A stretch of DNA of 64,000 bases from Calditrichia bacterium (GTDB taxonomy: Bacteria; Calditrichota; Calditrichia; RBG-13-44-9; J075), in contig JBOEGD010000012.1 in the NCBI GenBank assembly GCA_050633245.1, positions 131,059 to 195,058 of the forward strand, read 5' to 3'. A model generated the notes under the pieces. It was given only the letters and a program-made list of their open reading frames with translations, ran no database searches and was not told where the DNA came from. Below, one piece after another: positions 1-64,000 of the stretch (position 1 is its first letter; every line of letters starts with the position of its first letter). A program made the translations under genes and the position numbers.

Positions 1-146
1 ATAAACTGCTTTGCTACATTTAGCGTCCGTTGCTTGTATTGAAAGGTAAATTCACTGTCTACCTTTTGCAACTTGGTAGAGAATTCTCCTGCAAAAGTTG
101 CTCCGGCAAATAATGCCAGAGCAACCCCGATAAATATACTTCTCAT
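1..146 (-). CDS. Secreted hypothetical protein, N-terminal part (runs off the window edge)
   Basis: Manual translation from ATG 146: MRSIFIGVALALFAGATFAGEFSTKLQK..., signal-peptide-like; GGGGGAGG RBS upstream; open to position 1. Confidence 0.7.
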   Translation of the reverse strand, partial: MRSIFIGVALALFAGATFAGEFSTKLQKVDSEFTFQYKQRTLNVAKQF

Positions 147-175
147 AATCCTCCCCCTATTCCAATTACTCTATC

Positions 176-952
176 TTAATCTCTTTTATGTTTGGTCTGC
201 TCGAAAATCATGCTTACAACGGCACCTTCTATCGGGAAAACGAGTTCAATGAAACGAGCTTCTTTGTCTATGGGAAAGAGCACGTGTCCGTCCATCGCAT
301 TGTAGGGTTTCAACGATGTCTTACGAACTGTTTCATTTGTCCACATGTCTCTGCTATAGCTGAGTCGTTCGAGTTTATTCACATATGCGCCATCCGGCTC
401 CGAGTCGACTACAATGACCACATCATCGTCATCGTGATGACTATGATGGTCACAATCATCGTGATGGTCATGGTCATCATCAGTCACAATATCGTGCACT
501 GTTTTTAGCACGCTGGCTACGACCAGAGTAGTTCCGATTACGTTAGCCGTTTTTTCCATGGCTATCGCAGCTTCTTCAACATGACCGATTTCCATAAGGC
601 GTTCTTCAGGATCAATTGCTGCTGTGCTTCGCAGACTCGTCTCATCGACAGGCGAGCTTAATACGCGATAGTAGAAGCGATCCGGTGTTACCAAAATCTC
701 ATCAGAAGTATAGTTTATGATCTCAACATCAAACATCATTTCATCTGCGGTATAATCCACAAATCCGGCTCGCACTTCTACGCTATCGGATGAAGACGTT
801 ACGTAGGCCGTTCCATAGACCCAGGTTCGCTCCTCACTAATTGGTGCCATACGTAAAATTGGTTGCGCTGAACAGCCAACCAGTAATAAGCCAAACATCG
901 AAATAAGCACTATTCGTTTCACATCAATACCCATTAACATTTTTTGCTCCAC
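176..952 (-). CDS. Hypothetical lipoprotein with His/Asp-rich segment
   Basis: 258-aa ORF; lipobox LLVGC; internal DDDHDHHDDCDHHSHHDDDD; exact start uncertain. Confidence 0.75.
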   Translation of the reverse strand: MEQKMLMGIDVKRIVLISMFGLLLVGCSAQPILRMAPISEERTWVYGTAYVTSSSDSVEVRAGFVDYTADEMMFDVEIINYTSDEILVTPDRFYYRVLSSPVDETSLRSTAAIDPEERLMEIGHVEEAAIAMEKTANVIGTTLVVASVLKTVHDIVTDDDHDHHDDCDHHSHHDDDDVVIVVDSEPDGAYVNKLERLSYSRDMWTNETVRKTSLKPYNAMDGHVLFPIDKEARFIELVFPIEGAVVSMIFEQTKHKRD

Positions 953-1104
953 ACGTTGTTTTTATCAAAAAATACGATTTGTCAATCACTCTCTGCTTAA
1001 CCTTTAGCAGATGTCTTGCCAAAAAAGAGCCCTGCTTCGAAAATTCAACACAGAAATTTGTTTTTATTTGACTTAGGGGAAATTCAGAACACGTATGGTG
1101 GCAG

Positions 1105-1133
1105 GACAACTGTTAACTTCGTTAACAGTTGTC
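1105..1133. other. Perfect 13-bp inverted repeat (hairpin or operator) downstream of csaA
   Basis: GACAACTGTTAAC-TTC-GTTAACAGTTGTC; no U-tract on the csaA strand. Confidence 0.6.
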
Positions 1134-1168
1134 TCATTAATTTTGTTAGCAGTGCATATGGAGTTGCG

Positions 1169-1513
1169 TTATGCGAGACGTAAACCGTTGTCTACAGCTT
1201 TGTCTGGAACAGCAAGAATAACGCTGCCGTCAGATTGAATCAGGCCGGTTACCAGACATTCGGACATGAATGGGCCTATTTGTTTTGGTGGGAAGTTGAC
1301 TACTGCCAGAATTTGCTTGCCGATTAATTCATCCAGCTGATAGTGCTCGGTAATCTGGGCGCTGGATTTTTTGATGCCCAGTTCACCAAAGTCGATCCAT
1401 AGTTTGTATGCCGGGCGGCGTGCTTCCGGAAATGGCTGTGCATCTATTATCGTTCCACTCCGCAATTCGACGTTTTCAAATTCCTGCCAGGTTAGCTTCG
1501 CTTGGTCAGCCAT
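1169..1513 (-). CDS. csaA: CsaA-type tRNA-binding / secretion chaperone (OB fold)
   Basis: Motifs ELRSGTI, ARRPAYKLWIDFG, KKSSAQIT, VVNFPPKQIGPFMSECL; GGAGG RBS. Confidence 0.92.
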   Translation of the reverse strand: MADQAKLTWQEFENVELRSGTIIDAQPFPEARRPAYKLWIDFGELGIKKSSAQITEHYQLDELIGKQILAVVNFPPKQIGPFMSECLVTGLIQSDGSVILAVPDKAVDNGLRLA

Positions 1514-1683
1514 CGTTACCTCCAGGTTCTGAGTATTTCACTTTAATGATTCGATTGCATGCTCTATACTTAATAAAGCCATTATAAAATTCAAAGCCAG
1601 GCTTTTATCGTCTTCGGGCAGCATTAATTCACGCGTAGCAGTTTGAGCTTAGAGTGATTTGGCACGGCTTGAGTGTGGATTAA

Positions 1684-1712
1684 TTTGGAGCAGTTTTGAA
1701 AACTGCTCCAAA
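1684..1712. promoter_or_regulatory. Perfect 14-bp palindrome in a divergent intergenic region (candidate operator)
   Basis: TTTGGAGCAGTTTT-G-AAAACTGCTCCAAA between divergent csaA and the M1 peptidase. Confidence 0.55.
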
Positions 1713-1885
1713 GGAGATAGAAATAGTTTCCAAAATTTGGCTCTTTTTTTCTAATATAGTACACACTTTCTAGCTCACAACACTGCTCCATTCTGACAAT
1801 GCTCCAGTCTTATAGGAAAAAATCGGTAACTTGCTCAAAATTGAACCCATTTTCAAATCTTCATCAATGCTATAGGAAAGTAATC

Positions 1886-3905
1886 ATGCGCTTTGCAAAA
1901 TTTTATCTAATACTTGCTCTTCTGTCCGCTTTCACGCTGGGTATGTTCGGTCAGGCCCACAACGCTGCCATTGCAACTTACACCATCAACTGTAGCTATA
2001 ACCCCGAGACGCGAATAATTGACGGCGAAATGCAGATATGGTGGTCAAAACCGCTTGAGCCAAAGGCTGAGGAGTTACAGTTTCACCTCTACCTAAACGC
2101 TTTCTCTGGGCCGAATTCAACATTTATGAAAGAATACGGAGAGTTTCCAACAAGCGTTGCCCAAAAATCAGGATATTGCAAGATTCAAAAGATTGAAATC
2201 TATAATATTGACGTTACCGAGTCGATGAAGTTCATCCAGCCGAATGATGGCAATGAGCATGACAGCACAGTAATTGCAATCCCGATTCCCGAACCGCAAG
2301 ACATAACGTTCAATGAGAATCCTAATACACCTACTCTGCTACTCTCAGCCGAAAGACAAAAATCAACACCACAGCTCTCCATAAAAATTAAATTCCAGTC
2401 TAAACTACCTGCATTGCTCGAGCGTGTAGGCGTGTATGAAGGCTTTATTATGGCGGCGCAATGGTTTCCTCAGTTGGGTGTATTAGAAGAGGAGGGCTGG
2501 AAATGTCATCAGTTTCACGCTAACTCCGAGTTTTATGCAAACTTCGGCACTTATGACGTGTCGCTTACGCTACCTGCCAATTATGTGGTCGGGGCGACAG
2601 GTGAGATGCTGGAACGCAAGATGTTACCCGGGTCGCTACAAAAACTGCGTTTTAAAGCCCGCCGTGTGCACGATTTTGCATGGTGTGCTGATGCTACAAT
2701 GAGTGAAGTTTGGGTAGCAGCCTCTGGACCACATGTATTTTGTGGTAACTCAATAATACAAAAAGAACAGAGTCAATCAGAGCGCCTTCAAAGCAATGCG
2801 AAGAGTCAGATACAGTCCGAGCCTCGTATCAGGCTTCTCTATCAGCCTGAACATGAGGGCCTTATTTCAGAGCGAATTTTAACCGCAGTTAAAGCAGGTT
2901 TGAATTATTATGAATCTCGCTACGGCAAATATCCCTATTTCACAAATAACTGTAATAGACGCCCCGGTTTTCAACGCCGTTATGGAGTATCCTACTCTTT
3001 TCCTAACCGGGAATTTCGACGGCTATAAAAATCCACCGGCACCGAAAGAGCCTTATCCAGACAATAATTTATTCCTGGAGAGATTGACGCTACATGAACT
3101 CGGACATCAGTGGTTCTACGGTGTCTGCGCTAATAATGAAGCAGAGGAAGCCTGGCTGGATGAAGGTTTAACGGAATATATCACCGCAAAAGCATTTGAG
3201 AGCCGTTATGGCAAAATCATGCAGCTCGACGAAAATGGTAAGCCGTTACACGTGCGAGATTTTCGCAAGGATCGCTATCTGGCAAATCCCAACGTATTGC
3301 CATCAACATCAAAGTCGTGGGAGTTTCCAACCTTCGGCGATTACTACATCGCCAGTTATGTGAAACCAAAGCTGCTCTTTTATACGCTGGACAATATCCT
3401 CGGTGAAGCCAAAATGCAGAGCATTATAAAAACCTTTTATCAACGCTTTTCCTTCCAGCATCCAAAAGCTGAAGACTTTTTTACAGTCGTTGAAGAAGTT
3501 GCCGGCAAGAATGTTCGCGAGCAGGTGGTCCATTTTCTATCCACCCAAGAAGTGTATGATGTCGGAGTGCGCACAACGAAGACACGTGCAGAAGTATTTG
3601 GAAATATGCCGCCCTTTTTTGCCGTTGAACAGATGATGCGGCTTCCAGAATATCATAGTTGGATGCTAATGAATGATCTGACTCTAAAAAAATATCATCC
3701 GATGAAAAGCAAGCGGGTCGTGAACATTGAAAAAGGGAATACTTTTAATCCCAAGTTCAAGCAGGAAAAGCCTTCTAACGAATCACAAAAGCCTGTTACA
3801 AAATCGACTTTGACCTACTTCATTTCTCTCGATCCCGACAGCCTGATAGAATTCGACGTTAATCGCGCGAACAACTACTTGCAAATCGAACCAGAGGAAA
3901 ACTAA
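1886..3905 (+). pseudogene. M1-family (gluzincin) metallopeptidase split by a +1 frameshift near 2938-2940 (or a sequencing error)
   Basis: ORF 1799..3028 carries the signal peptide and N-terminal domain (AQWFP, EFYANFG, VHDFAW); ORF 2910..3905 carries VMEYPTL, HELGH and WLDEGLTEY; removing one T gives continuous YPYSQITVIDAP. Confidence 0.85.
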
Positions 3906-3908
3906 TAG

Positions 3909-4016
3909 ACAGAACGCAAAACAGATAGCGGACAACCAGCCACCTCCGGCATATATTTTTATCGCCTTGAAAGTCCCGAAGGAATGCAGTATCGTAAAAT
4001 AATACTCATGAAATAA
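3909..4016 (+). pseudogene. Vestigial C-terminal sorting-domain tail (T9SS-CTD/FlgD-Ig-like)
   Basis: In frame after TAA TAG of the peptidase: TERKTDSGQPATSGIYFYRLESPEGMQYRKIILMK*. Confidence 0.7.
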
Positions 4017-4029
4017 ATTCGGGACTTCC

Positions 4030-5553
4030 ATGAAAGCTCTCCTTCCTTTATGTGCAGCTCTGCTACTATTGCAGAGTTGCGCAAATGCTCCTCAACCAAT
4101 TTCCGCAGACATCTGGATTAAAAATGCCATTCTCGTTGATGGCAGCGGTACAGCCCCCCAGTCCAATCAGCAGCTATTGATTCGTGACGGCAAGATTGTA
4201 GCCGTCGGAAAAACGGTAAATGCACTGGCAACTCGCGTTATTGATGCCAAAGGACGCGTTGTTGCACCGGGAATAATCGATCCGCATGCACATGGAAATC
4301 CGCTTGGAAAAGCCAGCTTCGAGAACTTTATCGCTATGGGTGTGACGACAATTGTACTCGGTCTGGACGGTTCGAGCACAATGACAAAAGATCTTGGTGC
4401 ATGGATGGACAACGTTCAGGAAAAACAGCCTCATTTAAATATTGCAACCTTCGTCGGACACGGTACCATTCGCCGCATGGCAAATGTTGTCGATACCTCG
4501 CACGCAGCTGTGGCACAGATTGATACGATGAAGGAATATTTATCAGAGGCATTTGCCGCTGGTGCGTTTGGCATGAGTACCGGCCTGGAATACGTGCCGG
4601 GCATCTACGCCTCCGAGGAAGAGCTGATTGAACTGGCTAAAGTGGTTGGTGCGAACGACGCGCTCATTATGAGCCATTTGCGCAGTGAAGATGATGATAC
4701 AATTGAACCCGCCATTGACGAACTTCTGCGGCAGGGGGAACACTGCAAGGTACACGTCTCTCATATGAAGATCGTCTATGGAAAAGGGGAAGCTCGTGCC
4801 AACGAAATCCTTGCTAGCCTGGCATCAGCACGCAAAAGCGGCATTCGGGTAAGTGCTGATGTGTATCCTTACACAGCGAGCTATACCGGAATCGGCATTG
4901 TTTTCCCATCATGGGCAAAAAAGACCGATCAGTTCGAGGAAGCAGTGAAAAAACGCCCACAGGAGCTACGAGAATACCTCCACAAGCGCGTCATGCAACG
5001 CAATGGCCCTTCGGCAACACTATTTGGAACAGGCGACTACAAGGGAAAAACGCTGGCAGAAGTTGCGAAAGAACAAAATCGCGACTTTGTTGACGTGCTA
5101 CTCGAACTTGGGCCGCGAGGCGCTTCCGGTGCCTACTTTGTAATGGATAAAGAACTTCAGGATGTATTTCTGAACGATCCCGAAATCATGATTTGTACCG
5201 ATGGATCGCCGGGGATGCGACATCCACGCGGTTATGGTAGTTACAGCAAGATTATAGAAGAATATGTTCAGCGCGATAAAACATTGACGCTGGAACAAGC
5301 CATTTACAAGCTGACTCATCTTCCAGCCAAAACAATTGGCTTAACAGATCGCGGACTTATTGCAGTCGGCATGGCTGCAGATCTAATTATTTTCGATCCG
5401 GCAAACGTGCGTAGCAAAACCGAATGGAGCGATCCTTATCAGCTTGCCGAAGGATTTGATATTGTAATTGTGAATGGAAAGGTGGCAAGAGAGAACGGCG
5501 AGCTAAGTGAAAGCAAAGCGGGTCGAATGCTTCGTAAGGCTACAGGCGGTTGA
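4030..5553 (+). CDS. N-acyl-D-amino-acid deacylase family amidohydrolase, lipoprotein
   Basis: Lipobox LLLQSC; APGIIDPHAH, GMSTGLEY, SHLRSE, HVSHMK, HPRGYG, GMAADLIIFD. Confidence 0.88.
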   Translation: MKALLPLCAALLLLQSCANAPQPISADIWIKNAILVDGSGTAPQSNQQLLIRDGKIVAVGKTVNALATRVIDAKGRVVAPGIIDPHAHGNPLGKASFENFIAMGVTTIVLGLDGSSTMTKDLGAWMDNVQEKQPHLNIATFVGHGTIRRMANVVDTSHAAVAQIDTMKEYLSEAFAAGAFGMSTGLEYVPGIYASEEELIELAKVVGANDALIMSHLRSEDDDTIEPAIDELLRQGEHCKVHVSHMKIVYGKGEARANEILASLASARKSGIRVSADVYPYTASYTGIGIVFPSWAKKTDQFEEAVKKRPQELREYLHKRVMQRNGPSATLFGTGDYKGKTLAEVAKEQNRDFVDVLLELGPRGASGAYFVMDKELQDVFLNDPEIMICTDGSPGMRHPRGYGSYSKIIEEYVQRDKTLTLEQAIYKLTHLPAKTIGLTDRGLIAVGMAADLIIFDPANVRSKTEWSDPYQLAEGFDIVIVNGKVARENGELSESKAGRMLRKATGG

Positions 5554-6535
5554 GTTTCCGCAGGGCCTGATATTTGTGAACATACATGCGAAGAATATTT
5601 CTGCGCTTGTCATATTTGCGCCATCTATCGGCAAACTCGCTAAAGGCTTTATCACCGGACATGCGCGTCAGTAAATCCAGCTGTGTTCCGATCATACGAA
5701 AATACATAATAGTTGCCGGATCCAGCTTTGGGTAAAAAGGCTGATCGCAAAGATTATAGCGCAGCCAATAACCAAGATCGTAACGCGGCAAGAGCTTTTT
5801 CAACGCCTTGCACCCTTCATCAAAAAGGCGTTTCGCCTCCGAGTTTTTATCAACAGCGCGAACATAATCGTATAATCCAAACAAGGCAAAAATAGAACCA
5901 TCCAGCACACCGGTAATAAAATGAGTTGGGTATTCCTCATACAATGGGCCGGCATCAGTGAATGTCGTTACGCCTTTCTCGCCTGCCGATACATCATATA
6001 TTTTCAATGCCGCTGTCGCCGATTGCAAATATTCCTCTCGGCCCGTCATCTGCCATGCGCGTAACAGAATAGAAATCGCCCGGCTTTGAGTAAATGCAGA
6101 CGGCCACGCCTCCATCATGCGAAACTCGGGCTTCGGAACATGAGTCAACCAGAATTCCCCAAGACGTTCATCACTCTCTTTATTGTCAATAAACCAGTCG
6201 GCGATTTTTAAAAAGCGTTTCTTATCTTCATCACCGTTCGTCTTTAGGCAAGTATGAAATATTGCCAGACCAAATTGGCCAATCGAAATAGGGTAATAAA
6301 CCAGCTTGCGTTCTTCCACATCGATGTAGGTGGGAATCATCGGAATGCCCTGATCATCAAAATGAAAATTCTGACTAACACCGGCACGCAGCTTTTCTTC
6401 ATCCATAACGAAATAGTATTCGCGTAGCTCTTTGGACTGCACGTCATCCGCCAGATCATATATGATCTTTTTTCGTCGCAGGTCCTTAAGCAACTTGCGC
6501 GACATAAAGCGTATTTTTTCGAGTTTTCCGGCCAT
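5540..6535 (-). CDS. D-glucuronyl C5-epimerase family protein
   Basis: YYPISIGQFGL, WPSAFTQSRAISILLRA, YEEYP, VLDGSIFALFGLYDY, LPRYDLGYWLRYNL; ATG at 6535. Confidence 0.85.
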   Translation of the reverse strand: MAGKLEKIRFMSRKLLKDLRRKKIIYDLADDVQSKELREYYFVMDEEKLRAGVSQNFHFDDQGIPMIPTYIDVEERKLVYYPISIGQFGLAIFHTCLKTNGDEDKKRFLKIADWFIDNKESDERLGEFWLTHVPKPEFRMMEAWPSAFTQSRAISILLRAWQMTGREEYLQSATAALKIYDVSAGEKGVTTFTDAGPLYEEYPTHFITGVLDGSIFALFGLYDYVRAVDKNSEAKRLFDEGCKALKKLLPRYDLGYWLRYNLCDQPFYPKLDPATIMYFRMIGTQLDLLTRMSGDKAFSEFADRWRKYDKRRNILRMYVHKYQALRKLNRL

Positions 6536-6542
6536 GTACAAT

Positions 6543-6689
6543 TGATGAGTTATGAATGATGGATGTTGAATTAAAGACAGGGGTCAGGAGTCAGGGGGCA
6601 GAAAATAAGCTGCCGTCTGTTAATTCCCGTCCTCTTTCTCACGTTTGTTATCTGCCGTCTTTTATCTTACGTCTTTTCTCTGCCGTATG
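6543..6689. repeat. Degenerate short-period low-complexity intergenic repeat
   Basis: Recurrent ccgtct/cccgtcc/cacgttt/tacgtct and tcaggag/tcagggg units. Confidence 0.4.
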
Positions 6690-7394
6690 TCATCCGTCAT
6701 TCACCAGCAGCCCCCGAGTCTCTTTACCACACATAAACAGAGCATCGACAATGGATAAGTGCGAGATAAAGTCACCCCAAAGCTGTGAATATTCGGGATG
6801 TTCAAACTTTGAATAAAGCAGCTTTATTCCGGCATCATCAAGCTGCTGTTCATTATTATATTCCCGACCACCACCAGTACCCGAAAGATAGGTATTGGCA
6901 TCAACCTCACGGCAGATATCAATAATCAAATCGGTTTTCTGTCCAAAATCAGTAAGAATTTCCGAAAGACGAACACATTTAGTTTCAATATCCAAATAGC
7001 TTGCAACGGCCTGAATCAATCCAATATTCAAGTCGATAAAGCTGGGTTGCTGCTGGATTTCTTTTTCAACAAGCGCATACACTTCTTCAAAAAATGGAGC
7101 CTTCTTATAGCCCAATTCCAGAGTTTTCAAATGCTTTTTCTTCCACTTGTCTCCGGCAAAAGCCACTTCAGTGTACAAAGCCTTACCGTCTTTTCCACCA
7201 GGCACGCTAAGCGGAATCGTCAGAAAACTGGAGCCATTTGGCGTTTTAATACGATTTCGCGGAGAAAAACTTTGTCCACGCGGATACTGCACAACATCAA
7301 GCAAAACAAAGACATCACTATGCAACATTTTAGAAAAATAGCCCAACCAGGGAATATAATTCGCCTGATGCATTGCCATAACGGTGGAACTCAT
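6690..7394 (-). CDS. WbqC family protein
   Basis: MHQANYIPWLGYFSKM, FVLLDVVQY, RNRIKT, YLSGTGGGREY, SHLSIVDALF. Confidence 0.92.
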   Translation of the reverse strand: MSSTVMAMHQANYIPWLGYFSKMLHSDVFVLLDVVQYPRGQSFSPRNRIKTPNGSSFLTIPLSVPGGKDGKALYTEVAFAGDKWKKKHLKTLELGYKKAPFFEEVYALVEKEIQQQPSFIDLNIGLIQAVASYLDIETKCVRLSEILTDFGQKTDLIIDICREVDANTYLSGTGGGREYNNEQQLDDAGIKLLYSKFEHPEYSQLWGDFISHLSIVDALFMCGKETRGLLVNDG

Positions 7395-7411
7395 TTTATC
7401 AGCCTCATAAC

Positions 7412-8407
7412 TTATGGGTGAGTTTGGGCAAATTTATCCATCAATGTCTTAAATGCCTGACGTTCGTCAGGCCGATCCAAATAAGTACGAAAAGGAAAGC
7501 TTTCCGGCGGCGCTTGGGCCAGGGTTAGTTCATTTCCGCTAAACTCCCTTGCTTTTTCCTGCACCGACTGCAATACAGACAGCGGATTCCCGGCAAGTTC
7601 TTCGTATCGGATCTTAATCGAACAGCCTGCATGTTTTTCAACTTCTATTTGATAAAACCGCTGTAGGAAGTAAACCTGTCCGGCAATTTGCTCCATATAG
7701 TCGAGATCCTTAATCTCGTCGTACTCAATCGGCGTATAGCTCCACCAGGTATTCAGATCTGTATAATACTTTTTTCGCGCCTGCAAAATAGAGATCGCGC
7801 TATCAAGCGGATCTCGCTCAATATAGACATACACCACCCGACCAAGTAATACCTTTAGTTTTTCAAGATGGTAGGAGCCAAAAATATTTTTGAATACCAT
7901 CGGCTTACCAAACTCGTGCTGAATGCTGGACAATACACGGCGTACATGGGTCCAATCGATCGCACTTTCACGCTCACGAACCTGCGTTACATCACTCATG
8001 TTTTCTTTCTTTAGCAAATCTCGCCAAAAGTAACCAAACTCATGGATGTCCTGAATCTCGGAGGTACGTGCATAGTCAGAATTAAAACTGCTGTAATTCC
8101 CGCTACCAAACATTGCCTTGGACAAACGAATACCGTGGATTGGCGCCAACCAGAAACGCGCGATAAGATTGTTAATATAGCCGCAATCGAGTGAAGCAGA
8201 CAGTAATTGACTCAGCAATGTCGTTCCAGATCGCGGCGCACCAAAAATAAAAATGAACGGCTCTTCAATAGGATAATCCTGATAATACGCCTGTTCGCGA
8301 TCGTACAGCGTCTTGTTCATTTCGAGGAAAAAATCCTCTGTCTCGGCAGCTTTAACGTAATTGCCTTGGCGCTTATCGTAAAAATCTTCCAGCGACTTGT
8401 CTGTCAT
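7412..8407 (-). CDS. PAPS-dependent sulfotransferase
   Basis: 5'-PSB loop FIFGAPRSGTTLL; 3'-PB motif RDPLDSAIS; IRYEEL. Confidence 0.9.
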   Translation of the reverse strand: MTDKSLEDFYDKRQGNYVKAAETEDFFLEMNKTLYDREQAYYQDYPIEEPFIFIFGAPRSGTTLLSQLLSASLDCGYINNLIARFWLAPIHGIRLSKAMFGSGNYSSFNSDYARTSEIQDIHEFGYFWRDLLKKENMSDVTQVRERESAIDWTHVRRVLSSIQHEFGKPMVFKNIFGSYHLEKLKVLLGRVVYVYIERDPLDSAISILQARKKYYTDLNTWWSYTPIEYDEIKDLDYMEQIAGQVYFLQRFYQIEVEKHAGCSIKIRYEELAGNPLSVLQSVQEKAREFSGNELTLAQAPPESFPFRTYLDRPDERQAFKTLMDKFAQTHP

Positions 8408-8528
8408 TCGTACATCCTCATAAAATAAAAAGATCAGCTAATAGCGGAATCAAAATGTCAAGCTGGCGCTTCGACTTCGCCTGGCGCAACAAAACCTCGC
8501 CATATATTTCCCATGCTTACAGATAAAA

Positions 8529-9170
8529 TTAAGTAATCAACCAGCGGATCATTTGAAAGGCTTCGGCATAGTGACTGCCGCTCTGCACGCCGCGAGTACG
8601 CGCCTGGCTCCGTACGAATTCTTCGTTTGCATAATTTCGACCCGCATTGATCTGAGATTGATAACAGGCAATCGAGTCTATTTTTGTACGAATGTGTTCT
8701 TCCTGCAAATGAACAAACGCATTTGTTGTCATCGTCAAATTATTCCACGGCATCTCATAACCCAAAATACGCTTAAATTTAAAGGCTCTTAAGCCTTCCA
8801 TATAAATCGTTTGATGGTCCTGATGCACGTCGCTACTTGAAGGGACGAATACCAAATCCGGATTAATCTCCTTGCGCATCTTCACCAACTCTTCCAGGAT
8901 TTCCTGCCGGAATTGCGGGAAGTGGCGAACGCGAAATCTAAAGTTGATCAGATTCTCCGGAGCTATCCCCAGCACCTTACTGGCTGCCTTCACTTCATGT
9001 AATAGAATATCCTTCGGTAAACCTTCAGGAACCGACTCTTCAGCAATGGAAAAGGTGGCATAGAAGACTTCTTTACCTTCATCTAAAAACTTGGTAATTG
9101 TGCCGCCACAGCCAAACTCACCGTCATCGGTATGAGGCCCTAAAACCAAAACGCGCTTAACATCCTGCAT
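8529..9170 (-). CDS. PIG-L/LmbE family N-deacetylase
   Basis: LGPHTDDGEFGCGGTI and HQDH zinc motifs; YQSQ; YAEAF. Confidence 0.9.
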   Translation of the reverse strand: MQDVKRVLVLGPHTDDGEFGCGGTITKFLDEGKEVFYATFSIAEESVPEGLPKDILLHEVKAASKVLGIAPENLINFRFRVRHFPQFRQEILEELVKMRKEINPDLVFVPSSSDVHQDHQTIYMEGLRAFKFKRILGYEMPWNNLTMTTNAFVHLQEEHIRTKIDSIACYQSQINAGRNYANEEFVRSQARTRGVQSGSHYAEAFQMIRWLIT

Positions 9171-9173
9171 AGT

Positions 9174-10475
9174 TTATTCCTTTTTCAATTTCTTGTCACT
9201 CAACTCTTCGAACAAACGCGCAAGCTGACCGACCTGATACTCACTTGTATAGAAAGCCAGATTTTCTTCATTAGCAAGTAACGTTGTTCCATTTGCCTGC
9301 CAATATGCATACCAACGCTGTAGAAAGCCGGCAATTCCGGGAATATCGTCGTAGGTAAACAGCTCACCACTCGCTGTTTCCTTCAACATGTGTTGCGAAA
9401 CGCTCGGCTTCACACCCAACGTTAAGATCGGCTTCCGCAGAGCCAGATAATCATATGTTTTTGCACCTACATTCTTATCGGCATAGGCACTTTGCGCGAC
9501 CGGACGAAACAATAACGCACTTTTTTTTGCAAACTGCATTAGTTCACTATGCGCCATGTAGGGCAGCCGCTGAATGTCCAAATGGCTATAGGAATTAAAT
9601 AGTTCATCAAACCCTTTGTAGGTCCGCCCGACAAAGCTGACGCTCACCTTGCCTTGCATTTCACTGGGAAGAGAATCGATCGACTTAAAAAGTGGCTCCG
9701 GATTTTGATAATTGCTAAGGCTTCCGATAAAAAGGATTGAGAACGTGTCCACATCGGCAGTAATATCCTGCAGCGGTTCAAATCCATTCTGAATAACCTC
9801 ATAGCGGTTTTCGGCCTTCTTTCCAAGCATATCTTTAACGCCTTCGCTTACTGTTATCACGGCATCTGCGGATTTCAGTACGCCTTTTTCCAGACGCGCA
9901 TCAAGGACACTACTAAACCGGTTCTTTTTCAGGCTGGCCGACCAAAAAGCCTCTGTCCATGGATCGCGGAAGTCTGCAACCCAGGGAACTCCGCTATGTT
10001 TCGCCAGTTTTTTTGCAATGAGCTGAACCGTATGCGGTGGAGAGGATGCGAATATCAGATCGATATTTTCTTCTTTTAGTATCCGCTTTCCTTCGTGTGT
10101 GGCCTTTGGAATCCAGCCAATTCGCGCATCCGGAATAAACACATTTGCACGCACCCAGGTAGCAATCTTGTTTTTGAGGCCGCCATTCTTATTCTCATTC
10201 AAGACGAAGGTTGGCAGCTTTTCACTATCTTGCTTCCCTGTTAGTTTCCGATAGATTTTGTAGGGCTCCAGAATTGAGGTGCGATAAACCCGACAACTTT
10301 CCGGAACCTTTTGCAACAGACTTTCATCCATCGCCGGATAGTCTCCATCCTCTACCGTCAATACGATGGGTTGCCATCCAAACTGTGGCAGCAGGCGTGC
10401 AAACTTCAACACTCGCTGAACTCCCGGACCGCCAGCGGGTGGCCAATAGTAGGTAATAATGAGCACTTTCTTCAT
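9174..10475 (-). CDS. GT4 family glycosyltransferase
   Basis: KKVLIITYYWPPAGGPGVQR, SSPPH, WVADFRDPW, KTYDYLALRKPIL. Confidence 0.9.
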   Translation of the reverse strand: MKKVLIITYYWPPAGGPGVQRVLKFARLLPQFGWQPIVLTVEDGDYPAMDESLLQKVPESCRVYRTSILEPYKIYRKLTGKQDSEKLPTFVLNENKNGGLKNKIATWVRANVFIPDARIGWIPKATHEGKRILKEENIDLIFASSPPHTVQLIAKKLAKHSGVPWVADFRDPWTEAFWSASLKKNRFSSVLDARLEKGVLKSADAVITVSEGVKDMLGKKAENRYEVIQNGFEPLQDITADVDTFSILFIGSLSNYQNPEPLFKSIDSLPSEMQGKVSVSFVGRTYKGFDELFNSYSHLDIQRLPYMAHSELMQFAKKSALLFRPVAQSAYADKNVGAKTYDYLALRKPILTLGVKPSVSQHMLKETASGELFTYDDIPGIAGFLQRWYAYWQANGTTLLANEENLAFYTSEYQVGQLARLFEELSDKKLKKE

Positions 10476-10487
10476 CAGCAACGGCCT

Positions 10488-12428
10488 CTACTCAAAATAG
10501 GCCTCCAGTTCAAACTGCTTCTCTTCAAACTTATTACTGTTTAAATACATATCCTGCCAAATGCATAAACCAGTCAAAAGCCAAAGGTGAAAATAGTGCC
10601 AGCGCATCTTGGGATGCGGAGGAGTATCTAAAATTGCGCGAATATAATCGTAATTGAAAATTCCGTCGCGCTCAACCCGCTTCTTTGTGAGAATGCGCTC
10701 TGCAGTCGGCTTAAGGTCTTTTTGAAACTGCAAATACGAATTAAAGGTGAATCCCCACTTCTTTTTTCGGATAATGCGTTCGGGTAAATAGGGAGTCATG
10801 GCCTTGCGCAGCAGGTATTTGGTTTGCGTACTACGCATCTTCATTTTGGCAGGTATAGAAAATCCCAACTGAACCAAGTCCAGGTCGAGAAACGGGACGC
10901 GTTCTTCTACAGAGTTTGCCATAGACATACGGTCCTCTGTCAGCAGATAGTCATTCACCATCTTGCTCATAAACTCGGCATAGTAGACTTGCTCCAGTGC
11001 TGAACCACGCTTCTTATCGAATAATCCTTCGAACTCATTAATAATCGGTTGGATATTTTCGCTTAGAAACCCCGGAGAATAAATCTGTTTCCAGTGCGAC
11101 CGATCAAAATCCCAGGCATTGCGCAGTATTAAATAGGATTTTACAACATTCCCCGCCGCCAGTCCCATTTGTACGCCTCTACGATATTCATCTGTCGAAA
11201 ATGAGCCAAACTGCGTCTGAAGTGAATATGCCATTGAACTGAAGCGCGAAAGCACGTTTTTTTCCATTCCCGCAGGCACCAGCTTGTGAGAACTGTTTAG
11301 CAAATACATAAAGCGATGAATATCATATCCTGAAAAAAGCTCGTCACCACCAAGTCCTCCGAGAACGACCTTCACATGCTTCCCGACGAAGCGCGACATA
11401 AGGAAACCCTGTAGAAGGTTGATTTTTGGCTCTTCAGCATGCCAAATGACTTCCGGAAACAATCGCATCGGATTTAATTCCATCGTCAGTTCGTGATGAT
11501 CGGTGTCGTAAAACTTGGCCGTTTCACGAGCATCATCCAGCTCATCGGTGGGTTCATTAAATCCCATCGTAAAGGTGCTAATATCCTCCACTCCACATTC
11601 GCGCATCATGGCAACGATAGAGCCGGAATCCATACCTCCGGAAAGGTAAACCCCCAGCGGCACATCGCTCATCAGTTGCCGCTTAACGGCGTGCTTAAGC
11701 ACGTGAGGGATTTCTTCCAGCCAATCGTCTTCCGTACGGGAATGATCAATCTTATATTCAAGCGTGAAAAACGGTCTCTTTTCCTGAATAATTCCATCTT
11801 CGACAATCATGTAGTGTGCCGGTGGTAATCGATAAATATCTTTAAATAGCGTTGCGCTGGATTGGGTGTAGCGAAGATTAACATGATAGTGCAGCGATTG
11901 CTTATTCAGCTCTCTGGGAACGTCCGGGTGCAGCAGAATACACTTCTGCTCAGAGGCAAAAAGAAATCGTCCATTGTGAGCATAATAATGCAGTGGCTTA
12001 ATCCCAAAATGGTCACGCGCGAGCACAAGTTTGTCTTTGCCATCGCGTTTGTCGAGAATAGCAAATGCAAAAATACCGTTCAGGCGCGCAAAGGCATCCA
12101 CCCCCTGGTCTTCGTAGAGGCGCAGCACAACTTCGGTATCGGAGGCCGTCTTGAATACATACCCGCGCTCGGTCAGCTCGTCGCGTAATTCCTGATAGTT
12201 ATAGACTTCACCATTGTAAACGATGCAGAGATCGCGATTGGGAGTAAAAACCGGCTGATCGCCCGTAGCAAGATCGATAATGCTCAATCTGCGATGCCCC
12301 AGGCAAACATCACCATCCTGATGAACACTGAACGCATCGGGACCGCGATGAGCAAGCAACTTTACCATGCGCTTAACCAGTGTTTGATTGTCGCTGCCGC
12401 GCTCAACTATTCCACAAATTCCACACAT
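10488..12428 (-). CDS. asnB: Asparagine synthase (glutamine-hydrolysing)-like amidotransferase of a polysaccharide locus
   Basis: MCGICG, HRGPD, HRRLSIID, NGEVYN, LSGGMDS, GGDELFSGY, ERVPFLD. Confidence 0.93.
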   Translation of the reverse strand: MCGICGIVERGSDNQTLVKRMVKLLAHRGPDAFSVHQDGDVCLGHRRLSIIDLATGDQPVFTPNRDLCIVYNGEVYNYQELRDELTERGYVFKTASDTEVVLRLYEDQGVDAFARLNGIFAFAILDKRDGKDKLVLARDHFGIKPLHYYAHNGRFLFASEQKCILLHPDVPRELNKQSLHYHVNLRYTQSSATLFKDIYRLPPAHYMIVEDGIIQEKRPFFTLEYKIDHSRTEDDWLEEIPHVLKHAVKRQLMSDVPLGVYLSGGMDSGSIVAMMRECGVEDISTFTMGFNEPTDELDDARETAKFYDTDHHELTMELNPMRLFPEVIWHAEEPKINLLQGFLMSRFVGKHVKVVLGGLGGDELFSGYDIHRFMYLLNSSHKLVPAGMEKNVLSRFSSMAYSLQTQFGSFSTDEYRRGVQMGLAAGNVVKSYLILRNAWDFDRSHWKQIYSPGFLSENIQPIINEFEGLFDKKRGSALEQVYYAEFMSKMVNDYLLTEDRMSMANSVEERVPFLDLDLVQLGFSIPAKMKMRSTQTKYLLRKAMTPYLPERIIRKKKWGFTFNSYLQFQKDLKPTAERILTKKRVERDGIFNYDYIRAILDTPPHPKMRWHYFHLWLLTGLCIWQDMYLNSNKFEEKQFELEAYFE

Positions 12429-12487
12429 ATCTTTATCGATGTTCTTTGATTATCAAGCCTTCATATTGCGCTAATTTTCAAGCTGAT

Positions 12488-12933
12488 TCAAGCATTATTT
12501 CTTTGCTCTTCGGCGAACTCGACAGCCGCTTTATTTAATAGACGATAAAGAGAATGATTGTAAATCGCATAAAAAATCGCCATAGAAATAGATAATGCCT
12601 AAAGCATGTCAATAATATGGTCGCGATATAAACACATCGCAATAAAACGAAGCATCACCGAGAAGGCAACCAATACCACCTGAACTTCCTGGCGATTGAT
12701 AACCGAATAGGTTGCGCCCACCGGAGAACTTAAAAAGCGAAAGAACATAACTGGCACAATAATGGCGATATAAATACCTGCCTTGCCGCATCAAACAGAT
12801 ATTCTTCACGAGCACTTTGAAAAACCTCGGCAGAGAGATCAGGATTATCCGCAGCACCGTGTAGCTGCTTCGACCAGCGCAAAAACCGACCGGAGCTGCC
12901 AAGAAGTAGTTGTCGCAGAAATTGACTATTCAT
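12488..12933 (-). pseudogene. Internally deleted Wzx-type oligosaccharide flippase pseudogene
   Basis: N-terminus MNSQFLRQLLLGSSG; another frame gives the flippase-like C-terminus AGIYIAIIVPVMFFRFLSSPVGATYSVINRQEVQVVL...DML*ALSISMAIFY with in-frame TAG at 12599-12601. Confidence 0.7.
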
Positions 12934-13004
12934 ATTTTGTCCCGCCTGTCCGAGCAATTTTAATTAATGTTCCTATCGGAAACAAATTGTTCTTAGATTT
13001 GCAT

Positions 13005-14417
13005 ATGTACTCAGGTTACACCTATATCCTCAACATGTTCAAACGGCTTTATCGCATTCCGCCGGAAATTGCTATTGGCTACGGCGATGAAGAAGCAACC
13101 ATCAATATTATTCCCTGCGAAACAAATTATTTTGAACAACTTGCACCGTTCGATGCTTCAAATTGCGTAAAAAAACAGTGGCAAGATCGCGAATTACCTT
13201 TTCTATTCACCACGTCAGATGCCAATCCTATTTTGACCACAGACTACAATAAAGTAGTTATTCACTATGACATTCTTGCATCCGCATTTTTTTTCATCAG
13301 CGGGTGGCAAGAAAGCGTTTATCACAGTCGCGTTCTGGCACCTCGTTATTCATATGTCGACAGCCTGCAGCACAAACTACAGATTACCGACATTCCGGTG
13401 GTAAATTATTATTTTGACATTCTGGCCAATGCAATAAGACAGCAATATAAGCTGCCGCAAGCTCCCTCACCATGGGGCAATGCCCCCTTTTCGATTTTTT
13501 TGAGCCACGACATCGATCACTGCTATTCCGGTTGGCTTCAGGATGGGGCCCATACTCTGCGTAACGGTAACGTCCTCTCCGCATTGGGAATCGGATTACG
13601 CGCCGCCCGTGGACAACACAGCTGGTTTAACTTCAAACGAATTATCGATGTTGAGGCGGCAAGACAAGCGCAGTCTACATTTTTCTTTATCGGCAGCAAG
13701 GGCAAGGTTTTTCTGGATCAGGCTGCTCTCGATAAAGCTGATGTAAAGGCAGACTTGATCTCATTTTATTCCACCAATTCTGGTGGCGAAAAAAAGAAGC
13801 TGGAGAATGCAGACTACAATCTAAGCTCTGCGAAAATGCGCTCTGTTTGTCATTTTATCCGGGAAGCCGGGAGTGAAGTTGCAATGCATGGGGGGTTTAC
13901 CAGCCATATTAACCCCGAGCTCTTTGCTCGAGAGATGCAGCAATTTGATAAGACAATCAGTGGACATCGCTTTCACTATCTGTATTTCGAACACAACAAA
14001 ACCCCGGCTCTTCTTGACTTTGCAAATATCGGCTATGACGCCACATTAGGCTTTGCGGAAACACCTGGTTTTCGCAACGGGATTGTTCATCCATTTTACC
14101 CCTGGAACGCGGCAAAGCAACAACCACATCGCTTTCTGGAAATCCCGCTAACAATTATGGACACAACTTTCCGCAGCTATACAAATACCCCAAAGGATGA
14201 TATTCTCCCGATTGTAAAGCGGTTTTATGATGAAGCAGCAAGGTTTAATGGCTGTATCAGCGTACTGTGGCACAATAATTACTTTTCTGATTTCAAATAT
14301 GCAGGCTGGCAAAAGGTTTACGAAGACATACTGGATGAAGGACAATCGCGGGGGGCAATGCTGGCAAGCGGTGAACAAATTATGTCCAGGTATAAAAGTT
14401 ACCTGACGGAGCGCTAA
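13005..14417 (+). CDS. Polysaccharide deacetylase-like protein (DUF7033-type N-terminus plus NodB-like barrel)
   Basis: DILASAFFFISGWQE, LSHDIDH, RFHYL, YDATLGF, GFRNG, EIPLTIMDTT, LWHN; start likely ATG 13005 (ORF track 12783). Confidence 0.82.
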   Translation: MYSGYTYILNMFKRLYRIPPEIAIGYGDEEATINIIPCETNYFEQLAPFDASNCVKKQWQDRELPFLFTTSDANPILTTDYNKVVIHYDILASAFFFISGWQESVYHSRVLAPRYSYVDSLQHKLQITDIPVVNYYFDILANAIRQQYKLPQAPSPWGNAPFSIFLSHDIDHCYSGWLQDGAHTLRNGNVLSALGIGLRAARGQHSWFNFKRIIDVEAARQAQSTFFFIGSKGKVFLDQAALDKADVKADLISFYSTNSGGEKKKLENADYNLSSAKMRSVCHFIREAGSEVAMHGGFTSHINPELFAREMQQFDKTISGHRFHYLYFEHNKTPALLDFANIGYDATLGFAETPGFRNGIVHPFYPWNAAKQQPHRFLEIPLTIMDTTFRSYTNTPKDDILPIVKRFYDEAARFNGCISVLWHNNYFSDFKYAGWQKVYEDILDEGQSRGAMLASGEQIMSRYKSYLTER

Positions 14418-14443
14418 AAAACACTCCGCCGGGCAAAAGCTAT

Positions 14444-14668
14444 CTATTTATCTGTTTCTGTTCCGGGCATATTCAATGCTGCACTTTTTTCTGGCAAAAT
14501 TGCCCAGGCAATAAAATAGGTTATCAGCAGCGGAACAATGCCTGTCATAAAACACAGGGCAACGGTTGCAAGACGCAGCAGATTCGAGTCGAGATCAAAA
14601 TATTCTCCAAGTCCGGCAATAACTCCACCGAGCTTGACATCATCTCTTGAACGAGTTAAACGCTTCAT
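14444..14668 (-). CDS. pspC: PspC domain membrane protein
   Basis: KRLTRSRDDVKLGGVIAGLGEYF...YFIAWAILP; GAGGAGG RBS. Confidence 0.88.
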   Translation of the reverse strand: MKRLTRSRDDVKLGGVIAGLGEYFDLDSNLLRLATVALCFMTGIVPLLITYFIAWAILPEKSAALNMPGTETDK

Positions 14669-14758
14669 ATTTCCTCCTCACGCATAATTATATCCATGGA
14701 CCACACCAGCCCATTCTACTTATATAAAACGTAAATCGGGTTAGAATGTTGCGTAATT

Positions 14759-15922
14759 TTATTGTATTTCGGAAGATTTTGTAGCGGGAATGCTAATAAT
14801 AAAGCGCGTGCCCCCTCGAAAGGCGGGGTCAACCCGAATATCACCATTATGCGCTTGAAGCGCCAGCTTGCAGAAGATAAGGCTCAGGCCACGAGTCAGT
14901 TTGAATCCTGCGTCGCGTAATTCTGGCTGGGCAAGTTTAGAGAAGAGCTTTTCGTGAATATCCTTTGGAATAGGCCTCCCCTGGTGAGAGACAGATAGCT
15001 CGATAACTCCTTCATCATTTATCGAAGAACGCACGGTAATTTCGGTATAGTCAGGAGCATTTTTGAACAGAAAGACAAACAGATTATCCAACACGCGCTC
15101 AAACAACGCCTTGTCTACCTGTGGATGTGGCAGAATTCGCGCCAGGTGAAGCACACATTTTTTGTTCACATGCTGCGGGTTATCTTTAAGATATGAAATG
15201 GTTTCACGGAGAAGCTGATGCAGATCTATAGTGCTATACTGTAACTCAAGGGTTTCCTGCTCCAACCGGCTAATATCGAGCAGGTTCAAGATCATTCGAT
15301 GCAGTCCTTTACTACTGCGTTCGATCCGCTGGGCATATTTTTCCTCATCAAAGTTGTTTTCATTTTCACGAACCATGGTCATCATTTGCAGATTGCCCTG
15401 GATAACAAATAGCGGATTTTTCATATCGTGAACGATTAGATTTGTCAGCTCTTTTTTGAGCAGGTTTTCTCGTTCCAGAATCTTTTGCTGCTGAACAAGC
15501 TGCCGATTGCGCTTTAAAAGTGTATCGTGATAGTCCTTAAGTCGAAGTAAAGACTTAACGCGAGCCAGAAGTTCAATGCTATCGAAAGGCTTGGTGACAA
15601 AGTCATCAGCACCTACTTCAAGTGCCTTCAGCTTATCCTTCAGTTCTTTTAAAGCCGTAATCATTATGATAGGGATGTGCATGGTGTCGCTATTGCGTTT
15701 TAAGCGACGACACACCTGATAGCCGTTTAATTTGGGAAGCATTGCATCCAGAAGTACAATATCCGGATTCTCGCTCTTTACTTCCGTTAATGCTTCAAGA
15801 CCATCCTTAGCAGTGAAGAGTTCGTACCCAGCGGGCTTTAGAAAGTATACAAGAAGATCAATACTTTCCTGATTGTCTTCGACAATCAAAATTTTTGCTG
15901 GTCTCCCCTTTCCCTTAACCAT
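14759..15922 (-). CDS. Hybrid REC-HisKA-HATPase protein with degenerate ATP-binding domain
   Basis: REC motifs ILIVEDN, LLDAMLP, KPF; H-box HDMKNP; N/G1/G2 boxes atypical (NLFVFLFKN, SHQGRP, TRGLSL). Confidence 0.88.
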   Translation of the reverse strand: MVKGKGRPAKILIVEDNQESIDLLVYFLKPAGYELFTAKDGLEALTEVKSENPDIVLLDAMLPKLNGYQVCRRLKRNSDTMHIPIIMITALKELKDKLKALEVGADDFVTKPFDSIELLARVKSLLRLKDYHDTLLKRNRQLVQQQKILERENLLKKELTNLIVHDMKNPLFVIQGNLQMMTMVRENENNFDEEKYAQRIERSSKGLHRMILNLLDISRLEQETLELQYSTIDLHQLLRETISYLKDNPQHVNKKCVLHLARILPHPQVDKALFERVLDNLFVFLFKNAPDYTEITVRSSINDEGVIELSVSHQGRPIPKDIHEKLFSKLAQPELRDAGFKLTRGLSLIFCKLALQAHNGDIRVDPAFRGGTRFIISIPATKSSEIQ

Positions 15923-15996
15923 GAAGCTTTCCTCTATAATTGGACTCCAGAACTCCTCTAACTAATGTCTACCATATTCCACAGGAAGCTTAGTCA

Positions 15997-16023
15997 TGTT
16001 CGGCGATTCTATAGGAAACCTTA
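15997..16023 (-). promoter_or_regulatory. Sigma-28 (FliA)-type promoter upstream of the REC-HK gene
   Basis: Minus strand TAAGGTTT-N11-GCCGAACA versus consensus TAAAGTTT-N11-GCCGATAA; exact spacing. Confidence 0.6.
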
Positions 16024-16057
16024 GAAAAAGGATCGATTTGCCGCAACTTTCAGGCGT

Positions 16058-17527
16058 TTAATTTTCGACGCCTTGTTTGCCATAAAGAAGTATTCGCTGC
16101 TGCTCCAGCCAAAGCAACAATAAAATGTCCTCCTGACCCAAGCCGGTTCTCCGGGCAATCTGTGCCAGCGTCAATCCCGCTTTTCGGTGATGGAGAACAG
16201 TGCTGAGCAACTTCTGGGTATTTGACAGCGTCGCCAAAGAATCCTTTAACGGCGCTGCAGAGTCTAAAAGTTTATCTTCTTTCAGTAGCATTCGAATTAG
16301 CTTGTCGACATCGGCTTCAGTTCTTGAGCCTTCATTTTGAAGAGAATGGCTATCACTTTTTTCGGCAGAAAAATCATCTTCCTCAGTTAGATCATAGTGC
16401 CTCGGTTCCTGCAAATAGACGGAAGAGCCCACCGGTTCATAAAAGGTATTTTGATTATCAGAGTCCGAATCATCGACATGTTCTGATGGATTGAAATATC
16501 CCTGGGAATCGCTAACTTGCTCTTCTTCTACCGAAGTATAAGAGGCATCATAAAAATCCTGGTCTGTCGGCACAAATCCCCTGCGATAGGCCTGCTTAAA
16601 GTTCTGATCCCGCTTCCACAGCCAAAGCTGCCAGCCAATTCGCAACAAACAGAGAAGCAGTACGAATGCAATAAAACATATCACAACAGACTGACCGTTT
16701 CCCCAACCTGCTGCCTGCTGTTTTGCCCATGCCGGCATTGCCAGCTGAATAGAGGCAATTCCCTTGCGGTTGAAGCCGCTGATTTCTTCAGGCAGAGCGT
16801 CCTGCTTTGCCAGTTTATGATACTTTTGATAGAGTCGGCGCGCACGTCCCTCATTACCACGACTTCGAAACAAATCCGCCATGGCCTTGTGAACGCCGAT
16901 CGAATCGCAGCCCAATTGAATTGCTTTGCGCAAATTTATCTCAGCCTTAGCAAAATCGCTCCACTGCATGCGAATTTGGCCGGCTTTGAAATAGGCTGTG
17001 GCAAAAAGGCTGTCTTGCTCGAGAACATGTCGATAGCGCTCCATCGCATGAGCCAGCTCGCCCCTGCGCTGTAAGTTGACGCCCATTAGAAATGCCTGTG
17101 TTAGTGGATCACGATATAATGAGTCCATCAACACGATCTCGCTGCGGTGTCCCATAACATTCACCTCAAATGTTACCGGGCCATATAAATACAGAGTCAG
17201 GTGTACCTTGCTTCCAAAGCGAACCAAATGCAAATCGTGCACTGCGGAAAGGGCTGGCACCTCCCACTCCTTTTCGAGTGCGGATGCTTCACCAAACGGT
17301 TCTTCTATTTGACAGAAGATACGAGTTACCGGCGCGTCTGTCTGAGCCTGCATTATTTCCAGTGGGTTATTGGTAACAAAAATCAATCTCGTATGGCGTT
17401 CGGTTTGCGACCAGCGATAGTCCACGCCCATTAAGTCGCTTACAAATCCGAACATCATAACCATAAGAACGACCCAATAGCCAGCCGACCTGCAAGCGTA
17501 GAATCTATCCCTCGCTAACGATTTCAT
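16058..17527 (-). CDS. Membrane-anchored TPR protein with acidic cytoplasmic linker and C-terminal HTH-like motif
   Basis: Hydrophobic N-terminus; TPR-like repeats (AYFKAGQIRMQWSDFAKAEINLRKAI); TM VVICFIAFVLLLCLL; C-terminus GLTLAQIARRTGLGQEDILLLL. Confidence 0.75.
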   Translation of the reverse strand: MKSLARDRFYACRSAGYWVVLMVMMFGFVSDLMGVDYRWSQTERHTRLIFVTNNPLEIMQAQTDAPVTRIFCQIEEPFGEASALEKEWEVPALSAVHDLHLVRFGSKVHLTLYLYGPVTFEVNVMGHRSEIVLMDSLYRDPLTQAFLMGVNLQRRGELAHAMERYRHVLEQDSLFATAYFKAGQIRMQWSDFAKAEINLRKAIQLGCDSIGVHKAMADLFRSRGNEGRARRLYQKYHKLAKQDALPEEISGFNRKGIASIQLAMPAWAKQQAAGWGNGQSVVICFIAFVLLLCLLRIGWQLWLWKRDQNFKQAYRRGFVPTDQDFYDASYTSVEEEQVSDSQGYFNPSEHVDDSDSDNQNTFYEPVGSSVYLQEPRHYDLTEEDDFSAEKSDSHSLQNEGSRTEADVDKLIRMLLKEDKLLDSAAPLKDSLATLSNTQKLLSTVLHHRKAGLTLAQIARRTGLGQEDILLLLWLEQQRILLYGKQGVEN

Positions 17528-18938
17528 TCACCACATCCGTATGATTTTTGGACTTTGCGAGCATTGCTCCATAAGCTGGAAACCGCATTGTTATTCTGCT
17601 ACGACCATTTTCAAGACGGTCTGCGATAACTGCTCCATTGCCTTCCTTGACAAGCAGAGCACAAATAATAATTCCAAAGTTCTCTTCCGATTCCCCATAT
17701 TTTCCGCTGGCACTCAGCGGTTCTTTCAGCTGTCTGCGCAGCGTTTCCGATAGTTCGATACCATCGTCTTCGAAAATGAGAAGGCAATCTCCATCTTGAA
17801 CAGAAGTAGTGATCTTTAATTCACCTCCCCTGCTCAACCGCTTTTTGCAAAATATTAGAAAGGCAACGATTGTTTGGCGCAAGGTTGTTGCACTTATTTG
17901 GGCCGCCGGCATTCCAGTGCCTTTTATCAGCTCAACGTTAATGCCGCGCCGAACTAATTGACTTTCCACTAAGCTAATTGCATAAACCAACACTTGGTTC
18001 AAGTCGGATAGTTTTTTTGTATCCGTTGCGCTTTCCAGAGCAATGTTTTGTAAGCCTTGAACAATGGTAGCAATCCGTATCACCTGCATCTCAACATCTT
18101 CGAGCATAGATGGGTCGTTTTTCAGACGGGCAATTTGAATTTTACCAAGAATAATCTGTAGTGGATTATTTATTTCATGCGCGACGCCTCCGGCAACCTC
18201 GCCGGTGGCAGCCATACGGGCAGCTCTCACCAACATAGACTGCGAACGCGCCAGTTCGAAGTGAGTTGTTTCGAGGTCTTTATACACATACGTGTAGCGA
18301 AGTGCAACCGAGGTTTGCGCGGCTAACATTTCCAACTGGCCCTGAAATGCACCACCAACAGCTTTTTCAGATAATACTGAAAAGACAATCAGCATGCCCC
18401 AGAACTGATTCTCGGAATGTAGAGGGATCAATAAAACGGTACCGGTATCCTCATCCGTTTCGAGAATTTCACGGTAGTTGGTGGCTTTTAACTGGATGGT
18501 TTCACGTTCCGACTCCAGTTTGTTCAGTAAATTGGTTTCACTGAGTTCTTCAAACAGAGCCGGATAGATCGGGTGATTAATCGACCCCAGACTATCCCAT
18601 TTATCCTCAATCTTCAGGAAAGCGCCCGTGCTCTTTATACCACGTAAATCGGTACAGATATCGAGCAGATTACGAATAATCGAATGGTAGTCGAGATGCT
18701 GATTAAGACGATCAGCGATTTGAGTAAGGGGATAGCTGTCAAAGAGATATTCATCTTCACGGGCAAAGCGACGGCGATATTGTGCTATCTCGCGTTTTTG
18801 CCTGCGCACCTCAGCAGCTAGTGATTGAACCTTGGCACCGTGTTCCTTGAGCAACTGCTGTAACTTATATCCGGTGTCATTTTGCTGTGCCGACTTTTCC
18901 GGCTCCGCCATTAGGCGGTTCTTGCTTTTGAAAAACAT
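17505..18938 (-). CDS. Coiled-coil/GAF/HisKA kinase-like protein with degenerate catalytic domain
   Basis: GAF-like LIPLHSENQFWGML; H-box MAATGEVAGGVAHEINNPL; N-box and G2 box not conserved. Confidence 0.82.
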   Translation of the reverse strand: MFFKSKNRLMAEPEKSAQQNDTGYKLQQLLKEHGAKVQSLAAEVRRQKREIAQYRRRFAREDEYLFDSYPLTQIADRLNQHLDYHSIIRNLLDICTDLRGIKSTGAFLKIEDKWDSLGSINHPIYPALFEELSETNLLNKLESERETIQLKATNYREILETDEDTGTVLLIPLHSENQFWGMLIVFSVLSEKAVGGAFQGQLEMLAAQTSVALRYTYVYKDLETTHFELARSQSMLVRAARMAATGEVAGGVAHEINNPLQIILGKIQIARLKNDPSMLEDVEMQVIRIATIVQGLQNIALESATDTKKLSDLNQVLVYAISLVESQLVRRGINVELIKGTGMPAAQISATTLRQTIVAFLIFCKKRLSRGGELKITTSVQDGDCLLIFEDDGIELSETLRRQLKEPLSASGKYGESEENFGIIICALLVKEGNGAVIADRLENGRSRITMRFPAYGAMLAKSKNHTDVVNEIVSEG

Positions 18939-19124
18939 CCTTATTTTCCTTTCGCAAGCAGACTTGGTCCGTCAACTTATCCTTAAGTTCCTCCCGTCCC
19001 GAAGTCGTCCTGTTTATGTAAAATACTTTACTTAGATCACAGTAGCTTTTTTCTTTTTTATCTCCAATTCAACTAATGATTGCTCCGTGAGAGTGTCGGC
19101 TTTTTCGACACCTTTGTCGCGAAT

Positions 19125-19880
19125 TTAAACACTGAATTCTCTTTTGATCATGCGCTTCATACGGTCAATTGTCTCAGAATGTATCTGCGAAATGCGTGAT
19201 TCGGAGACGCTCAGAACCTTACCAATCTCCTTAAAGGTAAGATGCTCATAGTAATATAGTGTAATAGCCAGACGGGACTTTTCCGGAAGCTTTTTGATGA
19301 CCTTAACCAACATGGCCTTCATTTCTTCGTCTTCGATATTCTCAAGCGGACTGGTAGACGATTCGTCTTCTACTGCCTCATAAAGATTGTGATCGTCATA
19401 GTTCGGATTCGGCTTATCCAAGGAAATCATAGAGGTTCGGTTCAACTGGGACTGCCACTGATGATATTCAGCCTCAGTAATACCGAGGTGGCCTGCAATC
19501 GCGCGATCGGTGATTTGACCAGTGCGAGCCTGCTCGAGCTCACCCACTACTTTTTTGATTTTATTGGACTTAGAGCGAAGAGATCGCGGTATCCAGTCCT
19601 GCTTGCGCAGTTCATCAATGATGGCACCGCGGATACGCGGAATTGCGTAGGTCTCGAACTTTATTCCAAAATAAGGATTGTAGCGTTCAAGGGCTTCACT
19701 CAATCCTATAACACCGATATTCACAAGGTCTTCCCGGTCTACATTACCCGGCATCGATTTAAACAGCTTGTTAACAACATAATGAACGAGCCCCAGATAC
19801 TTGTTCATCAACTCATCTCTAAGACCGGCTGTTTTTTCTTCGTAGAATTCTTGCCAGGTTGGATCAACTTGAGCTTTCAT
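19125..19880 (-). CDS. fliA: RNA polymerase sigma factor FliA/WhiG (sigma-28)
   Basis: DLVNIGVIGL, FETYAIPRIRGAIIDELRKQDWIPRS, LTFKEIGKVLSVSESRISQIH. Confidence 0.95.
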   Translation of the reverse strand: MKAQVDPTWQEFYEEKTAGLRDELMNKYLGLVHYVVNKLFKSMPGNVDREDLVNIGVIGLSEALERYNPYFGIKFETYAIPRIRGAIIDELRKQDWIPRSLRSKSNKIKKVVGELEQARTGQITDRAIAGHLGITEAEYHQWQSQLNRTSMISLDKPNPNYDDHNLYEAVEDESSTSPLENIEDEEMKAMLVKVIKKLPEKSRLAITLYYYEHLTFKEIGKVLSVSESRISQIHSETIDRMKRMIKREFSV

Positions 19881-19926
19881 GTAGTCCCTCTTTCCTTGTG
19901 AGTGAAAATTCCTCTGCCAGGAAAGC

Positions 19927-20163
19927 TTAATCCCTTGGGGAATTACTCTCCTGTTCTAATTGTGCTTTCAGTATGCTTACCGAACTTTGGTTCGCTACGA
20001 AATACATAAGCAAAATCAGTACCGAAAAAACCAGATAGATTGTAGCAGCACGAATAAAATTCTCTTCAAGCGGCATTTCCATCTGTGCACCCGATGCAAG
20101 GGAGATAAATAAAATCAGCATTAATAACTTCAACAATAGTCTTGTCATGGGAATAGTCCTCAT
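19927..20163 (-). CDS. Small two-TM membrane protein upstream of fliA
   Basis: 78 aa, two hydrophobic helices, AAGG RBS, co-oriented with the cluster. Confidence 0.65.
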   Translation of the reverse strand: MRTIPMTRLLLKLLMLILFISLASGAQMEMPLEENFIRAATIYLVFSVLILLMYFVANQSSVSILKAQLEQESNSPRD

Positions 20164-20496
20164 CCTTTTGAGTATGTAGCTTCCTCTTAATGATCAGAGT
20201 CCAGCATGTGTTGGTCGTATTCGTATTCGTTCCGTGGTCGTAGTATCCGTAGCGCTTCCAATAGTAAATTCCGTATTCAAACGACTCCTATCATCTATTC
20301 TTCCGACAGCCTCCAAACTGCGAGCGGTGGTATTTACCGCATCCTCCATTATTTAAAAGCGGTAGTACAATAGTAAATCTTTAGCTATTTTTTTTTAGTG
20401 AACCTCGAAGATGATTCGCGTCACCCAACAGAATGCGATTCTCGTGCTTTGATTGATTCTCGACCGACCAGAACACAAATCACAACTCCATTTTTA

Positions 20497-21591
20497 TCAG
20501 ACACTTGGAATACCGTAGAGAATCAACTTTGCAATCATCTTCATATTGGCATTTTTCAGATCTGTAGGCACTGTTTGGCCAGTTGTGATATAAGAAACAG
20601 GTAGCTGAAAGCGGTAAATCAGATTCAGCATTACGCCGGGGGTAGTCGATTCGTCCAATTTTGTAAAGATAAAACGGTTTGGTTCAAGTTCAGCAAAACG
20701 CGAGGCCACATCAAAAAGCGTGCGTCTACTGTTGGTAAGACTAAGTACCAGATGTTTTTCGTGGGGATCTGCTGCTGTTAAAAATTGCTTGAGTTCATGT
20801 AGTTGACGTTGGTTTTTCTGACTTCTTCCAACCGTGTCAATCAGTATAAAATCGTAGTCTTTATAACGTGCAACTTCCTGCTCCATTTCAGTCGGACTGT
20901 AAACCACGCTAAGTGGAATTCCGGCAATATTGGCAAAGGTTTGAAGTTGTTCAATTGCTGCAATTCTAAATGTATCTGCCGTTATCAGAGCTACTTTACG
21001 GCCGTGGGTGAGCTTCAAATTTGCTGCTATTTTCGCCAGTGTGGTGGTTTTTCCGACACCTGTCGGGCCAATCAATGCTACGCGATGAGCAGGTGATGTT
21101 ACCGATTCTATTCTCGGAGCCTGCTTAATTAGCTGAAGAACCAGTAAAGCAACCCGCTTTTCCATCAGACGACGATCCTGGCTTTCTGAAGGCTGCGTTT
21201 GACTATACACCGCATCGATGACTGCCTTGGCAAGCCCTTCATGAACTTCGTTGTTGCATAGACGTTTCTGAACCTGGCGAAACATTTCAGGTAGATAATG
21301 ATCCTGCTTCCCCTGCACCGAGGCCATCACTTCATGAAGCGTCTTTTTCAGTCCTTGAACTTCAGCCTCAAGCAGACGAATTCTCTCCGGTTTAGCCACC
21401 GCAACCTCAGCCGGCGCTTCAGGAGCAGCGACAGTCGCAGTTTCGAGGGCGGCAATAGAAGGATTACGAGTAACCGTTATTCGTTTTCCGATCGGCCTGC
21501 CATCGGAACCTCGTCGGAGATTGCGCTTGGGGGTTTCTACATGTGCAATCCGCTCGAGCGCATCACGCAAACGATCTTTAATCTGAGCCAT
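20497..21591 (-). CDS. flhF: SRP-family GTPase FlhF
   Basis: GPTGVGKTTTLAKIAA, DTFRIAAIEQL, DTVGRS, TKLDE, TTGQTVPTDL; start uncertain (21591 or 21648). Confidence 0.9.
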   Translation of the reverse strand: MAQIKDRLRDALERIAHVETPKRNLRRGSDGRPIGKRITVTRNPSIAALETATVAAPEAPAEVAVAKPERIRLLEAEVQGLKKTLHEVMASVQGKQDHYLPEMFRQVQKRLCNNEVHEGLAKAVIDAVYSQTQPSESQDRRLMEKRVALLVLQLIKQAPRIESVTSPAHRVALIGPTGVGKTTTLAKIAANLKLTHGRKVALITADTFRIAAIEQLQTFANIAGIPLSVVYSPTEMEQEVARYKDYDFILIDTVGRSQKNQRQLHELKQFLTAADPHEKHLVLSLTNSRRTLFDVASRFAELEPNRFIFTKLDESTTPGVMLNLIYRFQLPVSYITTGQTVPTDLKNANMKMIAKLILYGIPSV

Positions 21592-21904
21592 AAGCTTATT
21601 TCCCGATCGGCGGGCAGATAACCCACGATCACTTGTTTTGTCATCCATGAGGTTTGTATCCGATAAAACGTTAATGCGGCAAAACACAATAAGCGGACGA
21701 TCCCGGTTCGCTATGGAAGTGCTGTTCCGTTGTGAGCAGACACGCCAAAGCAATCTGGTGAGATGCATACCCAGAGCCAACTCAAGCGCTCAATACACAA
21801 GTTATAGTGCGAATCGCGTAGCCGCGTGATTACAATCAAAAAAAGCCTTCAGAAGAGCTTTAGCACCAGAGGAAATGGTTTGGAATGATTTTGCTCAGCA
21901 ATCT

Positions 21905-22309
21905 CTAATCGACAATGAACGTTAAAAAGAATAGCTGAAGAAGATGTCGATCGGGAAGCCTTGTCATAAAAATGTCCTCAACCCTTTTGCGGAACAAAAG
22001 ACGTCCGTCGGATTTTTGCAATGAGCCATACCCCTGCTTCTGTGCTGCTTTCATTATCGCATGTCGAATACCTGCCTCTTCCGCCCGTAAACTATCGCTA
22101 TCGGATCGATCTTTTAATGAGAGTCCTATCGTTAGAGTTAAGTAGACCCTCGCCTCGCCATGCGATAGATTTGCCATAATGCTTTTGAATTCCAGATAGT
22201 GTCCCGGTTCAAGCTGATCTTCGACTTCCCCTTTTGAAGAGAAAGGCATTAATATCAAAGCGCCGTAGACAAGGAAAATGATTCTGCAAAAAACAATATT
22301 TCTTTTCAT
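21905..22309 (-). CDS. fliL: FliL-like protein
   Basis: One N-terminal TM; IMANL..YL, IRHAI, GRLLFR and LFFLTFIVD end typical of FliL; GGAGG RBS before ATG 22309. Confidence 0.7.
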   Translation of the reverse strand: MKRNIVFCRIIFLVYGALILMPFSSKGEVEDQLEPGHYLEFKSIMANLSHGEARVYLTLTIGLSLKDRSDSDSLRAEEAGIRHAIMKAAQKQGYGSLQKSDGRLLFRKRVEDIFMTRLPDRHLLQLFFLTFIVD

Positions 22310-22634
22310 CCTTCCTCCATGAAAGATGCTGCTCAATAAATAGTGATGTATAAAGAGTACAGTAATATGGCCATCCCGACCAACCTGCATGAATTGCAAG
22401 ACAAGTGCCAATCTCCGCTGAACCAAAAATCATCAGTCTATTGTTAAAATTTCACTAATTAGAGGGGATTCCTTCGAAAAGTGTTGAAATCCCAGACGCA
22501 TTGAGTCGAAAATCCCAACACATATTTTCGAGCTGTTTCTTTAAGCGACGGTTGGATTCGAAGTAAAAGCGCATTACATTTGAAGCCTTTGTCAGTGCGC
22601 CCTAAATCCAAAATAATGACGCCTTTTAGATATT

Positions 22635-25600
22635 ATGTTAAAGCTGAAATCACTCCTCTACGAATTTCCCCAGTTTAAGAAATTCGAAAAAGCGCTTGAA
22701 GCAAACAACAACTTCGACGTGAAGGCGATCTACGGGTCCGCGCTGCCTTTTATAATCAACTACATTCGCGAGACAACTGAACGCGCGCAGTGCATTATTA
22801 TGCCCGGTGGAGAAGCGGCAGAGAAACTCTGCGATGATCTGCGCTCATTTATGCCGGAAAATCAGTTCGCTTACTTCCCGTCGGACGAGATTCTACCGTT
22901 TGATAAGGGACTGTTTACACCGGCGCTCTACAGCCAACGCATGCATGCTTTAGCGACTGCCGTCGAGAGTCCCTCCAACATTTTGATTACGACTCCACAG
23001 GCACTTCTGCGAAAGGTGCCGCAACCGGGTACATTTAAAGACAATATTCTTCATCTGAAAAAAGGTGAGACCTTCGAACGCGAATTTCTACTTGAATGGC
23101 TGGTAGACAGCGAATACGAACGCGTAGATATAATTGAGGAGATAGGCCAATTCAGCGCACGCGGTGGAATTGTAGATGTCTTTTCTTTCGAATCGGACGT
23201 GCCCTATCGTATTGAGTATTTTGATGACACGATTGAATCCATTCGGGAATTTGATATTCTCTCTCAGCTATCCATTCAGCAGCTAGAGAAAACGCGCCTG
23301 CTCGGTAAATCTGGTGAGGCGGCCGAAACCGCCAGCATTTTTGAGTTCCTCCCAAAAAACAGCATCGTTTGGTGGGAAGATGAAACCCGCATCAAGCTGC
23401 AGTTCGAAAAGTGGTGGGAAGATGCAGAGGGTCGCTTCGACAGCCTGGAAGAAAAACCGGTACAGTCGCTCGATGAACGCTATGTAACAATCGCAGAAAC
23501 CGAGAAGTTCTGTTCCGGGTTTCTACAGGTAAACCACGTGCATCTGGAGAGCAAGGAATCTGCCATTGCATTTCATACCCAACCACCGGCGGCATTCCAT
23601 GGTAATATGAAGCTTTTTGTAGAACACCTGCAGCGTCATTCCAAGAAGCGTACTATGTATGTGCTCCACGATGGCAAGAATTCTCGCAAGCGTCTGGAAG
23701 AAATTCTGGAAGCAGAGATGGGGAGTATGCCGCCGTTGAAATTTATCGACGGCGAACTGCACAGCGGCTTCTTTATGCCGGACAGTAATATTGAAATCTT
23801 TACTGATCATGAGATTTTTAATCGGCTTCGTATGCGCAGGAGAAAGCGCAAAATACGGGTTTCCGGTAGCCTCATACGCAACCTGCAAACCCTGGAATAC
23901 GGCGATTATGTTGTTCATATTGACTATGGCGTCGGTAAATACAGCGGTACTGAACGAATTCGCATAGCCGGCATGGAAAAAGAATGTATCAAGCTACTCT
24001 ATGAAAATGATGACATTCTCTATGTCCGCTTAGATAAGCTAAATCGCATCCAGCGCTACGTCAGCGAGGAAGGCTTTGCCATAAAGCTAACCAAGCTCGG
24101 TAGCAGTGAATGGGATCGCGTGAAAAAGCGCACCCGCAAAGCCGTTGAGAATGTCGCCAGAGAGCTTGTTGAATTATATGCCAAGCGCATGACGCAAAAA
24201 GGCCACGCCTACCAACCCGATACGCTGTGGCAAAAAGAGTTAGAAGCCTCCTTTCCCTTTGAGGACACCGTAGATCAGGCACGCGCTACCAGCGACGTAA
24301 AAGGCGATATGGAGGGATCAAAGTCGATGGATCGGCTGGTTTGTGGTGATGTGGGCTATGGCAAGACCGAGGTTGCGGTTCGCGCTGCTTTTAAAGCGGT
24401 CATCGACGGTAAGCAGGTCGGCGTTCTCGTTCCAACTACCATTCTGGCACAGCAGCACTATCGCACCTTCAGCGAACGCGTTGCGAATTTCCCGGTAAAT
24501 GTTGAGGTGGTTTCGCGCTTTCGCACTCGAGCTGAAGTAAAAGAGACGTTAAAAAAACTGGCCGAAGGCGAAGTAGACATTATTATTGGCACGCATCGCC
24601 TGCTCTCAAAAGACGTTATATTTAAAGAGCTCGGTCTGTTGATTGTTGATGAAGAACAGCGATTCGGCGTCACCCACAAGGAACGCCTGAAAGAACTAAA
24701 GGTCAATGTCGATACATTGACGCTTACCGCAACGCCGATTCCGCGCACGCTTCACATGGCTCTGATGGGCGCACGCGACCTCTCCATTGTAGATACGCCG
24801 CCGGGAAACCGCCTGCCGATTCTAACCGAAATCAGCACCTGGGACGATCAGCTTTTGTACAAGGCCATCACCTATGAAATGGATCGTGGTGGACAGATCT
24901 TCTTTGTGCACAATCGCGTGCAAACTATCGATGCAATGGCTGATATGCTCCGCCGCCTTGTTCCAAAGGCACGATTTGGCGTGGCGCATGGTCAAATGCC
25001 CGAGCAAACGCTCGAAAAAATCATGTTCGATTTCAACAACAAGGAATTTGACGTCCTGGTTTCAACCATGATCATAGAAAATGGCGTTGATATTCCCAAC
25101 TGCAATACCATCGTTGTCAATCGCGCAGACCGCTTTGGCCTTGCCCAACTATATCAGCTACGTGGACGCGTCGGACGCTCAGATCGCCAGGCCTATGCCT
25201 ACATGATTATCCCTCCGCAGGGAAGACTCAGTGATCTGGCTCTAAAGCGCCTGTATGCAATTGAGGAATTTGCAGATCTGGGCTCCGGTCTTAAAATTGC
25301 CATGCGTGATTTGGAAATCCGCGGTGCCGGAAATCTGCTTGGGCACAAGCAAAGCGGCTTTATTAATGCGGTTGGTTACGATCTATATCAAAAGATTTTA
25401 CAAGAGACTATTGAGAGCATGCAGCAGGAAACCCTGCCGGAACAGCTGATTATCGACCGCATGCCTGTGGTTGATGCTTCCGTAGAGATCGACGCAGAAC
25501 TTTATTTCCCCGATGACTATATTACAGCGCCTAATGAGAAAGTCATTATATATCATCGTCTGCTGAATCTCGAAAACGTCAATTTAATAGATGATGTAGT

Positions 25601-25919
25601 CAGTGAACTCAAGGACCGCTTCGGGCCACTTCCGGAACCGGCACTCAAATTGATTGAAATGGTAAAGATTAAAAAACTCGCCTCTAAACTCTATGTTAAA
25701 CAGGCAAAGATAAAGCGCCACCAAATGACGCTCACCTTCGATGAAAAGATTACCAGCAAAGATACCTTTGTTGAAAAAGAGCTCCCCCGCTATATAAATC
25801 AAACTGAAGCCCACCTGAAATTTGTACAAACGGACAAGCTGAAAGTGGTTGTCGACCTAAAGGGCAGCACTCAATTGGACAAGATCAGCTTTGCAAAATA
25901 CTTCTTGCTAAATTTATAG
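22635..25919 (+). CDS. mfd: Transcription-repair coupling factor
   Basis: RGGIVDVF, VVHIDYGVG, CGDVGYGKTEVA, DEEQRFG, TATPIPRTL, QLRGRVGR, DLEIRGAGNLLG. Confidence 0.97.
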   Translation: MLKLKSLLYEFPQFKKFEKALEANNNFDVKAIYGSALPFIINYIRETTERAQCIIMPGGEAAEKLCDDLRSFMPENQFAYFPSDEILPFDKGLFTPALYSQRMHALATAVESPSNILITTPQALLRKVPQPGTFKDNILHLKKGETFEREFLLEWLVDSEYERVDIIEEIGQFSARGGIVDVFSFESDVPYRIEYFDDTIESIREFDILSQLSIQQLEKTRLLGKSGEAAETASIFEFLPKNSIVWWEDETRIKLQFEKWWEDAEGRFDSLEEKPVQSLDERYVTIAETEKFCSGFLQVNHVHLESKESAIAFHTQPPAAFHGNMKLFVEHLQRHSKKRTMYVLHDGKNSRKRLEEILEAEMGSMPPLKFIDGELHSGFFMPDSNIEIFTDHEIFNRLRMRRRKRKIRVSGSLIRNLQTLEYGDYVVHIDYGVGKYSGTERIRIAGMEKECIKLLYENDDILYVRLDKLNRIQRYVSEEGFAIKLTKLGSSEWDRVKKRTRKAVENVARELVELYAKRMTQKGHAYQPDTLWQKELEASFPFEDTVDQARATSDVKGDMEGSKSMDRLVCGDVGYGKTEVAVRAAFKAVIDGKQVGVLVPTTILAQQHYRTFSERVANFPVNVEVVSRFRTRAEVKETLKKLAEGEVDIIIGTHRLLSKDVIFKELGLLIVDEEQRFGVTHKERLKELKVNVDTLTLTATPIPRTLHMALMGARDLSIVDTPPGNRLPILTEISTWDDQLLYKAITYEMDRGGQIFFVHNRVQTIDAMADMLRRLVPKARFGVAHGQMPEQTLEKIMFDFNNKEFDVLVSTMIIENGVDIPNCNTIVVNRADRFGLAQLYQLRGRVGRSDRQAYAYMIIPPQGRLSDLALKRLYAIEEFADLGSGLKIAMRDLEIRGAGNLLGHKQSGFINAVGYDLYQKILQETIESMQQETLPEQLIIDRMPVVDASVEIDAELYFPDDYITAPNEKVIIYHRLLNLENVNLIDDVVSELKDRFGPLPEPALKLIEMVKIKKLASKLYVKQAKIKRHQMTLTFDEKITSKDTFVEKELPRYINQTEAHLKFVQTDKLKVVVDLKGSTQLDKISFAKYFLLNL

Positions 25920-26050
25920 TCCCGGCCTAATTTTCACTCTTGAACAAAAACGGCTCTAACACCGTTAAAAAGCTGTTTTATAGACGATTTTTTTGTCTGC
26001 CTCTATTTGGCAGAAAACGAACCATATTATGTGATGTACTGGAGGATTTC

Positions 26051-27754
26051 ATGAGACGTCTTGCTCTATTAACTATTCTGCCTATTGGTCTGATTCTGTT
26101 TACGCAGTGTGGACTCGATAGCAGCACTGCCGCTCGCGTTGGAAACGATATTGTAACCACTGACGAACTGGTCGAGCAAATAAAAACCGATTACCGCGCA
26201 TTTAAGCTTCCGCAGATCACCCTTGAACAAAAATACGAGTCACTTGAAAAGCTCGTCGATATTCGTCGTAAAGCCATTTGTGCTGAAAAGATGGGACTGG
26301 CTTCCGATCCTGAATACACAACTCCCCGTGAGAAAAACGATAACCGACTCATCGCCTTTGGTCTTTATCAAGATCAGATTATCGACAAGCTGATGCCGGA
26401 AAGCCTGATTCGCGAATACTATAACTGGGAGAAGAATAAAGTTCACGCAGTAAGTGTGGTCGTCGGTTATAAAGGCGCTGAAATCTATAATAATGATCGC
26501 AGTGAAGAAGACGCCAAAATACGTTGCGCAGAAATAGTCGAGAAACTGCGGAGTTCCGAGAAACCTGCCGAAGTTGGGCAGTCTTACACGGATGACGCTC
26601 GCAATACTGTTGAATTGAACCCTTATTATGTTGGCAAATTCACTCCCGAGGTCGATCGCGCTGTTTATACCGCTCGCACCGGAGACGTAGTCGGCCCGAT
26701 TAAAACCAAGCGCGGTATGATCATACTGAAGATTACCGGAGTGACCGAGCAAAAAGTTGAGATTGATTTTGCAGAAGCAAAGCCGCGTATTGAGCGTGCT
26801 GTTCGTCGCTATTTTACCAGCCAGGAAAAAGAAATGTTCGACGAGCTTTCCGAGAAATATCGCGAGAAGTTCAGCATATCCGTTGATGCAGAGAACCTCC
26901 CTGCCTTCTATAATCAGGTTAAGGAATGGGGTCAGCAACCGACCACAACGCTGGAAACCCTTAAAGAAAAAGCTGGCGATATTGTTCTCGGACATGATGT
27001 TAACAAACCGTTTTTGGGCAGTTCATTTTTGACTATTTACGGTGAGCAGCTGAAGCGTACACAGCGGAAGTTCCGCTCGTGGGAAGACATTCAAAACATT
27101 ATCCATTCGCAGCTTACGATGAATGCATGGGCCGCTGAAGGGCGGAGTCAGGGAATCGACAATGAAGCTGATGTTAGCAAAGAAATGGACAAATTTCGCC
27201 TGAATTCGCTGGGGCAAATTTTACTTAAGCGCGAGGTAGACGATAAAATCGATCTTACCGCTGAAAGTATAAAAAATCATTATGAAGAGAATGTAGAGCG
27301 TTATAAGGTACCGGAAAAAATGCGCGTTTATCAGCTCAGCATCAATGATAAAGCCATTGCAGAACGTGCTGCTCGCGAATTGCGCCGCAATCCGGATTTC
27401 CAAAAGACGTTTAATAAGTATAAAAGCAAGTACGCCGGCAAGTCCGTCAACTACACCGCCGGGTTTCAAACGCGCAATTCTCCTAATAAGAAGATTGTAA
27501 AAATTGCTTTCGATGCCGGTAACGATAAAGTTCTCGATCCAATTGAGCATGACGGGACGTTTATGATTATTGGTACGAGTGACTATCAGGCAGAGGTTAC
27601 ACGCTCGCTGGAGGAAGTGGAAAACACGATCCGATCCGAGTTATTTAATTCACTTCGCGAAGCAAAGATTCAAGAACTGACTCAAAAGCTTCGTGAAGAG
27701 ATTAGCTACAAGGCAAACGATGATGCCATCAGACGCATCGGAAAGAATTCGTGA
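26051..27754 (+). CDS. PpiC/parvulin-type PPIase lipoprotein (SurA/PrsA-like, two rotamase domains)
   Basis: GGAGG RBS and ATG 26051; lipobox-like FTQC; VVGPIKTKRG; parvulin-like segments. Confidence 0.78.
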   Translation: MRRLALLTILPIGLILFTQCGLDSSTAARVGNDIVTTDELVEQIKTDYRAFKLPQITLEQKYESLEKLVDIRRKAICAEKMGLASDPEYTTPREKNDNRLIAFGLYQDQIIDKLMPESLIREYYNWEKNKVHAVSVVVGYKGAEIYNNDRSEEDAKIRCAEIVEKLRSSEKPAEVGQSYTDDARNTVELNPYYVGKFTPEVDRAVYTARTGDVVGPIKTKRGMIILKITGVTEQKVEIDFAEAKPRIERAVRRYFTSQEKEMFDELSEKYREKFSISVDAENLPAFYNQVKEWGQQPTTTLETLKEKAGDIVLGHDVNKPFLGSSFLTIYGEQLKRTQRKFRSWEDIQNIIHSQLTMNAWAAEGRSQGIDNEADVSKEMDKFRLNSLGQILLKREVDDKIDLTAESIKNHYEENVERYKVPEKMRVYQLSINDKAIAERAARELRRNPDFQKTFNKYKSKYAGKSVNYTAGFQTRNSPNKKIVKIAFDAGNDKVLDPIEHDGTFMIIGTSDYQAEVTRSLEEVENTIRSELFNSLREAKIQELTQKLREEISYKANDDAIRRIGKNS

Positions 27755-27755
27755 C

Positions 27756-28592
27756 ATGTCTCTGAAAAATACGCTGCTATTTTTTTTGCTCACGGTTTTA
27801 CTGAGTAGCTGTTTAAACAGCAATCAGCAAAACACAAATCTTATTGCCCGCGTTGGTGAAGAAGAGCTTACGCGCGAGATACTATTGCCTCTTATTCCCA
27901 AGGATATCAGCAAAGAAGATCGCGAGTTCTTTGTAAAACAACTCGTCGAAAGTTGGATCGAGAATCAACTTTTGGTTCAGCAAGCCAGAGAAGACGGGTT
28001 TCAACTCTCCACCAAAGAAAAGTGGCAGGTTAATAAGTTAAAAAAAGAACTGTTGGCAACTCAGTTTCTGCAAAACCGTCTACAAAACAGTTTCCAGATA
28101 CCTGATGATGAAATCCTCAGTTTTTATGAGAAGAATAAAGATCACTATAGGCGTTCGCAGAATGAAGTACATTTGCAACATCTGTTTTTCGAGAAGCTCG
28201 ATAAAGCGATTGTCGATGAGATTAAGCAATCCGGCTCACTGGCTCAGGTAATTGAGAAAAATAATTATCTCGGTCAAAAGAACGATGTTATTTTGGAAGC
28301 CAACGGTGATCTGGGCTTTCTGGCGATTTCGGAGCTGCGGTCTGAATTTCGCAAAGCAATTGAGAAGAACAAAAAAAGCGGTATCTTCGGCCCGATCAAA
28401 ACGCGGGATGGTCATCACTATCTTCAAGTAATCAGCCGTAAAGAAAAAGGTAGCGTGCGCGACGTGGAACTGGTAAAAGGTGAAATCATCGCTCATTTGC
28501 GAATGCAAAAGCGTCAAGAAAGTATTAAGCGACTCAGGGAAGAGCTGCAAAAAAAATATCCGGTTGAAACTTTTTACGATAACGTTCTATAA
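27756..28592 (+). CDS. Parvulin-type PPIase lipoprotein
   Basis: Lipobox LLSSC; IARVGEEELT; NGDLGF; FGPIKTRDGHH. Confidence 0.8.
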   Translation: MSLKNTLLFFLLTVLLSSCLNSNQQNTNLIARVGEEELTREILLPLIPKDISKEDREFFVKQLVESWIENQLLVQQAREDGFQLSTKEKWQVNKLKKELLATQFLQNRLQNSFQIPDDEILSFYEKNKDHYRRSQNEVHLQHLFFEKLDKAIVDEIKQSGSLAQVIEKNNYLGQKNDVILEANGDLGFLAISELRSEFRKAIEKNKKSGIFGPIKTRDGHHYLQVISRKEKGSVRDVELVKGEIIAHLRMQKRQESIKRLREELQKKYPVETFYDNVL

Positions 28593-28629
28593 AAGAAGAC
28601 AGATGTTAGCAAAAAGGATAGATTTGAAA

Positions 28630-29919
28630 ATGAAACAACTTCTTAAAGCAATACTATGCAGTCTGCTGATAGCAACACCCTTGTTATCTCAGCAAGTTAT
28701 TGATCAAATTGCCGCAGTGGTCGGCAATGAGATTATTCTGGAATCTGAAATCGCGACGCTGGTTACGCAATACGTGATTCAAAGCCGCCAGAGCGATATC
28801 TATACTCAGCCGGAGAAGCTACGTGCGTTACAGAAGCAGTTTTTGCAGCGCATGGTAGATGAGAAGATGCTCCTGATTAAAGCGGAAGAAGATACCATTA
28901 CCGCCGATGAAGGACGCGTCGACCAAATGCTCGCCCAGCAGCTGTCAGCCATGGTTCAACAGGCTGGCTCAGAACAAAAGCTGATCGATTATTATGGTGC
29001 CCCCATCGCCCTGATAAAGAGAGACTTTCGCAAGCAGGTCGAAAATCGACTTATCATCGACCAGCTTCGCCAGCAGCGCTTTGCCTCGGTAAAGATTAGC
29101 CGGCGCGAAGTGGAGAACTTCTTTAAACAGTTCCGAGACAGCCTGCCCAAGTTCGAGGCATCGGTAAACATTTCGCACATTCTGAAACAGATTGCCCCAA
29201 GTGAAGAAAGCACTTCGGCAGCATTCGAAAAGATTTCTGCGATTAAGAAGCAGCTTGATGAGGGAATCGACTTTACGACTCTTGCCAAGGCAAATTCGGA
29301 AGATCCCAGTGCTGCAGTTAATGGTGGTGATCTTGGCTGGTTGAATCGCGGAGATCTGGTAAAGGAATTTGAGGAAGTTGCATTTGCTCTCGAGAAAGAA
29401 CAAATCTCTGAAATCGTACAGACACAGTTTGGTTTCCACGTCATGCAGCTTATTGATCGCCAGGGAGATCGTATTAATGTGCAGCATATTCTAATTCGCC
29501 TTCAGCCCGAAGAAGCAGATAAAGAACGCACCAAAACAGCTCTTGCCGAGATTCGCGAAAAGATTCTTTCCGAAGAAGCGGCATTCGAGGACATGGCGCT
29601 GGAACATTCGGATGATCCAAATGTTCAGGAAGACAAGGGTCTGCTGGGTGAATTTGCCATCGGGAATTTTCAAATCCCCGCATTTGAAGCAGCCATTACG
29701 CCACTCGCAGAAAACGAAATTTCCGAACCTTTTGAAACTGATTTTGGATTTCACATTTTGAGAGTAAACAAGCGCAACACAGAGCGTATTTTATCGCTGG
29801 AAAAAGACTGGCAACAGGTTGAGCGCTATGCGGTTGAATATAAAGGAAGCCAGGCGTTCGAGAAATGGCTAAGCACGCTGCGCGATGAAATTCCCATTGA
29901 TATGAAATTGGATATATAA
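28630..29919 (+). CDS. surA: SurA-like periplasmic chaperone/PPIase
   Basis: IDQIAAVVGNEIILESE; SHIL; SEDP..GGDLG; TQFGFH; second parvulin domain ETDFGFHI. Confidence 0.88.
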   Translation: MKQLLKAILCSLLIATPLLSQQVIDQIAAVVGNEIILESEIATLVTQYVIQSRQSDIYTQPEKLRALQKQFLQRMVDEKMLLIKAEEDTITADEGRVDQMLAQQLSAMVQQAGSEQKLIDYYGAPIALIKRDFRKQVENRLIIDQLRQQRFASVKISRREVENFFKQFRDSLPKFEASVNISHILKQIAPSEESTSAAFEKISAIKKQLDEGIDFTTLAKANSEDPSAAVNGGDLGWLNRGDLVKEFEEVAFALEKEQISEIVQTQFGFHVMQLIDRQGDRINVQHILIRLQPEEADKERTKTALAEIREKILSEEAAFEDMALEHSDDPNVQEDKGLLGEFAIGNFQIPAFEAAITPLAENEISEPFETDFGFHILRVNKRNTERILSLEKDWQQVERYAVEYKGSQAFEKWLSTLRDEIPIDMKLDI

Positions 29920-29926
29920 TTTTATT

Positions 29927-29959
29927 AAGGCGCGGAAGTAACTTCTGCGCCTTTTTTTT
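29927..29959 (+). terminator. Rho-independent terminator
   Basis: AAGGCGCGGAAG-TAA-CTTCTGCGCCTT followed by a T-run just after surA. Confidence 0.85.
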
Positions 29960-30004
29960 CATCAAACTCTTCGAATACGAAACTCCACAATAGAGACAGG
30001 CCCC

Positions 30005-31747
30005 ATGAAAGAAACATTGCGTTTTTTGGCTCCCTATATTGCACGCTACAAGTGGAAGTATATTGCCGGGGCTATTTTCCTTCTGTTCACAAATTTATTT
30101 CGCATTAGTAATCCGCGCGTCGTCCAATACTCCATAGACTATCTAAAAACTGAGTTTTCCATTAGCTACCTGGCTCTCGTTGCCAGTGCAATAGTTGTCA
30201 TCGCAATATTGGAAGGTATTTTTTTGTTTCTAATGCGACGTAGTATGATTGTCGCTTCACGCGAGATTGAGAACGATATCCGGAATGATTTTTTCGAGCG
30301 CCTCATAAAGCTGCCGTCATCGTTTTATCAGAATATGCCTACCGGTGATGTTATGTCTCGCGCTACCAATGATTTAAATGCGGTTCGCTCAATTCTCGGC
30401 CCGGGAATCGCCTATTCAACAAATACCTCAATGGCATTTCTCTTCGTAATCCCGATGATGTTTATTATTAGTCCACGCCTCACGCTTTTTGCTCTACTAC
30501 CCTTTCCAATAGTAGCGCTTCTTGTTAATCGCTTTGGCAAGGCAATCTACAAGCGCTTTGCGCGAATTCAGGAACAACTATCCACACTCAGCACACGCAC
30601 ACAGGAGAATCTTTCCGGAAGCACAATTATCAAATGGTTCGCACGTGAAGATTACGAAGCAGAGCGCTTTCGTAAGGATAATCATGAATACATGAAGCGC
30701 AATATTGACTATGCGAAAGTCGATGCTGCTTTTCGACCGTCGCTTATGTTGACGATTGGTTGCTCAACAGCTATGATCTTATTGATTGGTGGCGAGCTGA
30801 TAATTAGTAAAACCATTTCCCTTGGTGAGTTTACCGCCTTTCTGCTTTACATGGGAATACTCGTATTTCCATCCATCGCGCTGGGATGGGTAATTGGCCT
30901 TTTCCAGCAGGGTTCGGCGGCACTTAATCGCATGCGCAAAGTATTGGAAGCCGAATCGGATATTCAGATTACCGATCCCATTACGCCGGAAAAGATTGAA
31001 GGAAATATTCGCCTGAGAAATCTGAATTTTTCCTACCAGGAAGGGCAGGATGTATTGAAAAGCCTTAACCTGCATATTAAGCCAAAAGAAACGCTTGGTA
31101 TTATTGGCCCGACCGGTAGTGGCAAAAGCACTCTTATCAAACTGATTCCCCATTTTTATAAGCTTGAAGACAATCAGCTTTTTGTTGATGAGCTAGATAT
31201 AAATCGAATTCCATTGCACCTGTTGCGCGGGGAGATCGGTTATGTGCCCCAGGAAACATTTCTGTTTTCCGATTCGATTCACAACAACATCGCCTACGGC
31301 AAGCCGGATGCCACGCGGGAGGAAGTTGAGCAGGCCGCCACGCTGGCACATATTCACAACGAAATAGCAGCTTTTCCTGAAGGTTACGATTCAATTCTTG
31401 GTGAAAAAGGCCTTAACCTTAGCGGTGGGCAAAAGCAACGTGTCTCAATAGCCCGTGCAGTATTAAGAGATCCGCATATTCTAATTTTCGACGACGCTTT
31501 TTCCGCTCTCGATACGTTTACAGAAGAACAAATATTGCAAAATCTCCGCAGCTTCTTACCGGATCGCACGGTTATTCTGGTTTCTCATCGCGTGTCCACC
31601 TTGCAAAGCTCCGACAGCATTATCGTTATGGAAGATGGACAGATAAGTCAGCAAGGTTCACATCAGGATCTGATAGCGCAACCAGGGCTTTATGCAACAA
31701 TACATAAAAAACAGCTGCTTGAAGAAGAGCTCGCCAGCGCCGAATAG
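30005..31747 (+). CDS. ABC exporter, fused TMD-NBD (MdlA/YheI-like)
   Basis: Multi-TM N-terminus; Walker A GPTGSGKST; LSGGQKQR; ILIFDD; SHR. Confidence 0.92.
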   Translation: MKETLRFLAPYIARYKWKYIAGAIFLLFTNLFRISNPRVVQYSIDYLKTEFSISYLALVASAIVVIAILEGIFLFLMRRSMIVASREIENDIRNDFFERLIKLPSSFYQNMPTGDVMSRATNDLNAVRSILGPGIAYSTNTSMAFLFVIPMMFIISPRLTLFALLPFPIVALLVNRFGKAIYKRFARIQEQLSTLSTRTQENLSGSTIIKWFAREDYEAERFRKDNHEYMKRNIDYAKVDAAFRPSLMLTIGCSTAMILLIGGELIISKTISLGEFTAFLLYMGILVFPSIALGWVIGLFQQGSAALNRMRKVLEAESDIQITDPITPEKIEGNIRLRNLNFSYQEGQDVLKSLNLHIKPKETLGIIGPTGSGKSTLIKLIPHFYKLEDNQLFVDELDINRIPLHLLRGEIGYVPQETFLFSDSIHNNIAYGKPDATREEVEQAATLAHIHNEIAAFPEGYDSILGEKGLNLSGGQKQRVSIARAVLRDPHILIFDDAFSALDTFTEEQILQNLRSFLPDRTVILVSHRVSTLQSSDSIIVMEDGQISQQGSHQDLIAQPGLYATIHKKQLLEEELASAE

Positions 31748-31748
31748 T

Positions 31749-32477
31749 TTAATCGAGCTCTGCTGAAAGCGGGCTCGCCAGCGCAATACCAACAACCTTA
31801 GCGGCGCCCGCTTTTTTCAACAACCTTGCGCAGCTATTTAGTGTAGCTCCGGTAGTTAACACGTCGTCGATTAACACCACCGTTTTACCAAATACAGTCT
31901 CTGCATCATTCAAGGCAAAAGCATTCATAACGTTTTTACGGCGTTCATTTCTGCTTAAATTCGTCTGCGTTACAGTGTTCTTTTTGCGAAGCAGCAGGCT
32001 CGTGTTTAATAATGCATGTTCTCCGAATACGCCTCCGGCGATCAGCGCACTTTGATTATAACCCCGACGTCTCATCCTGACTCTGTGTAAGGGAATAGCA
32101 CAAACCACCACCTCCCCAAGACCAACAATTAACTCTGGACGTTGTCTCGCGGCAAATTCTCCCAGTGCCGTGCCAAGCTTCGGCATTGCACAATATTTCA
32201 ACGCATGAACAGCGTCTCGTAACACATCATCAAAGGCCCAAAATATCTCTACCGAATCGATATAGCAGGGACGCAGGCGACTCAATATTCGATGTTCCCC
32301 AAATGCCGGGTGCAAGGGCTGTAGTTCCGCTAAACAGCTGAGGCAGATGGCAGGATGTATACTTCCTTCAACCAATCTCAGGCAGTGAACACATCCAGAG
32401 GGCAACAGCAATTGTTCTACATCGCGATAAGCTCGTAGCAGATGAGATAGAATTAGGTTGTGCATTCGTTCTAGCAT
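31749..32477 (-). CDS. comF: ComF family phosphoribosyltransferase-like protein
   Basis: CxxC pairs; IPLH..RGYNQS; LIDDVLTTGATL. Confidence 0.88.
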   Translation of the reverse strand: MLERMHNLILSHLLRAYRDVEQLLLPSGCVHCLRLVEGSIHPAICLSCLAELQPLHPAFGEHRILSRLRPCYIDSVEIFWAFDDVLRDAVHALKYCAMPKLGTALGEFAARQRPELIVGLGEVVVCAIPLHRVRMRRRGYNQSALIAGGVFGEHALLNTSLLLRKKNTVTQTNLSRNERRKNVMNAFALNDAETVFGKTVVLIDDVLTTGATLNSCARLLKKAGAAKVVGIALASPLSAELD

Positions 32478-32479
32478 AA

Positions 32480-32524
32480 AAAAAACCGGTGATACCTTAT
32501 ATTAGCAAGTATCACCGGTTTTTT
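32480..32524. terminator. Bidirectional intrinsic terminator
   Basis: AAAAAACCGGTGATAC...GTATCACCGGTTTTTT downstream of the 32547..33806 gene. Confidence 0.8.
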
Positions 32525-32546
32525 GAAAAACAGCTAAATCAACTGC

Positions 32547-33806
32547 TTAAAATCTATAGCGGAATAGAAGTCGGGGCTCAATTCGTTCTCTCGGCTTAAA
32601 GACTCGCGGCTCCGTTTCAACCCAGTACCAACGATAAGTAGTTGATAAGAGCAAAAAGCTATTGAGCTCATAATTTACTTCAGCCGATGCTACCGAGCGC
32701 GCATCCAGCGTGCGCAGCTCATCCAGTGTTTCGATGCCGAACTTATCGTAATATGCGCGAAGCTCGAAGCGCGGAACCAGTTCAGGCGCTGATGCTTCGA
32801 GGTGAACAGCTCCCCCACCCTCAACATCCGTCAAATAAGTATAGCTACCAATCATGCGTATCTTATCCGTAACGTGACCAACCAATTGACCAAAATAGCC
32901 AGCCGTAGCTTCAGCATTACGCAAAGAGTCCAGTGCACCTATCTGACGCTCAAGTTCATAAAGAGGGCCAAAGTAATTCGGAATAAACTGCTCGCCGATG
33001 AAGCGTCGCTCAAAACTTGCAGACAACCCAAACAATCCATAAAACTCCGGAAAGATCAGATTTACACCCACTGCTTTTCCGTCACCCAAATCTTCAAACT
33101 TACCATAGTCTGCATACAGATGGCTCTTTAGCAACGGCAAATCGATAATTCGCAAGTCCGCTCCAAAGCCATATGCACTAACACTGGTTTTTTCCTCTCC
33201 ATCGGGAGCACTATTGTCACGAGCATACGTCCCATGGACTCTAAAATTTTTCAGCAAATAGTTATCCGAATTGAGGAAGCGAAACGGACGTGCATAAACA
33301 TTGTATCCCTGAATTGTCGAGCTCGTCATCGAACCAACAACAGATTCAAAACCGAACTGACCAAAATCGATATCCGCAACCAAACCCAGCCGCCTCTTAT
33401 CGTAGTTCGTGCTATTGTTGTAGTTCCATACCAAAAATCCGTTACCAAGACTTGCTCGATCCAGTGCGCCAAAACGAAAGAAATATTCATCATACTTTTG
33501 CCCAAGCCGCAAATAGCGAATGGCGCGGAAGACACCCGGACCGTCCTGATACTCATCTTTTCTAAGTTTAAATTCATTGTCGCTGTTCATCAGGAATTGA
33601 AGATTTAGTCCAACTCCAAACTTTCCGAAGGATAGTTCCGGTGCAAAGGTAATCGTGGTATAAGCAGTATCATCAATAAAGGTATAGCCAATTCCACCAA
33701 CCAGCGTATTTTCTTCCGGAAAGCGAAATGGATCTTTAAACCACTGCGCCGACCCAATGGCGGTCATAAGGCAGAGGAGTACAAGTAATTTTAGTATAAA
33801 GCGCAT
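32547..33806 (-). CDS. Hypothetical outer-membrane beta-barrel-like protein
   Basis: Signal peptide; Gly/aromatic-rich alternating strands; ends RLLFRYRF. Confidence 0.7.
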   Translation of the reverse strand: MRFILKLLVLLCLMTAIGSAQWFKDPFRFPEENTLVGGIGYTFIDDTAYTTITFAPELSFGKFGVGLNLQFLMNSDNEFKLRKDEYQDGPGVFRAIRYLRLGQKYDEYFFRFGALDRASLGNGFLVWNYNNSTNYDKRRLGLVADIDFGQFGFESVVGSMTSSTIQGYNVYARPFRFLNSDNYLLKNFRVHGTYARDNSAPDGEEKTSVSAYGFGADLRIIDLPLLKSHLYADYGKFEDLGDGKAVGVNLIFPEFYGLFGLSASFERRFIGEQFIPNYFGPLYELERQIGALDSLRNAEATAGYFGQLVGHVTDKIRMIGSYTYLTDVEGGGAVHLEASAPELVPRFELRAYYDKFGIETLDELRTLDARSVASAEVNYELNSFLLLSTTYRWYWVETEPRVFKPRERIEPRLLFRYRF

Positions 33807-34021
33807 TACAAAATCTCCTGATTTTAGGGCAAAACGCTACAGCTGCAGCGATTTTTGGAAGTTCGCAACTTAACATTAAGGTAAAGAGAAGCAACATATT
33901 TTTATGTTCATACAAAAGATTGCAATATCAGTCACTCGAACCGTGTTATGTATACGGTCTCAACTTGTTATGGTTCTGTTCGACAATTTATATTATATTC
34001 GGCCTTGAAAGGATATTTTCA

Positions 34022-34504
34022 ATGCAGACACCTCTTCTGGAAATGCTTACTCCTGCTCACATTAACGCCTCATTAACATCCATAGACAAAGAGAGTGTTA
34101 TTCGTGAGCTACTAGCGCTGGTAACGACGAATCATCAAATTACACAGCCAGACAAGCTATTGGAGGCAATCTTTCAACGCGAACATATTATGAGCACCGG
34201 TGTAGGAAATGGTGTGGCCATTCCACACTGCAAATCTCCATTTTCTCCTGAGTTTAGCGTTACGATGGGAATTCATCGCAATGGGGTCGACTTTGATGCG
34301 GTTGACAATGAACCGGTGAATATTATTTTTCTGGTCACCGGCCCGGAAAACGATCCGACGGGACACATTCGTCTTCTCAGTCGTATTTCGAGAATTATGT
34401 CTCGTGAAGACGCCAGACAGCATCTAATAGAACAGAAGGACAGTGAATCAATTTTTCGCTTTTTGCAGGTCGAGGAGCGTCGTATTTTTGAAGCAAAGAA
34501 GTAG
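34022..34504 (+). CDS. ptsN: PTS EIIA (Ntr/fructose-type) protein
   Basis: REHIMSTGVGNGVAIPH; VDFDAVD; HIRLLSRISR. Confidence 0.88.
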   Translation: MQTPLLEMLTPAHINASLTSIDKESVIRELLALVTTNHQITQPDKLLEAIFQREHIMSTGVGNGVAIPHCKSPFSPEFSVTMGIHRNGVDFDAVDNEPVNIIFLVTGPENDPTGHIRLLSRISRIMSREDARQHLIEQKDSESIFRFLQVEERRIFEAKK

Positions 34505-34518
34505 ATAAAGGAGGCGTT

Positions 34519-34779
34519 ATGAGCAGAGAAAACTGGAGTAAAGTTGGTCCGCTACCGGGTTCATTATATGCTGAAATGGTAGCTGAAGTATTAAAGGAAA
34601 AGCAAATTCCTCACTATCTTTCGCAAAGCTGGTTCTCGGGTGCTTATGGCATAAAAGGCACAAATGCCTTGGGTGATGATGCCTTTATTTTTGTCCCTGA
34701 AGAAGCTCTGGAAGAAGTGAATGAAGTGCTGGAAACCATGTTTCCGGATGCAGAAGAAACAGATAATGAAGAGAAGTGA
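34519..34779 (+). CDS. DUF2007-like small protein
   Basis: AEMVAEVLKEKQIP...IFVPEEALEE pattern; AAGGAGG RBS. Confidence 0.7.
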   Translation: MSRENWSKVGPLPGSLYAEMVAEVLKEKQIPHYLSQSWFSGAYGIKGTNALGDDAFIFVPEEALEEVNEVLETMFPDAEETDNEEK

Positions 34780-35148
34780 ATTTCTTAAAGCATCGTTTAT
34801 GCTGGTTGCTACCGCCTTATTTTTCTTTTCCTGCAGCCATAGCGATATCAGAGTTCTTTCAAAAAGCAAAGGATAACAATACGGCATCTATTCATGCTGT
34901 TGTCATTTCCAAAGAAAAAATTTTTATTGTGAATGCTGATGATGTAAAAGGCGACATAGCTCTGGGAAATGTGAAGGATGTCTATAGAAAATTTTTGGGA
35001 CAGTATACTCGGTAACCCGATTAGAATTGGCAGAGCCGTTGCCAAGACCAGCGATAAAGACGACCTGTCTAAAATCTCCTGAGATAATGGTATTGAAGAG
35101 CTGGCAAAACAAGTCTTAAAAAACACTGGTTACTCTAAAAAGCATTAA
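34766..35148 (+). pseudogene. Degraded, internally deleted paralog of the lipoprotein at 39214..39966
   Basis: Frame pieces MKRSEFLKASFMLVATALFFFSC / IVNADDVKGDIALGNVKDVY / GNPIRIGRAVAK..LSKIS*DNGIEELAKQVLKNTGY align by eye to LFFSC / ILNDGDLEDDLGSGPADSVF / GAMISYGEAIG..MTYKTWNKALNSLAAAIMEKTPF. Confidence 0.65.
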
Positions 35149-35325
35149 GCTTGCCTGGCTACACCCACCTCCCGCACATTGGCAAATCCTGTACTTATAT
35201 AATAAATTTTCATTTTTTTCCGAATTTTCCCTACTTTGCTATAATAGCCTTACATGGATCATCTATACATGATTACCATTGGCGAACAAATCCAATACAA
35301 TTGACGAACTCTATAGGAGGGGGAC

Positions 35326-37260
35326 ATGAGACCCGTCATTTACTGTTTAGCAATTCTGCTAATATCACTCGTATCTATTCAGGCACAATCAGACAGAAAA
35401 CCGCTGAAGTTTCCAAAGTTTGGAAAAATAGACAAATCTATTCTTAAAATGGAAACTTATGATCCTGCGCCTGACGCAGAAGCAATCGTTCTATTCGACA
35501 AGCTTGAAATGCGCATTACAGATGACTACGTGCTGGAAAGCAAACGTCATTTTCGTATTAAGATTCTAACCGAAGAGGGCAAAGAATACGCAGATCAGAG
35601 AATTCCTTATTACTACAAGGGGCAAAAGGTCCGCGATCTAAAAGCACACACAATACTTCCAAATGGTAATAAGGTTAAGCTGAACAAAAAGAATGTTTTT
35701 GACGAGGAAAGCGGTAAGCTAAAGTTTAAAGTCTTTGCAATTCCCGCAGTAGATGTTGGTTCAGTTATCGAAGTGAAATATGAAATTGAATCGGAGTATG
35801 TTCTCGATCTCGATCCTTGGTATTTCCAGGACGTTATTTACACTGAGGCAAGCCAGCTATCCGTTATTATTCCACCGGGATTTAACTTCCGCGTCTTTTT
35901 CTATAATCTAAGCGATATCGATCCAATTATCGAGGAGCAGGTCGTCCCCGGAGCAAAATTAAAGAAATATATCTGGGAAGCACAAAATTTACCTGCAATT
36001 AAGACAGAACCCTTCATGCGAACGCTTGAAGACTATTGGGGACAGATGCGCTTCCAGCTTATCAACTTCAAAAATGCCTATCAGTATATTGAGTTTATTA
36101 AATCCTGGGATGGAATGGCCAAGGTCATCCGTGAGCGGTACAGCGAGTTTCTTAAGAACAACGATGGCTTAAAGAAGCTCGCGATGCAAAAGACGGCAGA
36201 ACACACTTCGTTAGATGACAAGGTAAAGGCGCTCTACGATTTCGTGACGCAGGAGATCGTGACCGATAAACGTGGAGGAATCTATATCGATCAGGATGCC
36301 CGTCCCTCTAAAATTGTGGCGGAGAAAAAGGGCCAGGGCATACTGAAAAACCTTATCCTCGTTAACATGCTGCGTGCAGCCGGCTTCGAAGCCAATCCGG
36401 TTTTAATAGCGACTCGTAACAGAAGACGGGCAAGCGCGAACGTTCCCGACCTCGACCAGTTTAACTATGCTATAGTATCAGTGAAGATTGGAACGAAGAG
36501 TGTATATATGGATACGCGTGACCGCCTTTGCCCATACAAGATGCTTCCTGTGAATTCACTGGTTGGCGAAGGCTTTCTCGTCGATGATGGGCCGGGGCAA
36601 TTCGTCAAAATACCGGCACCACGCAATCTGAACATGCAGCGTTGCGATACCAGTGGGGAACTGGATGAGTTTGGTGATCTTACTGCAAGATCCATTATCC
36701 GCTTCGAGCACTATACAGCTCTTTCAACGCGCAGAAAGATTGAGAAGAATGATCAGGAAACATTTGTTCGCAAAATGCTTGAAGATTCCTTTGGCAATGT
36801 AACGATAGACAGTATGAAAGTTGAGGGAATGGATACCTATGATGTACCGCTAACAATTAGCGTGGACTATTCAGTTGAAGGTTTTGCCCAGGTTGCAGGC
36901 GAGCAACTTTACATTAGTGCACCCGCAATCGATGCCTACAAAGAGAATCCGCTTAAGAGCGAGACGCGCTATTTCCCGGTTGAGTTCACCTATAACAATG
37001 CATCGAATGAGGTTATGAAAATTAAATTGCCTGAGGGGTTTCAACTTAATGAGATCCCCAAAATGGCGAAAGTCGGTCAGAAAAAGCTGCGCTATGTAAA
37101 CATGTGGAGGCTGGAAGAGAGCATGCTCACGATAGAGCGTCAGTTTATGCGACGCTCGGTGGTATTTCCGGCGAGCCAGTACAAAAACCTTCGCGGCTTC
37201 TACGACTATGCAGTCAAATTCGATCAGCAACAGGTTGTTTTGAGTGGTCCCGGCAAGTAA
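35326..37260 (+). CDS. DUF3857 / transglutaminase-like protein, catalytic residues apparently absent
   Basis: Signal peptide; DAEAIVLFD, RIKILTEEG, GSVIEVKY, WYFQ; TG core KGQGILKN and FNYAI. Confidence 0.82.
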   Translation: MRPVIYCLAILLISLVSIQAQSDRKPLKFPKFGKIDKSILKMETYDPAPDAEAIVLFDKLEMRITDDYVLESKRHFRIKILTEEGKEYADQRIPYYYKGQKVRDLKAHTILPNGNKVKLNKKNVFDEESGKLKFKVFAIPAVDVGSVIEVKYEIESEYVLDLDPWYFQDVIYTEASQLSVIIPPGFNFRVFFYNLSDIDPIIEEQVVPGAKLKKYIWEAQNLPAIKTEPFMRTLEDYWGQMRFQLINFKNAYQYIEFIKSWDGMAKVIRERYSEFLKNNDGLKKLAMQKTAEHTSLDDKVKALYDFVTQEIVTDKRGGIYIDQDARPSKIVAEKKGQGILKNLILVNMLRAAGFEANPVLIATRNRRRASANVPDLDQFNYAIVSVKIGTKSVYMDTRDRLCPYKMLPVNSLVGEGFLVDDGPGQFVKIPAPRNLNMQRCDTSGELDEFGDLTARSIIRFEHYTALSTRRKIEKNDQETFVRKMLEDSFGNVTIDSMKVEGMDTYDVPLTISVDYSVEGFAQVAGEQLYISAPAIDAYKENPLKSETRYFPVEFTYNNASNEVMKIKLPEGFQLNEIPKMAKVGQKKLRYVNMWRLEESMLTIERQFMRRSVVFPASQYKNLRGFYDYAVKFDQQQVVLSGPGK

Positions 37261-37302
37261 GGCGCATTAGTCACAGAACAATCATTTCAGGGGAACCAAA
37301 CG

Positions 37303-39183
37303 GTGCAAACATATAAATTTCTATTGCTTACCTTCCTGCTGCTAACCACGAATCTCTTTTCACAGTCTCTACTGTGGCCGGAGAAAGTGGATGCACTGGT
37401 AGAATATGAACATCAGACCTTTAAAGTTACCGGAGCCAATAGTGGTGTGTGGCAGGTAAAAGGCTTGGTTCAGATTTTCAACCCCAATGGGAAGAAGTAC
37501 GGCGTGCTTAGCGTTCTGGAGAACTCAATGCAAACGAACAAAAAGTTCGAAGGCCGAGTTCTGGACATGAATAACAAAAAGATTAGAAAGCTAAAAAAGG
37601 ATGATATCGAGATTCATTCAATCACAGATAACATCACCATATATAACGATTCGCACTATAAATTTGCAGAACTTTCTAACGGCAATTTTCCTTACAAAAT
37701 AGAGTATTATTACGAAATGGAGCTAAGCAGCCTCATTTATTGGCCGGACTGGCGTCCTGAAGAACATATTCCTGTTATAAATGCCAGCTATACACTCATC
37801 CTGGATCATCAGGTTGAATACAAGTTTTGGTCAAAAGACGGCAGCAAACCTGACGAGAGCGTTGTCGATGGGAAAAAAAACCTGGTTTGGTCTTACCAAA
37901 TGCTGCCTCCGAAAACAAACAAAATTGCATTTCTACCACCGGAAGAAAGGACGCAAAAAGAGCTTCGTTTTGCACCACGTTTTTTTCGAACAGGAAAAGT
38001 TAGCGGCTCATACGATAGCTGGGATAGCATTGCTGAATGGTTCCGAAGACTGCTTGTTGGAAGGGATCATTTACCCATCCTGGCAAGAAAAGAAGTTGAA
38101 GCGCTAATCTCTCCCGAAGACAGCAAAAGGCAAATTGTCGAGAAGGTGTACTCCTTTCTACAAAATGATACCCGCTACGTTGCTATTCACCTCGGCATCG
38201 GAGGCTGGCAGCCCCACAGCGTTGAATCCGTTTATCGCAATAAATATGGTGATTGCAAAGACCTTTCTCTTTATACAATTGCCATGTTAAAAAACTTTGA
38301 TATTCCTGCTTATCCGGCACTGATTCGAACACGAGATATAGGCATAACAAATCCTGAATTTCCCGTAAGCGACTTTAACCACGCTATTGCATATGTGCCA
38401 TTGGAAGACGATACGCTATGGCTGGAATGCACTACAGACCTACTCGCTGCAGGACAACTACACGAGGATATCGAAGGATGTAATGTACTCGTCATAAAGG
38501 ATGACTCCGGAGAAATTATCAGGACTCCCGAAACCAAGCCGGACGATAATCTTTGGCTATCTAATGTGGTGGGAACTCTTACAACAAACGGCTCACTTGA
38601 ATTTACCGGGCAGATGGAATTAACCCATAATCAGGCCAGGGGCTATCGGGCAACACTGGCAGTACTAGACAATTCTGAGCGAAAAGAATATATTCGCAGT
38701 ATAATTGGCAATCAATTACCCAAGGTAGATCTCTCAACTTTTGAGATGGAAAATGTGGAAAAAAATTATGCGCAACCGCTGATACTCAATTTCTCTGGTA
38801 GCGCCAGCAATGCCGCAAATAGCAATGGGTCCCGACTGTTCTTTAATCCCAATCTGCTAAATCGCTATAAAAAACGTTCAGCTCTTAAAAGCAAAGAAAG
38901 GGAATTCCCCATACACATGTCCTACGCCTATCGAGACATCGATTCCATAACGGTAAAAATCCCATTGGGCTATACGCTTGAAGGCGCACCAAAATCCGTT
39001 GATCTGGAGACAGCCTATACGCGCTACAAAACAACGTATACGCTAACGGACCAAACGCTTAGCTACAAGCGCATCCTGGAATTCAAAAAACGGCAAATCC
39101 CGGTTGAAGCGTACAAAGAACACCGAAAGTTTATGAAACAGGTTCGCCGCAGCGACAATTCACAGTTTGTTTTTAAAAAGTGA
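37303..39183 (+). CDS. DUF3857 / transglutaminase-like protein with catalytic motifs
   Basis: Signal peptide; TRYVAIHLGIGGWQP, YGDCKD, FNHAI, WLECT. Confidence 0.87.
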   Translation: MQTYKFLLLTFLLLTTNLFSQSLLWPEKVDALVEYEHQTFKVTGANSGVWQVKGLVQIFNPNGKKYGVLSVLENSMQTNKKFEGRVLDMNNKKIRKLKKDDIEIHSITDNITIYNDSHYKFAELSNGNFPYKIEYYYEMELSSLIYWPDWRPEEHIPVINASYTLILDHQVEYKFWSKDGSKPDESVVDGKKNLVWSYQMLPPKTNKIAFLPPEERTQKELRFAPRFFRTGKVSGSYDSWDSIAEWFRRLLVGRDHLPILARKEVEALISPEDSKRQIVEKVYSFLQNDTRYVAIHLGIGGWQPHSVESVYRNKYGDCKDLSLYTIAMLKNFDIPAYPALIRTRDIGITNPEFPVSDFNHAIAYVPLEDDTLWLECTTDLLAAGQLHEDIEGCNVLVIKDDSGEIIRTPETKPDDNLWLSNVVGTLTTNGSLEFTGQMELTHNQARGYRATLAVLDNSERKEYIRSIIGNQLPKVDLSTFEMENVEKNYAQPLILNFSGSASNAANSNGSRLFFNPNLLNRYKKRSALKSKEREFPIHMSYAYRDIDSITVKIPLGYTLEGAPKSVDLETAYTRYKTTYTLTDQTLSYKRILEFKKRQIPVEAYKEHRKFMKQVRRSDNSQFVFKK

Positions 39184-39213
39184 TGACAGACCTGAGGAAT
39201 AAAAAGGGAACAT

Positions 39214-39966
39214 ATGACGACCAGACTTATCACGACCTTAATAGCATTTTCATTATTTTTTTCATGCGCCAAAAGTACAATTGTTGTTATGCCGGACTAC
39301 AAGAATAAGCAACTGCCTTCACCGGAACTTGCGATTATTGTGTTGGAAGATGAACCGACTATTCTTAACGACGGAGATTTGGAAGATGATCTTGGATCTG
39401 GACCTGCAGATTCTGTGTTCGTTGAGTATTTTGCTCAGTTATTCCCCGACAAACTCAAGCATTATAGTAAATTTAGAAAAGTAATCTTTGCACGATCTTT
39501 GCCAACTGGCGAAATGAAGAAAAAAACGTTCAAGCTCAATAGCAGAAAGAAAATCGACATATCCATTCCTAAAGATGGAACAACAGTTCAATTTGACTCT
39601 CTCACGCCCGGGGTTATTCTTTTTATAGATGCTTTCAAGACTAAGCGAGTTATTATAAATATTCCCGGGACAATGAATGCGGACGGCACCTGGTCTGGTG
39701 GCAGCAACTCGGACGAATTGCATTACATTGTAGATTTTGCACTTTGGGATAACACTGCCGGAGCAATGATATCTTATGGGGAGGCTATAGGCCAAAATGG
39801 AGTTTTTGGAGCAATGACGTACAAAACCTGGAACAAGGCTCTTAATAGTCTGGCCGCAGCGATAATGGAGAAAACTCCCTTCTATCGAGAACAGTTTGCA
39901 GCCCCATTGAACACCAATGCAGCGGACCCGAAGGAAAAAACTGAACCGCTTAAGGAAAAGAACTAG
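39214..39966 (+). CDS. Hypothetical lipoprotein
   Basis: Lipobox LFFSC; 250-aa ORF with RBS. Confidence 0.75.
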   Translation: MTTRLITTLIAFSLFFSCAKSTIVVMPDYKNKQLPSPELAIIVLEDEPTILNDGDLEDDLGSGPADSVFVEYFAQLFPDKLKHYSKFRKVIFARSLPTGEMKKKTFKLNSRKKIDISIPKDGTTVQFDSLTPGVILFIDAFKTKRVIINIPGTMNADGTWSGGSNSDELHYIVDFALWDNTAGAMISYGEAIGQNGVFGAMTYKTWNKALNSLAAAIMEKTPFYREQFAAPLNTNAADPKEKTEPLKEKN

Positions 39967-40039
39967 CCAGTTTACTCTTCCTATATTTCTAGCATGCGCG
40001 GGTTTCTTACTCGTGTCACGTTGTCCACGATTGCCAACT

Positions 40040-40077
40040 CCCGATTGCCGGCTGCCGATTCCCGATTCCCGATTGCC
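40040..40077. repeat. Degenerate heptamer tandem repeat (CCGATTC/G)
   Basis: cccgattgccggctgccgattcccgattcccgattgcc. Confidence 0.6.
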
Positions 40078-40133
40078 GCCTCTCTAAAAAATACCTATAT
40101 TGCCCTGCCATAAGAAATCGTAAAAGAGACTCA

Positions 40134-41186
40134 ATGTCCGAAGCTGTTTATACAGACGTAGCTACTTTCATAAGCCTTGCAGAATCGCAGCCGGTTCTGG
40201 ACGTGCGCGCACCCAGCGAATTTGCCAAAGGCCATATCCCCGGCGCATATAATCTACCGCTGTTTTCGGATGATGAACGTGCACTCGTCGGCACACTATA
40301 TAAAAACGTTGGGCGCAAGGCCGCAATGCTCGCCGGGCTCGAACACATTGGCCCGCGTATGCGCGAATATGTTGAGCAGATCGAGAAAATCACAGATCAA
40401 AATAAGCTGCTCGTTCATTGCTGGCGAGGCGGCATGCGCAGCAAAAGTATTGCCTGGCTTCTTGGGCTATTCGACTATGAAGTAACGTTACTAGAAGGCG
40501 GCTATAAGTCGTTTAGACAGCACATCCTAAAAACATTTGAGTCGCAAAAGACCGTTTATATTCTCAGCGGAAAAACGGGTAGTAAGAAAACCGTCATTTT
40601 AAATAAGCTGGCTGACAGCGAACAGGTAATTGATCTTGAGGGGCTGGCACATCATAAGGGCTCTTCTTTTGGTGCCATCGGCCAGCTTCCGCAACCCACT
40701 CAGCAGCAGTTTGAAAACAAGCTGGGAATTGCCTGGGCATCGCAAAAACCTGATGTTCCTCTGTGGCTGGAAGATGAAAGTCGCCATATTGGACAGTGCA
40801 CCATGCCGCTCGAGATTTGGCAGCAAATGCGCGATGCACAGGTTTTATTTCTCGATGCCAGCCTGGAAGATCGATGTGATCATTTAATGAACGAATATGG
40901 CGGCTTTAACGTCGAAGAATTGGAAGCAGCTACCAGGCGCGTTCGCGAAAGACTTGGCGGGCTACATACTCAACAAGCATTAACGTGTCTTGCAGAAGAC
41001 GACCGTGCCGGTTGTTGCGCAATTTTACTCGAGCACTATTACGACAAGACTTATCTACACGGTTTGTCTAAAAGATCACCGGAGTCAATTCATAGAATAC
41101 CCGTTTCCCTGAAAGACATTGACGTTATCATAGAGCATTTAACCTCCGCTCGTGCCTCACTCGTTCACGAAGCAAAGGAGATCTAA
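40134..41186 (+). CDS. mnmH: tRNA 2-selenouridine(34) synthase
   Basis: Rhodanese DVRAPSEF..GHIPGA, HCWRGGMRS; P-loop GKTGSKKT; IDLEGLAHHKGSSFG; EDESRHIG. Confidence 0.95.
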   Translation: MSEAVYTDVATFISLAESQPVLDVRAPSEFAKGHIPGAYNLPLFSDDERALVGTLYKNVGRKAAMLAGLEHIGPRMREYVEQIEKITDQNKLLVHCWRGGMRSKSIAWLLGLFDYEVTLLEGGYKSFRQHILKTFESQKTVYILSGKTGSKKTVILNKLADSEQVIDLEGLAHHKGSSFGAIGQLPQPTQQQFENKLGIAWASQKPDVPLWLEDESRHIGQCTMPLEIWQQMRDAQVLFLDASLEDRCDHLMNEYGGFNVEELEAATRRVRERLGGLHTQQALTCLAEDDRAGCCAILLEHYYDKTYLHGLSKRSPESIHRIPVSLKDIDVIIEHLTSARASLVHEAKEI

Positions 41187-42242
41187 ATGGCTTCAGATAG
41201 ACGAAGCTTCCTAAAAGGTCTGGGTAGCGCCGCACTACTTTCCTTAGCCTACGCCCCGCATGTCGCCGCGCAGTATATTCCGCCAAGCGCCGGGCATACG
41301 CCGGTCAATGTTATGATACCACGAGACTATCGACTTCCGTCCGGCAGTGAACTGGAGAACTACAAATTTCGCCTTACCAGAGCCACTCTCGATTTACTGG
41401 AAAAGCACTACAGCAGCAAACCGATTCCGGTTTGGGATAAAACCTTTAGCCAAATCGATCTCGAGAAACGGTTGACCAACATTGTATATTGGCTGGTTAA
41501 GGGAATCGAAAATCATCAGTCCATCTATCCCTTAGATCCGGCATGGGCAATTTCGATGATTATGAAAGAGTCTTATTTTTACGAATTTGCCATCTCAAGA
41601 GCACTGGCTGTTGGCATTTGTCAGTTCGTACAACCAACCGCACTGTCCTACAACATGCTGTGTGCAGGACAAGATGATGCTCACAAACGAGCGCCGTATA
41701 AAGAGCTTAAGTTTGCCTCGGAATCCAATCGATACTACGAATTGCGCACGCAGCGACGGTCTTATCGTCGAAAATATCGTCCAAAAAACCGCTACACCAT
41801 CGAGCAGGCACTTGAAGTCATTAGCGGCAACGTCACAGATGACCAACGCCAAAAGGCCAAGACGCAACTGACCTACGAAAAGCGCTATAATAAATTTTCT
41901 GATGATATGAGACAGGCTCAAGCTAATTATCGAACGTATCTACTGGCGAATGTGGAAGGACGCGATATTTTTAATCGGAAGGATATTCGTTTCCTGGTTG
42001 GCTTTGAAGAACGCTTTACCTATAAAAAGCCGCTGGACTCAATGGCAAAAATGCTCGCCAGCAGCTTGCGGGCACGTAGTGGCAATATCTTAGCTGCGGC
42101 AATTGGCTATAATGCCGGACTAAGTTCAACCAAGGCCGTTGGACGTTACAAGCCTTTCGGAAGAATTCCAGCCATTGAACAATCGACTACCTATCTGAGC
42201 CACATTCTGGTGAATCACCACGATATCATCAGCAGGATGTAA
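41187..42242 (+). CDS. Tat-exported SLT-type lytic transglycosylase domain protein
   Basis: Tat motif DRRSFLK; motif I MKES, motif II AVGICQF, motif III GYNAG. Confidence 0.75.
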   Translation: MASDRRSFLKGLGSAALLSLAYAPHVAAQYIPPSAGHTPVNVMIPRDYRLPSGSELENYKFRLTRATLDLLEKHYSSKPIPVWDKTFSQIDLEKRLTNIVYWLVKGIENHQSIYPLDPAWAISMIMKESYFYEFAISRALAVGICQFVQPTALSYNMLCAGQDDAHKRAPYKELKFASESNRYYELRTQRRSYRRKYRPKNRYTIEQALEVISGNVTDDQRQKAKTQLTYEKRYNKFSDDMRQAQANYRTYLLANVEGRDIFNRKDIRFLVGFEERFTYKKPLDSMAKMLASSLRARSGNILAAAIGYNAGLSSTKAVGRYKPFGRIPAIEQSTTYLSHILVNHHDIISRM

Positions 42243-42319
42243 CAGCGGTGAATGGTGAACAATTTCTCACCTTCTTTTCTGACCGTTTCTCACTTTCGTT
42301 TCTCACTGCTTCTACCAAC

Positions 42320-42367
42320 TGCCTTATTGCCTTATTGCCTTATTGCCTTATTGCCTTATTGCCTTAT
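42320..42367. repeat. Perfect octamer tandem repeat (TGCCTTAT)x6
   Basis: Six exact copies; 8 nt separate the tract from ATG 42376. Confidence 0.95.
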
Positions 42368-42375
42368 ATTTTAGC

Positions 42376-43608
42376 ATGAAAACTCCACCCTATAAAAATC
42401 TGTTAACGAAAATCGGTCCCGGAATCGCCATTGCTGCAACCGGCATCGGTGCGGGAGATATGGTAGCTGCGGCTGTTGCAGGATCCAGATATGGTTTTGC
42501 CGTTCTCTGGGTCGCACTATTTGGTGCGCTGTTAAAGTTTAGCTTAAACGAAGGTATCGCCCGCTGGCAGTTGGCAACAGGAACAACGCTTATCGAAGGC
42601 TGGAGCAATCATCTTGGGAAATGGATATCCTGGCTATTTGCCGCCTATTTAGTCCTGTGGTCATTTATTGTCGCCGGAGCAATGATGTCCGCCTGTGGCC
42701 TTGCCGCACACGCCATCTTTCCTCAACTATCGGTTGCCGCCTGGGGAGCTATACATTCACTGATAGCGCTAACGTTAGTTCTGCTGGGCGGCTATTCACT
42801 TTTCGAAAATCTGGTTAAGGTTATCATTGCCGCGATGTTTCTACTCGTGCTAACGTGTGCCGTATGGATTCAACCCGATCCACATGCCCTCATTTCCGGT
42901 TTGGTCATTCCGAAAATCCCTGCTGGAAGTGGGCCGTTTTTGCTCGGCATAATTGGCGGCGTGGGTGGTAGCGTGACCGTTCTCAACTACAGCTACTGGA
43001 TTCAGGAAAAAGGTTGGCGCGATGCTTCCTTTACGTCAATGATGAGATTGGATTTGGGAGTTGCTTATATATTGACCGGTCTGTTTGGCGTGGCTATCAT
43101 GCTGTTGGCGGCAGGTGTAAAACCCGAGGCAATTCAGGGAAGCGCAATGGTTTTAGCGTTGGCAGAACGACTGGGAGATTTGTTCCCTACCGCTAAGAGT
43201 TTATTTCTTTGGGGATTTTGGGCAGCCGTTTTTACAAGCATGCTCGGCGTTTGGCAGGGCATCCCCTATTTGTTCGCAGACTTCCTGCGCGTTCAAGGTC
43301 CGACACCGGAACAGAAATTATCCACCCGACTACCCAGCTATCGCTCTTTTCTCATTTTTCTGGCAATTCCTCCCATGCTTCTTCTACTCTATGATCGTCC
43401 GGTGTTTATCATTATCCTCTATGCTATTACCGGTGCCCTTTTTATGCCCTTTCTTGCAGCAACATTGCTCTACATGAACAATAATTCGGACTGGGTAAAC
43501 AGTCTGAAGAATGGTTGGAAGATGAACATCGCACTTGCGCTCGCGCTGTTAGTCATGCTTAGTCTTTTCATACGTCAAATTTTTATACAAATCAGCAAAC
43601 TTGGATAA
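42376..43608 (+). CDS. Nramp-superfamily (YcsG-like) membrane transporter
   Basis: IGPGIAIAATGIGAGD, LKFSLNEGIARWQLATG, many TM helices; lacks canonical DPGN. Confidence 0.82.
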   Translation: MKTPPYKNLLTKIGPGIAIAATGIGAGDMVAAAVAGSRYGFAVLWVALFGALLKFSLNEGIARWQLATGTTLIEGWSNHLGKWISWLFAAYLVLWSFIVAGAMMSACGLAAHAIFPQLSVAAWGAIHSLIALTLVLLGGYSLFENLVKVIIAAMFLLVLTCAVWIQPDPHALISGLVIPKIPAGSGPFLLGIIGGVGGSVTVLNYSYWIQEKGWRDASFTSMMRLDLGVAYILTGLFGVAIMLLAAGVKPEAIQGSAMVLALAERLGDLFPTAKSLFLWGFWAAVFTSMLGVWQGIPYLFADFLRVQGPTPEQKLSTRLPSYRSFLIFLAIPPMLLLLYDRPVFIIILYAITGALFMPFLAATLLYMNNNSDWVNSLKNGWKMNIALALALLVMLSLFIRQIFIQISKLG

Positions 43609-43611
43609 ACG

Positions 43612-44397
43612 ATGCCGACTTCACCTGATGCTCTTTTAGAGAGAATGCATATAATTAGTACGACAGTTGCGAATAGCGGTAATGGACTTGCCGTTATTGG
43701 TCTTGGTTCGGTTGGAATAGAAACCGAGCGCATGGATGAATATTCTGATCTCGATTTCTTTGTGATTGTTAAGGACGGTTTCCGCGACTTCTTTCTAAAC
43801 GATTTAAACTGGATGCAAACGCCGTGCCCACTTGTTTGGTATTTCATGAATACGGTAGACGGGTATAAGGCTCTTTATGAAGATGGCATCTTCTGTGAAA
43901 TGGCTGTTTTCGAGGCAAATCAACTGCATCAAATTCCTTTTGCTCCCGGTCGGGTTATCTGGAAAGCAGCAGACGTTGACGATAACATTGCTGCTCCGGC
44001 ACGTGGAAAAGCCGGCCCTCCGCCCGCTACCACTGAGTGGGTTCTCGGTGAGGCTTTGTCAAATTTATATGTCGGTATGTGCCGTTATCATCGGGGTGAG
44101 AAAATATCTGCGCTGCGCTTTATTCAAAGTTATGCTGTGGATCGTGTTCTCGATCTCGTTGATAGACTAAATCCGACAGACAATCACTATCCAGACGCCT
44201 TTGACATGAATCGACGATTTGAAAAGCGCTTCCCGCAGATTATAGAGCAACTTCCCAACTTCCTAACCGGCTATTCAGAAATCCCCGAATCGGCTATGGC
44301 AATCCTGGCATTTCTCGACAAGCATTTTGAAGTTAATGAGGCAATTCGCATGGAAATTGATGGCATGTGTAAACAGGCTTTTCACAACCGCGCCTAG
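43612..44397 (+). CDS. Pol-beta-fold nucleotidyltransferase, LinB/Lnu-like
   Basis: GLGS..DEYSDLDFFVIV motif; helical C-terminus with RGEKISA and RRFE. Confidence 0.65.
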   Translation: MPTSPDALLERMHIISTTVANSGNGLAVIGLGSVGIETERMDEYSDLDFFVIVKDGFRDFFLNDLNWMQTPCPLVWYFMNTVDGYKALYEDGIFCEMAVFEANQLHQIPFAPGRVIWKAADVDDNIAAPARGKAGPPPATTEWVLGEALSNLYVGMCRYHRGEKISALRFIQSYAVDRVLDLVDRLNPTDNHYPDAFDMNRRFEKRFPQIIEQLPNFLTGYSEIPESAMAILAFLDKHFEVNEAIRMEIDGMCKQAFHNRA

Positions 44398-44480
44398 TTT
44401 TTGTGTATCGGATCTTTTACAAGTCTAAATCGTGAAATAGCCATATTGCACGTCTATTATATATCCGCTATGGAGAGTTT

Positions 44481-45422
44481 ATGAAAACATCGTTTCGACT
44501 GATGGCTGCATCCCTTGTTTTATTTGCTATGCTCAGCTGCGCAGATAGAGTAGATTCAAACACCATTCAAGACCCGGGCATCCCTTCTGAAATAGAATGG
44601 GAGCCAACCAGCATGCTCGATAGTGATAATGCCGTAAGCACATTAACACTTAACGCTAACGGATATCTTATCGCCGGGATTGAAGATGGCGATACCTACC
44701 GAACGAAAGAGATTGGCGATGAATGGAAGGAAATTGCGCTATCATTCGTTCGTGTGTCAGATCTGTTGCTTTTAGACAGTTCACAAATTCTTGCAGCCAC
44801 TGGTGGAACGGGATTATTCTCCTCTACAGACAATGGCCTCAGCTGGCAACAACGAGTAAACTCTCCCATTACCAATGTTTCTGCTCTGACACAATTAGAG
44901 GATGGAAAGGTTGCCGCTGCCGGTCCACGGGGATTTTTCCTTGCTGCAAATATTGATGATGAGTGGATCGAGTTCAACGGTGGTTTGTCTTCAGGCGTCT
45001 TCTTCACACGGCTGAGAGAGTCAAATGGCCAGCTATTTGGCGGTACCCCTCAAGGGGTTTATCAGTTTAACGGCACCGGATGGGATGAAACTCAAGTGAA
45101 CAGTACGGTTCTGGCAATGGAGACATTTTCTGGTGGGCTGCTGGTGAGTTCCAATGCCGGTCTCTTTCTTCATAACGCCGGCGGTTGGCGTAGTTTGCCC
45201 TCTGCACCGAACGGCAATTCCTTTACCGCGCTGGAGACAACCGACTCAGGGCTTGTTTTTGCAGCAACAAACAGCGGTATCTTTACCGCAAACACTTCAA
45301 GCTTTCAGTGGCAGGAGTTTGGCTTAAACGACAAATCGGTGCGCGTCTTGCAATATCAACCACAGCGCAATATGCTTTTTGCCAGCGTAGAACGACGCGT
45401 CTACAGACTGAAATTGGATTAA
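44481..45422 (+). CDS. Beta-propeller repeat lipoprotein
   Basis: Lipobox MLSC; repeats GLFSSTDNGLSW, FAATNSGIF. Confidence 0.75.
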   Translation: MKTSFRLMAASLVLFAMLSCADRVDSNTIQDPGIPSEIEWEPTSMLDSDNAVSTLTLNANGYLIAGIEDGDTYRTKEIGDEWKEIALSFVRVSDLLLLDSSQILAATGGTGLFSSTDNGLSWQQRVNSPITNVSALTQLEDGKVAAAGPRGFFLAANIDDEWIEFNGGLSSGVFFTRLRESNGQLFGGTPQGVYQFNGTGWDETQVNSTVLAMETFSGGLLVSSNAGLFLHNAGGWRSLPSAPNGNSFTALETTDSGLVFAATNSGIFTANTSSFQWQEFGLNDKSVRVLQYQPQRNMLFASVERRVYRLKLD

Positions 45423-45511
45423 GCTCCATTTTTTTTCAAAATATCGACGGCTTATTCTAAGTATTAGTATAGAGGTAGGCTTGTCTAGTAAATACTTTCT
45501 TGACTCGATTA

Positions 45512-45527
45512 CTTACATTTGTGTAAG
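45512..45527. promoter_or_regulatory. Candidate TA autorepression operator
   Basis: Inverted repeat CTTACA-N4-TGTAAG overlapping the RBS region; TTGACT just upstream. Confidence 0.5.
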
Positions 45528-45535
45528 GAGAAAAA

Positions 45536-45787
45536 ATGGCTGGCAAACGAACCGTTATCAGTGGACGCATTTCAGCAGAGTTAAAAGCACGACTTGATGA
45601 AGCGTCCAAACTAACGCAGCGCTCACAAAACTTCTTATTTGAGCAGGCATTGAACTATTATTTAGATGAACTTCTTGATCTACAAATAGCCAAAGACAGG
45701 CTAAACGACCCCGCCGATAAACTGGTAACGCTTGAGGAGTTCAGCAATGAGCTTTCAGATACTTCTGAAGTCGTCAGTAAAAAATGA
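45536..45787 (+). CDS. Ribbon-helix-helix antitoxin (RelB-like)
   Basis: VISGRISAELKARLDE..RSQNFLFEQAL; acidic C-terminus; overlaps the toxin gene. Confidence 0.8.
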   Translation: MAGKRTVISGRISAELKARLDEASKLTQRSQNFLFEQALNYYLDELLDLQIAKDRLNDPADKLVTLEEFSNELSDTSEVVSKK

Positions 45788-46013
45788 TTTAAAGGGAATT
45801 GACAAAGCGGCTTTTGGAAAGCTCTTCAGCAAGGCATTTCAAGTTTTGATGACGCGACCGGGGAATGGCAAAGCTCTTTTGGGAAACTTTAGCGGGTATT
45901 ATCGCCTACGCGTAGGCGACTATCGAACCACCTATATTATTCGCGATCAAACGGTAATTATCGCTCGAATTGGTCATCGTAGTGAAGTCTATAATAAACC
46001 GCTTAGTGATTAG
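45747..46013 (+). CDS. relE: RelE/ParE family toxin
   Basis: GKALLGNFSGYYRLRVGDYR...IGHRSEVY. Confidence 0.88.
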   Translation: MSFQILLKSSVKNDLKGIDKAAFGKLFSKAFQVLMTRPGNGKALLGNFSGYYRLRVGDYRTTYIIRDQTVIIARIGHRSEVYNKPLSD

Positions 46014-46063
46014 CAAACTTCCGCTCTTATCGAATCACCCTTTTTCACCCCAGCATCCATGTT

Positions 46064-47125
46064 CTACTCTAGAATAACCCCGGCCCCCAAGCACACGCCA
46101 TCATCATAAAACACCGCAAATTGTCCCGGCGCAATACCGCTGCGGTCGGCACGCTCCATTTTTACATTAGCCTCAGAGCCATCGGCTGAAAACTCTGCGG
46201 CACAATTGTAGATGGTCTCACCATGGCGAATCTTAACCCGCAAATCAGAGGTCGTTGGCTGCTCACCGGAAATCCAGTTAAATGCGCCGGCCTTAAAGCT
46301 GTCGCGATGTTTTTCTTCCATATTATGGCGACGAGAGATGTAAACAGTGTTATTCGGCAGATCTTTCTTTACCACATACCACGGACCACCGGACAAACCA
46401 AGTCCCTGTCGTTGTCCGATCGTATAGTAATAATAACCATTGTGCTCGCCCATCTTCTCGTTGGTATCGATCTCTATTAAATCGCCTTTCATAATGCCAA
46501 GGTGTTCCTTGATGAAATCTGAAAACCGTATTTGCCCAAGAAAACAAAGCCCCTGGCTATCGCGACGATCCTGCGTCGGCAAATCATATTTAGCAGCCAG
46601 ATCGCGCACCTGCGCTTTGGTATATTCACCAATCGGAAATAACGCACGAGAAAGCTGCTGCTGCGAGCAGTAGGCAAGAAAGTAGGTCTGGTCTTTTATC
46701 GGATCGGGCGTCATGAAAAGTTCTGCTTTGCCATTCACCTCTCTTATACGAGCATAATGCCCGGAGGCAACCTTCTCATAAGAGGTATCTATCTTATCAA
46801 TAAACTGACCGAACTTCACCAGGTTATTACAAAACATATCCGGGTTTGGTGTACGCCCGGCTTTTATCTCATCAATCGTGTAGCTGATTACGCTGTTCCA
46901 GTATTCATCCTGCATCGGCACCACCTCAAGCGGCACGCCAGCCTGCTCGCACACACCACGAGCATAGGTAAGATCTTCCTCCCAGGGACATTCCCCTAAA
47001 AAAGAGAATTCTTCCTGAAGCCATATTTTCAAATAAAAGGCAGTAACGTCATGTCCCTGCTCTTTTAACAATCGCAGCGCAACAGAACTGTCTACGCCAC
47101 CGGATAATAACATTGCAATTTTCAT
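46064..47125 (-). CDS. mnmA: tRNA 2-thiouridine(34) synthase
   Basis: LLSGGVDSSV, GRTPNPD, GHYAR, KDQTYFL, DSQGLCF, TIGQRQGLG, APGQFAVFY. Confidence 0.96.
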   Translation of the reverse strand: MKIAMLLSGGVDSSVALRLLKEQGHDVTAFYLKIWLQEEFSFLGECPWEEDLTYARGVCEQAGVPLEVVPMQDEYWNSVISYTIDEIKAGRTPNPDMFCNNLVKFGQFIDKIDTSYEKVASGHYARIREVNGKAELFMTPDPIKDQTYFLAYCSQQQLSRALFPIGEYTKAQVRDLAAKYDLPTQDRRDSQGLCFLGQIRFSDFIKEHLGIMKGDLIEIDTNEKMGEHNGYYYYTIGQRQGLGLSGGPWYVVKKDLPNNTVYISRRHNMEEKHRDSFKAGAFNWISGEQPTTSDLRVKIRHGETIYNCAAEFSADGSEANVKMERADRSGIAPGQFAVFYDDGVCLGAGVILE

Positions 47126-47177
47126 GGGGTAAAGATAACGTGTGGTTTTGCCTCGATCAAGAGGCAAGCAGGATCCG

Positions 47178-48236
47178 TTACTGAGAGGAATGCTTCTTCT
47201 CATGTTCAAGTAGCCATTGCTTTCGCGGCAGCCCACCGCCATAGCCGGTCAGTCTGCCATCCGAGCCAATAATGCGATGACAGGGCACCACAATGGAGAT
47301 GCGATTGCAGCCATTGGCGGTTCCAACTGCACGAACAGCCTTGTCTCGGCCGATTCGTCTGGCCTGTTTTCCATAAGTAGAGGTTTCACCAAACGGCACC
47401 TTTAAAAGCGCCTCCCACACTTCCTGCTGAAAATCGGTTCCCGGCATATCCAAAGCGACGGTAAACTGCTTTCTGCTTCCGGAAAAATACTCGTCTAACT
47501 CAGTTCGCAGCTGCCTCAGATGGTCATTTTCACCCTGAAGGATAATCGCCTTTAACCGCTTGCACAAATCGCGCAGCTCTTTTTGCAGCACCTCGCGGTC
47601 GGTGAATTCTAAAAGACAAAGTCCCTTATCCGAAGCACAGGCAAACATTGCCCCCAATGGGGTTGGAATCCGAGTTAGATTCAGCACAGCCTTTTGCGCG
47701 GCATTTTCAGGTGACAGGCCGGTTAGCGTTTTGAAGGCATAGCCAAATCCACTAAGAGACTCATAACCTGAATCGAAAGCTGAAGCAGTAACAGCTGCTC
47801 CTCCCTTCAACTGCACATAAGCCTGGTTAATCCGCAGCATCCGCTGATACGTCTGAAACGTCATCCCGTAATGTTTATTAAACCAGCGGCGCACCGTTTC
47901 CGGAGTATAACCCATGTCGCGCAGGTTAGCATCGGATAGCTTAAGGCTTTGGTCCTCATTCAGCATGCGGATTAGCATAAGGATCTCTTCTGGTGGCTGA
48001 TGTGTGTTCTCGGTAGGCTTGCAGACCTTGCAGGGCCGAAAGCCCTCCTGAAGCGGTTCTTTCGATGACGTATAAAACTCAACATTCTTTAGCAATGGCT
48101 TTCGCGCACTGCAGGTCGCGATACAAAAAATGCCGGTCGTTTTTACAGCGACGTAAAAGATGCCCACGTATTGACTGTCCCGCTCAACCAGTGCCTTATA
48201 GTAGCGCTCAATGTCTGCAGCTTGTGATACCTTCAT
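47178..48236 (-). CDS. ada: Bifunctional Ada regulator / O6-methylguanine-DNA methyltransferase
   Basis: Ada Zn site VKTTGIFC..C..RPCKVC; AraC HTH; active site PCHR. Confidence 0.93.
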   Translation of the reverse strand: MKVSQAADIERYYKALVERDSQYVGIFYVAVKTTGIFCIATCSARKPLLKNVEFYTSSKEPLQEGFRPCKVCKPTENTHQPPEEILMLIRMLNEDQSLKLSDANLRDMGYTPETVRRWFNKHYGMTFQTYQRMLRINQAYVQLKGGAAVTASAFDSGYESLSGFGYAFKTLTGLSPENAAQKAVLNLTRIPTPLGAMFACASDKGLCLLEFTDREVLQKELRDLCKRLKAIILQGENDHLRQLRTELDEYFSGSRKQFTVALDMPGTDFQQEVWEALLKVPFGETSTYGKQARRIGRDKAVRAVGTANGCNRISIVVPCHRIIGSDGRLTGYGGGLPRKQWLLEHEKKHSSQ

Positions 48237-48397
48237 TCTATATTCTCCATTCATCCAATAGATCTTTCTAAAGCTACAACGACAATTGGAAGTATCACAA
48301 CCGAAAACCGGACAGATATTTAAAATCACATCTTTGGGGTACTCCTTGAGGCATATTGAGTTGCTATATTTCAGCAATCATTCACCTGGAGTCCATC

Positions 48398-49495
48398 ATG
48401 ACAAGTTTTCGAATCTTCGCTATTTTGCTGGCATCGTTTACAATACTATTTGCACAAAGCCGTGACGGCAAGCTCTTCGACCCGGCAGTTTCTATGACCG
48501 AGCGCAGTAGCGGAGCTCCCGAGCAAATAGAACTGCTTTTACCGTGGATCGGCAACTGGAGCGTCGAATTAAAAACCATGCCGAATGATACCACAACGAT
48601 TACCAGAACCGGCGCGGCGACATTCACACTGATGAACCGTGGGCACGCTTTTATGGAGCGTTTTCACTGCGCAGACTTTAACGGAAAAGGCAACGAGCTG
48701 AATACCGCCTCAATGATCGTCTTCAATCCCTCTCAGCAAAAATGGGGACTGGGCATCGTAAACAGCTATACGGAAAGCGTTTCATTGTACGATGGGAAAA
48801 TGGACGGGAAAAAGCTGATATTCCGAACGGCGGTACGTGGGATTGGTGGGCTCACCCTTACCTACTATTTGGCAGAAATCGATCTTTCACAAAAAGATAA
48901 AATGTATATGAGTCTGAAGGTTTCGCGGGATCATCAGCAAAGTTGGCAAACGGTAACAGAACGCCGCTACAGCCGCAGCAAAACAGCCGCAGCAGAATTG
49001 ACAACACGTAGCGATTACGGACAACCGGCCCCTGACCTGCCGGAAGAAGCTCGCGAATTCGACTTTCTTCTCGGCGAAGCAACAGCAAATCACGACATCA
49101 CCCTTCCGAACGGACAACAGGCAAAATTTCCGGTAAACGCGACGGCCGTCCACACAATGAATGGCCATGCCATTATGGAGTTCAACTGGTTTGATGTTGA
49201 TCCCAGTCTACCGGATGCCGCGACAACAATTATTCGAATCTACAATCGCACCATGCGTCGATGGGAGAACCTGTTTGCCAATAACCGCGGCAACGGGCTA
49301 CTTTTTTTCGGCGGCGTGAAAGAAGGAAACGACCTTGTACTTACCTTATTTGATACCAATAATAGCAATGCCCCCTTCAGCTACTTTGTTTTTCACAGCA
49401 TTGAGGAAAAGACCTATAAGTGGTATGCGAAAACCAGTTGGGATCGCGGTAAAACGTTCCGAAAAACCTGGCTTATTGACGTTTTAAAGAAATAA
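48398..49495 (+). CDS. Secreted protein with tandem DUF1579-like domains
   Basis: Signal peptide; two related halves (PWIGNW / FDFLLGE; SRDHQQSW / SWDRGKTF). Confidence 0.65.
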   Translation: MTSFRIFAILLASFTILFAQSRDGKLFDPAVSMTERSSGAPEQIELLLPWIGNWSVELKTMPNDTTTITRTGAATFTLMNRGHAFMERFHCADFNGKGNELNTASMIVFNPSQQKWGLGIVNSYTESVSLYDGKMDGKKLIFRTAVRGIGGLTLTYYLAEIDLSQKDKMYMSLKVSRDHQQSWQTVTERRYSRSKTAAAELTTRSDYGQPAPDLPEEAREFDFLLGEATANHDITLPNGQQAKFPVNATAVHTMNGHAIMEFNWFDVDPSLPDAATTIIRIYNRTMRRWENLFANNRGNGLLFFGGVKEGNDLVLTLFDTNNSNAPFSYFVFHSIEEKTYKWYAKTSWDRGKTFRKTWLIDVLKK

Positions 49496-49590
49496 AGCGC
49501 CAACCCTGTTTACATTGCAAATAGTCTGCAAAATCTTTAGATTTCCTTGGTTCGTTTGGGAGTTCGAATTTATATAAGGGGAGGTCACAT

Positions 49591-50376
49591 TTGAAATTCA
49601 CCAGCTTAAAGTCACTGCTACTTTCCATTGCTTTACTTTCTATTGCGTTTACTCAGGAACAGAGCCATTCCGGTACGACATCAGTTCAACAATCAGATGT
49701 CACACGCATTATCGAATTGGTAAAAGCGGGAAACTACAATCAAGCCATACAGTTTTTCGAGAGCTTTGAAAGAGAGGCTCTCGGATCTTTTACCAGTCTT
49801 CACCTTGTTGAAGCCTATCATAATCGCGGTAAAGGCTTTTCGGATAACAAAAAGTATCAGCGTGCCTTGAAAGACTTTAATAAGGCAATTAACCTCGCCG
49901 ATGAAACGCTGGATATTTCCTTAACTCTCGTTGCACGCGCCTATGTCTATCGACAGTTAAAAGCCTACGATAGCTCGTTGAAGGACTATAATACCGCTCT
50001 GAAAGCCGCCCCTAAAGACGTCGAAGCATTAATGGGACGTGGCCTCACCTGGCTCAAGTTAAGAAAGTCGAAAGAAGGCATCGCTGATTTGGATAAAGCC
50101 ATTGAGCTAAAGGCCGATTTTGCAATGGCATACTACCATCGTGGACAGGCCTATTTTGCACTCGGCCGGTTCGCTAAGGCATCAGACGATTTTCGCATGA
50201 GCACAGTCATCGATCCGGATTATGTTTGGGCCTACTACTATAACGGTTTTGCTCTCGAAAACTCCGGCAAAGCCTATGAGGCTAAAAAGGCTTATAGGCG
50301 CTTCATTGAACGAGCACCGGCAAGCTATCAAAGACATATCGCTGCCGCGCGAAAACGTATTCGCCTCTTGCAGTAG
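49591..50376 (+). CDS. Secreted TPR protein
   Basis: TTG start with GGGAGG RBS; signal peptide; TPR repeats AYHNRG..ALKDFNKAI, AYYHRG. Confidence 0.88.
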   Translation: MKFTSLKSLLLSIALLSIAFTQEQSHSGTTSVQQSDVTRIIELVKAGNYNQAIQFFESFEREALGSFTSLHLVEAYHNRGKGFSDNKKYQRALKDFNKAINLADETLDISLTLVARAYVYRQLKAYDSSLKDYNTALKAAPKDVEALMGRGLTWLKLRKSKEGIADLDKAIELKADFAMAYYHRGQAYFALGRFAKASDDFRMSTVIDPDYVWAYYYNGFALENSGKAYEAKKAYRRFIERAPASYQRHIAAARKRIRLLQ

Positions 50377-50475
50377 AAAAACATATAGCCTATCTTCAAT
50401 CGTCTTCAACTACTACTTTGTGAAACTTTACACATATCGTCACGTATAATTATTGGAATAAACGAAACGATTGGT

Positions 50476-51690
50476 TTGGCCATGTGCCGGCTGTTGACAT
50501 CATGCAGTAAGCTCTTTCCCCAAGCAGAATGCCTGCGCCTCCTGCCCGCGATTCTTTTATCCTTTAGCCTAAGCTGTCCACTCTTTTCCCAAACCGCATT
50601 TTCCAATAGCGGTCAGGCTTCCACCCTCTTACAATATTCTGAAAGCTCAAATAACGATGTCTGGTTACTTCGTTATATTCCAGAATTTTCACTCAACCAG
50701 CCATTGGGTAATAACGCACTCGATGTAGAACTGGCGTTCAACCTCTACACCACTTCTCGATTTAATGAACTTGATCGGGTCAATGATAATGCCGAGGCCG
50801 ATCTCTATCGCTTCTGGTTACGCTATAGCGCCAGCCAGTTTGAAGCGCGAGTTGGCCTGCAAAAAATCAGCTTTGGTTCCTCTACCCTACTGCGTCCTCT
50901 GCGCTGGTTCGATCGGGTAGATCCACGCGATCCACTGCAAATCACCGACGGTGTATACGCCGCGCTGGTGCGCTACTACTTCCTCAACAATGCAAACATC
51001 TGGGTTTGGGGGCTAATCGGCAATGATGACCCGAAAGGCTGGGACACTTTTTCAGGCCAGGAAAGCGTTCCTGAGGTCGGAGGGCGAATCCAATTCCCGC
51101 TTGCCCACTTTGGTGAGCTGGGAACCAGTTACCACTTCCGCAAGATTGATGTTGAGAAGACACTCGGACAGACCATCAATCAGATCGAATTTAATGAGAA
51201 CGAAAACAAATTTGGTGCCGATCTTCGGCTAGACTACCTGTTTGGCAGTTGGATAGAAGTAGCCTGGGTTCGGCAAGAGCTGGAACTTTTTCCGTTTCCA
51301 CGCCAGCAGTTCATTACGATAGGTGCCGATTATATGCTGCCAATCGGCACTGGCGTACAGGTAATTGGCGAACACATGTGGATTTCTTACGGACCGAAGT
51401 TTTTCGAGCATGAAGAGACGATTCCACTCTCTGCTGCGCTAGCCAACTATAGCTATGGGCTGTTTGACCAATTCAGCATTATTGTATCGCGGGAGTGGGA
51501 TAGCGGAACCACCTCACGTTTTCTGCGCTGGGGACGCAGCTACGATCGCTGGCAATTCTTCGTAAATGGCTTCTGGAATGATGAGGCTGAAGACCAGCAA
51601 GAAATGAACCTGCTGCTCAATAGCAGCACCAATGCCTCAGGCCAGCTTTCGGGTAAGGGACTGCAATTACTGATTACGTTTAATCATTGA
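50476..51690 (+). CDS. Outer-membrane beta-barrel protein of the Lol-like operon
   Basis: LYRFWLRY, RVGLQKISFG, FDRVDPRDP..DGV; first gene of the operon; start uncertain. Confidence 0.7.
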   Translation: MAMCRLLTSCSKLFPQAECLRLLPAILLSFSLSCPLFSQTAFSNSGQASTLLQYSESSNNDVWLLRYIPEFSLNQPLGNNALDVELAFNLYTTSRFNELDRVNDNAEADLYRFWLRYSASQFEARVGLQKISFGSSTLLRPLRWFDRVDPRDPLQITDGVYAALVRYYFLNNANIWVWGLIGNDDPKGWDTFSGQESVPEVGGRIQFPLAHFGELGTSYHFRKIDVEKTLGQTINQIEFNENENKFGADLRLDYLFGSWIEVAWVRQELELFPFPRQQFITIGADYMLPIGTGVQVIGEHMWISYGPKFFEHEETIPLSAALANYSYGLFDQFSIIVSREWDSGTTSRFLRWGRSYDRWQFFVNGFWNDEAEDQQEMNLLLNSSTNASGQLSGKGLQLLITFNH

Positions 51691-51705
51691 CCAAACGAGA
51701 ATACC

Positions 51706-52407
51706 ATGAAAAACATTATTCACATTCAAAATCTGGTAAAGCGCTTCCCGGTGGGAGACGGATTTTTTACCGCCCTTACTGACATCAACATGGAGTTTAA
51801 GAAAGGCGAATTCGCCGGGCTGGTCGGCCCGAGTGGTTCAGGCAAAACCACGCTGCTAAACATCGTCGGGACACTCGATGGGCCAAGTGAAGGCACCGTT
51901 ACTGTTTTGGACAAGGATGTTGCGCAGCTCTCCCATAAAGAAGCAGCCGAGCTGCGCAATCAGCACATTGGCTTTATCTTTCAAACCTTTAATTTGCTAC
52001 CGGTTTATACTGCTTTCGAGAACATCGAGCTACCATTGCTCCTGCTCGGCATCAAGCCGGATGAGCGTAAAGAAATGGTGATGCAGGCTTTGGAATGGGT
52101 CGGCTTAACGGACAAGACGCACTCCCGTCCCGGACAGCTTTCCGGTGGACAAAGTCAGCGCGTGGCAATTGCGCGAGCTATCGTTAAGCGCCCGGAAATT
52201 ATCCTGGCCGATGAGCCGACGGCCAATCTCGATGCTGAGAATTCGCACCATATCCTGAAGATATTAAAGACTCTCAACAAGGAGCTGGATACCACCTTCA
52301 TCTTCTCAACACATGATGATAAGGTTATTCAATATCTGGATCGCAAGCTATCGCTGCTCGATGGCAAGCTGGACAAAGACGAATTGCTAACCGGGGCTCT
52401 ATCATGA
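51706..52407 (+). CDS. LolD/MacB-type ABC ATPase
   Basis: GPSGSGKTT, IGFIFQTFNL, LSGGQSQR, ADEPTANLD. Confidence 0.92.
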   Translation: MKNIIHIQNLVKRFPVGDGFFTALTDINMEFKKGEFAGLVGPSGSGKTTLLNIVGTLDGPSEGTVTVLDKDVAQLSHKEAAELRNQHIGFIFQTFNLLPVYTAFENIELPLLLLGIKPDERKEMVMQALEWVGLTDKTHSRPGQLSGGQSQRVAIARAIVKRPEIILADEPTANLDAENSHHILKILKTLNKELDTTFIFSTHDDKVIQYLDRKLSLLDGKLDKDELLTGALS

Positions 52408-53573
52408 TGCTATTTAGAATGGCATTGAAGCAGATATGGCGAGCCGGGTTACGCACTTGGCTAAACGTGCTGGTTTTAGCACTAACCATGGTTGTTATCG
52501 TTTTTGTGCAGGGTTTTAATCAGGGCATTATCGAGCAGGTGAGTACGACGATGATCAATTCGGAGATTGGAGGGGGGCAATATTGGCACGAAAAATATGA
52601 CCCCTATAATCCACTTTCGCTGGATTCCGCCCATGCTGAAATAAGCGCCAATGTGCAAAAGGCTATCGACCGTAGCGAACTAACGCCGATCCTTATTCGC
52701 CAGGCATCGCTTTATCCGGAAGGCCGACTCGTTCCTGCGATGATGAAAGGCATTCCAACCGATCAGAAAGTTCTGCAATTTCCGACAGCTGCCTTAAACG
52801 TCGATAACGGCAGTATTCCTGCACTTATTGGTGAACGCATGGCAAAGAGTACCGGGCTGCAAAAGGGAGACCTTGTAACCGTGCGCTGGCGAGACGCTAA
52901 TGGCACCTTTGATGCACGCGACATGGAAATTGCTGCAATCATGAAAACCGATGCTGTCGCCATAGACATGGGTCAGATCTGGCTACCTTTGGGTGTATTG
53001 CAGGAACTCACAGCAATGCCGAACGAGGCTACAATTCTGGTTTCTGCTCCAGACTACGTTGCCCAATCATTCAATGAGTGGAACTGGCAGAGCCATGATG
53101 TGCTGTTAAAAAATATCCGCGATTTGGTTCGCGCTCGCAATATCGGCTCCTCTGTTCTTTATTTACTACTGCTATTTCTCGGCCTGCTGGCAATTTTCGA
53201 TACCCAGATACTCTCGCTCTTCAAGCGGCGTAAGGAAATAGGCACTCTCGTTGCGATGGGCATGACAAAAGAAAAAGTCATCCGCCTCTTCACTCTGGAA
53301 GGTGGCATTCACGGCATTCTGGCAATTGGGTTAGCAGCAATATTGGGAACCCCTCTGTTCTATTATATGGCAATCGCGGGTGCTCCAATTCCTGAGTTGT
53401 CTCAAGATGCCGGACTGGCAATCGGCAGCGTGCTCTATCCACGCTATACGCCTATGCTCATTATTGGCACCATAACTCTTATGTTAATCGCCGTAACCTT
53501 TGTGGCGTGGTTACCGGTTCGTCGCATCGCGCGCATGAAACCCACTGATGCCTTACGCGGGAGGACACAATGA
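52404..53573 (+). CDS. FtsX/LolE-like ABC permease
   Basis: N-terminal TM, large periplasmic domain, RRKEIGTLVAMG, three C-terminal TMs; ATGA overlap. Confidence 0.88.
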   Translation: MMLFRMALKQIWRAGLRTWLNVLVLALTMVVIVFVQGFNQGIIEQVSTTMINSEIGGGQYWHEKYDPYNPLSLDSAHAEISANVQKAIDRSELTPILIRQASLYPEGRLVPAMMKGIPTDQKVLQFPTAALNVDNGSIPALIGERMAKSTGLQKGDLVTVRWRDANGTFDARDMEIAAIMKTDAVAIDMGQIWLPLGVLQELTAMPNEATILVSAPDYVAQSFNEWNWQSHDVLLKNIRDLVRARNIGSSVLYLLLLFLGLLAIFDTQILSLFKRRKEIGTLVAMGMTKEKVIRLFTLEGGIHGILAIGLAAILGTPLFYYMAIAGAPIPELSQDAGLAIGSVLYPRYTPMLIIGTITLMLIAVTFVAWLPVRRIARMKPTDALRGRTQ

Positions 53574-54838
53574 TTTCATTTCTGATAAAGGGTCTGCTGC
53601 GAGATCGCTCACGCAGCCTGTTTCCGCTTTTTGTAATTATTGCCGGCGTCACGCTCACCGTAATCATGCACTGCTGGATAGAAGGCATGTTTGTTAATAT
53701 GACCCAGTCCAGCGCGAACTTTCAGTCCGGCCATGTAAAGGTCACGACCAGAGCCTACGCCAAAGAAGCGAGTCAGCTACCGAACGATTTGGCAATCACT
53801 GGTCTCGACACCTTATTGCAGGAATTAAGTGCAGACTACCCGGGCATGAACTGGGCCAGCCGTATCCGCTTTGGTGGACTGCTGGATATTCCTGATGCGG
53901 ATGGCGAGACACGAGTTCAGGGTCCGGCGCTTGGTCTGGGTATAGAGCTACATTCTTCTGGTGCAGAGAAGCAGCGATTGAATCTAACTGAGGCACTCGA
54001 TGCGGGGTCACTGCCTGAGAAACCCGGCGATATGTTGATAAGTTCAAGTCTGGCTGAAAAACTTGGTGTTAAGCCCGGCGATGCAGCCACGCTAATCGGC
54101 AGCACTATGCACGGCAGTATGGCAATGGCCAATTTTTCGATTTGCGGTACCATTCGATTTGGCATGAACGCCCTCGATCGTGGAGCCTTTATCGTCGATT
54201 TGTCCGATGCTCAAATTGCGTTGGATATGCAGAACAGCACCGGCGAAATTCTCGGCTTTTTTAACGATGGCTACTTCGATCGTGAACGCTCCGAAGCGAT
54301 GGGAATTTCCTTCAATGCGCGACAAAATGCTGACGATGAGTTCGCACCACGCATGGAACCCCTTTCGGCACAGGGTGGTCTTGGTGATCTGTTGGATTTG
54401 GCCAGCGTGGTAATGGGAGTAATTATCTTCATGTTTATTTTTATCATGTTCATTGTGCTCTGGAATGCCGGACTTATGGGCAGCATTCGCCGTTATGGCG
54501 AGATCGGTGTTCGTATGGCAATCGGGGAACCGAAGAGCCACCTCTATGGCACATTGCTCATTGAGTCTATGGTGCTTGGATTGATCGGTTCGATTATCGG
54601 AACGGCGATTGGCCTAAGTATAGCCTATTATCTGCAGAAAGTTGGATTTGACATGGGATCGATGATGAAGGATTCATCAGTCATGATGAGCAACGTGATG
54701 CGCGCGCGCATCACGCCGACGTCCTGGCTCGTCGGCTTTTTACCAGGTCTTATTGCAACTGTGCTGGGAACCGCGATTGCGGGCATCGGTATATATAAAA
54801 GACAAACCGCTCAACTGTTTAAGGAGCTTGAAGTGTAA
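53570..54838 (+). CDS. FtsX/LolC-like ABC permease
   Basis: Same topology; RRYGEIGVRMAIG; ATGA overlap. Confidence 0.88.
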   Translation: MISFLIKGLLRDRSRSLFPLFVIIAGVTLTVIMHCWIEGMFVNMTQSSANFQSGHVKVTTRAYAKEASQLPNDLAITGLDTLLQELSADYPGMNWASRIRFGGLLDIPDADGETRVQGPALGLGIELHSSGAEKQRLNLTEALDAGSLPEKPGDMLISSSLAEKLGVKPGDAATLIGSTMHGSMAMANFSICGTIRFGMNALDRGAFIVDLSDAQIALDMQNSTGEILGFFNDGYFDRERSEAMGISFNARQNADDEFAPRMEPLSAQGGLGDLLDLASVVMGVIIFMFIFIMFIVLWNAGLMGSIRRYGEIGVRMAIGEPKSHLYGTLLIESMVLGLIGSIIGTAIGLSIAYYLQKVGFDMGSMMKDSSVMMSNVMRARITPTSWLVGFLPGLIATVLGTAIAGIGIYKRQTAQLFKELEV

Positions 54839-54887
54839 ATTGTAGTAACGATTAAGCTTAGGAACTAAGCATAAACATACTTTTTTT

Positions 54888-54935
54888 GTCACCCCGAGCC
54901 CTTCGACTTCGCTCAGGATAGACCCTGTCGAGGCG
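54888..54935. repeat. REP-like element
   Basis: GTCACCCCGAGCCCTTCGACTTCGCTCAGG...GTCGAGG; 12-mer CTTCGACTTCGC also at 8469-8480. Confidence 0.6.
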
Positions 54936-54997
54936 CTTATCAAAATATCATCAACGCCAATTTCTCTGATACGGATCTTTAAGGAGCTTGAAGCATA

Positions 54998-55750
54998 ATG
55001 AAGAACCTGAAAATTGCACTCTGCTTATTCTCTATCTGTCTTATTACGCTCGCCTCGGCACAAACTGACGCCCCCACAGCCGAAGAGATATTAAAAAAGC
55101 TCGATGACAATGTACTCTCCAAGAGTCGCGTCTTTCAGTCCAGCATGATTATCAATGGTCGACGTGCCAAGCGCAAGGTATCATCCAAATCCTGGATCGA
55201 AGGCGAAGACCGTTCCTTTACCGAATATGTCGCCCCTGCTCGTGAGAAAGGCACTAAAATGCTTAAGCTGGACGATCAGCTGTGGACTTACTCACCATCT
55301 ACCGATCGTACCATTCGCATCTCCGGTCACATGCTACGGCAGTCGGTTATGGGCTCCGACCTATCCTATGAAGACATGATGGAAGACCGCAGCTTGTTGG
55401 ACGCCTACAACTGTGCAATTGTCGGCACTGACAGCGTAAACGGACGTCCCTGCTGGATACTCGATCTTACAGCAAAGGAAAAAGACGTTGCCTATGCCCA
55501 GCGCAAATTATGGGTTGATAAGGAACGCTATCTCGGGCTAAAAGAAGAACGCTATGCTCGTAGCGGCAAACTGCTTAAAACAACCGAAATTAAAGACATG
55601 AAGAGGGTTGGCAATCGCTGGGTGGTTACGCATGTCATCTTCAAAGACATGTTAAAAAAGGGCGAGGGCACCGAGTTTTTAATCGAAGATATTGAGTTCG
55701 ACGTGGACATTCCCGGGCACGTGTTTTCCAAGGCGTCATTGCGGCGGTAA
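54998..55750 (+). CDS. Outer-membrane lipoprotein-sorting protein (LolA-like)
   Basis: Signal peptide; PAREKGTKMLK, LWTYSPS, MGSDLSYEDM, SGKLLK. Confidence 0.88.
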   Translation: MKNLKIALCLFSICLITLASAQTDAPTAEEILKKLDDNVLSKSRVFQSSMIINGRRAKRKVSSKSWIEGEDRSFTEYVAPAREKGTKMLKLDDQLWTYSPSTDRTIRISGHMLRQSVMGSDLSYEDMMEDRSLLDAYNCAIVGTDSVNGRPCWILDLTAKEKDVAYAQRKLWVDKERYLGLKEERYARSGKLLKTTEIKDMKRVGNRWVVTHVIFKDMLKKGEGTEFLIEDIEFDVDIPGHVFSKASLRR

Positions 55751-55827
55751 TAACATGGGTGAATTGGATAAAGAATAAAGATATTTACGGCGAGGTGCCG
55801 AGCTATGTCTCGACACCGAAATAACAG

Positions 55828-55854
55828 TAGCGCGGGTCAAGACCCGCGTTTTTT
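55828..55854 (+). terminator. Intrinsic terminator / GTAG-type hairpin after the Lol-like operon
   Basis: GTAG-CGCGGGTC-AA-GACCCGCG-TTTTTT. Confidence 0.75.
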
Positions 55855-55903
55855 GTAGATAATAATGCACATTCAAAGCAGGATATATTTATTGCAAATA
55901 GAT

Positions 55904-56044
55904 ATGAAAAATATTAAAAACGAAGACATCGAATTCGATGTAGGTATTCCAGGGCACATGTTTTCCAAGGCAGCGTTGACATAGCCGGGATATACAGGCC
56001 GGTGTCGAGCTATGTCTCGACACCGAAATAATCGTAGCGCGGGG
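55904..56044 (+). repeat. Second copy of the lolA-like 3' end plus downstream hairpin
   Basis: Mini-ORF MKNIKNEDIEFDVGIPGHMFSKAALT* (55904..55984), then GGTGTCGAGCTATGTCTCGACACCGAAATAA..GTAGCGCGGG matching 55794-55836. Confidence 0.88.
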
Positions 56045-56263
56045 TGCTGAAGCAGTAATATCTTCACAACGGAACAGACTGATAATACGTGAGATCGGCA
56101 CAAATTTTTACAAAGACTGGAACAAGGTAGAGCGACTTTTCAATCGGTTAAAGCATTGCCGGAAAATCGCTACTCGATATGATAAAGCAGCCCAGAATTA
56201 TCTATCATTTGTTTATGCAGCATCAATAAAGGTTTTGTTGCTTTAATTGTATACACGACTTAG
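56043..56263 (+). mobile_element. IS5-family transposase C-terminal remnant with probable right end
   Basis: GAEAVISSQRNRLIIREIGTNFYKDWNKVERLFNRLKHCRKIATRYDKAAQNYLSFVYAASI; stop 56244-56246. Confidence 0.85.
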
Positions 56264-56517
56264 AGTAAACAGCCTAGGGTTCAAAAATCAAATTGTTAAA
56301 TAATCAAAATACTTGCTAGATTTAGTCTGATTGAAGGTGATTTAAGCTAACTAACTGACACTTCATGCAAGTATAGCTGGTGTGTATTAATTTCTACTTT
56401 AATTTTTATTAAACAGACATATAAGAATTAGCATAAACAGGTGCTCATTAAATTACAACTCCTTTGAGAGCAGTATATTAGTCTTATCGAATAAGGTATT
56501 AAACAAAAAACCAGATA

Positions 56518-56706
56518 TTATTTTTGTCTTATATAATAAATAATATTAAAAACAACTAATAAGAAGAGTAAGATTATTTGATATCCTCCAATACAAGGGG
56601 GGCGATACACCCCCTCAGGAGTAGGTCCACACAATGGCTGTAGCATATGAATTATACACAAAGAAAATAGGTTTAGAAGTGTCAGACGTATTTTATTGTA
56701 TGTCAT
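56518..56706 (-). CDS. Small two-TM protein with a Cys/Pro loop
   Basis: 62 aa; TM-PLCGPTPEGVYRPPCIG-TM. Confidence 0.45.
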   Translation of the reverse strand: MTYNKIRLTLLNLFSLCIIHMLQPLCGPTPEGVYRPPCIGGYQIILLFLLVVFNIIYYIRQK

Positions 56707-56863
56707 ATTATCGGAACCTAATATGCAATGCTGTTAATATTTCTTTGATTAATACTCCCCAATAAGCCCCATGACATTTTATTCTCAACCCACATCTGAG
56801 GCAGAGTTTAAACTGTCAACAATCGCATCAATATTTTTTCCCTGCAAAACCTCAAGCCCCACG

Positions 56864-57319
56864 TTAATTATAAACCACCGGGTTTTTAAAAAAGCTGTTA
56901 ATATATAGTGTCACAACTTCATTATTAACATAATATTCCCCACCGCGCTCAAAGAAGAATCGATCCAGAAAAATCTTTTCCTGCTCCCCGCTCGAGTAAG
57001 CAATCGTAACTATTGCTCTGCTATCAATAGGCCGATTAGTATAAGAAGGGTCACGCTTTACGGCTTTATCTAATATCCTGAGAAACGTCGCAATTTTTGA
57101 AGGTTCATTCAAAGTCACTGTTTCACATTGGTTGTTAAAATACTGATAAAACTTATCACGGTCTACCCGACTAATTGATGTTACAGAAAAACAAACTCTG
57201 TCAATGGTAATTCGGCTAACCGAATCATTGTTACTATCTGTATCTATCGAAGACAAACAGCCTGAAGCGATTGTTATGCAACAGATCGTAAGGAGAATTT
57301 TGTACTGTAACTTTAGCAT
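56864..57319 (-). CDS. Hypothetical lipoprotein
   Basis: Lipobox IASGC; 151 aa in an AT-rich region. Confidence 0.6.
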   Translation of the reverse strand: MLKLQYKILLTICCITIASGCLSSIDTDSNNDSVSRITIDRVCFSVTSISRVDRDKFYQYFNNQCETVTLNEPSKIATFLRILDKAVKRDPSYTNRPIDSRAIVTIAYSSGEQEKIFLDRFFFERGGEYYVNNEVVTLYINSFFKNPVVYN

Positions 57320-57551
57320 TAGCTGTCTTCAAAATTAGAGGTTATTGCCCGGGTTCTCGCTACCCGCCTGTTATATCTTAAAGAGAATAGGAAGGAATTA
57401 GTATTCATTACTTCTTCAAATCCGCACTCTTACTATTTGACGAACCTGCTGGTAAATAGTTTACAGCCTACCTAATTCCCTCTAGAGCATTCAGAGAAAA
57501 GTAAGGCGTTAGTGTTTTGGGAAAGAAGTCTAATTCTGGAAGAGAGCCCAA

Positions 57552-57977
57552 CTATTCGGTTCCAAAACTTTTGTACGGACTCCCTATAATATGTCTCCGT
57601 AAGCGTTGAGTAACCAGAAACGCAACCAACGCTATCAACCAAACGGGTTCATTGAATCGTATTGCAAGGAGAAGAAAGATGGACGCGAGTATTGTACATT
57701 CCTTAAAGAGCAGGGAGGATAAGCTGCTTTTTTCGTAATGAATTAATATTAACTCAAGAGATAAAAGTAGAATCAATAGGGGGATCCAGGCAAAAGCCCA
57801 GTAAAAAACAACAGTTATAACTCCACCCACGAAACCAACGGCTAATGCATTTGCTAACGTTTCATTACCGAAAATATAATTTTGAGACACTCCTAATATG
57901 GCACAATAAAGATAAAGGACAAAAAGCACTCCTAATAAATTTATCCAATTCGTTTTGATAAACTCGAACTTGTTCAT
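57552..57977 (-). CDS. Hypothetical multi-TM membrane protein (immunity-like)
   Basis: IKTNWINLLGV start; four to five hydrophobic helices. Confidence 0.65.
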   Translation of the reverse strand: MNKFEFIKTNWINLLGVLFVLYLYCAILGVSQNYIFGNETLANALAVGFVGGVITVVFYWAFAWIPLLILLLSLELILIHYEKSSLSSLLFKECTILASIFLLLAIRFNEPVWLIALVAFLVTQRLRRHIIGSPYKSFGTE

Positions 57978-58075
57978 AAATGCTTTCAGCTTGAGTGAAT
58001 AGTATGCTTGCTCAGTACCCCTTATATTGATGGAAGGTCAATCTAACTTTAACTTTACACGCCTAATCAGGGACT

Positions 58076-61000
58076 CTAAACAACTCTATCTGTAAGATCA
58101 ATACGCGCTTTAATTGCAGCTAAAATTGCTTTGTGCCTATTCGTAAGACTCATTGAGGATTCATCAGCCAGGGCAATGATCGACTTTGCCAGCTTGGCTT
58201 TTTTACTTGCACCAGTTACTTTTTTCAGCTTCGCGAGCAAATTGTCTGAAGGAGAGACATTTAATTCTATACATGAGCTAAGGATGCAATCAAACAACAA
58301 ATGAGAGTTGCGAGGGAACTTCTCTTGAGCCTCCAGAAAAGTATCGAGCATCATAAAACAGACCAAGCTGTGTAACTGAGAAACCTGCGATATTTGCGAG
58401 AGACGGTCGGCAAGACGATTTGTTTTCATCCAGCCACCTCTGGCAAGCTTTATTAAGGTTTCGCTCATTTTAGCTGGATGCATACGACTATCTTCAATGC
58501 TCTCAATCATCAAATCCACTGCATGTCCACTTGAATCGGCATCCTTGCTTATCAGCGCTATCGCCACTGCAACATATGTCATCTCGGTCCAGGGTAAGAC
58601 AGAGTTAAATATTGGGGCAAGAAATGCATAATTCGGTTGAAAGGTATTTGCATTATCGTTCACGCGACTGACAAAAAAATAGGTCGCATTTTTTAAACTA
58701 CCATCCAAATTTGCAGGCCACGTCTGCATCGCCCACTGAATTAACCAACTGCCTGAGTAATTAAGATAGCTATCCCAGAACCATTTGCGGCTACTCGTTT
58801 TCGTGAGCAAAAATGTCGGCAATTTATTCGCAGCAAGTCCCTTTGGGGGCAGAGCTGATATTCCCTGATTGAACAATGTTAAAAGGCTGGAAATTACTCC
58901 ATTCTTATTTTCATTTTTTCTATAGTCGCTTAATGGGGTGGTCCGTATTTCTATAACCGGATGTATATGAATACTATCATAAACCTCTTGTTTTTCCATT
59001 CTGGACCTCCAGCTGTAGCCTGCAGGAACAAGGACGTCCGGGAGGCATTTTTTCACCCCCAGGTTGGCTAATTCAATTGTTGAATCGCCTAATGGGTTCC
59101 TTGCACGATCTGCAACAAGCCATACATCCCTCAATAAGCGATCTCGGCTATTTGGTCCTTCTTTTCCCCCGAGTGCCCAGCGTAATGCTCGACCAATACC
59201 TCCATCAATTTCTTGTGCATTTATTAAGGCCGAATCTCGATTGTCAGGTGCAATGCGCAAAAGAGCCTGTAGCAAATCGTAACGCGGTATCGCTTCATTC
59301 TTACTTTGTAGATGCAAAATCCGCTCAACTAAGATATGAGCCTCTATCCAACCGTTTAGGTGAGTTGGTGCGGACAGCGAAATGGTTGCATGACGTTTCG
59401 CAATGCGCGGAATCATTTCTCTGATTCGAAGATCCATAAAGACATGAACATTAGCATTTTTGTATATAAGCTGGTTTGCTTTTGCAGGTTTACTGGTTAT
59501 CCAGGTCTTGAGAAGATCCTTCAGTACAATGCACAACCCGCCGTATCCACTTATCAAGCCACGTGAAGCTTCCGAATAGGTCGGATTGTAAATCCGCTTC
59601 AAGAGTGCTTCCGTCTTAAGTGCAAAGTCCGCAGGTCTTCTGTCACACAGTCGGCATATACCATCAAGAATCCGTTCAACTTCATCCGCAGAATCTACAA
59701 TTTCCACCGCATGAGAAACTGCCTTTAGTAGCTCATCAAATGTTTCTATCGGCTTGATTCGTTCGAGCCCATCTAAAAGACGCAGTGATTGAAAGGGAAT
59801 GTTCAGCGGGGGAGGAATTTCGGTTGGAAAGATTTCGCCAAGATAGGCATCCAAACCAAGCAGTGCTCGTTTTTCAGAGGATATGTCTTCGATTGTCTTT
59901 TTCAAGACATTCCATTCCGAAGCAAAATCAACCTCAGAAGTTGTCGTTTCGACAGACTCCGGGCTTAGCGACAATAAACGATGCCGCAAACTCGGGTGCA
60001 CTATATCCTGATATCTTTCTATTCCTTCAAAGGCAGATACGCTGTATTCTTTCAATTCCTCAAGAATAGATAGTATTATTTCTTGGATATCACTGCTGTC
60101 ATGTATAATTGCATCAACGCATAATGGAACAAGTGAGTGTTTGGCAAGATCGTTATTTTTATAAAGACGACGCAATATTTGTAGATAAGTTTTTGCTTGA
60201 CCTTTACCCGGCAAGCTTAAGACCGATGGAAACGAGTCTATTAAATCATGTGCAGCTAACCGTCCAGCATTTTCAAGTTTTCGAATCATCTTAAGTGCAA
60301 ACGTAACCACATGCCCAACCGGGTCACTCAATAAATCAATATACTTGGATTTGCGTTCGTCCAGTTCCTCTAAAGAGGGATCTAAAAACAGATGAAATTT
60401 GTAGAAGCCGCTCTTAAAGCGTGGTTCAAAATCGCGACTCAGGGCATTAAGGCTTTCATCCAACAACCGTGCTCTATCAAGTATTCCCTTATTGGAAAGA
60501 TCAAGAAGCGACTCGGGCCAATCTTGATAGTTTTGCAGTGCATTATTAGAAGTTTTATGCCAACCTTCAGCAAAAGCGGATGTCTGAAAGTAAAACAGTT
60601 GCCATACCTCGTTGCTCAAAAGCTCTGGATCATTGATAAGTGCCTGGTTGACAGGAATATAGTTCTTCTTAGAATCGTCTTGCCAAGTTAACAGGCCAAT
60701 TACAAAAAATTGTATATATCCCTCTGATATAGCTACATCACATAGGCCATCCTTCATCCATCCACGCAGCAGCACCCAATCCATACTTGCAAATTCCTGA
60801 CTCAATTCATGTTCTATCCAGGCAGAAAGCCATTTTGGTTTTAGAGTTCGAACGATCTTATCAATCTGCCGTCGTATTTCTTTATCATAATATATCTGCC
60901 AGAACTTCACTTTTTTGGTTCTGGAAAGAGGACAAAGAATAAAAACTGCAAGAGAGCTATTGTAGTATACATCCGGCGGGGAAGGGGCTTTGGCATCAAA

Positions 61001-61204
61001 TCGGCCTTTGATGTTCTGAATTACGTCTTTCACAACATTGGAAGAACGCAGAGCAATAATTGATTGTCTCTGTATGGTAGAATATAGTTTGTACGTGAAG
61101 ACGGAAAGTGACCGGCGCTCTTTTTCAGTTAAGGTAAGTAGAGAATCGATGAGCTCGTCGGAAGGTGCTTCATAGATCAGTTTTTGCAGTTCGTTTTGAT
61201 CCAT
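58076..61204 (-). CDS. Large alpha-helical protein (DUF6493-like), partner of the SWIM protein
   Basis: About 1040 aa from ATG 61204; LDRARLLDESL, LSAPTHLNGWI, DLLQALLR; family name recalled, not verified. Confidence 0.75.
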   Translation of the reverse strand: MDQNELQKLIYEAPSDELIDSLLTLTEKERRSLSVFTYKLYSTIQRQSIIALRSSNVVKDVIQNIKGRFDAKAPSPPDVYYNSSLAVFILCPLSRTKKVKFWQIYYDKEIRRQIDKIVRTLKPKWLSAWIEHELSQEFASMDWVLLRGWMKDGLCDVAISEGYIQFFVIGLLTWQDDSKKNYIPVNQALINDPELLSNEVWQLFYFQTSAFAEGWHKTSNNALQNYQDWPESLLDLSNKGILDRARLLDESLNALSRDFEPRFKSGFYKFHLFLDPSLEELDERKSKYIDLLSDPVGHVVTFALKMIRKLENAGRLAAHDLIDSFPSVLSLPGKGQAKTYLQILRRLYKNNDLAKHSLVPLCVDAIIHDSSDIQEIILSILEELKEYSVSAFEGIERYQDIVHPSLRHRLLSLSPESVETTTSEVDFASEWNVLKKTIEDISSEKRALLGLDAYLGEIFPTEIPPPLNIPFQSLRLLDGLERIKPIETFDELLKAVSHAVEIVDSADEVERILDGICRLCDRRPADFALKTEALLKRIYNPTYSEASRGLISGYGGLCIVLKDLLKTWITSKPAKANQLIYKNANVHVFMDLRIREMIPRIAKRHATISLSAPTHLNGWIEAHILVERILHLQSKNEAIPRYDLLQALLRIAPDNRDSALINAQEIDGGIGRALRWALGGKEGPNSRDRLLRDVWLVADRARNPLGDSTIELANLGVKKCLPDVLVPAGYSWRSRMEKQEVYDSIHIHPVIEIRTTPLSDYRKNENKNGVISSLLTLFNQGISALPPKGLAANKLPTFLLTKTSSRKWFWDSYLNYSGSWLIQWAMQTWPANLDGSLKNATYFFVSRVNDNANTFQPNYAFLAPIFNSVLPWTEMTYVAVAIALISKDADSSGHAVDLMIESIEDSRMHPAKMSETLIKLARGGWMKTNRLADRLSQISQVSQLHSLVCFMMLDTFLEAQEKFPRNSHLLFDCILSSCIELNVSPSDNLLAKLKKVTGASKKAKLAKSIIALADESSMSLTNRHKAILAAIKARIDLTDRVV

Positions 61205-61208
61205 CCGT

Positions 61209-62564
61209 TTATACTTCCTGCGAGCCGGAGGTGTCTTCATACAATTGCGAGGCGAGAATATGTTTACATGGACCACGCTGTCCCTGGTATTTGCTAAACC
61301 ACGGGCAGGTGCACTCATCTCCTGAAACGTTAAGACGCACGTGATACCGTGCATTACTTCCAATAACGGCAAATTCTCTGGTTTTATTTTCAGTGGAAGA
61401 ACCAGGCAATACAGCTTTTTCTTCAAGAAGTTTTCGGGCATTTTTTAATCTGGGCTGCATACTTTCAATTTTTTCCAAATCGAAGGGCAACTCACGGTGA
61501 AAGTACTTTTGCATCATAACATCATAGCCAGCTAAGCCTCGTGCACCCAATACAGCAAGCCCCGACAAAATAGCATCTTTCGGCTCATCCATTTGTTTAG
61601 CAAGATCATCAACATTAATTTGATTCTGCCAGCGAAGCTGAGATCGAATGCCAGGTAAAATTGCTTGCCAATTGCTGTCTGCCAAGGCAAACAGGTTCTG
61701 TCCTTCTCCGGTAAACCCACGATACAATTCAGGACTAATGACCAAAAAGAAACGCCCTTCATTAAACGATACTTCCCAGCCACTCACCAGAGAACTGCTG
61801 TCGTACCAAATTCGCAGACTATTTGCCTGCGCCAGTAGAGGCTCCAGAATACGTATTCTGTGAGTACCGCTAATTCGTATTGCATTGCGACTTTCTCTAT
61901 TACTCAGACGAAGCGATTTACCCGCAGGGACAACGAACGTTGGTCGTTTTGAAATATTTGCCTTAGGTAGAGTTCTGATAAATTTTAGAGCTTCGAGTGC
62001 ATTTATTTCCAGAGCAGGTTTCAGACCCGCCTGGTATGCCTGTACTTCACTAAAGCCTTTTATCCACCGCAAGGGCAGCTTTACCTTCTTTTCAATTGTC
62101 TTATTTTCCTTACGACTCAGAACGACTTCATCTTCCCCTATTGAAAATGTTACGTCTTCATCGTCTCTCAATCGCATTAGCGCATTTCGCATAGGCACAT
62201 TAAAATCAACATTTGTAGTCCCTCTATTTTTGATGCTGCTTTCAAAAGCAGTCTCAAAAAGGTCGACGCGCACATAAACACCACAGCAACCGCTAAATCC
62301 TTCCAAGCGAATCAGCTCATCGTTACTTGTAAGAACCGGGTCGAGAAGGGCAGGTCTTGGAAGAAAAAAATGTGTCCGCACAACATCAGACAAAACCAAG
62401 AACATGTTGCCGATAGTTCTGGGATTAAGTAGCCTCCCTTCAAAAAAGTATGGGTTTTGTTGCTTCCCATTGCAGGTAGCAAGAGTCAGATGGGGATGGT
62501 GTTCACGCGTTTGAACATGCGACTGATAAGGATAAATATACGTATAGTCAAGTGCTGCAGACAT
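61209..62564 (-). CDS. SWIM zinc-finger protein
   Basis: C-terminal CTCPWFSKYQGQRGPCKHILA; N-terminal EGFSGCCGVYVR, GTTNVDFN, LPLRWIKGF. Confidence 0.88.
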   Translation of the reverse strand: MSAALDYTYIYPYQSHVQTREHHPHLTLATCNGKQQNPYFFEGRLLNPRTIGNMFLVLSDVVRTHFFLPRPALLDPVLTSNDELIRLEGFSGCCGVYVRVDLFETAFESSIKNRGTTNVDFNVPMRNALMRLRDDEDVTFSIGEDEVVLSRKENKTIEKKVKLPLRWIKGFSEVQAYQAGLKPALEINALEALKFIRTLPKANISKRPTFVVPAGKSLRLSNRESRNAIRISGTHRIRILEPLLAQANSLRIWYDSSSLVSGWEVSFNEGRFFLVISPELYRGFTGEGQNLFALADSNWQAILPGIRSQLRWQNQINVDDLAKQMDEPKDAILSGLAVLGARGLAGYDVMMQKYFHRELPFDLEKIESMQPRLKNARKLLEEKAVLPGSSTENKTREFAVIGSNARYHVRLNVSGDECTCPWFSKYQGQRGPCKHILASQLYEDTSGSQEV

Positions 62565-62763
62565 AGTATTCCTCTATTGGGCTTGCATTTATAAGACAAG
62601 GAATAAGATTTCGAAGATAAATAATGTAAAAGAAAGCTTCGCTTAAAATCAACCCTTATATACGCCTTAATTCACTATTAATTATTCAACTATTCGCTAT
62701 CTGAAGGAAGGATTCTGAAAGTTTTTTGTTGTATAGCTCAGTAGCATGGATTGTAAACTACGC

Positions 62764-62932
62764 TACTGTTGTAAAGGAAATGAAGCAGATAGGTGATCGC
62801 TGGGTTGTCACGCCCGTGGTTTTCAGAGACATGTTGAAAAAGGGTAAAGGCACTGAGTTTTTAATCAAGGATATCGAGTTCGATGTAGATATTCCCGGGC
62901 ATGTATTTTCAAAGGTGGCGGTGCAGCGTTAA
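62764..62932 (+). repeat. Third copy of the lolA-like 3' end (about 55 codons)
   Basis: KEMKQIGDRWVVTPVVFRDMLKKGKGTEFLIKDIEFDVDIPGHVFSKVAVQR* versus KDMKRVGNRWVVTHVIFKDMLKKGEGTEFLIEDIEFDVDIPGHVFSKASLRR*. Confidence 0.92.
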
Positions 62933-63209
62933 CCCATATGGGGTAACGATATTTTCCAACTAGTGCTATCAATTCCTGCTCAACCTCTTTTGTATCACAT
63001 AACTGGGAAAGCCGCTCATTAGTTCCTGCGTTAAAACTTTCAGAAGCCAGGTTATTTAGCTTTAGTTCGAGGCGGCTTAACAAAGCATCAAGTTCATCCC
63101 AGAGCTCATCCGTCATAATAGACTCACTCTTTTTACGGGTTCTTGCCTACATATCGACATCACCGCGATAGTGTTTATAGATTTTCAGATGTGATTTGGT
63201 GAGTTTCAT
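62865..63209 (-). pseudogene. Small hypothetical gene with a premature TAG, coupled to the upstream gene
   Basis: ATG 63209 overlaps TGA of 63206..63961 (ATGA); MKLTKSHLKIYKHYRGDVDM*ARTRKKSESIMTDELWDELD...; TAG at 63147-63149; 3' end runs into repeat copy 3. Confidence 0.65.
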
Positions 63210-63961
63210 AATCCATATTCCGGGCATATTCTCTTAGGATAGCCATCTTCTATTTTTTTCAATAATTCTGATATTCTAAAGCATAGTTTTGTATTTGACC
63301 CAGGACGAGGCACATAAAAAAGACCTTCACTCATTGAAGCCATCTGTTTTACATCATCACTTATTTTTTCCAATTTACCATTCGTATATTTAAAGAGACC
63401 TTTTTCCTTATAGTCTTTTTGTATTGCTAACTCGTTATATGATTCTCCAATGTTATAGACTTTCTTTTCAACACTAAGGTGTACCTCCGAGATACGCTGG
63501 TATATTTTCCCTCTATAATAGACCAGTTTAATAGAGGGATCTGACACTGAAATAAAATGGTTATCTTTGCTTTTATACCATCCAGCAAATCCTATTGGGT
63601 TACCAGAACCTGAGTTCACATACGAAATATATCTATCACCATCAATTTGAAGGTTCTCACCTTTATCATACAAATGGTAAATGATTTCTTCATCAGTCTC
63701 TTTTTGTTTTACAAACAGAGCCAGCCAATTTGCAGGTACGTCTGTAGCAAAGGGGGGGGATGACATGCTTCTGAGCTTTGTCAGGCTATCAGGACTACTC
63801 CAAAGAATATTGTCTATCTCATCATCTTCTATTAAATCTTCCCTTTGGAAACAATCCACATATTTATATGATACATAGCGAGAGCATATGTAAAAAAGGA
63901 TCACAACAACCAAGAAAAGAAAGGCAAATTTAGAATATTTCTTTAGCATTATAGATACCAA
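63206..63961 (-). CDS. Hypothetical membrane-anchored protein
   Basis: N-terminal TM FAFLFLVVVILFYIC; 251 aa; AT-rich. Confidence 0.65.
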   Translation of the reverse strand: MVSIMLKKYSKFAFLFLVVVILFYICSRYVSYKYVDCFQREDLIEDDEIDNILWSSPDSLTKLRSMSSPPFATDVPANWLALFVKQKETDEEIIYHLYDKGENLQIDGDRYISYVNSGSGNPIGFAGWYKSKDNHFISVSDPSIKLVYYRGKIYQRISEVHLSVEKKVYNIGESYNELAIQKDYKEKGLFKYTNGKLEKISDDVKQMASMSEGLFYVPRPGSNTKLCFRISELLKKIEDGYPKRICPEYGL

Positions 63962-64000
63962 ATTAATAGTTATACCTAGGAAATAATCTTGTAGTGTGGG

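Follow-up and report, generated by a model that had tools for sequence, protein, structure and literature searches.

Displaced ends of a lolA-like gene bracket opposite-strand cargo in a Calditrichia bacterium: a gene-transfer scar in which no recombinase was found

The window analyzed here is a stretch of 64,000 nt of a draft Calditrichia bacterium genome (GCA_050633245.1; contig JBOEGD010000012.1, hereafter C12, positions 131,059 to 195,058). Close to its right end, a lolA-like gene closes an operon, and incomplete copies of the 3' end of this gene are found again downstream, around genes encoded on the opposite strand. The features are as follows, L050 being a syntenic metagenome relative.

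51706..54838, + strand: ABC ATPase and two FtsX-type permease genes (Pfam ABC_tran 5e-36; FtsX 3e-16 and 3e-15)
54998..55750, + strand: intact LolA_like gene, 250 codons, last in the operon (PF17131, E 3e-62)
55592..55750, + strand: present 3' end of the gene (copy 1, 'A-type' end; repeat family D1/D2)
55794..55855, + strand: hairpin with 9-nt arms and 6-nt loop, then a G+C stem and T run, terminator-like (sequence; inverted repeat I1)
55856..55917, no strand: A+T-rich spacer of ~62 nt, the whole interval from the first terminator to the second copy (sequence)
55918..55984, + strand: second copy, last ~20 codons and its own stop (repeat family; alignment)
55990..56043, + strand: hairpin of the second copy (85% to 55783-55836 over 54 nt, 26 nt identical)
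56037..56246, + strand: C-terminal remnant of an IS5-type DDE transposase (phrog_4716, E 8e-11, profile positions 188-254 of 268)
56247..56863, no strand: non-coding and rich in A+T, G+C 0.32 (Pfam gave nothing in its frames)
56864..57319, - strand: cargo, 151-aa protein with signal peptide and Cys, lipoprotein-like by eye (open frame)
57552..57977, - strand: cargo, 141-aa hydrophobic protein without family (open frame; Pfam, PADLOC and PHROGs scanned)
58076..61108, - strand: cargo, large DUF6493/DUF7824/DUF7825 protein (Pfam 2e-25, 3e-22 and 6e-14)
61209..62564, - strand: cargo, 451-aa protein with a SWIM zinc finger, paired with the DUF6493 gene (PF04434 4e-6; PADLOC SWIM_XIII 6e-56)
62770..62932, + strand: third copy ('B-type' end), last ~54 codons and stop (PF17131 4e-9, profile positions 132-183 of 184)
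62865..63116, - strand: small conserved convergent gene, 83 aa, native downstream neighbour (59 residues at 68% aa identity with the frame that immediately follows lolA in L050)
63206..63961, - strand: 251-aa frame without known family, missing from L050 at the corresponding place

The intact gene matched PF17131 with 209.9 bits (cut-off 30) over profile positions 1-184 of 184, and its product is predicted to be a LolA_like protein, complete and above the curated cut-off. Its nearest full-length relatives were 81-82% identical. The four-gene operon order was present, fully or partly seen, in 11 of the 11 relatives fetched and in L050, and the ABC/FtsX/FtsX genes form the conserved operon upstream of the lolA-like gene, which we propose as a homology anchor. 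The two-part hairpin/terminator module of copy 1 was also found behind another gene of this genome (C2:61.8 kb), and the spacer at 55856..55917 had no Pfam match in any frame.

A first-pass annotation of the window had reported that the end of this gene recurs, in the same orientation, at a second and a third position, and this was borne out by the repeat finder, by tblastn and by the reading frames. The repeat finder paired 55592-55750 with 62774-62932 (159 nt, 77%), joined 55681-55741, 55918-55978 and 62863-62923 in a three-copy family (79% each), and paired the hairpin regions 55783-55836 and 55990-56043 (85%). When the last 80 residues of the lolA-like gene were searched by tblastn against the whole genome, the third copy was recovered with an E-value of 7.6e-24 and the second with 3e-5, and a fourth copy was detected outside the window, on another contig (C11:592604-592828, E 3e-38). 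These recurrences are not due to chance. All gene-end copies in the window share the orientation of the intact gene. The second copy is in frame from 55922 to its stop at 55982-55984, ends one codon early and has conserved residues changed (D to G, V to M), and its terminator is truncated beyond the first stem half; the stop of the third copy is at 62930-62932. The first pass had advised looking for further copies past position 64,000; the whole-genome tblastn placed no other gene end on the contig beyond the window, the fourth copy being that on C11.

The fragments differ in length, that on C11 having 76 codons and those in the window ~20 and ~54, and they start at different points of the gene (codons 175, 196 and 231). 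The copies of the gene end are 74-84% identical to one another, and copy 1 and the third copy share 72.7% of amino acids and 75% of nucleotides over 55 codons. Within the coding part, the longest exact string of a copy pair measured 8-18 nt, and only the hairpin reached 26 nt; this exact-string comparison of pairs gave no identical core common to all copies. The interval from copy 1 to copy 2 is only ~237 bp.

Next, the divergence between copies was analyzed by codon position. The first pass had placed many of the differences at third positions, and they do lie mainly there, with 9/6/26 between the intact gene and the third copy (chi-square versus even spread, p = 2e-4), 3/2/10 for the second copy (p = 0.022), and 6/6/25 for the fourth copy on C11 (p = 6e-5). 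The Nei-Gojobori analysis among copies gave a pS of 0.54-0.83 and a pN of 0.06-0.15. The dN/dS ratio, which had been put forward as a check, was 0.04-0.13 in five of the six copy pairs, the pair of intact gene and second copy being left out because its dS was too saturated to compute. The third-position bias and the low dN/dS show that each copy used to terminate a functional gene of another lineage, in line with the earlier claim of selected gene ends. On this evidence, the displaced ends, which are homologous versions of one protein (73-85% aa), are mutually foreign, having diverged as functional genes in separate lineages with no decay in place.

Had a local tandem duplication decayed in place, the differences could not be concentrated at third codon positions with pS near saturation. 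An assembly chimera at the repeats had been named as what could undo the observation, and the draft assembly does have 59 contigs with scaffold gaps; however, the copies are too dissimilar to mislead an assembler, there is no N within 54998-64000, and X1, an unrelated run, yielded contigs that agree with parts of the cargo at 88-98% and with the ribosomal genes at about 98%. We therefore regard an artefact of either sort as extremely improbable. Among six sequencing runs compared, none proved to contain reads of this organism; one contains 8% of the words, and its contigs are too short to cross the junctions.

The comparison with relatives, which had been advised as a search for an empty site, provided one in L050. 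In this relative, lolA occupies 10001-10756 and a homologue of the 83-aa gene lies directly after it. Window positions 62771-63209 are collinear with the L050 lolA end and its neighbour (67% over 486 nt), the alignment being ambiguous near 62745-62775, in the region of the third-copy joint. In the window, the 3' end of the 83-aa gene, for which no Pfam family was found, overlaps the third copy on the opposite strand. L050 thus has the empty site with the ancestral lolA-to-small-gene junction, and the third copy is a displaced older end that retains this junction. Since L050 is empty and its neighbour gene stands behind the outermost fragment here, 7.2 kb, including a substitute end, were inserted in the 3' part of the gene, which supports the earlier interpretation that an insertion restored the gene and left displaced ends behind. 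The DNA behind the gene differs between our genome and L050, while the upstream operon is conserved. The word 'hotspot', used in the first pass, did not hold generally: at E<=1e-6, a threshold at which fragments of ~20 codons would go undetected, 0 of 85 further genomes from the phylum contained a second gene end, and at E<=0.01 the same was true of 0 of 91 related loci, 41 of them with at least 3 kb behind the gene.

Past the window, the contig continues with GHL10, and then with rplQ-rpoA and the ribosomal protein operon. An 18-N run lies immediately past the window end (C12:195059-195076), so that the interval from the 251-aa frame to GHL10 may be incomplete; that this run could conceal sequence counts against the reading preferred below.

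The third copy is 85.5% identical in amino acids to the L050 end, versus 72.7% to copy 1. Between copy 1 and the ends of L050 and of two other relatives, P0002 and P0003, identity is 82-84%, and in the gene body it is 86-88%. Judged by these distances, either copy 1 or the third copy could be the native end. In one alternative, the intact gene and its hairpin are wholly native, and what came from a relative of the same gene order is the third copy, along with the 83-aa and 251-aa frames. This import would have had GHL10/rplQ as its anchor on the right and an illegitimate join at its left end, and the SWIM/DUF6493 block would be a separate insertion. The hairpin module behind copy 1 does belong to a repeat family of this genome, the similarity of the C11 fragment to the intact gene is about even across codon 196 (0.836 over 75 codons, 0.842 over the last 55), the third copy has residues in common with L050 and P0002, and the G+C of 62933-63961, behind it, is 0.36. 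Nevertheless, this history requires the loss of a native neighbour and leaves unexplained a right junction of the cargo exactly at the fragment start, and the 83-aa gene is just 68% identical to that of L050, as in vertical descent and not as from an L050-like donor. We consider it unlikely; the end of copy 1 was probably imported along with the DNA downstream of it.

Between and after the copies there are six intact open frames, all of them on the minus strand, as had been noticed for the cargo genes. The genes behind lolA in L050 are likewise all convergent, so the strand of the cargo is as expected from the homologous locus of a donor. The 151-aa protein had no match in Pfam, PADLOC or PHROGs. 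The open frame of the DUF6493 gene extends to 61441, overlapping the next gene, and its likely start is 61108; a search of the 85 other phylum genomes gave no homologue at E<=1e-10. At some step, this cargo came from a distant source, a point against the reading preferred below. In practice, the SWIM/DUF6493 pair should be regarded as imported cargo and not as a transporter operon component. The sole mobile-element trace at the locus is the truncated IS5-type transposase, whose match to PF13586 (E 7-9e-4) was under the curated cut-off, and blastn of the genome found no other copy of it. The remnant abuts the truncated terminator at a deletion junction.

An integrase is commonly held responsible for an island that has a displaced gene end at its flank, and integrase loss by deletion is common in old islands. 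No integrase had been visible in the first pass, and our scans agreed. Pfam scans of the main frames and of 21 stop-to-stop frames of the non-coding parts gave no integrase gene or remnant, the PHROGs search of the locus returned just the IS5-type transposase tail, and the six tyrosine recombinases of the genome, used as tblastn queries, gave nothing in C12:183-200 kb at E<=1. The locus might still be a decayed tandem array of site-specific integrative elements, built by accretion and akin to integrase-less cis-mobilizable elements. Here, two elements with a replacement lolA end in attP would have been inserted successively by a tyrosine or serine recombinase, and the recombinase genes and most of the second element would have been deleted later. 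Deletion clearly acted at this locus, as indicated by the truncated IS and the truncated terminator, and comM, affected in this genome too, is a classic island target. A substitute end that restores the gene, a displaced native end lying distal with its native neighbour, and a tandem nesting like attL-attI-attR are equally expected from site-specific integration. Moreover, the three A-type ends group together as mutually nearest (84% nt between the intact gene and C11), and one lies with cargo at a foreign site on C11, which fits an element-carried end too; both observations count against the reading we prefer. CIMEs without recombination genes in tandem arrays are also described in the part of PMC7563491 that deals with them.

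On the other side, the locus scans gave no integrase, excisionase or remnant, there is no common identical core, the three fragments start at codons 175, 196 and 231, and one 'element' would measure merely ~237 bp. These points leave an attB site of the described type, used by integrase-borne islands, without support, and they speak against the array as well. A short foreign tail would easily account for a piece of this size between copies 1 and 2, which would be odd as an integrative element. The hairpin module that follows the imported ends recurs as a repeat in the chromosome of this genome; that copies 1 and 2 share it, and that it is found behind another gene, suggests that the imported ends resemble the chromosomal lolA loci of relatives and not attP. 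The lack of a second gene end in the 85 phylum genomes and the 91 related loci points the same way. Taken together, we consider such an array possible but doubtful.

The same displaced-end architecture, again without integrase, was observed in this genome at an enoyl-CoA hydratase gene (C6/C11) and at comM, the latter with a ~310-nt fragment of 79% identity and differences of 7/5/51 by codon position. The lolA fragment on C11 lies with cargo behind the hydratase gene, suggesting that old ends may travel from locus to locus. The assembly collapsed the two hydratase copies, which suggests near-identity over most of their length, and at the edges of the locus there are 22 identical nt and 67 nt at 92.5% identity. 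Such identity would permit a RecA crossover at the hydratase locus, in keeping with a capture by circle and crossover, the model of Jackson et al. for Rhs tips. A donor circle with the lolA 3' segment and cargo, formed via repeats, would enter by one Campbell-type crossover, leaving both copies as donor/resident chimeras; this accounts for variable fragment lengths, the lack of an integrase, and a gene end that travels with cargo. However, the model as set out for Rhs tips in the relevant part of PMC2935791 demands very high identity, and the lolA copies, at 74-84% identity and with exact matches of at most 18 nt in the coding part, fall far short of what a homologous crossover is known to need, about 30 bp according to a passage of PMC2884548. 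For the lolA locus, we find this model improbable.

The reading we favor, with somewhat less than even confidence, is a repeated import from congeners, which replaced the gene end at least twice, with a homology anchor in the conserved operon, an illegitimate join inside the resident gene end, and no dedicated recombinase. Homology-driven capture had been offered in the first pass as the alternative to an integrase, and it does fit better; the copies are nevertheless too diverged for a plain homologous crossover, and an illegitimate join is needed. The ancestor would have had the ABC-FtsX-FtsX-lolA operon directly adjoining the small convergent gene, as L050 still does. A first import would have brought DNA of a related species with its own lolA-like gene, 3' hairpin and terminator, and downstream DNA, with an IS5-type element and the foreign SWIM/DUF6493 module in it. 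It would have entered by homologous recombination in the conserved operon on the left and by an illegitimate join in the resident gene, at ~codon 196, on the right, so that the last ~54 resident codons (62770-62932) would have been displaced 7.2 kb downstream with the native neighbour still attached. A second, similar import with a short tail, joined at ~codon 231, would have left the ~20-codon fragment and hairpin (55918-56043) as residue, and a later deletion would have removed part of the second-copy terminator and the 5' part of the IS. The homologous crossover on the left, the illegitimate joins on the right and the order of events are what we infer, and the nesting of the two fragments is compatible with two successive events.

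The locus is a clean case from a little-studied phylum, without any integrase hallmark, and the same scar is found at three genes of one genome. If homology-anchored illegitimate joining is true, the ends of conserved operons are landing pads for foreign DNA that need no mobile-element enzyme, annotation pipelines that seek integrases will overlook such islands, and orphan gene ends are usable as dated markers of DNA donor and recipient. It is conceivable, on what we would call a minority chance, that recombinase-free end displacement is a regular island-installing route in this lineage, behind the last genes of conserved operons and on ordinary genes (lolA-like, enoyl-CoA hydratase, comM), the carried end acting as homing segment, so that old ends travel with cargo between loci.

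Among known systems, e14 in icd is a case of site-specific integration into a gene 3' end, and the accretion of integrative elements and CIMEs is reportedly covered by Bellanger et al. in 2011. Homology-facilitated illegitimate recombination in transformable bacteria is reportedly the work of de Vries and Wackernagel in 2002, Prudhomme et al. in 2002, and Meier and Wackernagel in 2003. Like the site-specific elements in gene 3' ends treated in part of PMC7563491, the lolA locus has an insertion in the 3' part, a carried replacement end, a distal native end, tandem stacking and members without recombination genes. Unlike those arrays, as that part presents them, it does not keep att repeats at one fixed crossover point, and no array member or related strain was seen to have an integrase. 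Homology-facilitated illegitimate recombination, as it is recounted within PMC5361080 and PMC2884548, has in common with our reading the one-sided homologous anchor, the illegitimate join of a foreign tail and the lack of an element-encoded enzyme; it is a laboratory mechanism, and the lolA scar would require partial duplication of the anchor end among its products.

Sections of PMC5361080 and PMC2935791 describe rows of displaced 3' ends that follow Rhs and T6SS effector genes, and polymorphic-toxin genes are those for which end displacement has so far been described there. In these Rhs/CDI/T6SS 'orphan' arrays (Jackson et al. 2009, PMC2935791; Kirchberger et al. 2017, PMC5361080), as at the lolA locus, an intact gene is followed by same-strand 3' fragments of variable length. 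As our reading would have it for lolA too, the oldest are outermost and the incoming DNA has a conserved upstream part in common, without a known dedicated recombinase. Illegitimate recombination with homology, or a circular intermediate, has been proposed for them, the sections on displaced Rhs/T6SS ends in PMC5361080 favoring the homology-facilitated illegitimate kind. Their ends, in those accounts, are polymorphic toxin tips, each with an immunity gene and with selection on the tip; at the lolA locus, such tips with cognate immunity genes were not found, and the frames behind the fragments lie on the opposite strand. Here, in contrast, the displaced pieces are homologous ends of one periplasmic LolA_like protein, and the payload is unrelated DNA on the other strand. 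Collectively, the locus is a real gene-transfer scar, of a kind already known from other genes.

The operon at 51706-55750 was composed of genes for an ABC ATPase, two FtsX-type permeases and a LolA-like protein, and this gene order was conserved in all 11 of the loci fetched from relatives. The LolA-like product matched the Pfam profile PF17131 from end to end (E 3e-62). As the first-pass annotation had noticed, the 3' end of this gene (54998-55750) recurs twice downstream in the same orientation, and a fourth copy was detected elsewhere in the genome. The copies and the hairpin that accompanies them are as follows:

55918-55984, plus strand, as the intact gene: second copy of the gene end, about 20 codons with its own stop
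55990-56043, 3' of the second gene-end copy: second copy of the hairpin, 85% identical to 55783-55836, the hairpin behind the intact gene
62770-62932, plus strand, as the intact gene: third copy, about 54 codons and a stop
very end of contig C11: fourth copy, 76 codons

In whole-genome tblastn searches, the third, second and fourth copies were retrieved with E values of 7.6e-24, 3e-5 and 3e-38, respectively, and the pairwise nucleotide identity among the gene ends was 74-84%; this similarity exceeds chance.

The terminator of the second hairpin was cut after its first stem half, and the tail of an IS5-type transposase abuts it directly. This remnant corresponds to the last ~65 codons (phrog_4716, E 8e-11, positions 188-254 of the 268 in the profile) and is adjoined by 0.6 kb with a G+C content of 0.32. 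The intact cargo and the genes behind the third copy were:

minus strand, cargo: 151-aa frame, 141-aa frame, DUF6493/DUF7824/DUF7825 protein and SWIM protein
minus strand, behind the third copy: 83-aa frame, then 251-aa frame

All four cargo genes thus run opposite to the LolA-like gene, in agreement with the earlier reading. The 151-aa and 141-aa frames could be assigned to no family; the SWIM protein matched the PADLOC model SWIM_XIII (6e-56), which is a candidate model, and no homologue of the DUF6493 protein was found at E<=1e-10 among 85 further genomes from the phylum. Read at full length, the DUF6493 open frame extends 233 nt into the SWIM gene (61209-61441); its start is probably the internal Met at 61108, which would place the pair about 100 nt apart. 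With a G+C content of 0.405, the inserted stretch fell below both the operon (0.492) and the genome (0.453). In this draft assembly, a run of 18 N, representing a scaffold gap or withheld sequence, lies directly past the window end (C12:195059-195076), between the 251-aa frame and GHL10, where sequence may be missing; past this run were GHL10, rplQ and rpoA, and then the ribosomal protein operon.

An empty site was recognised in a relative retrieved by scanning metagenome contigs. The 1.05-Mb contig L050 has a syntenic operon and a LolA-like protein 81% identical to that of the window, and its gene runs, with no insertion, directly into a small convergent frame 68% identical to the 83-aa frame. 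Beyond the small frame lies a five-gene cluster, followed by GHL10 and rplQ:

L050:11154-18653, minus strand: VWA_CoxE/DUF5682/AAA_5/DUF5691/SWIM cluster, between the LolA-like gene and GHL10

The segment 62771-63209, comprising the third copy and the 83-aa frame, was collinear with the gene end and small frame of L050 (67% over 486 nt), which places the third copy at the ancestral junction. By this comparison, the 7182 bp that separate codon ~196 of the intact gene from the third copy are an insertion, and a replacement gene end arrived with it. Two different SWIM-linked modules, one in L050 and the other in the window, suggest that the content of this region varies around a repeated theme.

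Differences between the gene ends were concentrated at third codon positions: 9/6/26 at the first, second and third positions for the intact gene versus the third copy (chi-square p 2e-4), 3/2/10 versus the second (p 0.022) and 6/6/25 versus the fourth (p 6e-5). The proportions of synonymous differences (pS 0.54-0.83) were far above the nonsynonymous ones (pN 0.06-0.15). The first-pass annotation had taken the third-position bias as a sign that each copy was once a selected gene end, and this was sustained by dN/dS values of 0.04-0.13 in five of the six pairs, the pair of intact and second copies being excluded because its dS was too saturated to compute. Since the protein was kept while synonymous sites came near saturation, every copy diverged as the terminus of a functional gene, each in its own lineage, before its arrival; by their codon pattern, the copies are not products of decay in place. 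Some later decay was observed at otherwise conserved residues: in the third copy at an H to P change and in its last five residues, and in the second at a D to G change and a premature stop. Residues are shared among the intact end, the second copy and the copy on C11 (A-type ends), the first two of which also have a hairpin-plus-terminator module in common; the third copy shares residues with L050 and with P0002 and P0003, the two closest database proteins (B-type end). The gene body (residues 25-195) was 86-88% identical in amino acids to L050, P0002 and P0003, the intact end was 82-84% identical to their ends, and the third copy 85.5% identical to that of L050; from these distances neither type can be picked out as native, A- and B-type ends being about equally far from the three.

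The layout, a repaired gene whose native end now lies distally with a second fragment nested between them, is given both by integrase-borne islands and by recombinase-free displacement, and it is what is expected of a decayed array of integrative elements built up by accretion, a kind of array treated in a review (PMC7563491). This is a serious rival, and a tandem integration hotspot was what the first-pass annotation had proposed. Against it, no recombinase or remnant was found, the absence of a visible integrase having been remarked on by that annotation too: no integrase, excisionase, phage or conjugation gene was detected in the main frames or in 21 intergenic frames, and C12:183-200 kb holds no relative of any of the six tyrosine recombinases of the genome. 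The copies lack a shared identical core, the longest coding strings being 8-18 nt; the fragments begin at three different codons; the 'element' separating copy 1 from copy 2 would measure only about 237 bp; and the 3' module attached to the imported ends is a chromosomal one. Nor was reuse of the site seen elsewhere: a second gene end turned up in none of the 85 other genomes of the phylum, in a search that short fragments would escape, and in none of 91 related loci, 41 of which extend 3 kb or more past the gene. In a literature search, none of the matches listed, all on the Drosophila gene lola, described this gene as an attachment site.

Other candidate targets and enzymes were discarded. 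ARAGORN predicted 0 tRNA or tmRNA genes in 54000-64000, and two Rfam hits, one to a snoRNA and one to a pestivirus IRES, scored far under the gathering thresholds and were taken as chance. The hairpin was rejected as an att site since it belongs to a repeat family found behind other genes (both strands: 31-nt form, 3; 18-nt core, 10). Members of this family have 9-nt arms, a conserved 6-nt loop and stems changing compensatorily between copies, with no match in Rfam:

55794-55818 and 56000-56024: copies in the window
C2:61811-61841: close copy with its own terminator, behind a gene
C10:275780, C26:2502, C26:29791 and C45:27931: looser copies

A terminator stands behind the hairpin at two places, and the module is not special to the lolA locus. 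The 190-aa tyrosine recombinases of C2 and C20 were rejected as the missing integrase because they lie beside T9SS-tail genes and inverted repeats, with no duplicated target end; they look like invertases.

C20:169381-171780 and C2:37520-41048: modules of a 190-aa tyrosine recombinase and a ~550-aa T9SS-tail protein, recombinase genes 87% identical in nucleotides

These modules are possibly invertible switches, and palindromic repeats were seen immediately 5' of the C20 recombinase. Two candidate mobile elements, unconnected with the lolA locus, were C17 (47 kb, G+C 0.38, with its own small recombinase) and the end of C25, where a 344-aa integrase-like gene (C25:39685-40719) adjoins DUF3987 and HTH genes. 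Among sequencing runs, only the unrelated X1 contained any of the words of the genome (share 0.08); its contigs covered parts of the cargo and flanks, none of the 8 of 104 pieces listed spanned a junction, and core genes also had holes.

A scar of the lolA type is also present at two other loci of the genome:

C11:589160-592851 with C6:1-365: enoyl-CoA hydratase locus, laid out as the lolA locus
C1:422409-424451: intact comM (Mg-chelatase-like)
C15:68935-101284: region of the diverged comM end

The hydratase gene is the last of a thiolase/PaaY-like/PaaZ-like/CpeT operon; its 5' part lies at the start of C6 and its 3' part within the assembly gap, the break being inside the repeat. The lolA fragment of C11 (76 codons) begins 7 nt after the hydratase stop, and beyond it, on the opposite strand, are a 178-aa frame, a piece of an IS3-type OrfA and a SUKH/SMI1 protein, after which the last ~160 codons of the hydratase recur as a second copy. 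The final 22 nt of C11 are the end of this copy, and C6:1-67 matches the 5' edge at 92.5%. Separately, a 33-residue remnant of the 190-aa recombinase type was observed 45 nt behind the second hydratase copy (E 3e-5). The comM case came from a screen of the last 80 residues of 4755 open frames against the genome, whose first pass (4061 rows) was swamped by T9SS sorting domains; at an identity threshold raised to 55%, 54 rows remained, among them lolA, comM and four weaker candidates. The orphan comM end spans ~310 nt at 79% identity, carries stops and indels, and differs by 7/5/51 per codon position (p 1e-14). It adjoins 32 kb (G+C 0.40) with conflict-type genes (S8 peptidase, CHAT-TPR, trypsin-EAD1, EndoNS-trypsin and nuclease genes), in which no integrase was found. 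Between intact comM and the end of C1 there is 0.5 kb, and C1 and C15 terminate in an identical 24 nt, as would be expected from the two flanks of one insertion sequence.

Because of the evidence against a site-specific origin, and because a plain homologous crossover between copies so diverged is unlikely, we favour import from congeners, with a crossover and joints that we infer. Homology in the conserved operon would have anchored the congener DNA, with an illegitimate join within the end of the resident gene closing the import, and this would have occurred twice, the previous end being pushed downstream each time. Such homology-anchored, illegitimately closed import is the mechanism proposed for the strings of orphan 3' ends found behind the genes for T6SS effectors and Rhs proteins (PMC5361080, PMC2935791).
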